Source of the DNA: Gammaproteobacteria bacterium | GTDB taxonomy: Bacteria > Pseudomonadota > Gammaproteobacteria > Eutrophobiales > Eutrophobiaceae | NCBI GenBank assembly: GCA_965116495.1 | Contig: OZ220696.1 | Coordinates: 384,001 to 448,000 of the forward strand | Length of the DNA: 64,000 nt | Reading direction: 5' to 3' | Part shown: positions 1-64,000 of the stretch, piece after piece | Layout: each line of letters starts with the position of its first letter | Position numbering within the stretch: the stretch's first letter is position 1 | Translations under genes and position numbers: made by a program | Notes under the pieces: model-generated | Databases searched by the model: none | Seen by the model: the letters and a program-made list of their open reading frames with translations, nothing else | Told to the model about the DNA's origin: nothing

Positions 1-302
1 GCGGTCGTATCAAACCCGGAAGGGGAGAACCGGAAATCTGGTTCAGTTCGATGAAATCATTCAGCGAGGTGTTGAGTGATAACAATGTCCGCTTACTGAA
101 AATGATCGCGGAACAGAAGCCTTCCAGTATCAAGGAACTGGAAAAACTAAGCGGACGGAGGAGCAGTAACCTGAGTAGAACGTTAAAAACGTTTGAGCGA
201 TATGGCTTGGTTGACCTGCGAAAGGTTCCCGGCAGTCGAGCGATTTTGCCCGTTGCCAAAGCTACCGGCGTCAGGCTGAGCTGTGATTTTGCATCTTATT
301 AA
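1..302 (+). CDS. HTH DNA-binding protein, HVO_A0114-like (possible antitoxin/regulator), 5'-truncated
   Basis: Frame is open upstream of ATG 51 (GRIKPGRGEPEIWFSS-MKSF); HTH SIKELEKLSGRRSSNLSRTLKTFERYGLV. Confidence 0.7.
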   Translation, partial: GRIKPGRGEPEIWFSSMKSFSEVLSDNNVRLLKMIAEQKPSSIKELEKLSGRRSSNLSRTLKTFERYGLVDLRKVPGSRAILPVAKATGVRLSCDFASY

Positions 303-336
303 TTCAAGCCCCAACGCACTGCCCGTACTTGCCCCC

Positions 337-1398
337 CTATGCACATATTTCATTGGTAGCAAGATTTTTCAACAAGCTGTCGTTATCTACGGCTCCTTCA
401 ATTTCACGCAGCCACCTGCGGTACTGGATGGATACCATATCAGTCGGGACGGAAATCTCGTTAATGTCGAATGGGATTTGCGGCGGGTTCTGTGCTTCGA
501 TCACCACAATATCTTCTTCCAGTACACGTTCCTGAAATGCCAGATGGGGATAATCGGGCTCATCCTTGTTGTGATCACGGCAGGTAAACCAGAAACTGCG
601 GCAATGACCCTCGTCAAGGGGTGATGCGCTCATCCATAAGATGGCCCGATTACCTTTCCCGGCTTTGCTGATGAGTTCAAATTCCAGGTTGACGGTAAAC
701 GGCATGGTAATCTGGTAGTTCGTTTTTCCCATCAAAGATACGTCCGGGATAGGCATATCATCAGTCTGGGGGTTGAAATGAAAAACCAATTGACCGTTAT
801 TACGTTCGATTGATGGGGGTGATACTTCCGTCATGTTCGGATCAAACAGTGTATTTGGATGCACGTAGGGAAAATGGGCTAAATCCACAAAGTTCTCCAG
901 GCGCCTGGCTGCGGAAGTTGGCCAGCTATAGGGTTTGCCGATAACTGCCTTGAACGCGTCGTCATCAAATCCGGGACAGGGAGGGATTTCTGTCTCTGCA
1001 TCGGTTTCAAGACGAACCCAGACGAGGTCGTATTTTACTTCAGCAGCATATTTTTGAATTTTTGCGCGGCCCGGTATTTTTAAATCCCGGCACGCAGGAA
1101 TATCGACACATTTTCCGCTACTGTCATAGGCCCAGCCATGATAGCGGCAACGTATTCTGCCGTCTTCTATGAATCCCCTGGACAAGGATGTTGAACGGTG
1201 CGCGCATCGGTCAGCGAAAGCGGAAACACTTCCGTCCAGTTTTGCTATAACCAGGGCCTCCCCCAGCAACTGCACCTGGAGCGGGCCATTACCGGAGGGG
1301 TCTGCCGAATACAATTCCTCCAAGGTACAGACAGGATGCCAGAAGTGACGCCAGGTCTCTTCTTTGATAAACCGGCCATTTGTTTTCGCTTTGGTCAT
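337..1398 (-). CDS. Rieske non-heme iron oxygenase alpha subunit (VanA/NdmA-like O- or N-demethylase type)
   Basis: Rieske motif CAHR...CRYHGW; iron motif ENFVDLAHFPYVH and VLEED. Confidence 0.85.
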   Translation of the reverse strand: MTKAKTNGRFIKEETWRHFWHPVCTLEELYSADPSGNGPLQVQLLGEALVIAKLDGSVSAFADRCAHRSTSLSRGFIEDGRIRCRYHGWAYDSSGKCVDIPACRDLKIPGRAKIQKYAAEVKYDLVWVRLETDAETEIPPCPGFDDDAFKAVIGKPYSWPTSAARRLENFVDLAHFPYVHPNTLFDPNMTEVSPPSIERNNGQLVFHFNPQTDDMPIPDVSLMGKTNYQITMPFTVNLEFELISKAGKGNRAILWMSASPLDEGHCRSFWFTCRDHNKDEPDYPHLAFQERVLEEDIVVIEAQNPPQIPFDINEISVPTDMVSIQYRRWLREIEGAVDNDSLLKNLATNEICA

Positions 1399-1414
1399 GT
1401 AATTCTCCAGTATG

Positions 1415-1469
1415 TGGGGTCAGGTCGCACAATGCACACTATAGCTGTGCATTGTGCGACCTGACCCCA
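1415..1469. repeat. REPIN-like hairpin doublet made of two RAYT-element ends (family A)
   Basis: TGGGGTCAGGTCGCACAATGCACA, 7-nt loop, exact reverse complement; arms identical to ends of element 19442-20467; TGACCCCATTTCCG tandemly repeated at 1462-1489. Confidence 0.9.
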
Positions 1470-1496
1470 TTTCCGTGACCCCATTTCCGTGCGAGG

Positions 1497-2354
1497 TCAG
1501 GTCACAGCGCTTGTGAGCGTATCCTCCAGAACGGTCAATCCCATCCCTGATAACATCGGCAGGTAGTAATTCCGGTGGATCTTGTTGACCTTCGGGGTTA
1601 AAGCGCCGCGCATCCCGAGCCACACCATCATTTCCACCGCTTCGGCGCCACCACGTTCCATCCATTCATCATGAGGGATATCGACCAGGCTTTCCGGATC
1701 GTCTTCGATCCGGTCAAGAAATTCTTCGTCCCAGTCCGAGTTCATATGGCCGAAACGATCGCCGTGCAACTGATGAGAAAGTCCACCGGTGCCCACAACA
1801 ACAACACGCGCATCATCGGGATAGGACTCTACGGCAGTGCGCAGTGCGTGTCCAAGTTTCCATAGCCGGTGCGGCGTCGGTAACGGATGCTGCAGCACGT
1901 TGACCTGGAAGGGCACGGTCCTGACGCTCCAGTCCGGCTCATGATCAAACAATAACGGCAATGGCACCAGGATGCCATGGTCCATCACCATGTCCTGGCA
2001 AATGGTGAGATCAAATTCACTCTCTACCACCAGCGAGTTGGCCAGGTGCCAGGAAAATACGGCATCACCTTTTACCGCCGGCAGCGGACGCGCGCCCCAG
2101 CCTTCATCACCGATAGGGTATTCATCGGCAACACCCATCGCGAACGTCGGGTACTTGTCGAAAAAGAAATCGGTGCCATGATCGTTGTACAGAACGATGG
2201 CGTGAGTTATACCGACGTCCTTTAACCAGGCTTTTGCAGGCTTATAACCGTCAAACAGGGGCTTCCACCCCGGCGTCTCCTGCTGGTTTTGATCGAAAGC
2301 CACGCCAATCGAAGGAACGTGGGACGAACCGATACCCGCAACTAGTCTACCCAT
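1497..2354 (-). CDS. ligB: Class III extradiol dioxygenase beta subunit (protocatechuate 4,5-/gallate dioxygenase-like)
   Basis: SSHVP, YNDH, DEGWG, DHG, GTGGLSHQ motifs; next to alpha subunit. Confidence 0.85.
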   Translation of the reverse strand: MGRLVAGIGSSHVPSIGVAFDQNQQETPGWKPLFDGYKPAKAWLKDVGITHAIVLYNDHGTDFFFDKYPTFAMGVADEYPIGDEGWGARPLPAVKGDAVFSWHLANSLVVESEFDLTICQDMVMDHGILVPLPLLFDHEPDWSVRTVPFQVNVLQHPLPTPHRLWKLGHALRTAVESYPDDARVVVVGTGGLSHQLHGDRFGHMNSDWDEEFLDRIEDDPESLVDIPHDEWMERGGAEAVEMMVWLGMRGALTPKVNKIHRNYYLPMLSGMGLTVLEDTLTSAVT

Positions 2355-2379
2355 TTTTTTGCTCCACTGTGTTTTGCCG

Positions 2380-2748
2380 CTACATATTTTGCCGCAATGG
2401 CACGTTGCGGGTTTTCATGAATTCTTCCACCGATTCGCCACGCTGCTGCGCACCGATGGGGACCAGGCCATCACCGGTCATGGCGCCGACTTTCAACAGC
2501 ATATAGATGTTGCCGCCGCCTTCTTCTATCAGTGCCTTCCAGTCCTTCTCTTTAACCTTTTGCTTCTCCCACGCGGAAAGACCGTAGTTGTTCATGTAGG
2601 CTTCCTCGTCTTTACGATAAGCCTCCCGGTTTTCGGCTTTGTGAAGAGAAAAGGCAAAACTGTTCAGCTTCAGCCCTTGCTGCGACCTTTGCCCGGTGAA
2701 CACACATGTGCCCGGGATATGATCACTGTGACCGGTTTCTCTACTCAT
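2380..2748 (-). CDS. ligA: Extradiol dioxygenase alpha subunit (LigA-like)
   Basis: IPGTCVF...LNSFAFSL..AENREAY..DEEAY...GGNIYMLLK. Confidence 0.85.
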   Translation of the reverse strand: MSRETGHSDHIPGTCVFTGQRSQQGLKLNSFAFSLHKAENREAYRKDEEAYMNNYGLSAWEKQKVKEKDWKALIEEGGGNIYMLLKVGAMTGDGLVPIGAQQRGESVEEFMKTRNVPLRQNM

Positions 2749-2854
2749 TATTCTCTACCTGGTTTGTGAAAAGTTGAAGGGACGCGGACCCCGCCAGACT
2801 GTGCAGTATGCGCATATCGGCACAGGTGATCAATGTACGGGTAGGGGTTCGCAT

Positions 2855-4039
2855 TCAGATCTCCGGCCAGTAATCGAACGGTAGCCCTGTATGTTGCCTG
2901 GCATAGGATATCTGGGAGGTCTCGTCAGACACCAGGTATTCCAGTTCCGCCACCTGCATACGTCGTTCGAAAGGATTGCTGTCGGGGTGGATATGATACT
3001 TGGCCGTGTTCCCGGAGGAAAAACGCTGGCACTGGAGGTTGCGCGCCAGGGCGACGGCGGCATAGCGGTCTAAAATCGTAGCATCGTCTTTTGTAAAGTA
3101 TTCGATCAGCGCGGTGGACAGGACACTCACATCGGCAAAGGCCGCGTTAAGACCCTTGGCGCCGGTCGGCGGGACGATGTGCGAGGCATCACCGCACAGA
3201 AACAAACGGCCATGGGACATGGGTTGGGAGAAAAAACTCCGCAACGGGGTCACGTCTTTCTGGAAGATCTCCCCTCGCACAAGCTCCCAACCGGGTGCGC
3301 CCAGACGCGTATCGAGTTCTTCCCAGATCCGCTCATCGGGCCATTCGTTGAGATCTTCATCCGGTGCGCACTGGAGATAGAGCCGCGATATTTTCGGTGA
3401 ACGCATGCTCAACAGTGCAAAGCCGCGTTCATGATGGCAAAACATCGCTACATCTTTCGACGGAGGCGCTTTGGCCATCACACCGAGCCAGCCGTAGGGA
3501 TAAACATTCTCGTACGTCTTGAGGACGCCGGCCGGGATCGAATGACGCGAAGGACCATGAAAACCATCGGCCCCGATAACGAAATCACAGCTTATTTCCT
3601 TATCCACGCCCTCGTGAGTGTATTTCACTGTCGGGGAATCGCCCTCGATGCCTTCGATTGCCGTGGCGGGCGCCTCATAGAAAACCTTGTGATCTTCCGC
3701 TGCCAGCGCACCCAACAGGTCCTTGGTAAGCTCTGACTGACCGTATATCGTGACGCCAACCCCTATCAGCTTGTCGAAATCGAGAAAGTGATGCTCATTA
3801 TGCAGGCCGATGACCACACCCGGATGATACATGCATTCCTTTTCCAGGCGTTCGCCGACACCTGCCTTGATCATCAGTTCTACCGCGTTCTTCTCCATGA
3901 CACCGGCGCGAATGCGACTTTCGACGTATTCACGGCTTTTCCTTTCCAGGACGACACTTTCGATCCCGCGCTGGCGTAATATCCAGGCCAGGAGCGAACC
4001 TGCCGGGCCGGCGCCCACTATCACGACTGGTACATGCAT
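2855..4039 (-). CDS. pobA: p-hydroxybenzoate 3-hydroxylase family flavin monooxygenase, divergent active site
   Basis: GAGPAG, RIRAGV, DGFHG, GDASHIVPPTGAKGLN; substrate-contact tyrosines appear substituted (see findings). Confidence 0.8.
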   Translation of the reverse strand: MHVPVVIVGAGPAGSLLAWILRQRGIESVVLERKSREYVESRIRAGVMEKNAVELMIKAGVGERLEKECMYHPGVVIGLHNEHHFLDFDKLIGVGVTIYGQSELTKDLLGALAAEDHKVFYEAPATAIEGIEGDSPTVKYTHEGVDKEISCDFVIGADGFHGPSRHSIPAGVLKTYENVYPYGWLGVMAKAPPSKDVAMFCHHERGFALLSMRSPKISRLYLQCAPDEDLNEWPDERIWEELDTRLGAPGWELVRGEIFQKDVTPLRSFFSQPMSHGRLFLCGDASHIVPPTGAKGLNAAFADVSVLSTALIEYFTKDDATILDRYAAVALARNLQCQRFSSGNTAKYHIHPDSNPFERRMQVAELEYLVSDETSQISYARQHTGLPFDYWPEI

Positions 4040-5073
4040 TGTCTTGTCTCCTGGTCCGGATTATATTCGTTTAAGCGGGCAAATACACTGCGGGCGTTGC
4101 CCTCAAAGATGGCCTTTTTCTCGTCTTTGTTCAGTGCATTGTTGTTATCGATGTAACGTTTGGTGTCGTCGAAATAATGGCCGGTTTCAGGGTCTATGCC
4201 GCGTACTGCACCTATCATTTCAGATGCAAACAGGATATTTTTGGAGGGGATTACATCCACCAGCAAATCAATCCCGGGCTGGTGATAAACACAGGTATCA
4301 AAGTAGACATTGTTCATCAACAATTCATCGAGCGGAGGCAGTCCCATCATGTCGGCCAGGCCGCGGAATCGCCCCCAGTGATAGGGTACTGCGCCGCCAC
4401 CATGGGGGATGATGAACCTGGTATCCGGGAAATCCCGGCACACAGTCGATGTCATTAACTGCATAAAGGCAGTAGTGTCGGCGCTCAGGTAGTAGGAACC
4501 GGTGGTCTGAAAGGCATGATTACAAGCCCCGCTCACATGGATCATGGCGGGGACATCCAGTTCGCACATTTTTTCGTATATCGGATACCAGTAGCGATCT
4601 CCCAGGGGAGGGGAGTCCCAGTGGCCGCCCGAAGGGTCCGGATTCAGGTTAAACCCGACAAAGCCGAACTCAAGCACACAACGCTCCAGTTCCAGAACGG
4701 CATTACTTAATCCTGCCCCCGGTGTCTGGGGTAACTGGCAACCTCCGGCGAAGTTATCCGGGTATAACTGCGTGATGCGATAGATTAACTCGTTACAGTG
4801 CTCAGACCAGAATTTACTGGTGCTCTCATTGCCGACATGATGCCCCATCCAGCTGGCGCGCGGCGAAAATATGGTGAGATCGATACCCCGGGTCCGTTGC
4901 AGTTTTAACTGTGCCCCTTCAAGACTCTCCCGCAACTGGTCATCACTGATATCAACGACCCCTTTTTCATGGTGAAAGTGTGGGTTATCGGCCAGTTCCG
5001 CTTTTTGTTGCTCGCGGTACTCGCCCAGCGCAGCCGGCGCCGTGGTGTAGTGCCCGTGGCAATCAATAACCAT
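4021..5073 (-). CDS. ligJ: 4-oxalomesaconate hydratase
   Basis: IDCHGHYTT, FSPRAS, IPHGGGAVPYHWGR, LFASEMIGAVRGIDP. Confidence 0.92.
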   Translation of the reverse strand: MVIDCHGHYTTAPAALGEYREQQKAELADNPHFHHEKGVVDISDDQLRESLEGAQLKLQRTRGIDLTIFSPRASWMGHHVGNESTSKFWSEHCNELIYRITQLYPDNFAGGCQLPQTPGAGLSNAVLELERCVLEFGFVGFNLNPDPSGGHWDSPPLGDRYWYPIYEKMCELDVPAMIHVSGACNHAFQTTGSYYLSADTTAFMQLMTSTVCRDFPDTRFIIPHGGGAVPYHWGRFRGLADMMGLPPLDELLMNNVYFDTCVYHQPGIDLLVDVIPSKNILFASEMIGAVRGIDPETGHYFDDTKRYIDNNNALNKDEKKAIFEGNARSVFARLNEYNPDQETRQCMYQS

Positions 5074-5075
5074 GC

Positions 5076-5804
5076 TCAGTCATTCAGATCGTCCAGTGAA
5101 TCCAGGTAAACCAGGCCGGCTTTTTCCAGGCGCGGGCGCATGTCATAAATATCCAGACCTAAAATGCCGTTCGCCAGTTGTTCACGCTTGCCCGTCTCGT
5201 TTTGTTCCCGGGTCCGGGCAGCAGTCATAACAGGCTCAGCCCAGTGTCTCGGAATCACTACCACGCCGTCATCATCCGCAACTACTACATCACCGGGATT
5301 GACGGCCTGGCCGGCACAGACAATGGGTACGTTTACCGAACCAGGCGTGTTTTTAACCGTGCCCCGGGCAGATACCGCTTTGGACCAAACGGGGAAACTC
5401 ATCTCTTCCAGTATCGCCACATCGCGTACGCCGGCATCTATCACAAGGCCTTTTACACCTCGTGCGCGGGCCGAAGTGGCCAATAAATCACCGAACATTC
5501 CGTCTGTATTGTCCGTGGTGCAGGCAACAACCAGGACATCTCCAGGCCGGCAAAGCTCGATAGCCACATGTAACATCCAGTTGTCGCCAGGCTGGGCCAA
5601 TACCGTAACGGCACTGCCTGCGATCCGGGCGTGTCGGTAAATCGGTCGAATATAAGGTTTTAACAACCCGACCCGTCCCAGCGCTTCATGTACCGTGGCG
5701 ACGCCCAGGGTTCCCAGCGCTTCCACGACCGCGGCATTTGCCCGTTCAATGTTTCGAACTGCTACCGTTCTCATCAGCTTACTTTCCTCATCTTGCGGGG
5801 ACAT
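5076..5804 (-). CDS. ligK: 4-carboxy-4-hydroxy-2-oxoadipate aldolase/oxaloacetate decarboxylase
   Basis: [29 protein letters not shown]; start may be MRTVAV (about 5774). Confidence 0.92.
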
Positions 5805-6861
5805 ACACTACACCCCTGCTCAGCAGGCGTGCAGTGCGCAGCAAACTCACTTTTTCAATTACCGGAAATTCTCCGGAATCATCCACTTGCAGAGCGACGG
5901 AAAACTCTCCGATAGGGTGTTCCACTGATATGGTTTTGACTTCGCCCCCAGGCCGTTCGACCATTCCCTCTACGACCGATCCGGGTAATATGCAAGCGGT
6001 AGCTGCCGACACTGCTCCCAGCACACCGACAGCCGCATGACATTTGTGAGGAATGAATGTTCGTGTGTTGACCAGCCCTCCATTTACCGCAGGCGATGCA
6101 AGGCACATCTTCGGGATGGTCTTGTTTTTCACATCATCCAGGTTCATACCGGGGCCGATTTGAAGTCGAATAGACTCCAGTCTCGCCTTTAAATCCTCAT
6201 TCGCGCTCAGTTCAAGCGGTGACTCATAGCCGCTGATGCCGAAATCAGTTGCCCGCAAAACCACTACAGGCATGCCATTGTCAACGCAGGTCATTTCCAC
6301 ACCGTCTACAATGTCCAGTACCCGGCCCGTGGGCAGGAGGTCTCCACAGATCGAGCCGGCCAGATCCTTATAAGAGCAAAGCACCGGTGCCCCACTGCCC
6401 GGCACGCCATCAATTTGAACTTCTCCCTCGTACTCCGTTTTACCGCCGGGCGTAGACAGTTCCAACTCGCTCAATCTTCCGCTGTTGACCAGGTGCACTG
6501 TAAGCCGGGTTGTCTCTTCATGTGCCGGCACCAGGCCGGCCTCTATGGCAAAGGGCCCGACGCCCGCCAGGATGTTTCCGCAATTTGGCGTGGTATCGAC
6601 CTTGTCCTGACCTACCACGACCTGTACGAACAGGAAGTCGATATCTGCGTCCGGCCGGGAAGAACGGCTCACGATAGCCACCTTGCTGGTAAGGGGATCG
6701 GCGCCGCCCAGGCCGTCTATCTGCCGTTCACCCCGGCCCATGGCATCCAGCAGCACTTCGTTGCGCTGTGCCGGGTCCGCGGGTAAATCTTCAGCAAGGA
6801 AATACAATCCTTTCGAACTCCCGCCGCGTATTTGCATATACGGAATCGCTGACTGTTTCAC
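5788..6861 (-). CDS. ligU: 4-oxalomesaconate tautomerase (PrpF family)
   Basis: [42 protein letters not shown]. Confidence 0.92.
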
Positions 6862-6984
6862 GTTCGCGCTTCTGGTTTGTGTAATAACAGCGTATTTCTA
6901 ATCCGTTCAGCTAACCAATGGGAATTAATTACCCAATCATGCGAAAAAGTAATCCGGCCGTCCTAACCATGCCCCGGTCCATCC

Positions 6985-7035
6985 GGGGACGGACCCCCGC
7001 TGACAACATGCGGGGGCATGCTTAAGTCCGTCCCC
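6985..7035. repeat. GGGGAC-type palindromic repeat (family B) with inner hairpin
   Basis: GGGGACGGAC ... GTCCGTCCCC enclosing CCCCGC/GCGGGG. Confidence 0.7.
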
Positions 7036-7115
7036 AATGCAACATGCCTGTTTCATCTCATGAATAATTGTATAAAAACTGCTATCTTACTGAAAAAACA
7101 TCATGTTGGAACAGA

Positions 7116-8366
7116 GTGAGTAACGATAATTTTCGCATTCCAGGGGTCAGTCTCCGCCATCTCAAATCTGCCCTGTACGTAGCAGAATACAAAAACGTGA
7201 CGCGCGCTGCCAACAAACTGAACCGTTCCCAGACCACCATCACTAAAGCAATCAGTGAACTGGAATTGACACTGGGCACAAGGCTATTCGACCGGGCCGC
7301 AACGGGCATGATGCCCACCGTATATGGCGAAGCCCTGGCTCGCAGGGTAAGGCTGGTGGTTGATGAATTTGACAAGGCCGGGAAATCATACCAGGAATTC
7401 AAACCCGGCGGGCGACACTACCACTCAATACCGGTTTTCTCACTGGATATCAGTTACAAGCGGTTGGCAGCCTTTGTGGCACTTTATGAGAAGCGTAACG
7501 TCACTGCCGCTGCACAAACACTCGGTATAAGCAAAACAGCAGTATATAACTCCATGCGATATCTTGAGGAGTTGCTGGAATTACCTCTTTTCCAGACCGA
7601 ACCCCACGGGGTAACACCGACCGGGCTGGCCACGATTCTGGTTCGACACACCAAACTGGCATTTTCACAAATTCATCAGGCCATCGACGACATCGCCAAC
7701 CTGGATGGAGTGACCCAGGGACGTGTCGTGATCGGAACGCTGCCTTATACCCGAACCTACCTGACACCAGTAGCCATCAACAGGCTGCTGGAAAAATATC
7801 CCCAGATTGATGTGGTCACCCGGGAGGGTCCCTACGATATACTGGAGTCGTCCTTACGAAGTGGTGATATCGACTTCATTGTGGGCGCCATTCGCAATAT
7901 CGAAAACCGTGCTGATATCGTTACCGAAAAACTCTTTGAAGATCGGCTGTCTGTGATTGCGCGCAAGGACCACCCGCTGGCCGGCAGGTCAAGAATCAAC
8001 TTCAAGGACATGCAGGATGCGCAATGGGTGTTGCCCGCAAGGGGAAGCCCCAGCCGGCAATTGTTCGATGAGACGCTGTCACGTCACGACATGCTCGTGC
8101 CGGAGCATGCGGTTGAGACCAGTTCCCTGTCCATGGTAAGAGGTCTCCTGATGGACAGTGACCGGGTAGCCCTGTTGTCGGAACACCAGATTTATTATGA
8201 CATGCAGTTCGGCATACTGGACGTATTGCCGGTCGTCCTGGAGGACACTTATCGCCCCATTGGTCTGACGCTGCGAGCCCATACCCAACCCTCGCCCGCG
8301 GCTGAATTGTTCCTGGGATACCTCAGGGAAGTCTCAGAGGAAATTCACAAACAGGGCACAGCGTAA
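7116..8366 (+). CDS. ligR: LysR-type regulator with two HTH domains (LigR/GalR-like)
   Basis: Two HTH repeats (NVTRAANKLNRSQTTITKAI; NVTAAAQTLGISKTAVYNSM) plus LysR substrate domain; divergent from ligU; GTG 7116 preferred to TTG 7068. Confidence 0.85.
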   Translation: MSNDNFRIPGVSLRHLKSALYVAEYKNVTRAANKLNRSQTTITKAISELELTLGTRLFDRAATGMMPTVYGEALARRVRLVVDEFDKAGKSYQEFKPGGRHYHSIPVFSLDISYKRLAAFVALYEKRNVTAAAQTLGISKTAVYNSMRYLEELLELPLFQTEPHGVTPTGLATILVRHTKLAFSQIHQAIDDIANLDGVTQGRVVIGTLPYTRTYLTPVAINRLLEKYPQIDVVTREGPYDILESSLRSGDIDFIVGAIRNIENRADIVTEKLFEDRLSVIARKDHPLAGRSRINFKDMQDAQWVLPARGSPSRQLFDETLSRHDMLVPEHAVETSSLSMVRGLLMDSDRVALLSEHQIYYDMQFGILDVLPVVLEDTYRPIGLTLRAHTQPSPAAELFLGYLREVSEEIHKQGTA

Positions 8367-8367
8367 C

Positions 8368-8432
8368 AGTGATGGGGTCAGGTCGCACATTGCACATGTA
8401 ATGTGTGCAATGTGCGACCTGACCCCATCACT
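8368..8432. repeat. REPIN-like hairpin doublet (family A)
   Basis: 29-bp perfect inverted repeat AGTGATGGGGTCAGGTCGCACATTGCACA, 7-nt loop, between convergent ligR and ligI. Confidence 0.9.
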
Positions 8433-8442
8433 TGCAATATCA

Positions 8443-9330
8443 TCAACTGGCTTCTTCCGGCCAATACAGGCGCATGGGGTTATCTACCAGCAGTTTTTGT
8501 TGCAGTTCTTCCGTGGGGGCAATACGGGGTATGTAGTCTACCAGTTTACCATCGTCCGGCATGTGAGACTTCATATTGGGGTGAGGCCAGTCGGTTCCCC
8601 ATAACACGCGGTCCGGGAAAGCGTCGATCACACGCCGGGCGAAGGGGATGACATCTTCGTATCCTGGCGGACCAACTGCTGAAATCCGTTCCGGGCAACT
8701 GACCTTCGACCAGAAATTCTCATTCTCAGCCAGCAGTTTGATAAAGAGATTGAACCCTGGGCCATCGACCGGTTGGCTGACATCAGGGCGGCCCATATGA
8801 TCCACCACCACCGTGGCAGGCAGGGATGTGAAGAAATTGTAATACTCTGCCAGGTCCGCTGCCTCAAAATAGATGACGATGTGCCAGCCCAAAGGTACGA
8901 TTCGCTCTGCGATGCCGGCCAGTTCGTCAATGGGCAAGCTGTCCACCAGGCGCTTTACGAAATTGAAGCGTGCGCCGCGTACACCGGCTGCATGCAATTG
9001 TGCCAATTCATCACCAGTTACAGTCGATCGCACCGTGGCGATACCCCGAGCCTTGCCGCGGGAGGATTGCAAGGCATCCGCCAGAGCACGATTGTCTGCG
9101 CCATGGCAGGTGGCCTGCACGATCACATTGCGGGAGAAACCAAGGTGATCACGCAATTGCCATAGTTTGTCCTTGCCTGCATCGCAAGGGGTGTACTTTC
9201 TCTCCGGTGCAAAAGGGAACTCTGCCGCGGGGCCAAATACGTGGCAGTGTGCATCCACGGCGCCATCAGGCACTACGAATCCAGGTGCGCCGGGCGCCGG
9301 GTGAAATGGCAACCAATCGGGATCCATCAT
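8443..9330 (-). CDS. ligI: 2-pyrone-4,6-dicarboxylate lactonase
   Basis: DAHCHVFGP, ERKYTPCDA, VQATCHG, WGTDWPHPNM. Confidence 0.92.
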   Translation of the reverse strand: MMDPDWLPFHPAPGAPGFVVPDGAVDAHCHVFGPAAEFPFAPERKYTPCDAGKDKLWQLRDHLGFSRNVIVQATCHGADNRALADALQSSRGKARGIATVRSTVTGDELAQLHAAGVRGARFNFVKRLVDSLPIDELAGIAERIVPLGWHIVIYFEAADLAEYYNFFTSLPATVVVDHMGRPDVSQPVDGPGFNLFIKLLAENENFWSKVSCPERISAVGPPGYEDVIPFARRVIDAFPDRVLWGTDWPHPNMKSHMPDDGKLVDYIPRIAPTEELQQKLLVDNPMRLYWPEEAS

Positions 9331-10157
9331 TTACCGGCCTTGCTTCCGTCAGTAGTTCCGGCGTTTTGAATCGAGGGAATAGCCGGCAAGCCCTCGGACA
9401 TGAGATTTTTCAGATTTTCCACTGTGGAATCAGTCATCAATGGCTCAATGCCCAGTTCCCGCAATAACACGGCAGACGCCTCCATTTCATGCAGGCGGCG
9501 CTTTGCGTGCACGTCGGAGCCCGTAACCAGGCGCTCCAGCAAGCGTTCATCAGCCTGTGTAATTTCTGTACTGATGTTTTGCCACAACCACTCGGACAAA
9601 CCCGCTTGTTCCGCACCGCGCAAGGCCTCAATAACCACAGCGGCCAGTCCTTTTGTAAATACACTGCGTAACAACTTGCGGGTGGCTGCGTCACCCGCCC
9701 TGGTTCCCAGAGATTCTACCGGCATGCCCAGGGGCAAAAAAGACTTTACAAACCGGTCAGCCCCCGTACCTGCTGCCAGTGCCCGGGTACGTATGCCCCT
9801 GCCCGGCACGATCTCCACCAGGGCAATGTCGGCAAAAGCGATACCGCGTTCGTCTGCTTTCTCAGCCAGTTGGCGTTTCAAGCCCGCAGAACCTGTAGAA
9901 AAATCGGCATAGAGTGCATTTTGGGGTATCTGCTCGAAGGACTGTGACAATGCTGTGGCAGCGTCCGAGGCCGCCGTTAACGCAAGGACCGCATCCACAC
10001 CGGCTACCGCCTCTCCCGGGTCTTCGAAACGGCTTACTCCAGCCGGCGTTATCACGGGTGCGGGATCGTAGGCTTGCACGGAAATACCGGCCGACAGCAG
10101 GTCTGAACTGATGATTGAGCCGGCTTCGCCCAGACCAAAAATGCACACGGTTTTCAT
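9327..10157 (-). CDS. NAD(P)-dependent oxidoreductase, beta-hydroxyacid dehydrogenase-like with DUF1932
   Basis: GLGEAG Rossmann motif, KLLRSVFTKGL, HAKRRLHEM; overlaps ligI start. Confidence 0.8.
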   Translation of the reverse strand: MKTVCIFGLGEAGSIISSDLLSAGISVQAYDPAPVITPAGVSRFEDPGEAVAGVDAVLALTAASDAATALSQSFEQIPQNALYADFSTGSAGLKRQLAEKADERGIAFADIALVEIVPGRGIRTRALAAGTGADRFVKSFLPLGMPVESLGTRAGDAATRKLLRSVFTKGLAAVVIEALRGAEQAGLSEWLWQNISTEITQADERLLERLVTGSDVHAKRRLHEMEASAVLLRELGIEPLMTDSTVENLKNLMSEGLPAIPSIQNAGTTDGSKAGK

Positions 10158-10219
10158 AAATCCTCCAAATTCACCGGAATTTAAAGACTAGGCAGTGCGC
10201 CAGCCCTGCTGTGCCTTCG

Positions 10220-10415
10220 TCAGGAACCCCAGGAATTCATAAGCGCCGCGCTATGGTAAACCGTACCAAACATTAAATGAATGTTCAGTAGTGCCGCCTC
10301 ATGCAGCTCTACCGCCGGAGAGCCAACACACTCTTCCGGAACAACAATATTATAACCACGCATAAAACCGTCCCTATGGTAGAGTCCACGCATACGTTAG
10401 TGGCCACACCCGCTG
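10220..10415 (-). pseudogene. 3' remnant of isochorismatase-family cysteine hydrolase, frameshifted
   Basis: Manual translation AGVATNVCVDSTI / 1-nt deletion / DGFMRGYNIVVPEECVGS...HEAALLNIHLMFGTV; 5' part absent. Confidence 0.75.
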
Positions 10416-10468
10416 ACCTGCCCCCTTGCTGTTTTCAATACATTCGTACGTAAGTTGATGCTATTTGG

Positions 10469-12451
10469 TTAACTCACCAGATCGTCCACTGCTCGTAGAC
10501 CTTCGTCGATGGCTGTGTTACAGAGTGCAACATAACTGGCGTCAGAATTAGCGATCGCAATTCTGCCAAATCGTTTACGGGCTATTTCGTGTGGCCGTTC
10601 TCCCTCTTCATAATCTGGATCAAATAGGGAGTTATACTGACGTGAGTAGCCATGTGGCCAACGGTTTACGGTAAGACCAATAACGTCTTCTCTAACATTA
10701 AAACTTGTTGAATCAAACAGGCTTGCCAACTGTTCCCTGACTTCAACTTCATAATCTTCAAATTCCATTGATAATAATTCTGTCTGTCCCTGACTATGTT
10801 GATCCTGAGGGTTAAGCCCGGAATGCGGATTAACCATCCCACCAATCATGTATATAATCACAGGCTCTTCTGCATTAAGACCCTGTTTATGGTCACCTAA
10901 CGAACGACCATAAGCCAGACATTCATGTAAAATCCGCCCAGGAAAATAAAAACTTCCAGAACCGAGTTCAAGAAGAGGTTTACCGCTACGTAGAAAAACA
11001 CCCACTGAAATGAAGGGCATTTTGACATTGGCTTTGAGAGCATGTTGTTGCTCTACAGGGAGTTCGGGACAAATATGCGGTAAATACATGTGCCATCCGG
11101 CATAGATGCAGTGTTTAGCTTTAACGCGATATGATTCATCTCCACGTACGTAGCTAACTGCTACTCGACTGCCTTTATCGACATTTTTGATACTGGTAAC
11201 TGTTGAATTTAGTCTGATACGAACGTTTGATTCCTCATCATCCAGCTTTGCATAATTCAATCGTGCAGTGGTTAACTCTTCCATAGTTTTTGCTTCAGTA
11301 ACCGCAGGCACCAATTGCCTCACAAGGTTTCTAGTAATAATTGCATTTCCATCAGGTCCGTAGTGACCTTCAAGCGGTGGCATACTGTCAATTTCTTCCT
11401 GGATTTTTCTTCCTTGATCTCCCATCACATGCAATCCAGGTAACCCTGCCCAATGAAATGCTTGGGAAAGTGGCGTGCACTCGGTGGTCAATCCGATCAA
11501 AGCAGATGACTGTCGGGTAAAAATATGATCGGCTGTGTCTTGTGACAAGCCGCAATACTTTGTAACAAAAGTATTGTAACTCATGGAATGAAGAGCAGAT
11601 TTGCGCTCAACTTCTGATAAATCTTCAAACACATCCCTCGTGGACGTGAGGAAGTCATGCAACTCCTTTTTTGCCGCCTCAGGAATTGGCATGTCAGGAA
11701 TATGCTTAACCAAGTTAAATTCGCCATCCTTATTTTTGCGATTCATTGGCTGGATATCGTCAGTCAATGTAACTGCCTTGCCATACTTTTCCTTATCGAA
11801 ACAAATTGAAGGATTTAGATCGAATGCACGTAAACGAAAATCTCCTACTTGTCCTGGCTCGAGACGCTCAAAACTCACACCTATGTCACGCAATAGTTTT
11901 TTTGACTGCTCACTAAAATAGGGAGTTTCCATCATCACACTACCGCCCGGTCCCATGTAGGTTTTCCCATCGTGCGTAAATTCGATACGCTTGGCATGGC
12001 CACCGAAATCATCATGGTTATCAATAATCAGAATCTTTACATTGGGGTCACTGGTTTTTTGTTGGTATGCATAAGCAGCCGTCAAGCCGCTAATACCACC
12101 TCCAACGACGATAAGATCATATTCCTCATTCAGGTCGATTGACTTGCCCCAAGTTTTTCCTGTCCATGCGTGGGCATGAGCGGACTCGAAAGAACCAACA
12201 TGACTACCTCTTAGACCTGTTTTTGCTGGGGGATAATAATCCGGATCTTTCTCAGGAGAATATGAAGGAAGCTGATTCGTAGTGGCAAAAGAAACTCTGG
12301 GAAGAGAACTACCATATGTGGCGAGTGCTGCAGTAGTCATACCTATACCATGTAGCAGATCACGACGGCTTATTAGGCGGTCAAGACCTAACTCTCTTGC
12401 CTTCTTATCGTACTTTTTATATTTCTGCATAGGATTTAGATTTTTTCTCAT
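10469..12451 (-). CDS. Spermidine dehydrogenase (SpdH)-like Tat-exported flavoprotein
   Basis: SRRDLL Tat motif, YYPPAKTGLRGSH, GGGISG, DNHDDFGGHAKR, NRWPHGY, GRIAIANSD; AT-rich; start may be 12430. Confidence 0.8.
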   Translation of the reverse strand: MRKNLNPMQKYKKYDKKARELGLDRLISRRDLLHGIGMTTAALATYGSSLPRVSFATTNQLPSYSPEKDPDYYPPAKTGLRGSHVGSFESAHAHAWTGKTWGKSIDLNEEYDLIVVGGGISGLTAAYAYQQKTSDPNVKILIIDNHDDFGGHAKRIEFTHDGKTYMGPGGSVMMETPYFSEQSKKLLRDIGVSFERLEPGQVGDFRLRAFDLNPSICFDKEKYGKAVTLTDDIQPMNRKNKDGEFNLVKHIPDMPIPEAAKKELHDFLTSTRDVFEDLSEVERKSALHSMSYNTFVTKYCGLSQDTADHIFTRQSSALIGLTTECTPLSQAFHWAGLPGLHVMGDQGRKIQEEIDSMPPLEGHYGPDGNAIITRNLVRQLVPAVTEAKTMEELTTARLNYAKLDDEESNVRIRLNSTVTSIKNVDKGSRVAVSYVRGDESYRVKAKHCIYAGWHMYLPHICPELPVEQQHALKANVKMPFISVGVFLRSGKPLLELGSGSFYFPGRILHECLAYGRSLGDHKQGLNAEEPVIIYMIGGMVNPHSGLNPQDQHSQGQTELLSMEFEDYEVEVREQLASLFDSTSFNVREDVIGLTVNRWPHGYSRQYNSLFDPDYEEGERPHEIARKRFGRIAIANSDASYVALCNTAIDEGLRAVDDLVS

Positions 12452-13032
12452 AAAACCATGTCAATTGTATTGTTTTTAATATGACGCGTGCTCGATGGAT
12501 TATCAAGATTTTATTAATTGGACGAGACAAATAATCTAATTCATTGATGGTAAATTTTTGCGCCAAGCGTGATTGTTTATTTGCAGAACCGAATGACTCA
12601 GGCTTTTTTTGTAAATTGGTATATTCGATAAGCGCTCGAGAGAATGATTCTATGATTGGTTCAGGAGAGCATTGCTCCCAGAAACTAATCGTCACTTTTG
12701 CAAATCGCGCTTACCTGGAAAATTGACGCGAATTTATGCTATAGCGAACCAATTATAAAAGCCTTCTTAAAAAGGGCGAGAAATGCCCCAGACACCGATA
12801 TGTAAGTTAGTATTGGATTTATTTGAGGTGCTACTCGATATAGATCCACCCAAGTTGCGAGTTCAAGAATGGACTGAAAAATTTTATCGAAAGAGTAGAA
12901 CGAAAAGTTAGTATAATTTATATTTTTCGACTATGGTCGTATCCAGAATTTCATCAGGATGATCACTATATTTCATTTTCGTGATTGATTTATTCATTCC
13001 GACTTTTTAGATTATCTAACCAGTGAGATAAT

Positions 13033-13545
13033 CTACTCAACACGTTCAATTTCAAGTTTTCTCGTGCGTACGGCTTCTTCCAGAATCACAATAAGCTCCC
13101 GGTAAACGCCAAAATCCTCCCAAGTACCATCGAAACCACGGGGTACAACAAAGTAATCGCCCGCTGTTAAGGATTGTGCATTACCGGCTGCATCGGTTAG
13201 CACTGATTTACCGCTGAGCACAACAACAAATTGATCATACGGGTAGTTTCTCACACGGTTTTTAACATGCCCTACTTCACCCGTTTTTTTCGGTGTCGAT
13301 TCGAATATAGATACAGAAAGCTCTTCGCCCGTGAACAGAAAACTCCACTTCGCCAGGCGTGTTGCATCGTCCCATGGTGCTACTTTTAGACCAAGTCCAC
13401 TAACCATGTCTGTATTAATTCGTATCGGTGATATAACTTCCTTCGTGGATTGCTCGTCGGCATATGAGTTACTAACTGCCGTAAGTGGAATTAATAGCAC
13501 TAGTATTTTAATTACATATCGTTGTATCTCAGATTGGATATTCAT
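13033..13545 (-). CDS. Secreted cupin (DUF861/EutQ-like)
   Basis: Signal peptide; YPYDQFVVVLSG...AGDYFVVPRGFDGTW. Confidence 0.75.
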   Translation of the reverse strand: MNIQSEIQRYVIKILVLLIPLTAVSNSYADEQSTKEVISPIRINTDMVSGLGLKVAPWDDATRLAKWSFLFTGEELSVSIFESTPKKTGEVGHVKNRVRNYPYDQFVVVLSGKSVLTDAAGNAQSLTAGDYFVVPRGFDGTWEDFGVYRELIVILEEAVRTRKLEIERVE

Positions 13546-13658
13546 TATTAACCTCTAAATTTATCATATTAGCGGCTCGTTTCCTGTTCGCAGACCTTCG
13601 TAAGTTGCTGTATAAGCCAGTGCAACGTAACTTGTATCTACACAGCGTCCATCATGGA

Positions 13659-13672
13659 CTGACCCCATTCTA
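13659..13672. repeat. Solo remnant of family A end
   Basis: CTGACCCCATTCTA, 14-bp match to element right end. Confidence 0.5.
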
Positions 13673-13787
13673 TTTTTTGGCACGTCCGGAAATATTCTGC
13701 TGTTCCGGGTGAGCCGGAATCTTTATACATTATGACCTGTCGAATTAATTTCTGCTTGTGGCATCCAGAATAAATGCGAGTTCCAGT

Positions 13788-13898
13788 GGGCTTGCAGGCA
13801 TTATTGCTGCATCAGCAGGGAACGATCTTTATCATCCGTTACAAGCGATGCTTGTCGGTGGGGCAGGTGTGGTGATCATGTACAAGCTGCATTATTGG
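13788..13898 (+). pseudogene. Internal fragment of ammonium transporter (Amt family)
   Basis: Manual translation GLAGIIAASAGNDLYHPLQAMLVGGAGVVIMYKLHYW; no start, stop at 13923. Confidence 0.7.
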
Positions 13899-14141
13899 CA
13901 GAGTCGAATAGAAAAGAAAGAGTAGGACGATGTATTGAAATTATTGAACGTGATGGATAGAAAGATACAAGAGAGGAACACCGAAGTCTCCGAGGAAATT
14001 CACAGTTTGATTTAAAAGACAGTTACGCAACTATTTCCCATGACAATCAAAGCAAAAACTATTGGTTTCCGGGACTTGAATTGACTATATCTAATATATT
14101 TAACTTGGTAGAATTGTTAATTTCGAACTGGAGGCAAAATC

Positions 14142-16808
14142 GTGGAAAAGAAACTGGAATCAGGTACAAAGGCAATTAACTCCACTCGGAACGGGCAAAC
14201 AAGGCCTTTTGCTTCGGCTCTGATGCTTGTATGTGCGGCAGGTATTTTTTCATCTCCGGCTTTGGCGCAATCAGCCCTTGAAGAAATAACAGTCACGGCA
14301 CAACGCCGGGAGCAGAGCATCCAGGATATCCCTTATAATATTTCAGCCTATTCGGATGAGTATCTTAAGTCCGCCCGGGCCTTCGATATAGGCGACGTCT
14401 CTCGGCTCGTTCCGGGGCTCAATTTCAAGGACCAGGGCGCAGCGCTGCGTTCAAGCCGGAATTCTTTTATTCTGCGCGGCATTAATGCCAATGATTCCAG
14501 GCTCATATTCGGCACCGATGTCAGTTCCGGTGCAGTTTCAATGTATTTCGGCGAGACACCATTATTTTTTCCCATCGTTATGAAGGACATCGAGCGGGTG
14601 GAAGTATTGCGCGGCCCGCAGGGTACTTTATACGGTTCAGGATCGCTCGGCGGGACAATCCGCTTCATACCGAAAGCGGCTGAATTGGGAGAGTTTTCAA
14701 TGGATGCCAATGTGCATCTTGATTCGATGTGGGAATCCGATGAGGTTGGTTATGGCGGTGACGTTGCGGTCAACATTCCCCTGGTGGAAGATACCCTGGC
14801 CTTGAGGCTGGTGGCGAGCTGGGATGACCTGGGTGGCTTTGTGGATGGGGTCGGTCTTGTACAACGTGACAGCAGCGGCGAGCCTGTCCCAAGTGTAGCC
14901 GGAGACCTTGCGAGTGGATATGTGCTGGCTCCGGAAGAGGATACCAACGATACTCAATCTTACATGATTCGCGCCAACCTGCACTGGGTGCCGTCGGACA
15001 CGGTCGATGTCCAGTTGACCTACCTCAACCAGGAGAGTGAAGTAGATGATTTTTCCGGGGTTAACCCCGGCTTTGACGGGGGGCTGGTTGACGCCAGTCT
15101 CGCTAATTTCCCCGGGTCATTCTTTTCCAACGCAAATGCCTGTAATGGAGGCGTCGCATTCTCCAGGGATTTTTTCACCCCAAACCAGACTTGTCTTGGC
15201 GCAGGCGGGAATACGCTCTATGCGAACAGTGGCGTAACAATCCCTGATGCAGGTGACTACGATCACACCATGTTCGTCAAATCAGCCGGCGAAAGTAAGG
15301 CTGACATTTTTAACGCGGAAGTGAATATCGATCTTGGTATAGCTTCGGTTACATCTTCGACTTCCTATTCGGAAGTCAGCTATTTCAATACCCCTGATTT
15401 TACCGGCTTCGATTTGCCTACCAGGGCGCCGGGGGGGTCAAGTGTAGCGACATTTAATTCATTTTATCCGCGGGCTGCCGGTGTTACCTCTTCCTTTGAT
15501 GAAACCGAGCGGTTTACGCAGGAAATTCGCTTCACGTCAAATGGAGATAACAAGGTCGACTACGTTATCGGCGCTTATTATGAAGACAGGGAATCGGTCG
15601 GCAAGACTATTACCACGCAACCGGGGTTAAGTGAATTTGATACGACCATCAATGTGGCAAACCTCGGATTTCCCCGTGGCAGAAACAACGCTAATCACCC
15701 GGACGTCACCTTCGCGGAAGACAGGCTTTTCAAATTTGAAGATATTGCCGTCTTTGGTGAGTTGACCATGCACATAACCGATCAATGGCAGGTTACCGGT
15801 GGTATACGGGCATTCTGGCAGGAATTTTCCCACGACTTTGAATCGTTAATACCGTTTTGCGGTCTGTTTTGTTCAAGCCCCGAGCAGCCCCGGTTTTTCG
15901 AAGGCGGCACGACCGTTAATGATGCAAAGCGGGATTTTGAAGACCAGATTTTCAAGGTCAACACGTCATATGATATCAACGACGATATGATGGCTTATTT
16001 TACCTGGGCCGAAGGGTTCCGCCATGGCGGCGCCAATGCGCTTCCGCAAGGTGGCCGCCAGGCCTCTTTGCCGTCATTGCTGCAGTTTCAACCGGATACG
16101 ACAACCAACTGGGAAGTAGGTTTGAAAGGTTCTCTCTCGGAGCGTATAAACTATTCAATCGCGGCCTATCTTGTCGAATGGGACGATTTCCAGTTTGAAT
16201 CTCTGGTAATAAATGGATTTAAGGTTGTGCTGAATGGGGCTGAAGCCGAAACAAAAGGTATTGAGCTGGAACTGAACGGCAGCCTGGGTGAAGGCATGAC
16301 ATACAATATCGGCTATTCATACGTCGATGCGGAGGTCACAAAGGATTTCGTCGTATCAGACTATGTTGCCGGAACCACAGGGTCCTTTTTTATACCGCCC
16401 TTCACGGTACTCCCCCTTATTACGGTTTCAGATGGCGATCCGTTACCGAGTGTGCCTGACCATACCTTTGCATTCGCTCTCGATTACCTGCAACCACTCA
16501 AGATGAATAACTGGTCGCTTGCCTGGCACGTGGATGGAAAATACTCCAGCGACACACAATCGACATTTAATCAAAATGTGAATCTGGGACGGGATTTCTT
16601 CGAAATCGACTCCTATGCCGTGTTTAATGCATCAGTAGCACTGGAATCCAATGACAACTGGACTGCATCACTGTTTGTGCGCAATATAGGGAATGAACAG
16701 AATTTATCTGCCGGCAATACCGCAGCAGCAGCCGGCGGCGTGCACCAGTACTATTTCACCCTGCGGCCACGCACAATCGGTCTGTCCTTCAATTTCCGCT
16801 ACAATTAA
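14142..16808 (+). CDS. TonB-dependent receptor
   Basis: LEEITVTAQRREQ, IERVEVLRGPQGTLYG, C-terminal RPRTIGLSFNFRYN. Confidence 0.95.
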   Translation: MEKKLESGTKAINSTRNGQTRPFASALMLVCAAGIFSSPALAQSALEEITVTAQRREQSIQDIPYNISAYSDEYLKSARAFDIGDVSRLVPGLNFKDQGAALRSSRNSFILRGINANDSRLIFGTDVSSGAVSMYFGETPLFFPIVMKDIERVEVLRGPQGTLYGSGSLGGTIRFIPKAAELGEFSMDANVHLDSMWESDEVGYGGDVAVNIPLVEDTLALRLVASWDDLGGFVDGVGLVQRDSSGEPVPSVAGDLASGYVLAPEEDTNDTQSYMIRANLHWVPSDTVDVQLTYLNQESEVDDFSGVNPGFDGGLVDASLANFPGSFFSNANACNGGVAFSRDFFTPNQTCLGAGGNTLYANSGVTIPDAGDYDHTMFVKSAGESKADIFNAEVNIDLGIASVTSSTSYSEVSYFNTPDFTGFDLPTRAPGGSSVATFNSFYPRAAGVTSSFDETERFTQEIRFTSNGDNKVDYVIGAYYEDRESVGKTITTQPGLSEFDTTINVANLGFPRGRNNANHPDVTFAEDRLFKFEDIAVFGELTMHITDQWQVTGGIRAFWQEFSHDFESLIPFCGLFCSSPEQPRFFEGGTTVNDAKRDFEDQIFKVNTSYDINDDMMAYFTWAEGFRHGGANALPQGGRQASLPSLLQFQPDTTTNWEVGLKGSLSERINYSIAAYLVEWDDFQFESLVINGFKVVLNGAEAETKGIELELNGSLGEGMTYNIGYSYVDAEVTKDFVVSDYVAGTTGSFFIPPFTVLPLITVSDGDPLPSVPDHTFAFALDYLQPLKMNNWSLAWHVDGKYSSDTQSTFNQNVNLGRDFFEIDSYAVFNASVALESNDNWTASLFVRNIGNEQNLSAGNTAAAAGGVHQYYFTLRPRTIGLSFNFRYN

Positions 16809-16880
16809 AGTCCTTTGCAGTTATCTGTCGAAGCCGCCGCATCCTTTCCGGCGGCTTCATCCCGCACAGCAAACCAGTTA

Positions 16881-16900
16881 CGATCTGACCCCATTCTACA
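16881..16900. repeat. Solo remnant of family A right end
   Basis: CGATCTGACCCCATTCTACA versus CGACCTGACCCCATTCTACA at 22070-22089. Confidence 0.7.
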
Positions 16901-16912
16901 TGGGGAAACAGC

Positions 16913-18130
16913 ATGAACGAATTCAGGAAAGGCTGGGGTCCCTTGCTGGCCGCAATGGTAGGCATGATGTGCGGCTTGCTCACAATAACCAATTACTCAC
17001 AGGGCTTCTTCGTCGGTCCCGTTACGGCCGACCTTGGCTGGTCGGTGCCAGAGTTTTTCTTTGCGTTCACGATCTCGGCCTGTCTGGGACTAATTACTGC
17101 CCCGCTCATTGGTTCGCTCGCATTGAAGTACGGCATCAAGCGCATGGGTATTCTCGGACTCGTCGGGCACGCGCTGGCGTATGTATTGATGTCGCTGAAC
17201 AATGGTTCGCTGGCGCTGTGGTACCTGACATTCGCAGCCCTGGCATTTCTCGGAGCGGGTACGCTGCCGGTCATCTGGACGGCCGTCCTCAACGGCTGGT
17301 TTGAGAAGAATCGCGGCAAGGCAATCGGAATTACCATGGCGGGTACCGGGTTAGGCGCATTCCTGTTACCGCCGATCGCTGAGTTCCTGATTTCCAACTA
17401 TGGCTGGCGGACGGCGTACCAGGGTATCGGTATCGGTGCGTTGGTGGTGTCCTTGCCGATAGTCGTTTTGTTGTTCAATGAAAACCCGGAAGCGGGGTCC
17501 GGCAAAGCAAATTCGACAGCGCCGGATACAAGCTGGGGAGTGACGCGCGCGGAAGCGCTGCGCGGCTACCGTTTCTGGGTGCTCGGCAGTGTGTTGTTTA
17601 TCACTGTTTTTGTCATTGTCGGTTTGCTTTCGAATTTCGAGAGAATCATGGTGGCCCAAGGATTGGCACGCGCGGATATCGCAGGTATCGCGGCGACAAT
17701 GGGGTTGACCGTAATCATTGGCCGATTGCTGGTCGGGGTGTTGGTTGACAAATTCTGGGCGCCTGGGGTCGCAGCGGTATTTATTGTGATGCCCATCATC
17801 GCAATGCTGCTGATGAAATATGGCGCCCCGTCAATGCAGACCGGTATAGTCATCGGTATCGCCATAGGACTTGCCGCAGGCGCCGAACTGGACATGCTTG
17901 CCTATCTTACCGGCCGTTACTTCGGACCTGCACATTACCCGGCAGTATTCGGCGGCATTTTTGCTTTTTTTACGGTTGGCGCCGGTATTGCTCCACCACT
18001 GTTCGGCGCGGGCGCGGCGACCTGGAATGGCTACGGTATGGTACTGAACGGCTCGATCGGATTATTGCTCCTGTCGATCATATTGTACCTGAGCTTGGGC
18101 AAATACCCGGATGCCCGGCGTTCCCCGTGA
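16913..18130 (+). CDS. MFS transporter
   Basis: About 12 TM segments, WFEKNRGKAIG, GAELDMLAYLTGRYFG. Confidence 0.9.
   Translation: MNEFRKGWGPLLAAMVGMMCGLLTITNYSQGFFVGPVTADLGWSVPEFFFAFTISACLGLITAPLIGSLALKYGIKRMGILGLVGHALAYVLMSLNNGSLALWYLTFAALAFLGAGTLPVIWTAVLNGWFEKNRGKAIGITMAGTGLGAFLLPPIAEFLISNYGWRTAYQGIGIGALVVSLPIVVLLFNENPEAGSGKANSTAPDTSWGVTRAEALRGYRFWVLGSVLFITVFVIVGLLSNFERIMVAQGLARADIAGIAATMGLTVIIGRLLVGVLVDKFWAPGVAAVFIVMPIIAMLLMKYGAPSMQTGIVIGIAIGLAAGAELDMLAYLTGRYFGPAHYPAVFGGIFAFFTVGAGIAPPLFGAGAATWNGYGMVLNGSIGLLLLSIILYLSLGKYPDARRSP
18096..18127. repeat. 32-bp direct repeat, copy 1 (copy 2 at 20474-20505)
   Basis: TGGGCAAATACCCGGATGCCCGGCGTTCCCCG identical at both sites. Confidence 0.9.
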
Positions 18131-18404
18131 TGGGGTCAGGTCGCACAATGCACACCGCCCGTAACTGGTTCCACATTAAAAGGTTTTCAAGGATATCCCG
18201 AAGCCGCAAACGCTGGCTCCACCCAGACTGCTTGACCACTACGAATCGGTATTTACGACGCGTCAAAGCGCTATGGCTGCTGCCTATCGGTCAGGACATT
18301 ACACCATGGTTGAAGTGGCGGAGTACTTTGGAGTCAACAGAACTACAGTGGGCCGAACGTTGAAAGAACGAGCCTCAAGTGTGCATTGTGCGACCTGACC
18401 TCAT
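18130..18404. mobile_element. Non-autonomous internal-deletion derivative of the RAYT element
   Basis: Both 25-bp ends (one mismatch); short left subterminal segment joined to a diverged copy of about 20243-20467. Confidence 0.92.
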
Positions 18405-18500
18405 TCACGCTTTCTTCTCCCAATCGTCTGTGGTGTTTGTCCTGGCCAGTGTAATGATTTTGCTCATTGGTGTATCGGTTATTTATCTATTTTGAAGGGT

Positions 18501-19370
18501 TCAGATTATAAAGATTCCTGCGTCAGTATTAACCTGGTCTGATGAGATGTCCGCGTCAGTGTCAGTATTAACTTGGTCCGATGAGGTATCCGCGTTGGTA
18601 TCCACTTCTACCACATCGATGTTTGCGAAGAAATCCATTGTACCGTCCCCGTCGATATCGAGATCGAAGGTGTCGGGGTTGGTATTGATGTCGTGGATAT
18701 CGGAAACGAGATCGGGTTCAATCCAGCGGTAATATTCGCTTTCTTCGGTAATGATGAGGCCGTTTTCATCATAAACGGGGGAACGGCCGGTGCCGTCGGC
18801 GTTTTCGCTGATAGGAGCTTCGCGAGTATAGTATCCTTCTGTATCCATCTCTCCATTTTGGTTTGTGTCAATCCACATTTTTATTTGATATTGCTTGTTT
18901 TCCTCCAGGCCTGAAAACCAGGTAACGCTTCCGAAGCGGTCAAAGCCTAATTCTATCAAGGTATCGCTGGGATTATTCAGGACAATCTCTTCATAGTTGA
19001 TATGTATTATTCGCTGCCACTCGCCAGGATTGCCATTTTCATCTAGTTCCCGGATTAGTAGGTAGGTCATATTAACCATCTCTTGTACATATATTGGCCA
19101 GGTTTGTTTAGAGATTGGCCCTTCAGTCGTTGGGTCAAAGTCGGTATGGTGTATGTCTGACTCTGGTTGCCCCTGCCCTTCGTACAACTGATAGAAATCA
19201 CCATCATCATGATCAAAGTCCATGTAGAGAGCGAAGCCGGTTTCATTGTTGATTACATCGAGGTGTATTGAGTATTTGCTGGTCAGTCCGAGGTCGTCCA
19301 GTGTATTGCTGCCGGTCTGTTCAAGGTCTAGTGTAAATTCGGCCATGTCTTGCATTGTGGTTTTCCTCAT
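18501..19370 (-). CDS. Highly acidic hypothetical protein with Dx[DN]xDG-like motifs
   Basis: 289 aa, D/E/T/N-rich, DTNQNGEMD, DIDGDGTMD, repeated SSDQVNTD. Confidence 0.7.
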   Translation of the reverse strand: MRKTTMQDMAEFTLDLEQTGSNTLDDLGLTSKYSIHLDVINNETGFALYMDFDHDDGDFYQLYEGQGQPESDIHHTDFDPTTEGPISKQTWPIYVQEMVNMTYLLIRELDENGNPGEWQRIIHINYEEIVLNNPSDTLIELGFDRFGSVTWFSGLEENKQYQIKMWIDTNQNGEMDTEGYYTREAPISENADGTGRSPVYDENGLIITEESEYYRWIEPDLVSDIHDINTNPDTFDLDIDGDGTMDFFANIDVVEVDTNADTSSDQVNTDTDADISSDQVNTDAGIFII

Positions 19371-19441
19371 TGAGAATTGGAGAAATCTAAATAACCTTAT
19401 CTAATGCCGGGAGAATAAGCAAATTTATAGGCTTAGTGCGG

Positions 19442-20467
19442 ATGGGGTCAGGTCGCACAATGCACATCGCCCGTAACAGGTTCCAGATTGGCCTGATCTA
19501 TTTGAAAAGCAGGTAGACTATTAGTAGGATTTCAACTAACCTCTGAATAAGTCAGCATTCCGTAACAGGGATTTTGTATAAATCAGCTTTCAAGGATGAA
19601 CTTATGGCAAGACCTCTCCGAATAGAATTTGCAGGAGCACTCTACCACATCACCTCCCGCGGTAACGCACGTGCTGATATATTTTCAGATGATTTTGACC
19701 GTTATCAATTTCTCAAGCTGCTGGGTGAAGCAGGCAAGCGGTTTGGTTGGTTGTGTCATGCGTACTGCTTAATGTCCAACCACTATCACTTGCTCATCGA
19801 AATCGGCCAGCCCGGATTGTCTAAGGGAATGCGCTTCCTCAACGGCGTTTATACGCAACGCTATAATAAACGACATGCCAGAGTAGGGCACTTGTTCCAG
19901 GGCCGGTTCAAAGGAATCCTGGTAGAGAGTGACGCCTATTTTTTAGAGCTGGTACGGTACATTGTTTTAAACCCCGTTCGAGCCCGGATGGTGAGACAGG
20001 CTCAAGAATGGCCTTGGAGCAGTTACCGGGCCACGGCAGGGCTGGCACGCCCCGAACCTTGTTTAACAATTGACAGGGTATTAGCCGAATTTTCGGAAAG
20101 GTGTGACAGTGCAAGAGCGAAGTATCAGGAGTTTGTTAACACCGATCAAAACCAACCCTCACCTTGGGAGAATCTCAAAAATCAAATTTACCTGGGCTCG
20201 GATTCCTTTGTGCAGGAAATGCTGAATCATATAGAACCGGATAAGGTTTCTAAGGATATCCCGAAGCCGCAAACGCTGGCTCCTCCTAAACCGCTTGACT
20301 ACTACGAATCAGCATTTACGACGCGTCAAAGCGCAATGTCTGCTGCCTATCGGTCAGGGCATTACACTATGGTTAAAGTGGCGGAGCATTTTGGAGTCAG
20401 CAGAACTACAGTGGGCCGAGCGTTGAAAGAATGAGCCTCAAGTGTGCATTGTGCGACCTGACCCCAT
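19442..20467. mobile_element. RAYT-like element with perfect 25-bp terminal inverted repeats
   Basis: ATGGGGTCAGGTCGCACAATGCACA at 19442-19466 and its reverse complement at 20443-20467 enclose the transposase. Confidence 0.9.
19604..20434 (+). CDS. HUH Y1 (REP-associated tyrosine-type) transposase with C-terminal HTH
   Basis: MARPLRI, YHITSRGN, HUH motif NHYHLL, GHLFQGRF, YIVLNPVRA, WSSY, HTH VAEHFGVSRTTVGRA. Confidence 0.92.
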   Translation: MARPLRIEFAGALYHITSRGNARADIFSDDFDRYQFLKLLGEAGKRFGWLCHAYCLMSNHYHLLIEIGQPGLSKGMRFLNGVYTQRYNKRHARVGHLFQGRFKGILVESDAYFLELVRYIVLNPVRARMVRQAQEWPWSSYRATAGLARPEPCLTIDRVLAEFSERCDSARAKYQEFVNTDQNQPSPWENLKNQIYLGSDSFVQEMLNHIEPDKVSKDIPKPQTLAPPKPLDYYESAFTTRQSAMSAAYRSGHYTMVKVAEHFGVSRTTVGRALKE

Positions 20468-20473
20468 TCTACC

Positions 20474-20505
20474 TGGGCAAATACCCGGATGCCCGGCGTT
20501 CCCCG
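20474..20505. repeat. 32-bp direct repeat, copy 2
   Basis: Identical to 18096-18127 (3' end of MFS gene). Confidence 0.9.
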
Positions 20506-20522
20506 GGTTGGGCACCGGTACC

Positions 20523-20915
20523 CTATTGTGGCATGTAGTTAATTCTGAAGGGGTTTCCTTCCGGGTCTCTTAATACCGCTTGATACCAACCATAGTAGGT
20601 TTCAAACGGCGGTTTAAGCATTGTTCCACCCAGTTCAACTGCATAATTGCAACGAGCATCAACATCTTCCCGGCTTGATGCACCAAAGGTTATTAAGAGC
20701 GTGTCTGTTTGGGTATCTGGTTTAGTTAGTGACAAAAGCCCGTAGGCATCCAGGCTACTTATGCCGATACAACATGCGCCTGTTTCGAAGCCTCTGAAAT
20801 AATCTGAACGACTTGCCGTTATCTCTTCAAGATTAAATAGTGTTTGATAATACTCAGCAAGGGCAACCATGTTCTTTGCAAACACATTGACATAGAATAA
20901 TGGATATTTATTCAT
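20523..20915 (-). CDS. VOC/glyoxalase family protein
   Basis: AEYYQTLF, GGTMLKPPFETYYGWYQAVLRDPEGNPF; start MNKYP preferred. Confidence 0.85.
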   Translation of the reverse strand: MNKYPLFYVNVFAKNMVALAEYYQTLFNLEEITASRSDYFRGFETGACCIGISSLDAYGLLSLTKPDTQTDTLLITFGASSREDVDARCNYAVELGGTMLKPPFETYYGWYQAVLRDPEGNPFRINYMPQ

Positions 20916-20932
20916 TTTATTTCTTAATAGAG

Positions 20933-21916
20933 TCAAGCTGATTTTCCGTACGTTTTCTCATACATGTAAGCAACATGTTCCCCGGCAGTCGTCTCCGGGA
21001 AATCCAGCTCTCCGGATTCAGGCATGCAGGTAGGGACACATTTGACCTTGTAAAAATAATCAGGATCAAAGAAAGTGGGGCAGGAATAGCGGCTTTTGCC
21101 ACTCTGGTTATTAACGACACGGTGCATATTGGAGCGATATACACCATTGGTGAACACACGCATCATTTCGCCCAGATTGACGACAAACGTGCCTTCTATT
21201 GGAGGGGTTCTGATCCAGTCACCTGCGGAGTTTTGCACTTCCAATCCGCCAATATCGTCCTGCAAAAGCATGGTTAACATACCCCAGTCCGTGTGTGCCC
21301 CTGCCCCAAGTTGATTGGCAACAATTTCGGATTCCTGGGACGGATAATGCAGCAGACGGCCAACCATCACAGGTTCGGATAAGCCCTCGTCGAAATAAGC
21401 CTCGGTCAGATCCAGTGACAAGGCGAGTATCTTTGAAAGCGTTCTGCCCAGGTCCCGCATCAAATCAACATATTCATTAAATGAATCTTTAAAACCCTCT
21501 GGTTGTTCCGGCCATTGATTGGAACCCGTGTTGGGCACTCCTTGTTTCACATAAGGGTGGTTTTCATCCAGGTCATTACCGATAAGAAAGCCTTCTTTTA
21601 AATCGGGTGGCGAACCTTCGTCTAACGTCTGTGCCTTGATAGGTTCGTAGCCGCGAGTACAGGATGAGTTGTTGATATGAACTCTGTTCTTATCCGCTGC
21701 AGGCAAAGCGAAGAATAGTCTTGCCAGCTCAAGATGTTGCTCCATGCGCTCAACAGGAATGCCGTGGTTACTGATATAAAAGAATCCTGTTTCCCTGGAG
21801 GCTTTATGCACCTCCCATGCCACGGCTTTCTTCGCCTCTATATCACCGGAAAAATAAGGGGTAAGGTCAATAACCGGTATCCTGTCAGCGGCCTTTGCGG
21901 GGGTGTAAGTAATCAT
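20933..21916 (-). CDS. 2-oxoglutarate/Fe(II) oxygenase, isopenicillin N synthase-like
   Basis: IPVIDL, GFFYISNHG, HTDWG, HRVV, RYS. Confidence 0.92.
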   Translation of the reverse strand: MITYTPAKAADRIPVIDLTPYFSGDIEAKKAVAWEVHKASRETGFFYISNHGIPVERMEQHLELARLFFALPAADKNRVHINNSSCTRGYEPIKAQTLDEGSPPDLKEGFLIGNDLDENHPYVKQGVPNTGSNQWPEQPEGFKDSFNEYVDLMRDLGRTLSKILALSLDLTEAYFDEGLSEPVMVGRLLHYPSQESEIVANQLGAGAHTDWGMLTMLLQDDIGGLEVQNSAGDWIRTPPIEGTFVVNLGEMMRVFTNGVYRSNMHRVVNNQSGKSRYSCPTFFDPDYFYKVKCVPTCMPESGELDFPETTAGEHVAYMYEKTYGKSA

Positions 21917-22087
21917 AGAATGGGGTCAGGTCGCACAATGCACGTTGTAATCATAGAATGGGGTCAGGTCGCACAATACACGTTGTAGGTGAAGTGACGT
22001 TGTATTTTGGAATCAGCAGAACTGCAGCGGGCCGAACGTTGAAAGAATGAGCCTCAAGTGTGCATTGTGCGACCTGACCCCATTCTA
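21916..22087. mobile_element. Short deletion derivative of RAYT element with tandemly duplicated left end
   Basis: 28-bp inverted repeat TAGAATGGGGTCAGGTCGCACAATGCAC; 38-bp tandem duplication 21909-21984; interior matches the last codons of the transposase. Confidence 0.9.
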
Positions 22088-22091
22088 CATT

Positions 22092-23291
22092 CTACCCATT
22101 TAACTGGACTCTGAGTTCGCTTACTTCGCTGACAAACATATTGGTGTTTATCTTGAAGCTTTTTAACCGGGCATTGGAGTAGCTGCCTACCAGTTCTGCG
22201 ACGGCTTCCTGGGTCTCGATTAATGCTACATGCTGGCCGAGACAGGAGTATAGGCCGCCGCCGAAGTCCAGCAGATGGTGGACAACTTTCCGGGTCGGAT
22301 CGTAGCGTAACGGATCGTCGTAAACCCTCGGGTCGCGGTGGGCCGCGGGTATCAAGTGATGGACCGGTGTGCCTTCAGGGATCAGGACTCCACCATATTC
22401 CAGGTCTTCTGAAGCATAGCGCATCAGCGTATTGATACGGCCGGACAAACGGATAGTTTCATCGACAGCAGCAGGAATCAGCTCAGGATGATCAATGACT
22501 TGTTGCCAGCGTTGCCTGTCACTCGCAAGCCGGCCGATGACCGTGGCGATGCCATGGGCGGTATTGTCGGTACTGGCCTCGTTGAACATGGAGACAATGT
22601 GGAACAACTCCTGCTCACTGAAATGACCGGCCTGGTGCTGGGCAATGAAATTGGCGAGGAGATTTTCCTTCGGCGCTTCCATTGCATTGTCTATGAGGCT
22701 TTGGACATAGGGAAACAATTCATCGTAGGCGGCGATAATACCGGGGGTAAATTCAGGATTTCTGCTGAATATCTTCAGAAGCCGGTCAGACAGGTCGGCG
22801 ATCCAGGGGGCATCACTCAGCGGTGCGCCAAACCATAGACAAAACAGGCTGGATGGGACCGAAAAAGCAAAATCGTGCAGCAGATCGGTTTCTGTGTCCG
22901 GCTCTATGTTCTGCAGGAGGTCCTTGACCAGTTGCCGGATCATGGGGCGTTGTTCTTCGATAACCGAGGCGCCGATTGCCCGCGTCAATGCCTGGCGGAT
23001 ACGCGTGCGGTATGCATCCCGGCCGTGGCTTAATAACATGCATCTCTTGAATTCCTTTGCCGGTCCTTCAGGAAAGTTCATGGCCTCGACCAGGCCCATA
23101 TGATCTGAATGTAAGCGCCGATCCCTTAACAAGCCGACACATTCCTTATGTCCCAGCACTTCCAGCCCGCGGGCACTGCGGGCGAAGGGCCCCCGTTCGT
23201 GGGCCGACATGACAATAGCATCAAAATCGTCACTGGAGGCAAAGGCTGCGGTGATATCAATGGTGGGGAGTTGGTCGATGGTGAGTGTCAT
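22092..23291 (-). CDS. Cytochrome P450
   Basis: ETIR (ExxR), HRDP, FGGGLYSCLG; I-helix EASTDNT. Confidence 0.92.
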   Translation of the reverse strand: MTLTIDQLPTIDITAAFASSDDFDAIVMSAHERGPFARSARGLEVLGHKECVGLLRDRRLHSDHMGLVEAMNFPEGPAKEFKRCMLLSHGRDAYRTRIRQALTRAIGASVIEEQRPMIRQLVKDLLQNIEPDTETDLLHDFAFSVPSSLFCLWFGAPLSDAPWIADLSDRLLKIFSRNPEFTPGIIAAYDELFPYVQSLIDNAMEAPKENLLANFIAQHQAGHFSEQELFHIVSMFNEASTDNTAHGIATVIGRLASDRQRWQQVIDHPELIPAAVDETIRLSGRINTLMRYASEDLEYGGVLIPEGTPVHHLIPAAHRDPRVYDDPLRYDPTRKVVHHLLDFGGGLYSCLGQHVALIETQEAVAELVGSYSNARLKSFKINTNMFVSEVSELRVQLNG

Positions 23292-23498
23292 GAGACTCCT
23301 GTGGATACCTCTGTTTAAGCCCGTTTAACCGACTGCTATTTTAGCAGGATACAGAGTCTTCCAATCATAATTATTGTTTACAAGTGATGATTATTTGTTA
23401 TGCATCCCCGTAATCGCCCGGGCTTACTGGTAGCTGGTGATAACGCTCATGGCCGATAACTTTTTCGTCATCGTGCCGTCTCCGGTAAGAAATATGGG

Positions 23499-24695
23499 TT
23501 AGCTGCTCGATTCCCGGATCATCTTGCGTAGCATGCGTACGCCGACGAGCTTGATCATCAGACTTTTAAAAAGGGAAGGCGGGGCCGTGTTGGCTGCGGA
23601 AACATACTGGTTGATGCCTAGTTGCTCGCGCAGGTCCTCGGACATGGCCTGCATGGGGCCGTCGGACGGGATGCCGGTCGCATCGGCGATACGCACCATG
23701 CGCTGGAAGTTCGAAATGACCCCGGCCGCATCGACCATCGCTGCGGACCCCATCTTGTCCACCAGGGCCTGACGCGTCGACTCCAGCGCAGCGCCTTCAA
23801 CTCCCATGCAGGCGTTGGTGTACTGCAGCAGTTCGCGGGAATCAGGTATTCCCCTGATCTCGGTGCAGGACGGATCAGTGAGGCCGTCGAAGTCGATGGA
23901 CCCGCCTGTCAGTTCGACGCTCTCACGGAGCATCACCACATGTGAGGCAGTTCAGTAGAAACAGCCGTTGAGTGCGGACACCCGGGCGGCCACTACCTCG
24001 GTCTGGGGGCGGGACAGGGTTCCCTGGGGGGACTTGGTTACATTCCACACCTCGTCAACCTTCAGGTAATGCGCTATGGAAGTATCAAGCAGGGTGCGCA
24101 CCTCGTCGGGGACCAGGCTCAGCGCCCGGATGACGTAGCCGCGCATGTCGCCTTCCCACAGGTCCGCGTCAGGCCCGGAATCTACCCGCATCGGGAGTAT
24201 CGGGACCCAGGCCCGGTCGTAGGCAGCATTGTCGGGACGGTAACGGCTAGGCTCGCCCGGTTGCGGTTCCGGCAGTTCATTCAGGGGCAGGCCGAGGCAG
24301 CGGCAGAATTCGTCTATGGAGAACACCGCGACCTGGGTGCCGATAATTTCAACGTACTGTTCTACGCTGAGACCCTGCTGCATGATCCCGTCAAACCAGC
24401 TTTTCGTGAGCCGCGCCGAATCGGTGGTCACGCGGTGGATGACTTCGACCACCACATCGGGAAGATCGCTGACTGTGTCATGGGCCCCGTCAACCGTGTA
24501 TGGAGATAACGCTTCCTTGCGCCGGCGACAGAGATTGCATTGCTGTGAGTGGCGGATTTCCCTGGCTATGTCGACCCGTTCAGCACCCGTGAACCAATTA
24601 CCCGGAGCAGCCAGGCGCTGCCAGTAACGGTTATGGCTTGCAGCGAAATTCTCGCGCACCGGCCAGGGAGCATTGCTGTAGTCAATCACACTCAT
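23499..24695 (-). CDS. AhpD/alkylhydroperoxidase-like selenoprotein (about 398 aa, Sec at UGA 23952-23954)
   Basis: ORFs 23952-24695 and 23499-23939 are in frame across one TGA: VSALNGCFY-U-TASH (CxxU..H); hairpin downstream. Confidence 0.8.
23902..23950 (-). promoter_or_regulatory. Candidate bacterial SECIS element
   Basis: Directly 3' of UGA: lower stem CUGCCU/AGGCGG, upper stem GAUGCUC/GAGCGUC, apical loop CGUGA. Confidence 0.6.
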
Positions 24696-24750
24696 TTGCA
24701 GGAATTCTCCCTGATTCTACAGGTTGCGTCAACGCAGTTGTTTGCCCGGC

Positions 24751-24824
24751 AAATTTGGGACAGCCATAAATTTCGGACCAGTATAAATTTGGACTGACCA
24801 TCAATTTATGGGTGTCCCAAATTT
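24751..24824. repeat. Palindromic repeat doublet (family C)
   Basis: AAATTTGGGACAGCCATAAATT ... AATTTATGGGTGTCCCAAATTT. Confidence 0.85.
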
Positions 24825-24862
24825 ACTTCCCTGAATATGCTGGTGGCATCAACAACGCGCGA

Positions 24863-27244
24863 CTATTCTCCGTAAGCCCAGCTTAGCTGTGCGCCGAAGG
24901 TGCGTGGCGTCACGGTGAACAACCTGTACGTATCCGGTCCCCAGGAACCGTCTATGTCAATTTTTGCCCGCTTGTCGGTAATGTTGTCCACGAAGAAACG
25001 CAGGCCCCAGTCGCCATGCTGAAAATTGGCGCTCAGGTTCAACAGGAAATAATCTCCAATTTCAACAAAGCCGGGAAAGTTGTCGTTGAAGAACGTGTCG
25101 GATTCACCCGTGTAGGAGAAATTGCCGCGCAGTGATGCTTCCGTGTTATCCAGCATGGTAAACGGGAACGTATATTCCATGGTGCCGGAGAAAGCCCACT
25201 CGGGCACTTTTGGTATATTGTCGCCGTCCACACCCAGGGGAGGGGTAAACCCCGGTGCAGCCAGGCCCGGGTCTACAACTTGATCTTCGGTCAGTTCCGC
25301 ATTGAGCCAGGTGGCGCCGAAGTGCAGCAAAAATTGATCCGTCGGCCGCGCGGACAGTTCAAGCTCGAGCCCGTCCACCTCAGCCTCCGCCGCGTTGGAA
25401 ATGAACTCGACAGCGCCGGTGGGCTCCACGCCGGGCACCTGCATGTTGTCCCAGAACATCTTGAAATACGTCGCATTCAGGGTGATCCGGTCGTCGTTCC
25501 AGGAGGTCTTGGCACCAACCTCGACGCTCAGGACTTCGTCTGAAGTGAACGCAGCGGGGATGCTGATACCGAAAGCGGATGCTGTCGAAGCATCGTTTAT
25601 CCCCCCCTGCCTGAAACCGGTCGCAGCGCGTACGTAGTACATCTGGCTGTCAGTGGGTGCAAAGGACAGGCTGGCATCCCAGGTTATTTCGTCTTCCTTT
25701 GCGACATCATCAACTGTTACTGTCGGAGTAGTCTGGATCGGACCGCCGAACAACGGTGGGATGGTAAAAGCGATACTGCCCTGGAAGGCCTGCAGGGTCT
25801 GCTCCAGGTTATCCTGTTCCGAGTCAAAATAACGCACGCCGCCGCCCAGGGTAATCTGCTCCGTTACCTCGAAATCAACGTGGCCGAATACCGCGAAGAA
25901 CTCAAAATCGATATCCTGGCTGCGGGCGAACGCCAGGGAAGCGCCGGCCAGCGCCGGGTCCGTGATACATTCATCCCTGCTGCGGCAAACGGGTATGCCT
26001 GTGACTATGTCGCCGGCCAGGATATCCAGTTCGGAGTACGTCTCATCGTCTTCGTAGAAGAAACCGCCGACAAAGTTGACCGGACCGTCAAGGTTGGAAC
26101 TGAAGCGGATTTCCGCGTTGAATACATCGCGGTCCTGGAACTGGTGAATGCCGTAGGAGCCGAGCGGAGGACCGAACGCCGGTGGAAAGCCGAATGACAT
26201 GGCGGTGGCCGAGGTGTCTTCCAGAAATTCCACGTTACGCTCGAATTTCGAAATGGAGCCGAGCAGCGAACCGAACCCCAGGTCGTAATCGATGGTGATA
26301 CCGTACATGTCGATATCGTCACCGTAAGGTTCCTGGTGGGCGGTCGATGTCTTCAGGTCGCCGAACGTGCCGTCGAATGCCGGGATAAAATGCGGGAAGG
26401 GCACGACGATCACCTGGGTCGGCGTAAGCAGGCCGCTGGCAACAGGTGCATAGTGCTGGGCGCCGTCCACCTTCGTTTCCTGCATCTGGTAAAACGCATC
26501 GATGGTCAGGTTCTCGTTCGGTGTCAGGCGCGCCATGATGCGGCCGCCGGTTATTTCCGAATCATTAACGTCTTTCAGTTCGGTGGGAGCGTTCAAACCG
26601 GCGTACTGGTCAATATACCCGCCTTGTTCTTTCTGCCAGCCCACCAGGCGCAGGGCAAGCGTGTCCGCAATCAGCGGCACGTTGACCGCGGCGTTGACGG
26701 AGTAACCCTCGTCACCATGCTCGGTCGATTCAAATCCCGCAGAAACATTCATCTCGAACGCGGACGCATCCGGCTTGTTGGTGATGATTCTCACCGCGCC
26801 GCTCATGGAACTGGCCCCGAACAAGGTACCCTGCGGACCTTTCAGCACCTCGATGCGGGCTATGTCATAGGCGCCTATATCGGGCGTACGGCCGCCGCCG
26901 TCCTGGAAGTTGCCGCCGGTGATAGGAGACTCGTCGAAGTAAACACCCACGGTGCTGTCACCGGGTGAGGAAATGCCGCGGATGATCAACTGGGTGTCAC
27001 CCACACCCTGCGTAGCGTATTGCAGCCCCGGTTCCAGGCGGGAGAAATCTTCCAGGGAACGCAGGTCGTGCTTGTCTATGGTATCGCCGGTTATGGCGGT
27101 GATCCCGCCTGCAATGTCCTGTACCGATACTTCGCCGCGTTTGGTCGCGGTAACGACAATTTCTTCAATGCCCTGGGCGTGGACTTCAGACAGACAAAGC
27201 ACAGGTAAGAGTGCAATGATGGAATATTTACTGAAAAATTTCAT
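24863..27244 (-). CDS. TonB-dependent receptor
   Basis: IEEIVVTATKR, RIEVLKGPQGTLFG, PRTFGAQLSWAY. Confidence 0.95.
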   Translation of the reverse strand: MKFFSKYSIIALLPVLCLSEVHAQGIEEIVVTATKRGEVSVQDIAGGITAITGDTIDKHDLRSLEDFSRLEPGLQYATQGVGDTQLIIRGISSPGDSTVGVYFDESPITGGNFQDGGGRTPDIGAYDIARIEVLKGPQGTLFGASSMSGAVRIITNKPDASAFEMNVSAGFESTEHGDEGYSVNAAVNVPLIADTLALRLVGWQKEQGGYIDQYAGLNAPTELKDVNDSEITGGRIMARLTPNENLTIDAFYQMQETKVDGAQHYAPVASGLLTPTQVIVVPFPHFIPAFDGTFGDLKTSTAHQEPYGDDIDMYGITIDYDLGFGSLLGSISKFERNVEFLEDTSATAMSFGFPPAFGPPLGSYGIHQFQDRDVFNAEIRFSSNLDGPVNFVGGFFYEDDETYSELDILAGDIVTGIPVCRSRDECITDPALAGASLAFARSQDIDFEFFAVFGHVDFEVTEQITLGGGVRYFDSEQDNLEQTLQAFQGSIAFTIPPLFGGPIQTTPTVTVDDVAKEDEITWDASLSFAPTDSQMYYVRAATGFRQGGINDASTASAFGISIPAAFTSDEVLSVEVGAKTSWNDDRITLNATYFKMFWDNMQVPGVEPTGAVEFISNAAEAEVDGLELELSARPTDQFLLHFGATWLNAELTEDQVVDPGLAAPGFTPPLGVDGDNIPKVPEWAFSGTMEYTFPFTMLDNTEASLRGNFSYTGESDTFFNDNFPGFVEIGDYFLLNLSANFQHGDWGLRFFVDNITDKRAKIDIDGSWGPDTYRLFTVTPRTFGAQLSWAYGE

Positions 27245-27381
27245 TTCGTTCCCCGGTTGTTAAATTATCCTGCAAACTGCACAATTCAATACGCGACTGT
27301 GTAAAATGAGCACTTGCCGGTAAAATTATACATAATATTGTAAATAGTTGAAGGTGTCCTGTCCCAAATCCGCCTGGGAAC

Positions 27382-27648
27382 TAGTATTCTTTCAACTTGA
27401 TATTGCCATGTTCAGCGGGTCGGGAAGCGGTTGAGCGCAAGGCGCGCCGCGCCGGGAATGGCGCGTCCTTGCCAAGCGGCGTAACGCCGCGGGCGACCGC
27501 TTCCCGGCCCGCCCGCAGGGAGCGACACAGCAACGCCAATACGGCGTTGCAGCCCTTGACAAGGGCGCGTCATTCTCTGCGGGCTGCGCCTTGTCTTGAC
27601 GCCGCTGTGTGGCTCTGAACATGGCAATATCAGGTTGAAAGAGTACTA
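27382..27648. mobile_element. MITE, 267 bp, 34-bp terminal inverted repeats starting and ending in TA
   Basis: TAGTATTCTTTCAACTTGATATTGCCATGTTCAG versus 27615-27648 (2 mismatches); GC-rich non-coding interior. Confidence 0.88.
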
Positions 27649-27662
27649 ACCAGAGGAGATTA

Positions 27663-29267
27663 TTGATGAATGCCGAAGATAAAACGCAATCAGACGTCAG
27701 TGAGTTGAAAGCCAGTCATCACCCGGAACTGGTCCGGCCCGACATGCGCGGGTTTCTCGAATTATTGCAGGAGAAGGATGAGATCATCGTCATCAAGGAG
27801 GAGGTCGATCCGCGAAATTTTGAGTTGTCGGCCATAGTCCAGCACAGTGAGAACGGACCGAACAAGGCGGTTTTGTTTGAAAACGTGAAGGGCTTCGATA
27901 TGCCGGTGGTGGCGAACCTGTACGGCACCATCCACAGGACGGCGCTGGCCCTGGGCATAGTGCCGACGGATGAGCAGATCAAAAAATATTACGACGACCC
28001 GCGCGGCAGTCCCGGATCACTGGCCGGCATGTCCGGCCGCAAGATGAACGGCTTTTCCATGGACCCCCGCTCCCGGGCGGAGCTGATCCTGATCAAGGAA
28101 CTGTTCCTGGACGCAGACCGCAGGGCCTATAACAAGGAAATACCTTATGTCATGACGGCAGATGCGCCCTGCCAGGAGGTGGTGGTCAGGGACAATATCG
28201 ATATCCTGGGCCTGTTGCCCGTGGTCTGGCACCTGAAGGAAGATGCGGGCCCCTACATCACACCGGGCGGCCTGGTACAGAAGGACCCCGATAACGGCCT
28301 GCTCAATATCGGCGTCCGGCGCCACATGGTGAGCCATGAGCGCTACGCGCCGAACCAGGTCGGCGTGCAGATCGGCACGCAGACGCCCGGCGGGAAGATC
28401 ATCCAGAAATACCATGACCGGGGCGAGCCTTGTCCGATGGCTATCTGCCTGGGGCCCGATCCGGCTACATCGGTACTTTCCACCTACTCATCGCCCCATT
28501 ACTGGATGGAACCGCCATACAGCGAGTTTGACATGACCGGGGTCATCAGCAACAGGCCGCTGGAACTGGTGAAGTGCAAGACCATCGATCTGGAGGTGCC
28601 TGCCAATACGGAAATCGTGATCGAAGGGTTATCGCCACCGCCACCGGATAACAAGATAGATGAAGGCCCGATGATGGAGTTTACCGATTATTCCGGTACG
28701 GTCGTCGAGGCGATACCGTACATGGAAGTCACGGCGGTGACTTACAGGAAGAACCCCATTTTCCATACCTGTATGTCCGGTAACTCCGAGGAGCACCGGG
28801 TGGGCTGTATCTGGGCTTTCTTCGGCTATGAACAAATGGCGCTGGAATTGATCAAAAAGCAGTTTCCGCACGTGGTGGATATCGGCATTGCCGCCGGATC
28901 CCACGCGTTTCATGCGGTGGTATCCATGAAGAAGACCTACGAAGGCGAAGACAGGCAGGTGCTCCAGTACCTGCTGGCGACCCAATACTTCAAGTTTGTG
29001 ACGGTAGTGGATGATGATATCGACCCCCATAACAGCGAGCAGGTCGAGTGGGCCAAGGCAACCCGCGCCGGACGCCGGCCGGAAGATTTCATCATCTCAC
29101 CGCAGATGCCGACCTGGGAAATGGATCCGGAGATTGACCGCCACTGGCGTGTCACAAAACTGGGCATACTGGCAACGCGGGATATCGGCGAGTCATACAC
29201 ACAACCGTCACCGGATAGAGCGATGATGGAAAAAATGCGGACAGTATTCGACAAGTACACGCAGTAA
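27663..29267 (+). CDS. UbiD family (de)carboxylase, divergent
   Basis: DMRGFL, AVLFENVKG, EDAGPYIT, VPANTEIVIEG, EGPMMEFTDY, VVDDDIDP. Confidence 0.88.
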   Translation: MMNAEDKTQSDVSELKASHHPELVRPDMRGFLELLQEKDEIIVIKEEVDPRNFELSAIVQHSENGPNKAVLFENVKGFDMPVVANLYGTIHRTALALGIVPTDEQIKKYYDDPRGSPGSLAGMSGRKMNGFSMDPRSRAELILIKELFLDADRRAYNKEIPYVMTADAPCQEVVVRDNIDILGLLPVVWHLKEDAGPYITPGGLVQKDPDNGLLNIGVRRHMVSHERYAPNQVGVQIGTQTPGGKIIQKYHDRGEPCPMAICLGPDPATSVLSTYSSPHYWMEPPYSEFDMTGVISNRPLELVKCKTIDLEVPANTEIVIEGLSPPPPDNKIDEGPMMEFTDYSGTVVEAIPYMEVTAVTYRKNPIFHTCMSGNSEEHRVGCIWAFFGYEQMALELIKKQFPHVVDIGIAAGSHAFHAVVSMKKTYEGEDRQVLQYLLATQYFKFVTVVDDDIDPHNSEQVEWAKATRAGRRPEDFIISPQMPTWEMDPEIDRHWRVTKLGILATRDIGESYTQPSPDRAMMEKMRTVFDKYTQ

Positions 29268-29272
29268 CCGGC

Positions 29273-29408
29273 AAATTTGGGACACCCATAAATTTGGTTC
29301 AAAATTCAGCCGCCCATGGATTGATGGTCAGCCCGAAATTCATGGGTGTCCCAAATTCACACCGGCCCGAAATTTATGGGTGTCCCAAATTTATATCCCA
29401 AATTTATA
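29273..29408. repeat. Family C palindromic repeat with duplicated right arm
   Basis: AAATTTGGGACACCCATAAATTT, then ATGGGTGTCCCAAATT twice (about 29336-29357 and 29370-29392). Confidence 0.85.
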
Positions 29409-29417
29409 CTGGCAACA

Positions 29418-30695
29418 TTGAATAGGTACTCTACCCGGTTTTTTTATGGTTGGCTGATCACGGCAGCGGCAGGGGTGGGGCTGTGTTTTGGTTATGCCGG
29501 CAGCGTGATATACGGGTTCAGTTCCTTTATTCTGCCGCTGTCCGCGGAGTTCGGCTGGTCGCGTCGGGATATCGGTCTTGCGTTCAGCTTTATGGTGACC
29601 ACCGTTTTTCTTGTGAGTCCGCTGATGGGTGTTTTGCTGGACAGGTATGGCGCGCGCCGCTGCCTGTTGACCGGCACGTTGTTGTTCGGACTGTTCCTGT
29701 CCTCGCTGTGCCTGCTGACTCCCGATATCCGCCATTTTTATGCGATGTTTGTTCTGCTGGGTTTATCCGGCACGGCCACCACGGCAATTTGCTATTCACG
29801 CCTGCTGGTGTCCTGGTTTGAAAAAAGAAAAGGCTGGGCCCTGGGGCTCGCCCTGACCGGTACCGGTGTGGGGGCAATGATTGTTCCACCGTTGATACAG
29901 GCTATTATTCAGACAACCGGGTGGCGTGGAGCCTACCTGGCGCTCGGTGCGCTCAACCTCATCATAGTGGCCCCGCTGCTGTATAAGTTCGTACTCAACT
30001 CGCCGGCAGAAAAAAATACCTGGCCGGATGGTATTCCGCCAACGACCGGGGCTGACGAAGATCGGCAGTTACACATGCGCAAGGGCTTTACTCTCGGCCA
30101 GAGCATGAGACAAGGGGTGTTCTGGAAAATCGTAGTCGGGATATTCCTTATTTCCCTGTCCCAGACAGGCCCGTTTGTGCAACTAATCCCGATCCTGAGA
30201 GACGTGGGACTCGAGGAGTTTGCTGCGGCCACTACCGCGTCCCTGCTGGGTGTTGCGGTAATTGGTTCCCGTCTCGTTTGCGGTTACCTGATGGATCGAT
30301 TCTTTGCCCCGTTTGTTGCCGGCGCATTTCTTGTCGCCCCGGTGTTCGGATTCATTGCGTTTGCCCTTGAGCCGTCCATATGGACAGCAGTGATGGTCAC
30401 CGTCCTGCTGGGAATGGCATACGGCGCCGAGTTCGACATCCTGGGGTTTTTTTGCAGCCAGTATTTCGGCCGTCTCTCGTTCGGCAAGATCTACGGCATC
30501 CTGTTCGCGGTCTACAGCCTGGCGGTTGGAGTGGCGGCGCCGCTGGCAGGCTGGAGCTATGATCAGTCCGGCTCTTACGTGGAGATGTTCGTCGCCGGCG
30601 CGCTGGTCAATCTGCTCGCGGTATTCCTGATCCTGACGCTGGGACGCTACCCTGAATTGCCCACCGTCGTTCCTGCGAAAGCAGGAATCCAGTAG
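29418..30695 (+). CDS. MFS transporter
   Basis: FFYGW, LDRYGARR, WFEKRKGWALG, GAEFDI; start TTG 29418 chosen because the upstream extension is repeat DNA. Confidence 0.88.
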   Translation: MNRYSTRFFYGWLITAAAGVGLCFGYAGSVIYGFSSFILPLSAEFGWSRRDIGLAFSFMVTTVFLVSPLMGVLLDRYGARRCLLTGTLLFGLFLSSLCLLTPDIRHFYAMFVLLGLSGTATTAICYSRLLVSWFEKRKGWALGLALTGTGVGAMIVPPLIQAIIQTTGWRGAYLALGALNLIIVAPLLYKFVLNSPAEKNTWPDGIPPTTGADEDRQLHMRKGFTLGQSMRQGVFWKIVVGIFLISLSQTGPFVQLIPILRDVGLEEFAAATTASLLGVAVIGSRLVCGYLMDRFFAPFVAGAFLVAPVFGFIAFALEPSIWTAVMVTVLLGMAYGAEFDILGFFCSQYFGRLSFGKIYGILFAVYSLAVGVAAPLAGWSYDQSGSYVEMFVAGALVNLLAVFLILTLGRYPELPTVVPAKAGIQ

Positions 30696-30829
30696 GAAAG
30701 GTGTCGCCTTAGGCGACTCGTTATATCACTGGGTTCCCGCTTGCGCGGGAATGACGGAGTTGCGCGGAAATGACGGAGTTGCGCAAATGACGGAGTTGCG
30801 CGGGAATGGCGGAGTTGCGCAGGAACGAC
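30665..30829. repeat. CGTC-tagged REP-like pair plus about five tandem 19-bp units (family D)
   Basis: CGTCGTTCCTGCGAAAGCAGGAATCCAGT ... ACTGGGTTCCCGCTTGCGCGGGAATGACG; TTGCGCGGGAATGACGGAG units 30741-30829. Confidence 0.85.
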
Positions 30830-30844
30830 AGCAGGTAATGCTGG

Positions 30845-32191
30845 TCAGAAATCCGGCACCTTCTCCACATCCGGCACCAGCGCTACTTTTTCAAACTCCT
30901 CGCCGAAAGGCCGGGTAGCGTCGATGCCCATGACGGAATAACTACCGTCATCCGGGGCCGAGGGGTCCAGTTGCCACAGGGTCATATTCGGCAGGATCAT
31001 GACGTCTTTTTGTGCCTGGGCGCGGGTGCAGATGGCCCACATCACCTTGTCCATGTCGTGGATGTCGATGTCTTCGTCCACGACGACCGCCAGCTTGCTG
31101 CCCTGGGAACCGAGCAGGGTCGCCAGCACCTGCCTGGCTTCATTGCGGGCATACTGCTTCATGGCGACTATACACATCAGTCCGACACCGCCGGCTCCAT
31201 GAAAATGGACGCGTTTGATACCGGCAAACTTGCGCCTCAGCATAGCGTAGCAGGAAGCCTCCATGGGGATCATTTTCAGTACGTGATTGTCCGTCGTCGG
31301 CACGCCACTCATGCCGGCCAGCAGCACAGGATCATGGCGGTGGGTGATGGCACTGACCTCCATGACGGGTTTGTCCGACGCCTGGGTATAGTAGCCGGTA
31401 TACTCGCCAAACGGGCCTTCATGTTCGCGTACCCCCGGAGGCATCCTGCCTTCTATGATGATTTCCGCGGAGGCCGGTACTTCCAGGTCCAGCGTCTGGC
31501 ACTTGACTACCTCCAGGGGTTCTCCCAGGAACGCGCCTGCCAGGGTCAGTTCATCAACGCCATAGCCTGCTTCCCATTGGGTTGCTATTAACGTGCTGGG
31601 AGCAACACCCAGTGCAATCGCAAGCTCCAGTGGTTTACCCAACGATTCCGCTTTTTTGTAATGAACGCCAAGGTGATGGGGCGGTGGTGACAACACGCCC
31701 AGGCGCCGTTTGCCCAGCACCTGGTGACGATAAATAGAGGCATTCTTGCCGCCGTCCTCGGGATCCCTGCTGATGGCAACACCCAGGGTAATGAACGGAC
31801 CGCCGTCCAGTTCGCAATAAGTCGGGAAGGGTAGCGCAGTGAGGTCAGCCTCATCGCCCAGCCGGATCACTTCATTGCACGGTCCCCGGTCGAGCAGTTT
31901 ATGTTCTTCCAGGTTGTCAATGGCCTCGAGATATTTGGCGTTGGCTTCCTGCTCGGTGGTTTCCAGGGCCTCGAGCATCAGTTGCCGGTTGGCATAGAGT
32001 CCGCCGGCAACCCGGACGTCATGTCCCTTGACCTTCTCAAATAACAGGGCAGGGCCCTTGTCTCCCATGTTCGAAGCCTTGCGCAGGTATGCCGCCAGTT
32101 CGAATTCAAGCGACACTTCATCCCTGATACGCACCAGTCTACCGCTTTCCTCAAGATGGTTGAGAAACTCACGCATATCTTTAAATGCCAT
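30845..32191 (-). CDS. UbiD family (de)carboxylase
   Basis: FKDMREFL, DGGPFIT, EGPFGEYTGYY, VVVDEDIDI, GIDAT. Confidence 0.92.
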   Translation of the reverse strand: MAFKDMREFLNHLEESGRLVRIRDEVSLEFELAAYLRKASNMGDKGPALLFEKVKGHDVRVAGGLYANRQLMLEALETTEQEANAKYLEAIDNLEEHKLLDRGPCNEVIRLGDEADLTALPFPTYCELDGGPFITLGVAISRDPEDGGKNASIYRHQVLGKRRLGVLSPPPHHLGVHYKKAESLGKPLELAIALGVAPSTLIATQWEAGYGVDELTLAGAFLGEPLEVVKCQTLDLEVPASAEIIIEGRMPPGVREHEGPFGEYTGYYTQASDKPVMEVSAITHRHDPVLLAGMSGVPTTDNHVLKMIPMEASCYAMLRRKFAGIKRVHFHGAGGVGLMCIVAMKQYARNEARQVLATLLGSQGSKLAVVVDEDIDIHDMDKVMWAICTRAQAQKDVMILPNMTLWQLDPSAPDDGSYSVMGIDATRPFGEEFEKVALVPDVEKVPDF

Positions 32192-32203
32192 TACCGTCTC
32201 CTC

Positions 32204-33007
32204 TCAGCCTGGTCGTTTATCCTCTACCTGTACCCGGAGACCCGAGCGGACGTGGGGGAAGTAATCCCACACGGCCAGGTGCTGGGTGCAGCGGTTGTCC
32301 CAGAATGCCACGGAGTGGGGCTCCCAGCGGAACCGGACATGAAAATACGGGTCTTCAATATGCTGGTACAGGAATGCGAGGATATGCCGGCTCTCCCGGT
32401 CGCTCAGTTCATTGATATGGCTGGTAAAACCGCGGTTGACGTAAATCACCTTGCGCCCGGTGGCCGGGTGTTCCCGGATAATCGGATGGACGGCTCTCGG
32501 ATACTTGCCGTGCGGGTCAAACCGTCCGAAGGCCAGCATACCGTCATGGGTGGCGGTCAGTGCATCCAGGTAGTCCTTCATGCCGTCCGAAAGCGCGTCG
32601 TAAGCGGCATACATACTGGAGAAGACAGTATCGCCCCCCATGGGCGGCAGCGTATGCAGGTAGAGAATGCTGCCCATCGGCGGCACTTCGGCGCAGGACA
32701 TATCGGTATGCCACTCTTCTCCTGATACATGTTTGGAGTTCTCGTCCGCGTGCAGTTTGCGTACTTCCGGATGGTCGGGAAGTCCTTTAAGTGCATGTTT
32801 CTGCAACGGTCCGAAGTAAAGGCCGACCCGCTTCAGCGAGGCGGCATCAAGCGCCTGGTTGCGAAAGAAAATCACCAAGTGCGCCGCCAGGGCGTTGTGC
32901 AGGTCTTCAAGCTGGATGTCATTCAGCGGTTCCGCCAGGTTGATGCCCGTGACGACTGCCCCGATCCGGGGTGTCAGCGGGGCTACCTCAATGGTTTGGT
33001 ATGTCAT
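32204..33007 (-). CDS. TauD/TfdA family 2-oxoglutarate dioxygenase
   Basis: WHTDMS, GGDTVF, WDNRCTQH; start MTYQTI. Confidence 0.9.
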   Translation of the reverse strand: MTYQTIEVAPLTPRIGAVVTGINLAEPLNDIQLEDLHNALAAHLVIFFRNQALDAASLKRVGLYFGPLQKHALKGLPDHPEVRKLHADENSKHVSGEEWHTDMSCAEVPPMGSILYLHTLPPMGGDTVFSSMYAAYDALSDGMKDYLDALTATHDGMLAFGRFDPHGKYPRAVHPIIREHPATGRKVIYVNRGFTSHINELSDRESRHILAFLYQHIEDPYFHVRFRWEPHSVAFWDNRCTQHLAVWDYFPHVRSGLRVQVEDKRPG

Positions 33008-33160
33008 GGTCTTGTCCCTGTGAACCTCCGGCACATCCGGCGATGGCTGATGATTGATATAGTACCGATTACAGTCGTCAATAATATCACAAATAATATT
33101 GCTGTCTTTCCCTGCCCGTTTAAGATAAATTCACGTATCCAACCGGCGCTTGTACACAAC

Positions 33161-34375
33161 ATGAAAAAAACCGACAGCCGTAACATCCAGGCGACATTGA
33201 TGGTCGGAGCCGGCCTGTTGCTGGTATTTATACTGGGGATATTCTCCGACGTGTTGTACTGGGACCGCTACCTGCGCGCATACACGTTCGAAACATTTGT
33301 TGAGAATCCGTTCCCGGCCCTGGAACGCTTGTATCCGCAGGAGACAGTGCCCGGCGCCGATAACCCCGTCACTATTCCACGTGCGGAGGTTGCATCCCGG
33401 ACTATCACTGCTGCCGCACTTGACGAGGCGGTTGTCTTCGCGGAAGCGAGCGACTCCACCTCGCTGATTGTGTCCCATAAGGGCGTAATCCAGTTGGAAA
33501 AGTACTGGAACGGAGAGGGGGCCGGCCAGGTCGTCTACTCCTTTTCCATGCACAAGAGTATTGTCGCCCTGTTGATCGGCATAGCCATCGATGAGGGCCT
33601 GATCCGCGGCATTGACGACCCGCTGGCAAGGTATCTGCCGGAATGGCAGGGTGACCCGCGTGAGCTGATCACGCTGCGCCATGCCCTGCAAATGAACAGC
33701 GGTCTCGAACCCATGAGTTTCCCTGCAAATCCGTTTTCAAAACACGTTAAACGGCAGATCGGCACCGACCTCGCCGGCACTGCCCTCAGTTTTCGCCTGC
33801 ACGAAGAGCCGGGCAGCGAATTCGACTATAACGGCGTCAATCCGACCCTGCTGGTCATGGTGCTGGAGCAGGCAACGGGCAGGCGCTACGCGGCTTACCT
33901 CTCAGAGAAGCTGTGGCAACCCCTGAGCAATGAAGACGCCAGTGTCTGGCTTGATCGTCCCGGTGGACTGGCGCGGGGTGCTACCTCATTGTATGCGAAA
34001 CCCATGGACTGGTTGCGCATCGGAGAGATGCTGCTCAACAAGGGCAGGGCAAACGGCAGGCAGGTCATCCCGGAACGCTGGCTGGCAGCGTTGACCATAC
34101 CGTCACCGACCAATCCCCGCTACGGCCTGTTGACCTGGATTGGTACGGACTACGTGGAGGAGCGCACCCTGGAAGCCTTCGAGGGTTTTGCCGCAGTCGC
34201 ACAAACGCCGTTTGACGCCGGCGACATCATCTATTTCGACGGCCTGGGAGGACAACGGGTATACGTGATACCGTCGGCACAACTGGTCATCGTCAGGACC
34301 GGTGTGCTCGCATGGGAATGGAATGACACTCGCCTGCCGAACCTGATTCTCGCAGGGATTAAAGAAACTCCCTGA
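33161..34375 (+). CDS. Beta-lactamase-family serine hydrolase with N-terminal membrane anchor
   Basis: SMHK (SxxK), EPGSEFDY, FDGLGGQRVYVIP; start MKKTD. Confidence 0.88.
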   Translation: MKKTDSRNIQATLMVGAGLLLVFILGIFSDVLYWDRYLRAYTFETFVENPFPALERLYPQETVPGADNPVTIPRAEVASRTITAAALDEAVVFAEASDSTSLIVSHKGVIQLEKYWNGEGAGQVVYSFSMHKSIVALLIGIAIDEGLIRGIDDPLARYLPEWQGDPRELITLRHALQMNSGLEPMSFPANPFSKHVKRQIGTDLAGTALSFRLHEEPGSEFDYNGVNPTLLVMVLEQATGRRYAAYLSEKLWQPLSNEDASVWLDRPGGLARGATSLYAKPMDWLRIGEMLLNKGRANGRQVIPERWLAALTIPSPTNPRYGLLTWIGTDYVEERTLEAFEGFAAVAQTPFDAGDIIYFDGLGGQRVYVIPSAQLVIVRTGVLAWEWNDTRLPNLILAGIKETP

Positions 34376-34430
34376 TTAAACCCGCATGATCAGGTCTCAG
34401 CACACCCCGACAGCACGTAGCACAGCTTAC

Positions 34431-34456
34431 CGGGGACAGAATTGATTCTGTCCCCG
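34431..34456. repeat. Family B palindrome
   Basis: CGGGGACAGAAT-TG-ATTCTGTCCCCG. Confidence 0.75.
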
Positions 34457-34483
34457 AATTTTCACGGCAAAGAGAGAGAAAAC

Positions 34484-35737
34484 ATGACTCAGCAGAGACA
34501 GGGGCCTTTCTTCGGCTGGTTCGTGGTCGGCGCCACCAGTCTGTGTATCTCAACCGGTCCCGGTCCGTTTGCCTTTGCCGCGCTGGGCCTGTTCATCATC
34601 CCGTTCGAGACGGAATTCGGCTGGGATCGGACCCAGATCAGCGCCTGTCTCACCCTGCTGGTTGCGGCGACGGCCGTCTCCGTCCCGATCATCGGCCGTT
34701 GCGTGGACAAACTGGGGTCGCGGGCTATTTTATTTCCCTCCCTGGTTATCTTTGCCCTGTGCCTGGCGGCTATTCCCACATTCGTGTCCGAACTTTGGCA
34801 CCTGGTGCTGGTATTCCTGCTCATCGGCACCATTGCCGCAGGCACAAACAGTGTGCCTTACATGCCGGTACTGTCCGCCTGGTTTTTCAAGTATCGCGGG
34901 CTGGCCATCGGCATTTCCGACGCCGGCATCGGCCTGGGTTATGCCTATGTGCCGTTGCTGCTTCAATTCCTGATCGATACCGTAGGCTGGCGTTACGGCT
35001 ACTACGCCTTGAGCGGAATTGTCCTGTTCGTTGCCTTGCCTCTGGTCTACTTTTTCCTGAGGGAATCACCCGCGGAAATGGACCTGAAACCCGATGGGCA
35101 GACCACGGGTAAAGTGCCCGAGGCGACCAGGAAAGATGTGGGACTGGATGTGAAGGCAATATCAAGGCATCGCGAATTCTGGATACTGGTAGCGATCTTT
35201 GTGATTTTATCGTTCGCATTGAACGGCATGCTGTCCCACCTGGTGCCCATGCTTTCGGACCGGGGCATGGACACCGGCAGCGCCGCGGCCGTGGCGGCGA
35301 CGGTGGGCATCACCGTATTTGTCAGCCGTATCGTCATCGGCTACCTGATCGACCATTATTTTGCGCCTTACGTCGCCATGCTGGCTTTCAGTTTGTCCGC
35401 GCTCGGCATAGCCGTCTTTGCGCTGGGTGCGGTGGATGCCATGGCCTTCGTTGGCGCCATCTGCGTGGGCCTGAGCCTGGGGGCCGAAGGGGACCTGCTG
35501 GCCTACCTGGTCGGCCGTTATTTCGGCCTGAAATCATTTGGTGCGGCCTTCGGTTTCCTGTTCTCGGCGGTGTTGGTCGGCACGGCTATGGGACCGCTCG
35601 CCTTCGGCATCGGTTTCGATACCACCGGGTCTTACATCGGCATCCTGACGATTTGCGTGGGGCTCAATATCCTGGCCGTTATCCTGACCGGCTTCCTTGG
35701 TAAATATCCGGACTGGGAGAAACAGACTGCTAAATGA
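34484..35737 (+). CDS. MFS transporter
   Basis: FFGWFVV, WFFKYRGLAIG, GAEGDLLAYLVGRYFG. Confidence 0.9.
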   Translation: MTQQRQGPFFGWFVVGATSLCISTGPGPFAFAALGLFIIPFETEFGWDRTQISACLTLLVAATAVSVPIIGRCVDKLGSRAILFPSLVIFALCLAAIPTFVSELWHLVLVFLLIGTIAAGTNSVPYMPVLSAWFFKYRGLAIGISDAGIGLGYAYVPLLLQFLIDTVGWRYGYYALSGIVLFVALPLVYFFLRESPAEMDLKPDGQTTGKVPEATRKDVGLDVKAISRHREFWILVAIFVILSFALNGMLSHLVPMLSDRGMDTGSAAAVAATVGITVFVSRIVIGYLIDHYFAPYVAMLAFSLSALGIAVFALGAVDAMAFVGAICVGLSLGAEGDLLAYLVGRYFGLKSFGAAFGFLFSAVLVGTAMGPLAFGIGFDTTGSYIGILTICVGLNILAVILTGFLGKYPDWEKQTAK

Positions 35738-37461
35738 TGAAATCTAACAAATTTTTATTCGTATTGACGGCCGCGTTTTGCCTGGTTGCCGGGACGGTTC
35801 AGACAAAACCGAACCTAAATGAGCTTGTTAACGCCTACATAGAAGAGTGGACCGGGTTTTATCCGAGCAATGCATTTCGTAACGGGCTCAGACCGGCTGC
35901 ACGGCAATTCGAGGATTTTTCCGGCGACAGGGTCGGGGAATGGATTGCCTATAACCGGCGTACCCTGGAGTTGCTCGACTCCCTGCCGGCCCTGTCCGTC
36001 AATGAACAGGTTGATGCGCGGGTATTGCGGCGCCAGGCCAGGCGGGAGCTGGAGCGCTGGGTGCATGACGGCGCGCTGGTCAACCAGCCCGCCTGGTATG
36101 CCGAGGTGATTTCCCAGGCCCTGACCTATATCCTGGTACGCGAACAGTTCACCCCTGAAGACAAGCTCGGGGCCGTCCTGCAACGACTCAAGGGGGTGCA
36201 GTCCCTGTGCGAACTCGGCATGACAAACCTGCAAAACGGCAGCCGGGAAAGAACGCAGCGAGCCGTGGAAGTACTGGAGCGCACAAAGACTTTTTATCAT
36301 GACAGCCTGCCCGGATTGATGCATGACTGGTCCGGGGGTAATCAGCATGAACAGGTAACGCAGGTCATCAGTGATACCGTTAACACGGTGGATGCCCTGT
36401 TGCGCCACATCCGAGAGACCGTGTTGCCGGACACTTCCATCCCGGACCGCCTTGATGATCGGGATTATGCGCGTAAATTAAGGATTTATACGGACAGCGA
36501 CCTCACCCCGGCACAACTCAGGGACCGCGCTGCGGCGGAGATCGAGGAAGTGCGGAGATTGATGGCGATCGAGGCAGGGGCCTGGTGGAATGAGCAAGGT
36601 TCAGACTCGCCGATGCCTGCGGATGAGAATGAACTGCTGGAGGCGGTAATGGCGGAAATGGAGCGGGCGAGATCGGACAACCGTTCCGATTTCGTGAAGT
36701 TTTTCAGGGAGTTGACCGACAGGGCGGAAACGTTCCTGGTGCAAAACGACCTGGCGACGGTACCCTTGCCTCGCACCATATACGTTGGCCTGTCACCCGA
36801 TCACTTCTCCGGCGCAGCCTATGGCGGGGTCTACTCGGCAGGCCCGTTCAATCCCGGCGCCGATACGCTGTTTTACCTGCCTTCCATTCCCGATGATTCA
36901 ACGCCGGAACAGAAAAACGGGTTTTACCGTTCCTTCAACGACCACTTCAACACGATGATCATCGCCCATGAGATCTACCCGGGACACTACCTGCAACTCA
37001 AGGTCGGGGCCGGCGCGGCGCCGGCCTTGCGCACGCTGTTTGCTAACGGTGTGTATGTCGAGGGCTGGGGCACGTTCAGCGAAGAGTTGATGCTGGATGC
37101 CGGCTGGGATGACCATAACAGGTTGACGCGCCTTGCGCATTTAAGGAAGCGCCTGGAAAATGCGACGCGCGCCTACGTCAGCGTCATGGTGCACGTTCAT
37201 GACTGGAACAAGGAGCAGGTAATGGAATTCGCGGTAACGCGCGGTCTGCTGCCGCCGCAGTTTGCGGCCAATTTATGGGTCCGGGTAATGAACAACCCGT
37301 TGCAGATTCCCAGTTATTTCCTCGGCTTCCATGGCTTCAGGAAACTGTGGCAGGAAGAACAGGCCCGGCTAGGCGAGAGTTTCACAACCCGTGAATTTGT
37401 CGACAGCGTTTTACAGGCTGGGCCGATACCCATTGATGTCCTTACGTTAACCTTTCGCTGA
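35734..37461 (+). CDS. DUF885 family exported protein
   Basis: Signal peptide; HEIYPGHYLQ, YVEGWG. Confidence 0.85.
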   Translation: MMKSNKFLFVLTAAFCLVAGTVQTKPNLNELVNAYIEEWTGFYPSNAFRNGLRPAARQFEDFSGDRVGEWIAYNRRTLELLDSLPALSVNEQVDARVLRRQARRELERWVHDGALVNQPAWYAEVISQALTYILVREQFTPEDKLGAVLQRLKGVQSLCELGMTNLQNGSRERTQRAVEVLERTKTFYHDSLPGLMHDWSGGNQHEQVTQVISDTVNTVDALLRHIRETVLPDTSIPDRLDDRDYARKLRIYTDSDLTPAQLRDRAAAEIEEVRRLMAIEAGAWWNEQGSDSPMPADENELLEAVMAEMERARSDNRSDFVKFFRELTDRAETFLVQNDLATVPLPRTIYVGLSPDHFSGAAYGGVYSAGPFNPGADTLFYLPSIPDDSTPEQKNGFYRSFNDHFNTMIIAHEIYPGHYLQLKVGAGAAPALRTLFANGVYVEGWGTFSEELMLDAGWDDHNRLTRLAHLRKRLENATRAYVSVMVHVHDWNKEQVMEFAVTRGLLPPQFAANLWVRVMNNPLQIPSYFLGFHGFRKLWQEEQARLGESFTTREFVDSVLQAGPIPIDVLTLTFR

Positions 37462-37527
37462 TGGTGCGGGTTCATCCACCGGAGTATATTGTTGTGAACA
37501 ACCAACAAAAATTTATTGTGTTATGTA

Positions 37528-37556
37528 TTGAAACAACAATATGTGTGGGTTAAACT
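37528..37556 (+). promoter_or_regulatory. Candidate sigma70 promoter
   Basis: TTGAAA-17 bp-TAAACT upstream of the SnoaL-like/TBDR genes. Confidence 0.45.
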
Positions 37557-37653
37557 TACACGTAATCCAAATATCAGGTAGGGGACAGGGGCTACTATGT
37601 CAGCGGCATTGGCAGACGAGCCCCGTTCATCATTGGTGAGTGGATGCCTGCTG

Positions 37654-38142
37654 ATGAAAGAATTTATAAAAATAATACTCATGATTTTGCTATGCCAGTT
37701 GGGAACTCCTGTTTTCGCAGATCAGGGTGATGCCAACGTGCTGGTACGGATGTTTGACTGGTGGAATACCGCCATGAAAACACCCGACGGCTTGACGGAA
37801 CAGGCTTTTAGTGAGTATTACACCGAGGATGCGGCCATTATCATCAATGGCAATGAACTGGTACGCGGTATTGAACCCATGGTCGAACACTTCAGGGGCG
37901 CCCGGGCGCGCATCGAATCAGTGGAAATTGTGCTGCCGTTCGAAGAAGAATTCGAGTCCGAATCCGGTGACCACATCTTTACCTATCACCTGGTACGCAC
38001 CCGTGTAGACGGTGCAGACCGGCTTTCTCACTTAATGGGTTATGCTGCTGTCGATGACGGCAGAATTTCATTGATCAATTTTGTGAGATACGATCGACCG
38101 GCTGCCGCTGATGCGGTGGCTTTATCCAATTATCCTCAATAG
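37654..38142 (+). CDS. Exported SnoaL/NTF2-like protein
   Basis: Signal peptide; YYTEDAAIIINGNELVRG. Confidence 0.65.
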   Translation: MKEFIKIILMILLCQLGTPVFADQGDANVLVRMFDWWNTAMKTPDGLTEQAFSEYYTEDAAIIINGNELVRGIEPMVEHFRGARARIESVEIVLPFEEEFESESGDHIFTYHLVRTRVDGADRLSHLMGYAAVDDGRISLINFVRYDRPAAADAVALSNYPQ

Positions 38143-38170
38143 CTAATGCAAGATCACAAAAGGGGGAGAT

Positions 38171-40462
38171 ATGAGCAGCAAAAATATTAACAATAATTCA
38201 GTCAGTCTTGTGCGACTGTTAGTCACGAGTTTTGGAATCCTGCTGCTGGGTTTTTCCAGCGCCATCGTCGCCCAGGACAGCGTCGGGATTGAAGAGGTGG
38301 TGGTCACCGCGCAGCGTCGAGAGCAGAACTTGCAGGAAGTGCCGATTAGCATCTCCGCGTTCAACGCAGATAACGTCGAGGCATATATGTTCAATGACGT
38401 GACGGATTATCTTATCCGCACCCCCAATGCCGCCTGGACCTCGGTCGGTTCCAAGTCAAGACGGGAACTGTCTATCCGGGGCGCGACAAACCTCCTGAAT
38501 ATCAACCGTGGTTTGAGAACTTCCACGTTCGCTTTTTACCAGGATGATTTCAGTGTCAACGGGAGTACGGGTAATCCGCCGGTCATGGACGTAGAGCGCA
38601 TTGAGATTCTGCGCGGACCACAGGCGACTTACTTCGGCAGAAATGCACTTGCGGGCGGTCTCAGTGTTACCTCGAAAAAACCCCATAACGACCTGGCGGG
38701 GTCGGTAATGGTGGATTATTCACGTTTCGACACCATAGATGTCGAAGGTATTGTGAACCTGCCGGTCGTGAAAGACGTACTGGCCATGCGCGGCAACATC
38801 AAATACTCGGAATCGGATGGGAATATCAAGAACATCAATCCTGTCGGCGGCGGCAATGAGTCGGAATACAAATACGTCAGGACCGCAATACGTTTTACCC
38901 CAACTGATGCCCTGACCGTGGATATCACCGGAACGCTTGCCTCCGAGACAGCAGGCATGCGCGAAGGCGTCCCGACCGGAGTCTTCTCGAATTTCGGTAA
39001 CTTTCTATATCAGAGAGACAGTACAAGGTTTCCTGATGCCAATAACGACGGTATTCGGGAACCAATTCGGGACGGAGTCGGTTTCTACCCTGAAAACAGA
39101 ACGAGAGTAAATTTTAACTTCCCCCAACAGGTAGGCACCAATTACCGGATGATAACGGGCCGTGTGGATTATGAACTGGGCAATGTGTTGTTTACAAGCA
39201 TCTCCGGCCATATCAATTCGGATTTTTACCTGAATGGCGACGTAGATGGCGCCAGTATCGATGCCTGGAATGAATTCAGGAATATTGAACGCCAGAGCTT
39301 CAGCCAGGAAGTGCGCTTGCAGAATACCAACGAGGGCCGCTTCCAGTGGAGTGTCGGTGGTCTGTATGCCAAGGATGAAAGTGATTACAGAAGTGCCACT
39401 TTGACCGGCAGGGATAATGGATTTGGCGCGCCAGCGGGCATTCCCGTCGGTACTACAGACGATCATGATGAGATTGAAAGCTGGGCCCTGTTCGGGCAGT
39501 TTGACGCGGATTTCACGGACAAACTGACACTTTCCCTGGGGGGTCGATACAGCGAAGAAACGATCGGTGCAGATGTCAGCTATATTGCCGCTACTTTAAG
39601 TCAGATCGCTACGGTCGAGCAGAAATTTACCAGTTTTTCTCCCCGGTTTGCGGTTAACTATGGCGTTACCGAAGACATCAACCTGTACGGGACGATTTCG
39701 AAAGGCATCAAATCTGCCGGCATAAATACGGATGCCGCAATAGTTGTGCTCCAGACCGGCTCTGAAGAACTGACACAGTTCTTTGAGCCGGAGATTATGT
39801 GGAACTACGAACTGGGTGTAAAGGCGGACCTTTTCGATGACAGGCTGAGACTCAACGCCGCCGTATTTTACATGAAATGGACGGATATGCAGGCGGATTT
39901 CCTGCAATTCGTAGTGATAGACGGCGCGCTGGCGGGATTCGATGTGGTCAGTAACGCAGAATCTGCAACCTCGAAAGGTGTAGAGGTATCGCTTACTGCC
40001 CTACCCATCGAAAATCTCATTGTGAATTTTGACGTCGGTTACCTGAGTGCAAAATTTGACAAGGCCGTTATCTTTATTGAAGGACAGAATCATGTATTGG
40101 ATGGTGTAAGGACACCCCTGGCCCCCGAGTGGACTCTGGCTGCGGACGCCGAATATACGTTCAACGTCAGCCCGACATACGATGGTTTCGCCCGCGTCGA
40201 GTGGACGTACCGGGACGGGACCAAGACCAATGTTGCTGGCCTGATACACGATGGTTTTCCCTATTATTCGCCCAGCTACGATTTCTTCAACCTGCGCGCC
40301 GGCATTCGCCACAAGAACTTTACCATTACAGGGTATGCAGAGAACCTGTTTGATAGTAATTATTACCCGAATGCCTACATCAAAGCCTGGGCCAGCGGTA
40401 TGTCCGTTGAACCGTCATTCCGGACTTACGGCATTCGTGTAAAATATACGTACGGCGAGTAG
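38171..40462 (+). CDS. TonB-dependent receptor
   Basis: IEEVVVTAQRREQNLQ, ERIEILRGPQ, RTYGIRVKYTY. Confidence 0.95.
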   Translation: MSSKNINNNSVSLVRLLVTSFGILLLGFSSAIVAQDSVGIEEVVVTAQRREQNLQEVPISISAFNADNVEAYMFNDVTDYLIRTPNAAWTSVGSKSRRELSIRGATNLLNINRGLRTSTFAFYQDDFSVNGSTGNPPVMDVERIEILRGPQATYFGRNALAGGLSVTSKKPHNDLAGSVMVDYSRFDTIDVEGIVNLPVVKDVLAMRGNIKYSESDGNIKNINPVGGGNESEYKYVRTAIRFTPTDALTVDITGTLASETAGMREGVPTGVFSNFGNFLYQRDSTRFPDANNDGIREPIRDGVGFYPENRTRVNFNFPQQVGTNYRMITGRVDYELGNVLFTSISGHINSDFYLNGDVDGASIDAWNEFRNIERQSFSQEVRLQNTNEGRFQWSVGGLYAKDESDYRSATLTGRDNGFGAPAGIPVGTTDDHDEIESWALFGQFDADFTDKLTLSLGGRYSEETIGADVSYIAATLSQIATVEQKFTSFSPRFAVNYGVTEDINLYGTISKGIKSAGINTDAAIVVLQTGSEELTQFFEPEIMWNYELGVKADLFDDRLRLNAAVFYMKWTDMQADFLQFVVIDGALAGFDVVSNAESATSKGVEVSLTALPIENLIVNFDVGYLSAKFDKAVIFIEGQNHVLDGVRTPLAPEWTLAADAEYTFNVSPTYDGFARVEWTYRDGTKTNVAGLIHDGFPYYSPSYDFFNLRAGIRHKNFTITGYAENLFDSNYYPNAYIKAWASGMSVEPSFRTYGIRVKYTYGE

Positions 40463-40607
40463 TCTGGAAATCTATAAATAGGTAGCCCGTCACTCCCCTG
40501 CTGTCGCAGGGGCAGGCACTGCGCAAGTTTACGCCTGCATGGCGTTGAGCAGGTGCAGGAATCTATTCTGACAGTGTGCCGCAAAATGCGGCACACTGTA
40601 TCACCGT

Positions 40608-40629
40608 TTCCGGCATCCGCCGGAATGAC
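40608..40629. repeat. Family D-like REP half
   Basis: TTCCGGCATCCGCCGGAATGAC. Confidence 0.5.
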
Positions 40630-40686
40630 AGTTGGATCTGAACGACTAAGGGATAAGTGTCACACCTGATGGGGGAGGTAACTGGC

Positions 40687-41970
40687 ATGAGCATAAACCG
40701 GGCACTGTTAAGCATTATACTTCTGATTTTCCTGATAGCATTTGTCCTGACAGCAAATGCAGCCGGAATTTCTGCCATTATCGGCGGCACCGTGGTTGAC
40801 CTTGATGGGAATGCACCAATTGAGAATGCCGTGATTGTTATTGAGGGCGAGCGGATCGCGGCAATCGGCGCGGCCGGCAGCGTTGAAATCCCTGACGGCG
40901 CCGAGCAGGTAGACGCCAAGGGCACCTGGCTCATCCCCGGCCTGATGAATATGCACGTTCATCTCGGTCTTATCCTGCCCGGCAAGATGAAAGCGGAATT
41001 GGCCAACGAATCCGAAGCTGCACTGGCCCTGCGCATGGCTGCGGCAGCGCGGGAAACCCTGCAGGCAGGCGTTACTACCATACGTTTACCCGGGGACACG
41101 GCACATGCCGACCTGGCCCTGATGAGAGCGATAAACAAGGGACAGGCTGATGGCCCGCGCATATTCAGTTCCGGTGAAGCACTTACGATAACCGCCGGAC
41201 ACGGGTCAAAAGGCGGCAAGAGAAATTACGATGGCCCGGATGAACTGGTAAAAGCGGCGCGTACGCAGATCAGCGCAGGGGCGAAATGGATCAAGATCCT
41301 CATATCGGGCGGGATAGCCACCGCCGGGGGTGATCTTGATGCAGTACTGATGACACCCGGGGAGATCAGTGCGGTGATCGACGCTGCCCACCGCTTCGGG
41401 GTGAAGGTGACGGCGCACTCCGGTTCCCCGACAGCCACAAGCATTGCCATTGATGCCGGACTGGATTGTGTAGAACATGGTTACTTCCTTGATCGTCCGA
41501 CCCTCAGGAAAATGAGGGAGCACGGCACCTGGCTGGTGCCGACCATCGTCGTGAGCCAACCGGCTACAGAGCCGTTTTTTAAGGCGATCGGTTCACCGCC
41601 GTGGTACCTGGAACGGCGTAATTCCGCCGGCATAGCGCACTGGAAGGCGCTGCAGATGGCTATTGAGGAGGGCGTGAATATCGCCGTAGGTACGGACCAG
41701 TTACCGCACGAACCCAATGACGGCACCACAGCGACCGTGCGCGAGGCGCAATACTACGCGGAAGCCGGCATGACCCCGCTGCAGGCGTTGCGCTCGGCAA
41801 CTATAGAACCCGCCAGGCTGCTGGAAGCGGAGGATGAGATCGGGTCTCTGGAAACGGGCAAATATGCCGATATCGTTGCCGTGGACAGTGACCCCACGGA
41901 AGACATCAAGGCATTGCGCAATATCCTGCTGGTGATGAAAGGCGGCAAGGTCTACCGTAATAATCTGTAG
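40687..41970 (+). CDS. Secreted metal-dependent amidohydrolase, paralog 1 of 4
   Basis: Signal peptide; PGLMNMHVH, KWIK, AHS, VEHG, GTD. Confidence 0.92.
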   Translation: MSINRALLSIILLIFLIAFVLTANAAGISAIIGGTVVDLDGNAPIENAVIVIEGERIAAIGAAGSVEIPDGAEQVDAKGTWLIPGLMNMHVHLGLILPGKMKAELANESEAALALRMAAAARETLQAGVTTIRLPGDTAHADLALMRAINKGQADGPRIFSSGEALTITAGHGSKGGKRNYDGPDELVKAARTQISAGAKWIKILISGGIATAGGDLDAVLMTPGEISAVIDAAHRFGVKVTAHSGSPTATSIAIDAGLDCVEHGYFLDRPTLRKMREHGTWLVPTIVVSQPATEPFFKAIGSPPWYLERRNSAGIAHWKALQMAIEEGVNIAVGTDQLPHEPNDGTTATVREAQYYAEAGMTPLQALRSATIEPARLLEAEDEIGSLETGKYADIVAVDSDPTEDIKALRNILLVMKGGKVYRNNL

Positions 41971-42053
41971 AAAAAGCATTTAATCCATCACCGGAATCGC
42001 AAAAAAGGCGATATTGCATAGAGAGGGGCCATCCCTGATCAGCAGGCCATGAA

Positions 42054-43385
42054 ATGAGCATCAACCGGGCACTGTCCAGAAAAACAGGGGACAGGTTTCA
42101 AATCTGCCCCGGGTGGATTCCGGTAGTTCTGACGTTTCTCACGGCGTTTATCCTCACAGCCAATGCAGCCGGAATGACCGCCATCGTCGGCGGCACGGTG
42201 GTAGACCTGGAGGGCAAAGCGCCCATCGAAAATGCCGTTATCCTCGTTGAAGAGGACAGGATCGCGGCAATCGGTGAAGCCGGCAACGTAGAAATTCCTG
42301 ACGGAACCGAACAGATAGACGCCAGGGGCACCTGGCTGATCCCCGGCCTGATGAACATGCACGTCCACCTCGGCCTCGTTATGCCCGGCAGGATGACTGC
42401 TGAACTGTCCGATGAAAGTGAAGCGGCCCTGGCACTGCGCATGGCCGCGAACGCGCGGGAGACTCTGCAGGCCGGCGTCACCACCATCCGCTTGACAGGC
42501 AGCCGGGCCCATGCCGACCTGGCTCTGATGAGAGCGATAAACAAAGGCCAGGCCGATGGCCCGCGCATCTTCAGCGCCGGCGAAACGCTCACCATTACCG
42601 CGGGGCACGGTTCGAAAAAGCCGGGAAAGAAGAATTATGACGGCCCGGACGAATTGGTAAAAGCGGCGCGCACCCAGATCAGCGCCGGGGCTAAATGGCT
42701 CAAGATACTGATTTCGGGCGGAATAGCCACCGATGGCGGCGGTCTTGCCGCGGCATTGATGACTCCCGGGGAAATCCGGGCGGTAATCGACGCGGCGCAC
42801 CGTTTCGGCGTAAAGGTGACGGCCCACTCCGGTTCCCCGGCAGCTACTGACGTTGCTATCGATGCCGGGCTGGACTGCGTTGAACACGGTTATTTCCTGG
42901 ATCGTCCGACCCTGAAGAAAATGAAGGAACACGGAACCTGGCTGGTCCCGACCATCGTTGTCACCGCGCCTGAAACCCAACCGTTTTTTGAGCGGATGGG
43001 TATGCCCCCGTGGTACATGGAACGGCGTAATTCCGCCGGCAAGTTGCACTGGCAGGCACTTGAGATGGCCATTGAAGAAGGTGTCAGCATCGCCCTGGGC
43101 ACCGACCAGTTGCCTTTCGAACCCAATGACGGGACCACGGCAACCGCGCTCGAGGCGCAATATTACGTGGAAGCAGGCATGACGCCGCTGCAGGCCTTGC
43201 GCTCGGCAACCATAGAATCCGCCAGACTGTTGGAGGCCGAGGATGAGATTGGTTTCCTGAAACAGGGCAAGTACGCCGATATTGTTGCCGTTGACAAGGA
43301 TCCCACGGAAGACATCAAGGCATTGCGTAATATCCTGCTGGTGATGAAGGGCGGGAAGGTTTACCGTAATCTACTTAAACAGTAA
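42054..43385 (+). CDS. Secreted amidohydrolase, paralog 2 (repeat-derived insert in signal peptide)
   Basis: Same motifs; 13 extra N-terminal residues spanning palindrome 42087-42110. Confidence 0.92.
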   Translation: MSINRALSRKTGDRFQICPGWIPVVLTFLTAFILTANAAGMTAIVGGTVVDLEGKAPIENAVILVEEDRIAAIGEAGNVEIPDGTEQIDARGTWLIPGLMNMHVHLGLVMPGRMTAELSDESEAALALRMAANARETLQAGVTTIRLTGSRAHADLALMRAINKGQADGPRIFSAGETLTITAGHGSKKPGKKNYDGPDELVKAARTQISAGAKWLKILISGGIATDGGGLAAALMTPGEIRAVIDAAHRFGVKVTAHSGSPAATDVAIDAGLDCVEHGYFLDRPTLKKMKEHGTWLVPTIVVTAPETQPFFERMGMPPWYMERRNSAGKLHWQALEMAIEEGVSIALGTDQLPFEPNDGTTATALEAQYYVEAGMTPLQALRSATIESARLLEAEDEIGFLKQGKYADIVAVDKDPTEDIKALRNILLVMKGGKVYRNLLKQ

Positions 43386-43439
43386 GCGATCAAGCGTACA
43401 GAAACGGAGAGGACGCGATACTTGATGGAGGCGAATGAA

Positions 43440-44726
43440 ATGAGCATAAACCGGGTGCTGGTAAGAATTGTCTTTCTCATCTTACTCGCAGCAGTTGTCA
43501 TTACGGCGAATGCTACCGGCGTTACAGCCATTGTCGGCGGTACTGTTGTCGACCTGGACGGCAAAGCGCCGGTTGAAAACGCCGTTATTCTCGTGGATGG
43601 GGATCGGATCGCGGCAATAGGCGCAGCCGGCAACGTGAAAATTCCGGACGGCGCCAGGCAGATAGACACCAGCGGCACCTGGCTCATCCCCGGCCTGATG
43701 AACATGCACGTCCACCTGGGTCTCGTCCTGCCCGGCAAAATGAAGGCTGAATTGTCCGATGAAAGCGAGGCGGCGCTGGCGCTGCGCATGGCCATGAACG
43801 CGCGTGACAGCCTGCAGGCCGGCGTCACCACCATCCGTTTGACGGGTGACCGCGGCCATGCCGACTTGGACCTTATGCGGGCGATCAACAAGGGCCAGGC
43901 CGACGGGCCGCGCATATTCAGCGCCGGCGAAGAACTCACTATTACTGCAGGACATGGGTCGAAGTTGCCCGGCAAAACCAATTACGACGGCCCTGACCAA
44001 CTGGTGAAAGCGGCGCGTACGCAGATCAGCGCCGGGGCGAAGTGGCTCAAGATCCTCATATCGGGCGGCATAGCCACCGACAGCGGCGGGCTTGCCGAGG
44101 CGCTGATGACACCGGAAGAGATCCATGCGGTGATCGATGCGGGCCACCGGTTCGGCGCCAAGGTCACGGCCCACTCCGGTTCCCCGGCGGCGACACAGGT
44201 TGCCGTAGATGCCGGGCTTGACTGTGTGGAGCACGGTTATTTCCTGGATCGTCCCACCCTGAAGAAGATGAAGGAACACGGTACCTGGCTGGTGCCGACC
44301 ATCGTTGTCACCGCGCCTGGGACACGGCCGTTTTACCAGCGTATAGGATCCCCGCCGTGGTACCTGGAACGGCTTCATTCCACCGGCAAGGCGCACTGGC
44401 GGGCTCTTGAGATGGCCATTGAAGAAGGCGTGAATATTGCCCTGGGTACCGACCAGATGCCTGCCGAACCTAACGACGGGACCACGGCGACCGCGCGTGA
44501 GGCTCAGTACTACGTGGAGGCGGGCATGACGCCGTTGCAGGCGTTACGCTCTGCGACCATCGATACAGCGAGACTGCTCGAGGCGGAGGACGAGATCGGT
44601 TCCCTGGAAGCAGGCAAGTACGCCGATATTGTTGCCGTAGACAGGGACCCCACACAAGACATCAAGGCCTTGCGTCACATCCTTCTGGTAATGAAGGGTG
44701 GTAAGGTTTACCGCAACAAGTTGTAG
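43440..44726 (+). CDS. Secreted amidohydrolase, paralog 3
   Basis: Same motifs; start MSINRV. Confidence 0.92.
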   Translation: MSINRVLVRIVFLILLAAVVITANATGVTAIVGGTVVDLDGKAPVENAVILVDGDRIAAIGAAGNVKIPDGARQIDTSGTWLIPGLMNMHVHLGLVLPGKMKAELSDESEAALALRMAMNARDSLQAGVTTIRLTGDRGHADLDLMRAINKGQADGPRIFSAGEELTITAGHGSKLPGKTNYDGPDQLVKAARTQISAGAKWLKILISGGIATDSGGLAEALMTPEEIHAVIDAGHRFGAKVTAHSGSPAATQVAVDAGLDCVEHGYFLDRPTLKKMKEHGTWLVPTIVVTAPGTRPFYQRIGSPPWYLERLHSTGKAHWRALEMAIEEGVNIALGTDQMPAEPNDGTTATAREAQYYVEAGMTPLQALRSATIDTARLLEAEDEIGSLEAGKYADIVAVDRDPTQDIKALRHILLVMKGGKVYRNKL

Positions 44727-44738
44727 CGAAACATCGAA

Positions 44739-44763
44739 GGGGACGGATTTGAAATCCGTCCCC
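44739..44763. repeat. Family B palindrome
   Basis: GGGGACGGATTT-G-AAATCCGTCCCC. Confidence 0.85.
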
Positions 44764-44787
44764 GGGCACAGAAGGAGGGTTATTGAA

Positions 44788-46074
44788 ATGAGAAATACTC
44801 GGTTACGGTTCAGCGCTCTATTACTGATATTCCTTGCGCTATCTGTCCAGGCAGTTGATACGAATGTAGTTACCGCCATCGTCGGTGGCACAGTGGTGGA
44901 CCTGGAGGGTAAAGCGCCGATAGAAAACGCCGTTATTGTCGTCGAAGGGGAACGGATAGCGACAATCGGTCCAGCCGGAAGTGTGGAAATTCCTGATAGC
45001 GCTGAGCAGATAGACGTCAAGGGCGCCTGGCTGATCCCCGGCCTGATGAACATGCACGTTCACCTTGGTCTGGTTCTGCCCGGCAAGATGAAGGCCGAAC
45101 TGCACAATGAAAGCGAAGCGGCGCTGGCGTTGCGCATGGCAATGAACGCGCGTGAGAGCCTGCAAGCCGGCGTTACAACCATTCGTTTGACGGGAGATCT
45201 GCATCAGGCCGACCTGGCCCTGATGCGGGCGATAAACAAGGGTCAGGCGGACGGACCGCGTATCTTCAGCGCCGGCCAAGCGCTTACGATAGTCGCAGGT
45301 CATGGGTCGAAAAAGGAAGGCAGAAAAAAATTCAGCGGGCCTGACGAACTGGTAAAAGGAGCCCGTACCCAGATCAGCGCCGGGGCCAAGTGGATCAAGA
45401 TAGCGATTTCCGGGGGTATAGCCACAGACGGCGGCGGTCTTGCCGAAGCATTGATGATGCCCGAGGAAATCCAGGCGGTGATCGACGCGGCCCACCGTTT
45501 CGGCGTAAAGGTGACGGCCCACTCCGGCTCCCCGGTTGCGACAAGCATTGCCGTAGACTACGGGCTTGATTGCGTGGAACACGGTTATTTCCTGGATCGT
45601 CCCACCCTGAAGAAGATGAAGGAACACGGTACCTGGCTGGTGCCGACCATCGTCGTCAGCCAACCGGCCACGGCGCCGTTTTTTGAGCGGATTGGCTCTC
45701 CGCCCTGGTACCTGAAACGGCGCGATTCCGCGGGCAAGGCCCACTGGAAGGCGCTTCAGATGGCCATCGAGGAAGGTGTGAATATCGCCCTGGGCACCGA
45801 CCAGATGCCTGCCGAACCCAATGACGGCACCACCGCGACCGCCCGCGAGGCCCAATACTACGTGGAAGCGGGCATGACCCCGCTGCAGGCGTTGCGCTCC
45901 GCCACCGTAGAAACCGCCAGGATGCTGGAAGCCGGGGATGAGACAGGCACGCTGGAACAGGGTAAATATGCCGATATCGTGGCTGTGGACAGGGACCCGA
46001 CGCAGGACATCAAGGCGCTGCGCAATATCCTGCTGGTGATGAAAGGCGGCAAGGTCTACCGTAACAAGTTGTAG
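44788..46074 (+). CDS. Secreted amidohydrolase, paralog 4
   Basis: Same motifs; AGGAGG upstream of MRNTRL. Confidence 0.92.
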   Translation: MRNTRLRFSALLLIFLALSVQAVDTNVVTAIVGGTVVDLEGKAPIENAVIVVEGERIATIGPAGSVEIPDSAEQIDVKGAWLIPGLMNMHVHLGLVLPGKMKAELHNESEAALALRMAMNARESLQAGVTTIRLTGDLHQADLALMRAINKGQADGPRIFSAGQALTIVAGHGSKKEGRKKFSGPDELVKGARTQISAGAKWIKIAISGGIATDGGGLAEALMMPEEIQAVIDAAHRFGVKVTAHSGSPVATSIAVDYGLDCVEHGYFLDRPTLKKMKEHGTWLVPTIVVSQPATAPFFERIGSPPWYLKRRDSAGKAHWKALQMAIEEGVNIALGTDQMPAEPNDGTTATAREAQYYVEAGMTPLQALRSATVETARMLEAGDETGTLEQGKYADIVAVDRDPTQDIKALRNILLVMKGGKVYRNKL

Positions 46075-46088
46075 CAACAAGCGATTCA

Positions 46089-46112
46089 GGGGACGGATTT
46101 AAATCCGTCCCC
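46089..46112. repeat. Family B palindrome
   Basis: Perfect 24-bp palindrome GGGGACGGATTTAAATCCGTCCCC. Confidence 0.85.
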
Positions 46113-46139
46113 CGGTTATGCGGTGATGTCCAATCAGGT

Positions 46140-46265
46140 TCAAAAATTAAACTTGACGCCGCCGCCGTAGGACGCGGGCCTGCTCGGCTTGCTCAGGTGG
46201 ATGCCGGGACCGAATACGTCGGTGCCCATCGCGGTAGACTGCTGTTCATCCGGCACATTCTTTAT
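46140..46265 (-). pseudogene. C-terminal remnant of a TonB-dependent receptor
   Basis: KNVPDEQ...FGPG...SRPASYGGGVKFNF-stop resembles TBDR C-termini, including terminal Phe. Confidence 0.7.
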
Positions 46266-46308
46266 TTTAGCTGATATATTATGCAAATATAGAAGGCATA
46301 ACCCGATT

Positions 46309-47487
46309 ATGATATCAATACTTAACAACTGCAGCGTCCTGGATGTGGAAAGCGGCGCCATAACCGAAGCGGCAATTACTGTCAGTGACGGTGAAATCCA
46401 TTCCATTGGCGAGGGGGTTGAACAGGACGGAAGTTGCCAGGTTATCGATATGCAAGGCGCCTGCCTGTTGCCGGGCCTGATCAGTTGCCATACACACCTG
46501 ACCATTGTATTTCCATTTAGTTTGAGCGACCCGGGGGAAGACGCGGCAATGTCGGCTTATCGCGCCTACAGCAGGGGGCAGGACGCATTGCAGGCCGGGG
46601 TGACCACCGTTCGCACGGTGGGCGAACTGAACCGCGCCGACATAGCGTTGCGTAAATCTATCGCTGAAGGCTGGGTAACCGGCCCGCGCATCTATTCTGC
46701 GGGGCTGGGCGTTTCCGTTACCGGCGGCCACGGTCACGGGTTTACGGCGGAGGCGGACGGCGCGGACGATTTCAGGAAAAAATGCCGGGAGGACTTACTG
46801 GCCGGGGCAGACCATATAAAAATCTTCATGACCGGGGGCATAGCGCAAAAGGATGAAACCTTCTCCGAATCGCAAATGTCGGACGAGGAGATCCGGGCCA
46901 CAGTCGAGGTCGCCAGGAGCAAGGGGACTTACGTGTGTGCCCACGTGGGAGATTCCGAGCCCATCATGAAAGGAGTCAGGGCAGGGGTGCGCTCATTTGA
47001 ACATGCCTATAACCTGGATTTCTCCACGGCCTCGGCCATCAGGGAAGCCGGCGGTTATATTGTGCCTACGCTCGGCGTGACTCGCTCCAGGGACTGGATG
47101 CGCAGACACGGGTTTGAAGAATGGACAATCTGCAAGGCCGTAGCCGCGGCCTCGGACCACTTGGAAAGCATCAGGACTGCGGTCAGGGCAGGCGTTACCC
47201 TGGTGAACGGGACGGACATTCCACCCGGTGACACGGATGATGGCGCGCCGGTCGCGGTGCGTGAAATGGAACATTGCCTGGAGGCAGGTTTAAGCCCCCT
47301 GCAGGTCATCCAGACAGCCACAGTCAATGCGGCGGCATTGATTAATGACGAAAAACTGGGAGTAATCAAGCCTGGGGCGAAGGCCGATTTAATTGCGACA
47401 CCCGGCAATCCTATGGAAGATATCAGCCGGTTGAGGGAAATATTTTTTGTTATGCAGGGCGGCAGGATAATCAGGGATGACCGTTAA
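46309..47487 (+). CDS. Cytoplasmic metal-dependent amidohydrolase (Xaa-Pro dipeptidase-like)
   Basis: PGLISCHTH, TGGHG, DHIK, CAH, FEHA, GTD. Confidence 0.9.
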   Translation: MISILNNCSVLDVESGAITEAAITVSDGEIHSIGEGVEQDGSCQVIDMQGACLLPGLISCHTHLTIVFPFSLSDPGEDAAMSAYRAYSRGQDALQAGVTTVRTVGELNRADIALRKSIAEGWVTGPRIYSAGLGVSVTGGHGHGFTAEADGADDFRKKCREDLLAGADHIKIFMTGGIAQKDETFSESQMSDEEIRATVEVARSKGTYVCAHVGDSEPIMKGVRAGVRSFEHAYNLDFSTASAIREAGGYIVPTLGVTRSRDWMRRHGFEEWTICKAVAAASDHLESIRTAVRAGVTLVNGTDIPPGDTDDGAPVAVREMEHCLEAGLSPLQVIQTATVNAAALINDEKLGVIKPGAKADLIATPGNPMEDISRLREIFFVMQGGRIIRDDR

Positions 47488-49523
47488 TGGGCTCATATAA
47501 CCTGGGCATCGATATTGGCGGGACATTCATCGACGCAATCCTGTTTGATGGCAAGACAGGCGAGACCAGGCTGGAAAAGGCGCCGACTGTTCCTCAAAAC
47601 CCGTCTTCCGGTGTGCTGCGTGCCGTTGACAAGCTGGGGATTGACCTCGGTGAAGTCGGCACGATCGTTCACGGCACAACCCTGGGTCTCAATGCCGTGC
47701 TCGAACGGCGCGGTGCAAGCGTTGGAATAGTCACCACGGAGGGTTTCCGGGATATCCTCGAACTGGGTAGGGGCGACCTGCCCGCAGATCACATGTATGA
47801 CATGCATTACCGGCGCCCGGAACCCCTGGTGCAAAGGCGCCGGATTGCCGGTGTCCCTGAACGGCTCAATGTGGACGGCAAGGTAGATGTCAGACTGGAT
47901 GGAGATGCAGTGGTCAATGCCGTCAACCATCTGGTGCATAAGCAGGATGTTTCCTCAATGGCTATCTGTTGTCTGCACTCATACAGAAATCCCGAACATG
48001 AACGGCAAATTGCTGCAATCGCGCGCGAACTGTTCCCTGACATATGGTTATCGGTTTCCCATGAGGTTGTGCGTGAATACCGCGAGTATGAGCGTACCTG
48101 CACCACCGTTCTGGATGCCTACATCCGGCCCATTTTCGAGAGATACATAGACGATCTTTACTCGGACCTGGCAGACAAGGGATTTACCGGAAGATTCCTG
48201 GTGATGCGCAGCAGTGGTGGGGCAATGACGGCGCAGGCGGCAAAACAACGACCCCTGGACAGTGTGATGTCGGGTCCTGCCGGCGGCATCATCGGCGCCT
48301 CATACCTGGCACAACAATTGCGGCTGGACCGTGTACTGACCATGGACTTCGGCGGCACCAGCCTGGATACCTGCGTTATCGAGAATGCCGCACCGGACGT
48401 GATCCATGAAACTCGGTTGCAGCACATGCCGGTGTTAATCCCAACTTTTGATATCCGTTGCCTGGGCGCAGGCGGTGGTTCTATCGCCTGGCTGGAGGAA
48501 GGCATGCTCAGGCTCGGGCCGCAAAGCGCAGGCGCCGAACCCGGACCCATCGCGTACGGCCGGGGCGGGAAGGAGCCGACGTTGACGGACGCGGCCCTGG
48601 TACTGGGGTATATCGACCCGGACAATTTTCTGAATGGAGAACTGCCGCTCTACATGACCGAAGCGCGCAAGGGACTGGAATCCGAAATAGCCACGCCCAT
48701 GGGAGCTGATGCCCTGGAAGCCGCTGCGGGAATTTTCTCCGTGCTGGTCGCGCAGACGGAAGGCGCAGTCCGTGAAATTACGATAGAGCAGGGTAAGGAT
48801 CCGAAGGAATTCTCGATACTTGCATTCGGCGGAGCCGGACCGCTGGTTGCGCCGTTGCTGGCATTGGAAATGGGTATACCCAGCACGATCATCCCAAACG
48901 TACCGGCTGTATTCTCTGCATGGGGGATGTTGATGGCGGACCTGGCGACGGACGTTGCGCGGACGTATATTGTCGAATTGGAAGAGTCACAATTGCCGGG
49001 GATTGCCGAACTGTTTCAGGTACTGGAACAAGAAGCATCGTCAAGCCTGACACAGCAGGGAGTGGAGACGGATAAGCAAGCCATGGTGAGGTACATGGAA
49101 ATGCGCTACCTGGGTCAGGAGCATACACTGAAACTGGAGGTGCAGGGCATGCCTGCGTATGAGGCTATGCGTTCCCTGTTTGACTCCGCCCATGAACAGC
49201 GCTACGGACACAGGACGGAACAGCCCCTGGAACTTGTGAACCTGCGCGTGACTGGTCTCGGGCGTGTCGCCAAACCCGGACTGGCAAGGCAATCGGCCAC
49301 AACCTCAACCGGGTCTTTCGAAAACGTATCTGGAACGCGCAAGGCCTATTGTTTCAGGGATAGGAAGATGAAAGTATTTCAACTTGTCGAACGGCACAGA
49401 CTGGTTCCCGGAGACTGTATTTCCGGCCCGGCGATCATTGATGAAGGAACGTCGACCACGGTTATATATACCGGCCAGGTCTGCACGCTTGACGATTTCG
49501 GGCACCTGTTAATCACCACGTAG
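47487..49523 (+). CDS. Hydantoinase/oxoprolinase subunit A
   Basis: GIDIGGTFID, HGTT, SGPAGG, DFGGTS, GAGGGS, AFGGAG. Confidence 0.92.
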   Translation: MGSYNLGIDIGGTFIDAILFDGKTGETRLEKAPTVPQNPSSGVLRAVDKLGIDLGEVGTIVHGTTLGLNAVLERRGASVGIVTTEGFRDILELGRGDLPADHMYDMHYRRPEPLVQRRRIAGVPERLNVDGKVDVRLDGDAVVNAVNHLVHKQDVSSMAICCLHSYRNPEHERQIAAIARELFPDIWLSVSHEVVREYREYERTCTTVLDAYIRPIFERYIDDLYSDLADKGFTGRFLVMRSSGGAMTAQAAKQRPLDSVMSGPAGGIIGASYLAQQLRLDRVLTMDFGGTSLDTCVIENAAPDVIHETRLQHMPVLIPTFDIRCLGAGGGSIAWLEEGMLRLGPQSAGAEPGPIAYGRGGKEPTLTDAALVLGYIDPDNFLNGELPLYMTEARKGLESEIATPMGADALEAAAGIFSVLVAQTEGAVREITIEQGKDPKEFSILAFGGAGPLVAPLLALEMGIPSTIIPNVPAVFSAWGMLMADLATDVARTYIVELEESQLPGIAELFQVLEQEASSSLTQQGVETDKQAMVRYMEMRYLGQEHTLKLEVQGMPAYEAMRSLFDSAHEQRYGHRTEQPLELVNLRVTGLGRVAKPGLARQSATTSTGSFENVSGTRKAYCFRDRKMKVFQLVERHRLVPGDCISGPAIIDEGTSTTVIYTGQVCTLDDFGHLLITT

Positions 49524-49534
49524 GGTTTAACCTG

Positions 49535-51247
49535 ATGGATAGCGCAACGATCGGAGTCATCCATAGTTACCTGTGTTCAGCGGCGGAAGAAATGCGGCGT
49601 ACCTTGATTCGCACTGCATTCAGCCCCGTCATTTACGAAGTGCTGGACTTCGGGATTTCCATATACAGTAGCGATCTCGACCTAATTGCCGATGCGCCGG
49701 GACTTGCGTTCTTTCTCGGCGCCAATGATTATGCCGTGAAAACCGGCATAGAGCGGGTTGGAGTCGACAACCTGGAACCTGGCGATATCATCGCCCTGAA
49801 TTACCCGTACTGGAGTTCGGCCCATGCCGCGGACGTAGCTCTGTTTGCCCCTGTGTTTGACGATGGAGAGGACAGGCCTTTCGCCTATACCTGTATCCGC
49901 GCGCACTGGCTCGATATGGGCGCCAAGGACCCTGGCTACGTGCTTGATTCAACCGATATTCACCAGGAAGGGTTGATACTGCCGGCAGTCAAGGTCTACA
50001 AGCGCGGTAAGCCGGACAAGGAACTGCTTGATGTCATCCGCTTCAATTCCCGCATGCCGGAGAACGTCCTGGGGGACCTGGAGGCACAGGTGGCGGCGAC
50101 ACAGACGGGTATCGATCGCCTGAAACAGGTGCGCAGGAAATTCGGTGGTGACGTCCTGGCCCGGGCGATCACCGGCATACTCGATTACGGGGAGAGGATC
50201 ACGAGAAAAGCATTGAAAGAAATTCCCAACGGCAGCTGGACAGCCGAGGACTACGTGGATGATGACGGTATCGATGATGAAATTATCCCGTTGCGGGTCA
50301 GGGTTACCGTGAAAAATGACAGGTTTATCGTGGATTTCAGCGAATCTCCAGGTGCCGCGGTCGGGCCGGTCAACATTCCTTTTGGTCTTACTCAGACAAT
50401 AGGCAAGGTGGTACTGAAAATGCTGACGGCGCCGAACCATCCTAGCAACGCCGGATGTTTCCGTCCCCTTGAAGTCATCGCGCCTCCCGGCAACCTGTTC
50501 CATGCGGTTTATCCTGCCGCAACATATACACTATGGCCGGCGATGGTGGCCCTGGAACTGGTTTTGAAAGCACTGTCAGTGGCGATGCCAGACAGGATCC
50601 CTGCCTGTTCGGGCGGGGATGTTCCTGGGTTTATGATGTACGGTAAGGAACCGGCAAGCGGCCGGCCCTATGCGATCAGCAATAATGAACCGGTGGGGTG
50701 GGGCGCCGCGGCTGGCCATGACGGCGCCAATGCGCATAATCATGTCTCCACGACCATGGTGCGCAACACTCCTATCGAAGTCATGGAAGCAAAAACGGGC
50801 ATGCAGTTTGACCGCGTCGAATTGCGCTGTGATAGCGGCGGCGGCGGTAAATTCAGGGGCGGCCTGGGAATTTACCGGGACATCCGGTTTGTCTGGCCGG
50901 GACATTTCCTGTCCATCACCAAAAAAAGTAAAACGTCTCCCTGGTCACTGGAAGGAGGTCACAGACCGCAACCGAATGAGTTTCATGTGTTTCCGGATAC
51001 GGCGCGGAACACTAAGGTAGGCACGTACAGGACCGCTGTCTCCCCGGGCGAACATATCCTCAGCGTTTCTGCTGGAGGAGGGGGTCACGGCAATCCAGGG
51101 CTAAGGGATCCCGGCCTGGTCCTCAATGACGTGCTGGATGGTTACGTATCCGTTGAGGCCGCGGAGGAAATCTACAAGGTTGTCATAAAGGACGGGAAGG
51201 TCGATACGCGGGCGACGTCTGCACTGCGGAAAACAACCGGTGATTGA
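49535..51247 (+). CDS. Hydantoinase B/oxoprolinase subunit B
   Basis: EEM..TLIRTAFSPVIYE.LDF, NYPY..HAAD, DSGGGGKFRGG, GGGGHGNP. Confidence 0.92.
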   Translation: MDSATIGVIHSYLCSAAEEMRRTLIRTAFSPVIYEVLDFGISIYSSDLDLIADAPGLAFFLGANDYAVKTGIERVGVDNLEPGDIIALNYPYWSSAHAADVALFAPVFDDGEDRPFAYTCIRAHWLDMGAKDPGYVLDSTDIHQEGLILPAVKVYKRGKPDKELLDVIRFNSRMPENVLGDLEAQVAATQTGIDRLKQVRRKFGGDVLARAITGILDYGERITRKALKEIPNGSWTAEDYVDDDGIDDEIIPLRVRVTVKNDRFIVDFSESPGAAVGPVNIPFGLTQTIGKVVLKMLTAPNHPSNAGCFRPLEVIAPPGNLFHAVYPAATYTLWPAMVALELVLKALSVAMPDRIPACSGGDVPGFMMYGKEPASGRPYAISNNEPVGWGAAAGHDGANAHNHVSTTMVRNTPIEVMEAKTGMQFDRVELRCDSGGGGKFRGGLGIYRDIRFVWPGHFLSITKKSKTSPWSLEGGHRPQPNEFHVFPDTARNTKVGTYRTAVSPGEHILSVSAGGGGHGNPGLRDPGLVLNDVLDGYVSVEAAEEIYKVVIKDGKVDTRATSALRKTTGD

Positions 51248-51316
51248 CCTGATGTTTCCCGAAAGAATGTGCTGCACCGGGGACAGGTGTCCCTGATGCC
51301 CGTATCAGGATAAGGG

Positions 51317-52594
51317 ATGGCCCGTTTCCAGCCAGGTGACGATTACTCCCACCAACCGGTTCCGGAAAATGAAAGGACCGACGCCTATTATATTGCCGTT
51401 ATAATTATCGGCGGCACCATCGCCGTGCCGGGTTTCCTGATGGCGTCTAATATCAGCCAGGGCGCCGGGTTCTATCCGGGATTGATCGGCTTTATCTTGG
51501 GGTGCCAGGTCCTGGCGATAACCGGCGTTTTTGCCGGCATGGTGGGGGCCCGTTCCAAGCTGTCCACCTACCTGATCCTGCGCTATTCCTTCGGCGTGGC
51601 CGGTTACCGGTTCGCGAATTTCCTGATTGCCCTGGTCATGTTCTTCTGGTTTGCTATCCTCTGTAACCTGTTCGGAGCGGCAGCGGAGGAAATCGTATCC
51701 ATCGTTACCGGGATGGAACTCTCCAGGCAATGGCTCGGAGTCCTGGGTGGTTTGATCATGGTAGGTGTGACCATCTACGGGTTTCGTGCGATACAAAAGA
51801 TGGCGCTGTTCATGGTTCCCCTGCTGGCGGTCATCCTGTTGTATGGGGCGTACAGGTCGGTCGTATCCAGCGATGCCGGATTGCTCGGCAGCCCCGGAAC
51901 AGGCGTCCTGGGGATAGGGGGCGCCATATCGGTTGTCATCGGTGCGTACAGCGGCGGCATTGTGACCCTGCCCGATTACCTGCGCTACGCCCGCCACCCG
52001 GAACGCGCACTGGGCGCCGTGTATTTCGCACTGGGAGTTTCATTTCCCATTGTGTTGACGGTCACTGCCATACCCAGTGTGCTTTCAGGCGAACAGGACC
52101 TGATCAGGATCATGCTCACACTCGGTGTCGGGGTTGGCGCCCTGATCGTCCTGATCTTTTCCACGATGTCCAGCAACGTGGGAATGCTGTATTCGGTAGG
52201 CCTGTCAATTGCCGCTTCATTCAAACAGGTAGCATTCTGGCGCAGTGTCGCCCTGTTCGGCCTGCTGGCCACACTGCTTTCCATATTTGATATCGTTACC
52301 TACTTTATTCCGTATATCAGCGTACTGGGAATTTGTATTCCGAGCCTGTGCGGTATCTATATCTGTGATTTCTTTTATGTTAACAGGCAGAATTACTCAC
52401 CTGAAAAACTCGAGACGCTCCCCGCCTATAACCTGCCGGCATTTCTGGCATGGGGCGCGGGATTCCTGGTAGGTTTGCTGAGCGTGAAGGGATATATCAC
52501 CATTACGACGGTATCCGCCTTTGATTCCATGCTGGCTGCCGCATTCTGTTACTGTTTGACATCGTCAAGGCAAACTTTGACGACGACTAAATGA
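51317..52594 (+). CDS. Cytosine/purine permease (NCS1, CodB-like)
   Basis: Multi-TM, LRYSFG, PDYLRYA. Confidence 0.85.
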   Translation: MARFQPGDDYSHQPVPENERTDAYYIAVIIIGGTIAVPGFLMASNISQGAGFYPGLIGFILGCQVLAITGVFAGMVGARSKLSTYLILRYSFGVAGYRFANFLIALVMFFWFAILCNLFGAAAEEIVSIVTGMELSRQWLGVLGGLIMVGVTIYGFRAIQKMALFMVPLLAVILLYGAYRSVVSSDAGLLGSPGTGVLGIGGAISVVIGAYSGGIVTLPDYLRYARHPERALGAVYFALGVSFPIVLTVTAIPSVLSGEQDLIRIMLTLGVGVGALIVLIFSTMSSNVGMLYSVGLSIAASFKQVAFWRSVALFGLLATLLSIFDIVTYFIPYISVLGICIPSLCGIYICDFFYVNRQNYSPEKLETLPAYNLPAFLAWGAGFLVGLLSVKGYITITTVSAFDSMLAAAFCYCLTSSRQTLTTTK

Positions 52595-53490
52595 GTCTAC
52601 GGGTAGGTGTCGTCGGCTGGGGAGATGCCGGCAGGATTCATGCAAAACACCTGGCGGCGCACGGCGCGCGCCTGGTCGGCGTAGTCTCGCGCAGGCCGCC
52701 GGATTCGGATTTCCCCTGGTTCAGGAGTCTGGAAGATATCCTGCCCGAGGTGGATGCGCTCACGATTGCCACGCCCAATGATCTTCACGCCGGGATGGCG
52801 TTGAAGGCAGTACAGGCGGGTAAGTCAGTCATGGTCGAGAAACCGCTGTGTATAACCCGTGAGGAACTGAGACAGCTCGAACTTGTTCTTCCATCTGCAA
52901 ACGTTCTCTTTCACCTCGGCTATCGCCTTCGTTTCAACGACGAGATTCGACGTTTGCGCCGACCGAAAGGCGACGGGGTTGTTCCCCGCAGAGTACATTG
53001 CAGCTATCAACTGGGAATTGACCGGTTAGCGCCCGGGAAAAGCTGGATCCGCGACCCTGCGCGTAGCGGGGGAGCTTTTTTTGTACTGGGGAGCCATTGT
53101 CATGACCTGGTCCGCTGGCTCTGCCGGGCCCGGGGTAGGGCGCTGACGAATCTTGCTGTGCCTGACAAATTACAGGGTGATTTCCCGCTCCGGGTTTCAC
53201 TTATGGGCCGGCTGGGAGAAACGGAACTCGGAATCTCGGTGGATATGAGAGGATACGCAGATTATCGCCTGCAAATTACGGTGGAATGGCCGGATGAAGA
53301 TGAGCCCCGTTCAGTTGTTCTCTCGGGAGAGCGCCCCGGAGTACGGGAAGAAGCCGAGTACTCCGGTCTCATGGGCAACTTCGTACAGGCCGCAGAGCAA
53401 GGACTGGTTGACCCCGTCACTATTACAGAAATTCTGCAAACCCATCGTGAGCTTCTCGATGCCAGGAATAAACGGCAAAGTCATTGCTGA
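52591..53490 (+). CDS. Gfo/Idh/MocA oxidoreductase
   Basis: GWGDAG, IATPNDLH, VEKP, SGGA. Confidence 0.85.
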   Translation: MSLRVGVVGWGDAGRIHAKHLAAHGARLVGVVSRRPPDSDFPWFRSLEDILPEVDALTIATPNDLHAGMALKAVQAGKSVMVEKPLCITREELRQLELVLPSANVLFHLGYRLRFNDEIRRLRRPKGDGVVPRRVHCSYQLGIDRLAPGKSWIRDPARSGGAFFVLGSHCHDLVRWLCRARGRALTNLAVPDKLQGDFPLRVSLMGRLGETELGISVDMRGYADYRLQITVEWPDEDEPRSVVLSGERPGVREEAEYSGLMGNFVQAAEQGLVDPVTITEILQTHRELLDARNKRQSHC

Positions 53491-53565
53491 ACAATGCCTC
53501 CTGGGAGTTCCCGGCAACAGGGGTTCTCCAGTTCTGAAATGAACCTGATTTGAAGATTCTGCGTC

Positions 53566-53594
53566 TTGACAGTGCAGGATTGATATTGAATACT
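53566..53594 (+). promoter_or_regulatory. Candidate sigma70 promoter
   Basis: TTGACA-17 bp-AATACT. Confidence 0.4.
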
Positions 53595-53689
53595 TGAATT
53601 ACTGATGTTTCCCGGCGCGACGGTTTACGTGCTCAGGAAACACAACCCCCGGATATAAGACATTTTCTGCTACCACCAGGAGAGGAAAC

Positions 53690-55087
53690 GTGAAGCCGAT
53701 ACTGGCAGTCGTCGTCCTGTTCATGTGTTTATACGCTCTTTTCCCGGGATTGCCTGCGAGCACCGAGGCGGATCTCGTGGCAAAGGGAGAGGATATCTTT
53801 TTCAACGAGACGTTTGCCGGGAACGGCCGCACCTGTTCGACCTGCCACCGTCCGGAGGACAACTGGCGTATCACACCGGCATTCATTGCCACGTTGCCCG
53901 AGGATGATCCGCTCTTCGCCCATGAATTCATGCCGGCGTTAGGGGAGAACTTCGAGAAAGCAGACCTCCTGCGGGAGTGGGGCCTGATCCTGATCAACCC
54001 TGATGGCTTCGTCGACCTGGAGAATGACTACGTGATGCGCACCGTGAATTCCCTGCGCTCCGTCCGCACCAGCGTGGAGGGCATGCCCCACGAAGGCATG
54101 GAGAACCAGCTCGATTTCATGGAGCCGCTCACCGGGTGGGCGGGGGACGGTGCGCCCGGCGACGGCAGCCTCCGGTCATTCGCCTTCGGGGCCGTCCTCC
54201 AGCATATGCCCAGGACGCTTGCCCGCAAGCCCGGGGTTGACTTTCGCCTTCCCACCGACGCAGAACTGGATGCGCTGGAAGCGTTCATGCTCACCATCGG
54301 ACGCCAGGAGGAACTCTCGCTGCCCCTGCCGTTGAAGGGGGACCTGGCGCTGCGCGGGCAGGAACTGTTCATTGACAGGGATAACAGCAACGGCCGCTGC
54401 AATGTCTGCCATATCAATGCCGGCGCGTCTTCGCTCCAGGCAAGCGTACTGCCGCAGGGCCGCATCGTGAATCTCGGCAGCATTGTCCATGCCACCGGCG
54501 AGGAGTTCGCACCGGGGAAGCCGACCGAACTCATTCCGCTGGATGGTGGCTACAAGGACACGCACCAGTTCAATACCCCGCCGGTGGTCGAGGCGGCGGA
54601 CGCCGGGCCGTTGTTCCACAGCGGGTTCGTGAAGTCGGTCGAAGAGGCGGTGGACATCTACAATCTCGATGCGTTCAGGAACTCGGGAGTAGGTGTCGCG
54701 CTCACCAAACGCTTCGGAACCGAGACTGATTTATCCGCCAGCGAGGTTCTCGCTATCGGCGCGTTCATGAGGGTCATCAACGCACTCGAAAACATCCGGG
54801 AAACCACTGAACTTCTGGAGTCCAGCCTTGAGAAGGGGTTCTTCGAGAGCGTGCGGGCGCGCGAACTGATACGGCGGGCGGCCTACGAGACGGAAGACGC
54901 CATCATCGTTCTTGACGGTGTGAACCTCCATCCGCTGGCGGTGGGGAGCTTGCGCAGGGCGGAGGAGATCATACACAGCGCCCGGGAAGCAACATTCGCG
55001 CGCAGCGATCTTACCCGGGACGCGCTCGCCGAACTCCAGCGTGCGCGTGAGATATTGATTGAGTCAGAAAAGACGGAGGCTGGATAG
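53690..55087 (+). CDS. Exported di-heme c-type cytochrome (bCcP/MauG superfamily-like)
   Basis: Signal peptide; CSTCH and CNVCH; FNTP...GPLFHSG. Confidence 0.8.
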   Translation: MKPILAVVVLFMCLYALFPGLPASTEADLVAKGEDIFFNETFAGNGRTCSTCHRPEDNWRITPAFIATLPEDDPLFAHEFMPALGENFEKADLLREWGLILINPDGFVDLENDYVMRTVNSLRSVRTSVEGMPHEGMENQLDFMEPLTGWAGDGAPGDGSLRSFAFGAVLQHMPRTLARKPGVDFRLPTDAELDALEAFMLTIGRQEELSLPLPLKGDLALRGQELFIDRDNSNGRCNVCHINAGASSLQASVLPQGRIVNLGSIVHATGEEFAPGKPTELIPLDGGYKDTHQFNTPPVVEAADAGPLFHSGFVKSVEEAVDIYNLDAFRNSGVGVALTKRFGTETDLSASEVLAIGAFMRVINALENIRETTELLESSLEKGFFESVRARELIRRAAYETEDAIIVLDGVNLHPLAVGSLRRAEEIIHSAREATFARSDLTRDALAELQRAREILIESEKTEAG

Positions 55088-55155
55088 CTGCGACCAGTGT
55101 TGAGATAGCGTGATAATCTCGAAAAGCGCTCGAGTCTTTCCCGGGGTATTAATAT

Positions 55156-55184
55156 TTGAAAACATGCCGAATTACTGACATAAT
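55156..55184 (+). promoter_or_regulatory. Candidate sigma70 promoter
   Basis: TTGAAA-17 bp-CATAAT. Confidence 0.5.
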
Positions 55185-55226
55185 CCTAGGGAAGTTATCT
55201 AAGTCTTCCAATAATCTCACGGGGGA

Positions 55227-56627
55227 ATGGGGGGGGTGACGTTGAGGAAGTTTACATGCATCATCCTTATGCTGCTGTTGTGGTCGTCGGGTTGTTCGGG
55301 CGACCAGCCAGGTTCTGGTAGCGAACTCATCATTACAGATGTCACCTTGATCGACGGCACCGGGTCTGAGCCGCAGGCTGGGGTCGATATCCGCATAGCC
55401 GATGGCCGGATTGTTGAAATCGGTCCGGATTTGTCGGCTTCTTCAGGAGCAGAGACTATCGGCGGCAGCGGGAAATATGTCATCCCCGGTCTAATCGATG
55501 CCCACGTCCACATGGACGCTCCCATTGTCTTCCAGCTTACACCCGAGGAGAAAACCCAGGTCATTGAGAACAACCCCAGGGCTTTTCTGTACAACGGCGT
55601 CACCGCGGTCCTCAACGTATCCTCGAAGGTGGACTGGATCTTCGAACAGCGCCAGGCCGAGCGGGAAGGCAGGCTGCTGTCGCCCAGGCTATACGTAATG
55701 GGCCGTTCTTTTACGCCGGTAGATGGCTGGGGCAGCCGGCATGGCGGCGCCCTTGCCGATGCCGATGATGCAGTGGCCCGCGCCCGGGAGTACATCAGCC
55801 GTGGCACGGATGGGTTCAAGGTGATCATCGAAGACGGTCTGGGAGCATCAGGCACCTACAAAAGAATGAGCGAAGAGATGATGATGGCCATTTCGAAGAT
55901 CGCCCATGAGAACAATGTCCCGATCTATACGCATGCCATCAACCTGGACGAATTCCATTCGGCGGTGGCAATGTTATCAACGGCTATCGTCCATGGGCTT
56001 GAAGACCCCATCCCGCCCGGCGATACCATTCTGCAGGACATGGTCGACAACAACGTGATGTTTGTTCCCACCCATAGCCTCTGGGAGGCGTTCCTGCGCC
56101 ACGACGAGGCGGCAGCCGACCTGAATGATCCGATACTGCGTGACAGCGTTCCCCATTTTCTCCTGGACTATATGCAGGATCCGGACTATCGCGCCGAGGA
56201 GACCCGCCGCTTCCTGGCAGTGGCCGACATGCCGGTTTACAAGTGGGCTGAAGATAAGATTCCTGTCTTCAGTGAGAATATCCTGAAGGCGCACCAGGCC
56301 GGAGTAATTGTCGCCACCGGGACCGACGCAGGCGGACCGGTGGGGTTCAACTTCCAGGGCTATAATCTCCCTTGGGAGGTCAAGCTGTTCGTGCAGGCAG
56401 GATTGACCCCGATGGAAGCCCTGGTGGCGGCCACACTCAACGGCGCTAGGGTAATCGGCGTTGAGGATCAACTGGGCACGGTGGAGGCTGGGAAACTGGC
56501 CGATCTCCTGATCCTGACCGCTAACCCGCTTGATGACATAGAGAACATTCGCCAGATTGAGACCATCATCTACAAAGGCAAGGCCTACCCGCGTATGGAG
56601 TTTGCCTATCAACCCCCGAACGAGTGA
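55227..56627 (+). CDS. Amidohydrolase, probable lipoprotein
   Basis: SSGC lipobox-like; PGLIDAHVH, GTDAG, GKLADL. Confidence 0.88.
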   Translation: MGGVTLRKFTCIILMLLLWSSGCSGDQPGSGSELIITDVTLIDGTGSEPQAGVDIRIADGRIVEIGPDLSASSGAETIGGSGKYVIPGLIDAHVHMDAPIVFQLTPEEKTQVIENNPRAFLYNGVTAVLNVSSKVDWIFEQRQAEREGRLLSPRLYVMGRSFTPVDGWGSRHGGALADADDAVARAREYISRGTDGFKVIIEDGLGASGTYKRMSEEMMMAISKIAHENNVPIYTHAINLDEFHSAVAMLSTAIVHGLEDPIPPGDTILQDMVDNNVMFVPTHSLWEAFLRHDEAAADLNDPILRDSVPHFLLDYMQDPDYRAEETRRFLAVADMPVYKWAEDKIPVFSENILKAHQAGVIVATGTDAGGPVGFNFQGYNLPWEVKLFVQAGLTPMEALVAATLNGARVIGVEDQLGTVEAGKLADLLILTANPLDDIENIRQIETIIYKGKAYPRMEFAYQPPNE

Positions 56628-56635
56628 GGTAAAAA

Positions 56636-58921
56636 ATGAAAAATCAAGATTGTCGTTCAGTCAACAAGATCCATTATATTCTACCCGTCAGCCTGCTCAT
56701 TTTGCTGTTCGGAATTACACCGGTAGCGCAGTCCCAGATCGAAGAGATCGTGGTGACCGCCACCAAGCGCGGTGACACGTTGATCCAGGACATACCCCTG
56801 TCCGTGCAGGCGATCAGCGGGGACAGCCTACAGGAAGCAGGGGCGCTGGACTTCAACGATTTTTTCCGCCAGGTGCCGGGTTTGAGTGCCGTCGACCAGG
56901 GGCCCGGTGACAAGCGCTACAACATACGCGGCATCAACTCGGCCGGCGCCGGTACCGTGGGTCTGTATTTCGATGAAATCGTCGTTACCGGCAACATGCT
57001 GACAGCGGCCGGCGGGCGCTCAATTGACGTCAGGCTGTTCGATATGGACCGTATCGAGGTGCTGAAAGGGCCTCAGGGAACCACCTTCGGCTCCAGTTCC
57101 CTTTCCGGTGCGATCAGGTGGATACCTGCTTACCCCGATATGAGCCAGGCCTCCATGGACGTCGGCGCGGGGTTCAGTTCCACCCGCCACTCGGACGGCC
57201 TCGGTTACACGGTCGATGCAATGGTCAACATACCCATCGTCAAGGACAGGGTGGCACTCAGGTTTGCCGGGATAAAGATTGATAACGATGGTTATATCGA
57301 CGATCAGTGGAGGAAAGACGGCAATGACGATGACACCGAAGCCCTGCGCGGCATACTGGCTGTACAGGTGACGGATAATCTGAAATTTTCGGTGTTGGGC
57401 ATGCACCAGGATGCAAGGACTAATGCCAGGGCCGGGTGGATGGACCAGTTGATCGATCTTCCCGTAAGCCCGACACTCAACGGCGGTCCAACGCCTACCA
57501 AGTATTACAACACGGATATGTCCGACGCCAGCTTTGATGACGAGACCGACATGTACAACGTCAAGTTTGAATATGACCCGGAGTGGGGCAATGTGCTTTT
57601 CACATCATCCATGATGCAGCGGGATACATACTCCAGACGGGACGCCTCTGCCGAGATTGAGATTATCACCCGCCTGTCTTTTCCTGCTGACGGCACCGGA
57701 CAGTCTTTTATTGTTCAGCCCCAGAATCGCGAGTTATTCACCAATGAAATCCGCTTTGCTTCCAGTTGGGACAGTCCTTTTCAGTTATTGCTTGGCGGAT
57801 TTCGCCAGTCGGAAGAACGTTTCTTCAGGAGCAAGGTGATAACGGTAGACCCGGTGAGCGGCAGGGTCACACCTGAGTCAATTTCGTTGTTGGACCGCAC
57901 AGTGGACACCTCGGTTGATGAGAAAGCGTTATTCGGCGAGTTGTCCTGGGACATTACGGAACGGCTGAATGTGACGGGCGGTTTCCGCTGGTTTGATTTC
58001 GAGTTATCAGAAATCGCCGCAGCGGTGACCGGCTTTCCGGGCAGGCCCGGCACCGGCCCCGGCCCGGAACTTGCATTTGGCGAAAAGGACATCATTTTCA
58101 AGGCGAATGTCTCCATGGATATCACTGATGACGTATTGGCCTACTTCCAGTTTGCCCAGGGATTCCGCTCCGGCGGGCCGAACGACCAGACGGCAGCCAG
58201 TATCGCCGGCGTCACCATTCCCGCGGGGTTTGGTTCCGACTCGGTGGACAGCTATGAAGTCGGGTTCAAAAGTGAATGGGCGGATAGTAAATTCATTTTT
58301 AATGGTTCCTTTTACTATCTTGACTGGACGGATATACAGGCCCGGCAACAGGCAACCGCTCCCGGTGGGCTGACTTTCTCTTACCGGGGAAATGGAGGTA
58401 CCGCGGAAGTCCTCGGGGTTGAACTGCAAGCCCAGGTACATCCTGCTGAAGGACTGTCTTTCGGCGCTACGTTTAACTACAGCGATGCGGAACTGACCGC
58501 GGACGCGCCCATACCGAGCAATGGGATGGATGGCGATCAAATCCCCCACGTGCCGGAAACCACCTTCAGCTTGAACGGCCGTTATGAACTACCCCTGGGG
58601 TGGGCCGGCTGGACCGGGTTTGTCGGTGGTGATTTTTCCTGGGTGGATGAACAGACCAATGAATTGAGGCCGACCTTTATCACTTATCGTGAGATGGACA
58701 GTTATTCCGTTCTAAACCTGAGAGCCGGTGTTAACGGCTCTGGCTGGTCTGCGGTGGTGAGCCTGGACAACGTGCTGGATGAGGACGAAACCCTGGCTTA
58801 TATCTTTAACGGTGGCAATCAGCCGTCCCGGCTTGGCTTACCTGGGTGGGTCCCCCCGGGAATGGTCCGTCCCTGGCCGCGCATGGTTTCTTTAACAGTG
58901 CGTAAATCGTTTGATTTTTAA
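56636..58921 (+). CDS. TonB-dependent receptor
   Basis: IEEIVVTATKR, RIEVLKGPQGT, C-terminal RKSFDF. Confidence 0.95.
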   Translation: MKNQDCRSVNKIHYILPVSLLILLFGITPVAQSQIEEIVVTATKRGDTLIQDIPLSVQAISGDSLQEAGALDFNDFFRQVPGLSAVDQGPGDKRYNIRGINSAGAGTVGLYFDEIVVTGNMLTAAGGRSIDVRLFDMDRIEVLKGPQGTTFGSSSLSGAIRWIPAYPDMSQASMDVGAGFSSTRHSDGLGYTVDAMVNIPIVKDRVALRFAGIKIDNDGYIDDQWRKDGNDDDTEALRGILAVQVTDNLKFSVLGMHQDARTNARAGWMDQLIDLPVSPTLNGGPTPTKYYNTDMSDASFDDETDMYNVKFEYDPEWGNVLFTSSMMQRDTYSRRDASAEIEIITRLSFPADGTGQSFIVQPQNRELFTNEIRFASSWDSPFQLLLGGFRQSEERFFRSKVITVDPVSGRVTPESISLLDRTVDTSVDEKALFGELSWDITERLNVTGGFRWFDFELSEIAAAVTGFPGRPGTGPGPELAFGEKDIIFKANVSMDITDDVLAYFQFAQGFRSGGPNDQTAASIAGVTIPAGFGSDSVDSYEVGFKSEWADSKFIFNGSFYYLDWTDIQARQQATAPGGLTFSYRGNGGTAEVLGVELQAQVHPAEGLSFGATFNYSDAELTADAPIPSNGMDGDQIPHVPETTFSLNGRYELPLGWAGWTGFVGGDFSWVDEQTNELRPTFITYREMDSYSVLNLRAGVNGSGWSAVVSLDNVLDEDETLAYIFNGGNQPSRLGLPGWVPPGMVRPWPRMVSLTVRKSFDF

Positions 58922-58966
58922 GGAAGCCCGAGCTTGACTCGGATTTCTCACAGCATTATCTGATAC

Positions 58967-59000
58967 GCGGACATGGCCGCACTGGTACGGCCATGTCCGC
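58967..59000. terminator. 13-bp perfect hairpin after TBDR (terminator or REP-like)
   Basis: GCGGACATGGCCG / CGGCCATGTCCGC; no U-tract. Confidence 0.45.
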
Positions 59001-59137
59001 AGGGATGAAATTCCGGAAGAAAACCCCACATCCGGCACAGATTATTGAGAATGAGTGTTGAGTCTATGTCAGGATGTGCTACTCTTCAGAGGAGCCTGGA
59101 GTCAGGTTAGATTAAACGTGATTAAGGAGTATGGAAT

Positions 59138-59371
59138 ATGACCAGTATGTTAATGGAACTATATGATGCGCTTATCAGTGCCGGGGCTGCTGATGCAAAG
59201 GCCAGGGCTGCCGCGGCAGTAGTACCCCATGGAAAGGATTTATGCACCAAGCAAGATCTGGATAAAGGTCTGGCTGAACTGTGTGCCGATATGAAAGTCC
59301 TGAAGTTTGCGGTGTTCAGTATGTATCCGTTTATTCTCGCCCTGGTCATCAAGATGTTTTTTTTCACCTGA
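59138..59371 (+). CDS. Small coiled-coil membrane protein (DUF1640/CCDC90-like)
   Basis: AAGGAG upstream; ELYDALISAG...TKQDL...C-terminal TM. Confidence 0.65.
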   Translation: MTSMLMELYDALISAGAADAKARAAAAVVPHGKDLCTKQDLDKGLAELCADMKVLKFAVFSMYPFILALVIKMFFFT

Positions 59372-59382
59372 AAATTCTACAG

Positions 59383-60300
59383 TTATTCTGCTTCTTGAAT
59401 CATCTCCAGAGCCTTCTTGAACAGTTCGCTTTCTCCGTTCGCCAGCGACAGCGCCGTGTCGGCATGGTCCTCTCCCTCCAGCAGGAGGTAATGGGCGTCG
59501 ACACCGGCTGCCTGTAGCGCTTCGGTCATTGCCATGGACGACTCCTGGTACCCCTCTTCAGAGCCGACTGCGACCAGTGCGACGGGTACCGGGTCTGTGA
59601 CGTGCAGTACCGGGCTGGCCTGCTCCCGCAGTTCCGGAGTCGGGGCATAGGCATATACCTCACCGGGTCGGCCCCTGGCGCGTAAATCGTAAGGCCCGCT
59701 CACGGGGATAATGCCTTTAATTATCTCCTTCGGCATACCCATCTCCACCAACCATGCGCGGTCAACACCGATATCGGCAGACAGAATGGCGCCGGCCGAA
59801 TGGCCGCCTACGTAGATGGCTTCAGAGTTGCCGCCGTATTGTCCGATGTTTTCAAATAACCATTTGACGGTGCTTTTTACATCATCCGGCTGGTCCGGAT
59901 AATGCGCGCCGCTGCCGGTCAACCGATAACTGGCAACGGCCGTAATCACTCCTGCTTCGATAAAAGGTTCGGCAACCGAACCGTAATGCGACTTGTCTCC
60001 TTCACGAAAGCCGCCGCCGTGTAGGAACAGAAACACCGGGGCGTTCGACACCTCACCTGCAGGCAGGTAAAGGTCAAGGACCTGTTTTGGATCAGTGCCG
60101 TAGGCCAGGTCCAGGTGATGCGGGAATTGTTCTCTTACCCTCGCCGTATGGTCATTCATGCGGTGATAAAAGCCGGTCCAGTCGATGGTGAAATCATCGG
60201 GGTTCTGCACCGTGTAGTATTGGGACATATCCTGGGCATTTGTGACACCAGTTAAAAACGCCAGCAGGAAAACAAGTATTGGTAGTCTTATTTTCAACAT
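59383..60300 (-). CDS. Exported alpha/beta hydrolase (arylformamidase/HSL-like)
   Basis: HGGGF, GHSAG, EDH; signal peptide. Confidence 0.88.
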   Translation of the reverse strand: MLKIRLPILVFLLAFLTGVTNAQDMSQYYTVQNPDDFTIDWTGFYHRMNDHTARVREQFPHHLDLAYGTDPKQVLDLYLPAGEVSNAPVFLFLHGGGFREGDKSHYGSVAEPFIEAGVITAVASYRLTGSGAHYPDQPDDVKSTVKWLFENIGQYGGNSEAIYVGGHSAGAILSADIGVDRAWLVEMGMPKEIIKGIIPVSGPYDLRARGRPGEVYAYAPTPELREQASPVLHVTDPVPVALVAVGSEEGYQESSMAMTEALQAAGVDAHYLLLEGEDHADTALSLANGESELFKKALEMIQEAE

Positions 60301-60361
60301 CAGTTTATCTCCTTGCAGTTTGTTTTTTTCACCACACAGTATTCACCAGAATGGCATACAA

Positions 60362-61738
60362 TCAGGGAGTATACACTTCTCCACCTTTGATAATAAGGAC
60401 GATTTTGTGTTGCAACAGGGTGATATCCTGCAGCGGGTCGCCGTCCACGATCACCATGTCGGCAAGCTTGCCTGCGGTTACCGTGCCCAGGTCTTTTTCC
60501 ACTCCCTGCATCTGTGCAGGCCGCAATGTGGCGCTCTGGATCACTTCCATGGGCGTCAATCCGGCCCCAAGGTAATGCTGCATCTCCCGGGTCAGGGGGC
60601 TGTGCACATTAAACGGTGCGCCTGCGTCCGTTCCGGCAACGATCTGCTCCCGCCCGCCGGCTGCAATAAATGTTTTCAACTTGCGCTTGGCCACCTTGAT
60701 GCGTTCCGGCGCGCCGATGCCCCAGGGCACCGCGTTCGGGTTGTTCCAGGACCAGCGCAGGTGCGCGTACACCTCTTCAGAATATTGCTGCCTGAAGCGT
60801 GGATGATCCGTGAACTCCGGGAATGCAAACACACGCACGTAGGCATTGCGCATTTCGATAGTCGGCACGATGAACGGCCCGCGCAGAATATTGGCCCGAG
60901 GTCCGGTCGGGACGGGTTTTATTCCGCGTATCATGAGGCGGATATCCTCGTCCTTGTAATCCGATAACGGATCGGCGGTAAACACGTGGTGCATACGGTC
61001 GACGCCAGCCTCGATCGCGGTGCGGTAAGCGTTGATGTGGCGCACGTCGGCGTCCACGCCGAGACCGGCCTCATGGGCCGTGTCCACGATAACCTTGAGT
61101 ATGTGGAGGTCCCAGAAACCGTATACCTTTACCTGGTCGACTCCCAGTTCGATAACGTCCTGTGTGATCTGTTTTGCCTCTTCAGGGGAACCAACCAGGT
61201 AGTCTCTCCTGATATTGGGCTTGTCCGGATCGCGCTGGTGCAGTATGGGGCCTGCCAGGAACAGCCTGGGACCGGGCAACTTGCCTGCTTCGATATCTGC
61301 TTTGAGTGCAAGTTGCTCTTGAATCGGGCCGCCGGTGTCGCGAAAAGTTGTAATGCCTGCCAGCAGTGATGTCCTGGCGACGGCCGCCATGATGGATTGT
61401 GCCTGGGACTTGAACTTTACAGGAAACGACGCCGGGTCTCCCTCGCCGATATGGAATAAGTGCCCGTGTGACTCCCATAACCCCGGCAGGATGGTCATGC
61501 CGTTGACATCCAGTGTTTTTACCCCGTCGGGGATGTTCACCGAATTCACGTCGCCGACCGCGGAAATTCGATCACCGGCAACCAGTACTACGGCATTTTG
61601 CACAGATAAACCGCCATAGCCGTCAACGAGCATACCGCCGCTGATTGCCAGCGTCGGCGCATCTTCTGCAGGCGCCGGCCCGGCAAATACGGCGAGGATG
61701 AGGGAGAATGCAACCAGCATGGAATACCTGTTTTTCAT
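60362..61738 (-). CDS. Exported amidohydrolase
   Basis: Signal peptide; PGLWESHGH, GTDAG, GKLAD. Confidence 0.88.
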   Translation of the reverse strand: MKNRYSMLVAFSLILAVFAGPAPAEDAPTLAISGGMLVDGYGGLSVQNAVVLVAGDRISAVGDVNSVNIPDGVKTLDVNGMTILPGLWESHGHLFHIGEGDPASFPVKFKSQAQSIMAAVARTSLLAGITTFRDTGGPIQEQLALKADIEAGKLPGPRLFLAGPILHQRDPDKPNIRRDYLVGSPEEAKQITQDVIELGVDQVKVYGFWDLHILKVIVDTAHEAGLGVDADVRHINAYRTAIEAGVDRMHHVFTADPLSDYKDEDIRLMIRGIKPVPTGPRANILRGPFIVPTIEMRNAYVRVFAFPEFTDHPRFRQQYSEEVYAHLRWSWNNPNAVPWGIGAPERIKVAKRKLKTFIAAGGREQIVAGTDAGAPFNVHSPLTREMQHYLGAGLTPMEVIQSATLRPAQMQGVEKDLGTVTAGKLADMVIVDGDPLQDITLLQHKIVLIIKGGEVYTP

Positions 61739-61857
61739 GATTACCCCCGGGATAATGTCGTAACCAAGAATAACCCAAAATTCATCCCAGGTCTCACCCC
61801 GTATCGATATAAATCAGTTAAAATCAAAAAACCATTTCGGAACAAGGACATTCAAAC

Positions 61858-64000
61858 ATGTGGCAATTCTGGGTTGATCGCGGCGGCACCTTTACCGATA
61901 TTGTCGCCAAGTCTCCCGACGGCAAATTAATCAGCCATAAGCTGCTCTCGGAAAACCCCGGGCGCTACAGGGATGCGGCGGTCCAGGGTATCCGCGATGT
62001 GCTCGGACTGGCGCCGGGAACCGCCATACCTCCGGACACCATCGAGCATGTCAAGATGGGGACCACCGTCGCCACCAATGCGTTACTTGAACGCAAAGGG
62101 GAACGCACCCTGTTTGTCACCACCCGGGGGTTTGGCGATGCACTGCGCATCGGCTACCAGAACCGTCCGCGCCTGTTTGACCTCCATATCGTGTTGCCGG
62201 CCATGCTTTATGAGCAGGTAATCGAAGTGGACGAACGTGTCGATGCCTGCGGCAAAGTGTTGCGTTCGCTTGATGAGGAACGGGTCAGGGCCGATCTGCA
62301 GGAAGCGTTCGATACGGGTATCAGGGCGGTAGCCGTCGCCTTTATGCATGGCTATCGCTATGCGGTTCACGAACTCAGGGTGGGTGAAATCTGCCGGCAG
62401 ATCGGTTTTACCCGGGTCTCCCTCAGTCATGAGGCCAGTCCCCTGGTGAAACTGGTGTTCCGGGGAGATACGACCGTGGTGGATGCCTACCTGTCTCCCA
62501 TATTGCGCCGTTATGTGCAACAGGTTGCCGATGAACTTGGTATGAAAGATGACGCCCGCGCGCGTCTTATGTTTATGCAATCCAACGGTGGTCTTACCGA
62601 TGCACACCAGTTCCAGGGCAGGGATGCCATATTTTCGGGTCCCGCCGGCGGCGTGGTAGGCATGACCCGTAGCGCGGCGATGAGTGGCTTCCAAAAGCTG
62701 ATCGGGTTTGACATGGGCGGCACCTCAACAGACGTAAGCCATTACGATGGCGAGTATGAGCGCAGCTTCGAGACTGTGGTAGCCGGCGTTCGCCTGCGCG
62801 CGCCGATGATGAATATCCATACCGTGGCGGCGGGCGGTGGTTCCATACTTCAGTTTGACGGCTCCCGATTCAGGGTAGGACCGGAATCCGCAGGAGCAAA
62901 CCCCGGCCCGGCCTGCTACCGGCGCGGCGGCCCGCTGACGGTAACCGATTGCAATCTCATGCTGGGGAAAATACAGCCGGGCTATTTCCCTGCCATTTTC
63001 GGGGCCACCGGCTACGAAAAGCTCGACCGGGGAACCGTAGTGCAGCAGTTTTCCGGCCTGGCCGAACGGGTTTCTGCGGTACAGGGCAAAACCGTCAGGG
63101 CCGAAGAAGTGGCAGAAGGGTTCCTGCGTATTGCCATAGAAAACATGGCCAATGCCATCAAGAAGATTTCGTTGCAGCGCGGTTATGACGTGACGGAATA
63201 CACCCTGAACTGTTTCGGCAGCGCAGCCGGCCAGCACGCCTGTGCGGTGGCGGACACGTTGGGTATGGAGAGTATTTTTCTACACCCATTTGCCGGGGTA
63301 TTGTCCGCTTACGGCATGGGGCTGGCAGAAATTCGGGTGGTGCGAGAAGCACAACTGGGAATTGATTTTGCCGCGGATTCCATAGAGGAAGAGATTGTAG
63401 CCAGTTCCCGGCCATTGACCGCCTCAGCCCGCCGGGCTGTACAGGAGCAAGGTGTGGAAGAGCAAAATATCTCAATTGTCACCAAGGTTCACATACGTTA
63501 CCAGGGCACCGACGCCAGCTTGCAGGTCGATGTGAGCAGCGTTGAGCAAATGCTGTCTGATTTCGAAACCGCACACCGTCAGCGGTTCGGCTTCGTTACC
63601 CGGGAGCGGAGCCTGGTAGTTGAAGCCTTATCCGTGGAAGGCATCGGCGCCACCGAAGTTGAGGTTGATCCGGAGACAGACTCACCCAGGTCTCCACGAG
63701 ACCCGATTGCCCGGGATCATGTAGAGATGTACGGAGCCGGGGAATGGAATGATATTCCCCTGTATCATCGTGCGGATCTGAAACCCGGCCAGGCCGTAGT
63801 TGGACCGGCGATTATTATCGAGGCTACAGGCACAATTATCGTGGAACGGGGCTGGCGCGGCGCGCTGAACCGGCGCGGCCACCTGGTATTGGAGCGTTAC
63901 ATCGAACGGGAACACAGCGAAACAGTGGGCACCGGAGCCGACCCGGTAATGCTCGAAGTATTCAACAACCTGTTCATGTCCATTGCCGAGCAGATGGGTG
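61858..64000 (+). CDS. Fused hydantoinase A/B 5-oxoprolinase (ATP-hydrolysing), 3'-truncated; absent from the ORF track
   Basis: Manual translation [14 protein letters not shown]...SGPAGG...DMGGTS...[20 protein letters not shown] running off the window. Confidence 0.9.

What the first reader, a model, noticed from the sequence alone, without database searches (positions are those of the whole stretch)
23499..24695. Hidden selenoprotein: two ORFs joined by an in-frame UGA with a SECIS-like hairpin
Seen: GCFY-TGA-TASH-VVML is continuous in frame, the UGA falls at the second Cys of the AhpD/CMD CxxC...H motif, and a stem-loop with a G-containing apical loop follows. Established: AhpD-like selenoproteins exist and are often mis-split by gene callers. 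Inference: a roughly 398-aa two-domain Sec redox enzyme, co-oriented between a TBDR and a P450, possibly with a catabolic role.
Basis: partly seen in the sequence, partly recalled or inferred. Interest (0 to 1): 0.7.

Follow-up and report, generated by a model that had tools for sequence, protein, structure and literature searches.

The report
Ordinary AhpD-related selenoprotein gene (NF041238)
The two reading frames form one gene whose internal UGA is likely read as the rare amino acid selenocysteine, giving a predicted antioxidant-type redox enzyme, but the family was described in 2005 and is already curated, so this is a correct and ordinary find.

Summary
Read through, it matches NCBIfam NF041238 (AhpD_rel_CFYUT) end to end, 475 bits against a cut-off of 175; this is 'hypothetical protein 1' of the 2005 Sargasso Sea selenoproteome. 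The genome has selA, selB, selC and selD. All 34 distinct homologous genes examined keep TGA there while their terminal stops vary, and 29 of 31 full-length database homologs have Cys there. The downstream hairpin fits the bacterial SECIS model, covaries and is frozen at synonymous sites. The predicted structure has two AhpD-like domains, with an intact Glu-Cys-Tyr-Sec-His site only in the second, so it is likely a selenol peroxide/disulfide reductase. The catabolic reading is weak: the TBDR-plus-P450 context occurs in 1 of 19 related loci, whereas 11 of 17 same-genus relatives place the gene tail-to-tail with selA, mostly beside senA, senB and selD. This scan reported the same family four times before on other genomes. 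Real, but a new member of a known family.

The parts
23499..24695 (-). Single CDS, 398 aa when UGA248 is read as Sec; NCBIfam NF041238 AhpD_rel_CFYUT member
   Evidence: 475.2 bits, profile 1-356 of 357
23952..23954 (-). In-frame TGA (codon 248), the Sec codon of C245-F-Y-U248
   Evidence: TGA in 34 of 34 distinct homologous genes; Cys in 29 of 31 full-length database homologs
23916..23934 (-). Bacterial SECIS upper hairpin: 7-bp stem GAUGCUC/GAGCGUC, loop CGUGA, 24 nt after the UGA
   Evidence: model criteria from PMC13188914
24276..24695 (-). N-terminal AhpD-like domain (residues about 1-140), predicted degenerate repeat
   Evidence: separate model pLDDT 97.4; its top 8 VIA hits are all AhpD/CMD/Sestrin folds, Z 4.6-8.1; hhalign N-half vs C-half E 0.006, probability 6%
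24528..24539 (-). Conserved C53-x-x-C56 of the N-terminal domain; aligns with C245-x-x-U248 but has no His at +7; role unknown (metal site or second dithiol)
   Evidence: C53, C56, H72, H87, D92 at least 90% conserved and E116 invariant in 111 sequences; repeat alignment
23628..24218 (-). C-terminal AhpD-like catalytic domain (residues about 160-356)
23940..23999 (-). AhpD helix-turn-helix site E233, C245, Y247, U248, H252; same spacing as PA0269 Glu36/Cys48/Tyr50/Cys51/His55

Best explanation
This is one gene of the known family NF041238 whose in-frame UGA is likely recoded as selenocysteine, giving a 398-residue protein predicted to act as a selenol-based peroxide or disulfide reductase. Inferred: SelB, loaded with Sec-tRNA (selC, made by SelA and SelD), binds the hairpin 24 nt downstream and inserts Sec at 248. 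Predicted: the chain folds into two AhpD-like domains, a fused pseudo-dimer like Sestrin; only the second carries the full AhpD proton-relay set E233/C245/Y247/U248/H252. Inferred by analogy with AhpD: the selenolate attacks a hydroperoxide or a partner disulfide, closes to a C245-U248 selenenylsulfide and is re-reduced by an unknown cellular reductant. The conserved C53xxC56/H72/H87 of the first domain is either a structural metal site or an internal relay (untested). The gene's ancestral place in this genus is likely tail-to-tail with the selA-senA-senB-selD cluster; in this genome a 24-kb aromatic-catabolism block lies between them. My odds: Sec recoding about 0.96; peroxide/disulfide reductase as the real activity about 0.65.
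For: Read-through protein matches NF041238 over 1-356 of 357 at 475 bits; the halves take consecutive parts of the same profile, 1-238 and 245-356. The Pfam CMD hit passes its cut-off only after read-through (29 bits against 16; cut-off 23). selA, selB and selD are over their cut-offs and tRNA-Sec(TCA) is present. The genome has other TGA-interrupted redox genes: a paralog at C1:189097 and two AhpC/TSA genes. 34 of 34 distinct homologous genes have TGA at the site, while their terminal stops are 14 TGA, 13 TAA, 6 TAG and 1 cut off. Of the 120 best database hits, 115 end exactly at C[FY]Y and 4 are full length with CYYC. 29 of 31 full-length homologs have Cys at 248. Of 41 genomes, 19 carry the gene and 18 carry selA, all 18 among the 19; four same-genus genomes lack both. 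SECIS covariation and synonymous freeze. Single-chain model pLDDT 96.4, pTM 0.95, with U248 in the first turn of helix 246-262. The best VIA hits are all AhpD-fold proteins, Sestrin2 first at Z 16.0, rmsd 3.3, 239 aligned.
Against: No protein-level proof of Sec insertion, and the family is not experimentally characterised in the passages I read. The hairpin's folding energy alone is not exceptional and the SECIS pattern has a high background. The 34 genes and the 41 genomes are mostly one genus, so they are not independent, and they were found with read-through queries. I did not see the DNA of the truncated database hits, so their stop codon is assumed. The protein is below the cut-offs of the AhpD families proper: TIGR00777 13 vs 192, TIGR00778 23.2 vs 27.8, TIGR01926 38.7 vs 81.8. 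No ahpC lies next to it. In Sestrin2 the first, not the second, Cys is catalytic (PMC4674687), so which residue attacks is uncertain. 2 of 31 full-length homologs have Gly at 248. The model was folded with Cys in place of Sec.
Confidence: 0.85

Rival explanations
1. Two separate, translationally coupled genes (247 aa and 146 aa) whose products assemble into one enzyme; the UGA is a plain stop.
For: Most database gene calls end at CFY, and a GTG/ATG start lies 12-18 nt after the UGA.
Against: The break would cut the CxxC...H helix between Y247 and H252. The codons between the stop and the second start (TASH) are conserved as amino acids. The site is never TAA or TAG in 34 genes. Full-length Cys homologs exist. 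No Shine-Dalgarno sequence precedes the second start (sequence). The gene co-occurs with selA.
Confidence: 0.03
2. The Sec is real, but the enzyme is not an antioxidant: it is a Bmp8-like reductive dehalogenase or other small-molecule reductase serving the surrounding aromatic catabolism.
For: Debrominase Bmp8 (6ohi) is the second VIA hit, Z 12.4, rmsd 3.0, 176 aligned over residues 160-356. In this genome the gene lies among LigB, PrpF/LigU-like, Rieske demethylase, UbiD, P450 and 2OG-oxygenase genes. Se-dependent dehalogenation by deiodinases is a precedent (recalled).
Against: Peroxidase-related AhpD proteins score within 1-2 Z of Bmp8 and far better by sequence profile (E 4e-17 against 0.019). 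The catabolic neighbours are not conserved: P450 in 4 of 19 loci, TBDR in 6, both in 1. Bmp8's substrate residues were not compared, and its mechanism is recalled (paper not held).
Confidence: 0.1
3. The enzyme serves selenium metabolism itself, for example by recycling oxidised selenoneine or selenosugar, which would explain its place beside selA-senA-senB-selD.
For: Tail-to-tail with selA in 11 of 17 same-genus relatives; senA and senB within 6 kb in 7 of 19 loci; SenA and SenB pass their NCBIfam cut-offs in this genome and in relatives.
Against: Selenoprotein genes clustering with sel genes is expected from co-transfer and co-loss alone (established knowledge). The gene is convergent with, not part of, the selA unit. 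More distant loci L052, L053 and L056 lie near selA/selB without senA/senB. Cys homologs exist outside this context.
Confidence: 0.08
4. A nonsense mutation (pseudogene) or a different genetic code in which TGA means Trp or Gly.
For: An in-frame TGA alone would fit either.
Against: The same TGA is kept across genes 36-96% identical. TGA ends 14 of 34 of these very genes. The only TCA-anticodon tRNA is called tRNA-SeC and lies right after selB.
Confidence: 0.01

Closest known systems
NCBIfam NF041238 AhpD_rel_CFYUT, 'alkylhydroperoxidase-related (seleno)protein' = 'hypothetical protein 1' of the Sargasso Sea selenoproteome (PMC1088965; listed in Table 1 of PMC13188914)
   Same: Full-length match at 475 bits, CFYUT motif, one Sec in CxxU, downstream bacterial SECIS.
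   Different: Nothing defining. This copy has a basic C-terminal helix (residues 375-397) beyond the profile that some homologs lack.
AhpD and peroxidase-related AhpD-core proteins (M. tuberculosis AhpD 1gu9, P. aeruginosa PA0269, R. eutropha 2prr, D. radiodurans 6k40)
   Same: Helix-turn-helix site with Glu, Cys-x-Tyr-Cys and His at identical spacing; profile match E 4e-17 to 6k40; fold match.
   Different: Twice the length, with two AhpD-like domains in one chain; Sec in place of the second Cys; below the TIGR00777, TIGR00778 and TIGR01926 cut-offs; no adjacent ahpC.
Human Sestrin2 (5cuf)
   Same: Two AhpD-like domains fused into a pseudo-dimer with only one full catalytic site (PMC4674687); top VIA hit, Z 16.0 over residues 2-343.
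   Different: 11% identity; no Pfam Sestrin hit. The catalytic domain is C-terminal here and N-terminal in Sestrin2. CxxU here against a single Cys there. The resemblance may come from independent duplications.
Debrominase Bmp8 (6ohi)
   Same: AhpD fold matching the C-terminal domain, Z 12.4; weak profile match E 0.019.
   Different: Single domain, 13% identity, no bmp cluster here; substrate-binding residues not compared.

Membership tests
NF041238 AhpD_rel_CFYUT | HMM score above the curated cut-off (175 bits) over the full profile | tested here: met
   475.2 bits, profile 1-356 of 357
NF041238 AhpD_rel_CFYUT | C-F-Y-U(C)-T motif with Sec or Cys | tested here: met
   CFY-TGA-T; Cys in 29 of 31 full-length homologs
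Bacterial selenoprotein | In-frame UGA conserved as UGA and aligned with Cys in homologs | tested here: met
   34 of 34 TGA; Cys homologs
Bacterial selenoprotein | bSECIS: 3-9 nt loop, 4-16 bp stem, G in the first two loop positions, 16-37 nt spacing, MFE at or below -7.5 | tested here: met
   5-nt loop CGUGA, 7 bp, 24 nt, -12.6 kcal/mol (criteria); covariation
Bacterial selenoprotein | selA, selB, selC and selD in the genome | tested here: met
Bacterial selenoprotein | Selenium shown in the protein | not testable with these tools
   needs 75Se labelling or mass spectrometry
AhpD proper (TIGR00777, TIGR00778, TIGR01926) | Score above the family cut-offs | tested here: not met
   13 vs 191.95; 23.2 vs 27.8; 38.7 vs 81.8
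AhpD proper (TIGR00777, TIGR00778, TIGR01926) | Proton-relay residues Glu, Cys, Tyr/His, Cys, His on a helix-turn-helix | tested here: met
   E233/C245/Y247/U248/H252 with the PA0269 spacing
AhpD proper (TIGR00777, TIGR00778, TIGR01926) | Peroxidase or AhpC-reductase activity | not testable with these tools
   needs an assay
Sestrin | Two AhpD-like domains in one chain | tested here: met
Sestrin | Sequence-level Sestrin family match; N-terminal catalytic domain with one Cys | tested here: not met
   no Pfam Sestrin hit at E up to 0.1; the catalytic site is C-terminal and is CxxU
Bmp8 debrominase | AhpD fold with CxxC/His and Bmp8-specific substrate residues, bmp gene cluster | tested here: inconclusive
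   fold Z 12.4, profile E 0.019; no bmp genes among the neighbours scanned; substrate residues not compared

The most novel reading that the evidence does not exclude
The family, never assayed in the papers I saw, is not a peroxidase but a Sestrin-shaped selenoenzyme acting on small molecules: its Sec248 removes halogens reductively, as Bmp8 does with Cys and deiodinases do with Sec, or recycles oxidised selenoneine from the neighbouring sen cluster, with the N-terminal C53xxC56 as a built-in electron relay.
Probability: 0.12. Interest if true: 0.65.

Novelty: new member of a known kind. Interest (0 to 1): 0.15.

Why it matters
The practical value is annotation: 115 of the 120 best database homologs are truncated at the UGA, so the family is mostly recorded as two hypothetical proteins. 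The gene itself is not a discovery. Two by-products may help whoever assays this uncharacterised family: the predicted Sestrin-like tandem of two AhpD domains with a second conserved CxxC plus His residues, and the tight link in this genus to selA-senA-senB-selD. I found neither point in my literature searches (open-access library only, listings and passages, no supplements read), which does not show that they are unpublished.

Tried and rejected
Plus-strand reading of the coordinates: nonsense. Hairpin stability as evidence: not significant. A SECIS pattern scan to list the genome's selenoproteins: too much background, 120 of 1428 CxxU/UxxC candidates passed, nearly all junk frames. Rfam found nothing in 20000-28000. 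Promoter and terminator scan of 22000-25000: one promoter-like site against 1.8 expected by chance, no terminator. Molybdopterin oxidoreductases: none of 12 matches had a stop inside the matched part, so no Sec formate dehydrogenase was shown. Expression: 11 RNA runs held only small shares of the stretch. Contigs of 4 of them were laid; one 151-nt contig of a near-identical strain bridges the UGA. These are contigs from RNA libraries with no silent-stretch control, so I do not count this as proof of transcription or habitat. Foldseek gave no hit at E 0.001 or better for either model, though the top ranks were AhpD-core proteins. The hhalign support for the internal repeat is weak on its own (probability 6%). 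The ESM Atlas look-up of the N-terminal half gave unnamed, CMD-like and peroxidase clusters, a lead only. The Bmp8 mechanism paper could not be found. I did not run a complex prediction.

Full report
Observation. The feature lies on the minus strand. Positions 24695 to 23499 translate to 398 residues and a TAA, with one internal TGA at 23954-23952, codon 248, in GCFY-U-TASH-VVML. The plus strand gives nothing. A standard ORF scan splits the gene into 247-aa and 146-aa frames.

Identity. The read-through protein matches NCBIfam NF041238, AhpD_rel_CFYUT, 'alkylhydroperoxidase-related (seleno)protein', at 475.2 bits (cut-off 175) over profile positions 1-356 of 357. The two halves alone cover 1-238 and 245-356. 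[quoted passage not shown] The 2005 paper reports four such sequences, a CXXU motif, SECIS-like stem-loops and no functional evidence (PMC1088965, passages). A full-text search for CFYUT, NF041238 or AhpD_rel returned only that review. Four earlier reports of this scan reached the same family on other genomes; I had the match before reading them.

Sec machinery. The genome (99.5% complete, one contig) has selA (597 bits), selB (over cut-off), tRNA-Sec directly after selB, and a fused selD. It also holds a second NF041238 gene with one TGA and two AhpC/TSA genes with one TGA each. Of 41 genomes searched, 19 have the gene over cut-off and 18 have selA; the 18 are all among the 19, the exception being a fragmented genome 88% complete. 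Four same-genus genomes lack both. These are kin, not independent cases.

The codon. tblastn over the 56 loci then held gave 49 matches, 34 distinct genes after removing duplicates, 36-96% identical to the query apart from itself. All 34 have TGA at the site, whereas their terminal stops are 14 TGA, 13 TAA, 6 TAG and 1 cut by a contig end. Of the 120 best of 2189 database hits, 115 end exactly at C[FY]Y, 4 are full length with CYYC and 1 is a fragment. Of the 150 best of 1807 cluster representatives, 98 end in C-x-x, 29 are 320 residues or longer and 23 are other short pieces. I aligned the 31 full-length homologs whose match crosses position 248 (two long ones whose match does not were left out): 29 have Cys and 2 Gly there. 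I did not see the DNA of the truncated hits.

The hairpin. A 7-bp stem (23934-23928 with 23922-23916) closes the loop CGUGA 24 nt after the UGA, at -12.6 kcal/mol. This meets all four criteria of the published bacterial SECIS model. The pattern is weak evidence alone: z -1.8 at best, and 316 of 1500 random TGAs pass my version of it. Conservation is the real evidence. In 20 distinct of 23 aligned sequences, 97.9% of 140 cells pair, 6 are compensatory, and no shuffle of 500 reaches either value; slid stems pair 20-56% (the structure was taken from the query, which favours it). Among 18 close orthologs, codons +6 to +12, which carry the stem, have synonymous diversity 0.019 against 0.33 for 120 other codons, the lowest of 121 windows.

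The protein. AlphaFold2 on 111 sequences gives one all-helical chain, pLDDT 96.4, pTM 0.95, folded with Cys for Sec. The eight best VIA matches are all AhpD/CMD-fold: Sestrin2 Z 16.0 (rmsd 3.3, 239 aligned, residues 2-343), Bmp8 Z 12.4, 2pfx 11.7, 3lvy 11.5, 2gmy 10.5. The N-terminal 155 residues folded alone (pLDDT 97.4) again return AhpD/CMD folds in the first eight ranks, at modest Z 4.6-8.1. A profile alignment pairs C53xxC56 with C245xxU248 (E 0.006, probability 6%). So the chain is predicted to be a tandem of two AhpD-like domains, as described for Sestrin2 (PMC4674687, passages), but with the full site in the second domain. There E233, C245, Y247, U248 and H252 have the spacing of the five proton-relay residues of PA0269 and M. 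tuberculosis AhpD (PMC3141380, passages). The first domain keeps C53, C56, H72, H87 and D92 in at least 90% of 111 sequences and E116 in all, but has no His at +7.

Mechanism. Shown: the frame, the codon, the hairpin, the machinery and the conservation. Inferred: SelB-dependent Sec insertion (about 0.96). Inferred by analogy: a selenolate that reduces a hydroperoxide or a partner disulfide and resolves with C245 (about 0.65). That the second Cys is the attacking one in AhpD is recalled, and Sestrin2 uses the first. The protein is not a member of AhpD proper by score: it works like an AhpD, and is filed as NF041238.

Context. Here the gene sits between a TonB-dependent receptor and a P450, inside an aromatic-catabolism block. 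That context is not conserved: in 19 related loci (four of them cut short by contig ends) the P450 ortholog follows in 4, the receptor ortholog precedes in 6, both in 1. In contrast selA lies within 6 kb in 11, selD in 8, and senA and senB in 7 each. In 11 of 17 same-genus relatives that have both, the gene is tail-to-tail with selA with under 500 nt between the matches; in 4 the gap is 15-50 kb and in 2 they are on different contigs. In this genome selD, senB, senA and selA lie 24 kb away, just left of the window. The simplest reading is that catabolic cargo was inserted between selA and this gene.

Verdict. The gene is a new member of a described, curated but unassayed selenoprotein family. 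Interest 0.15.

Noticed in passing
L057:6009-13665 (G000:C1:376009-383665, just left of the window): A selenium cluster: fused selD, senB, senA (selenoneine synthesis) and selA, all over NCBIfam cut-offs, with an unrelated 393-aa ATPase-like ORF between selD and senB.
   Followed up: partly
L002:1477-2586 (G000:C1:189097-190149): A second NF041238 selenoprotein gene, 37% identical, with its own in-register SECIS hairpin. Several relatives carry two or three copies, and L052 has two in tandem.
   Followed up: partly
G000:C1:3256587-3256976 and C1:1572353-1572712: Two AhpC/TSA-family genes with one in-frame TGA each; the second reads FYRGHW-U-PFC (UxxC). Likely Prx-like selenoproteins.
   Followed up: no
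window 337-10157 and 20523-33034: An aromatic-catabolism block: Rieske demethylase, LigB, FAD hydroxylase, two amidohydrolases, RraA-like aldolase, PrpF-like protein and a double-HTH LysR, then a P450, a 2OG oxygenase, two UbiD decarboxylases, TauD, MFS transporters and two TonB-dependent receptors. Its gene content and order differ between relatives.
   Followed up: partly
window 23292-23498: The 207-nt gap before the P450 holds an AT-rich stretch and a TGCTAAAAT element conserved in four relatives. It resembles an extended -10 promoter with a regulator box (consensus recalled), which suggests that the P450 has its own promoter.
   Followed up: no
L050:7195-7300: In a close relative about 180 nt of this gap are deleted between two ATGAC copies and only the first codons of the P450 remain; contigs of three RNA runs show the same junction.
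   Followed up: no
window 18501-20434: An acidic 289-aa ORF with no Pfam match next to an IS200-like (Y1) transposase gene, between the MFS gene and the glyoxalase gene.
   Followed up: no
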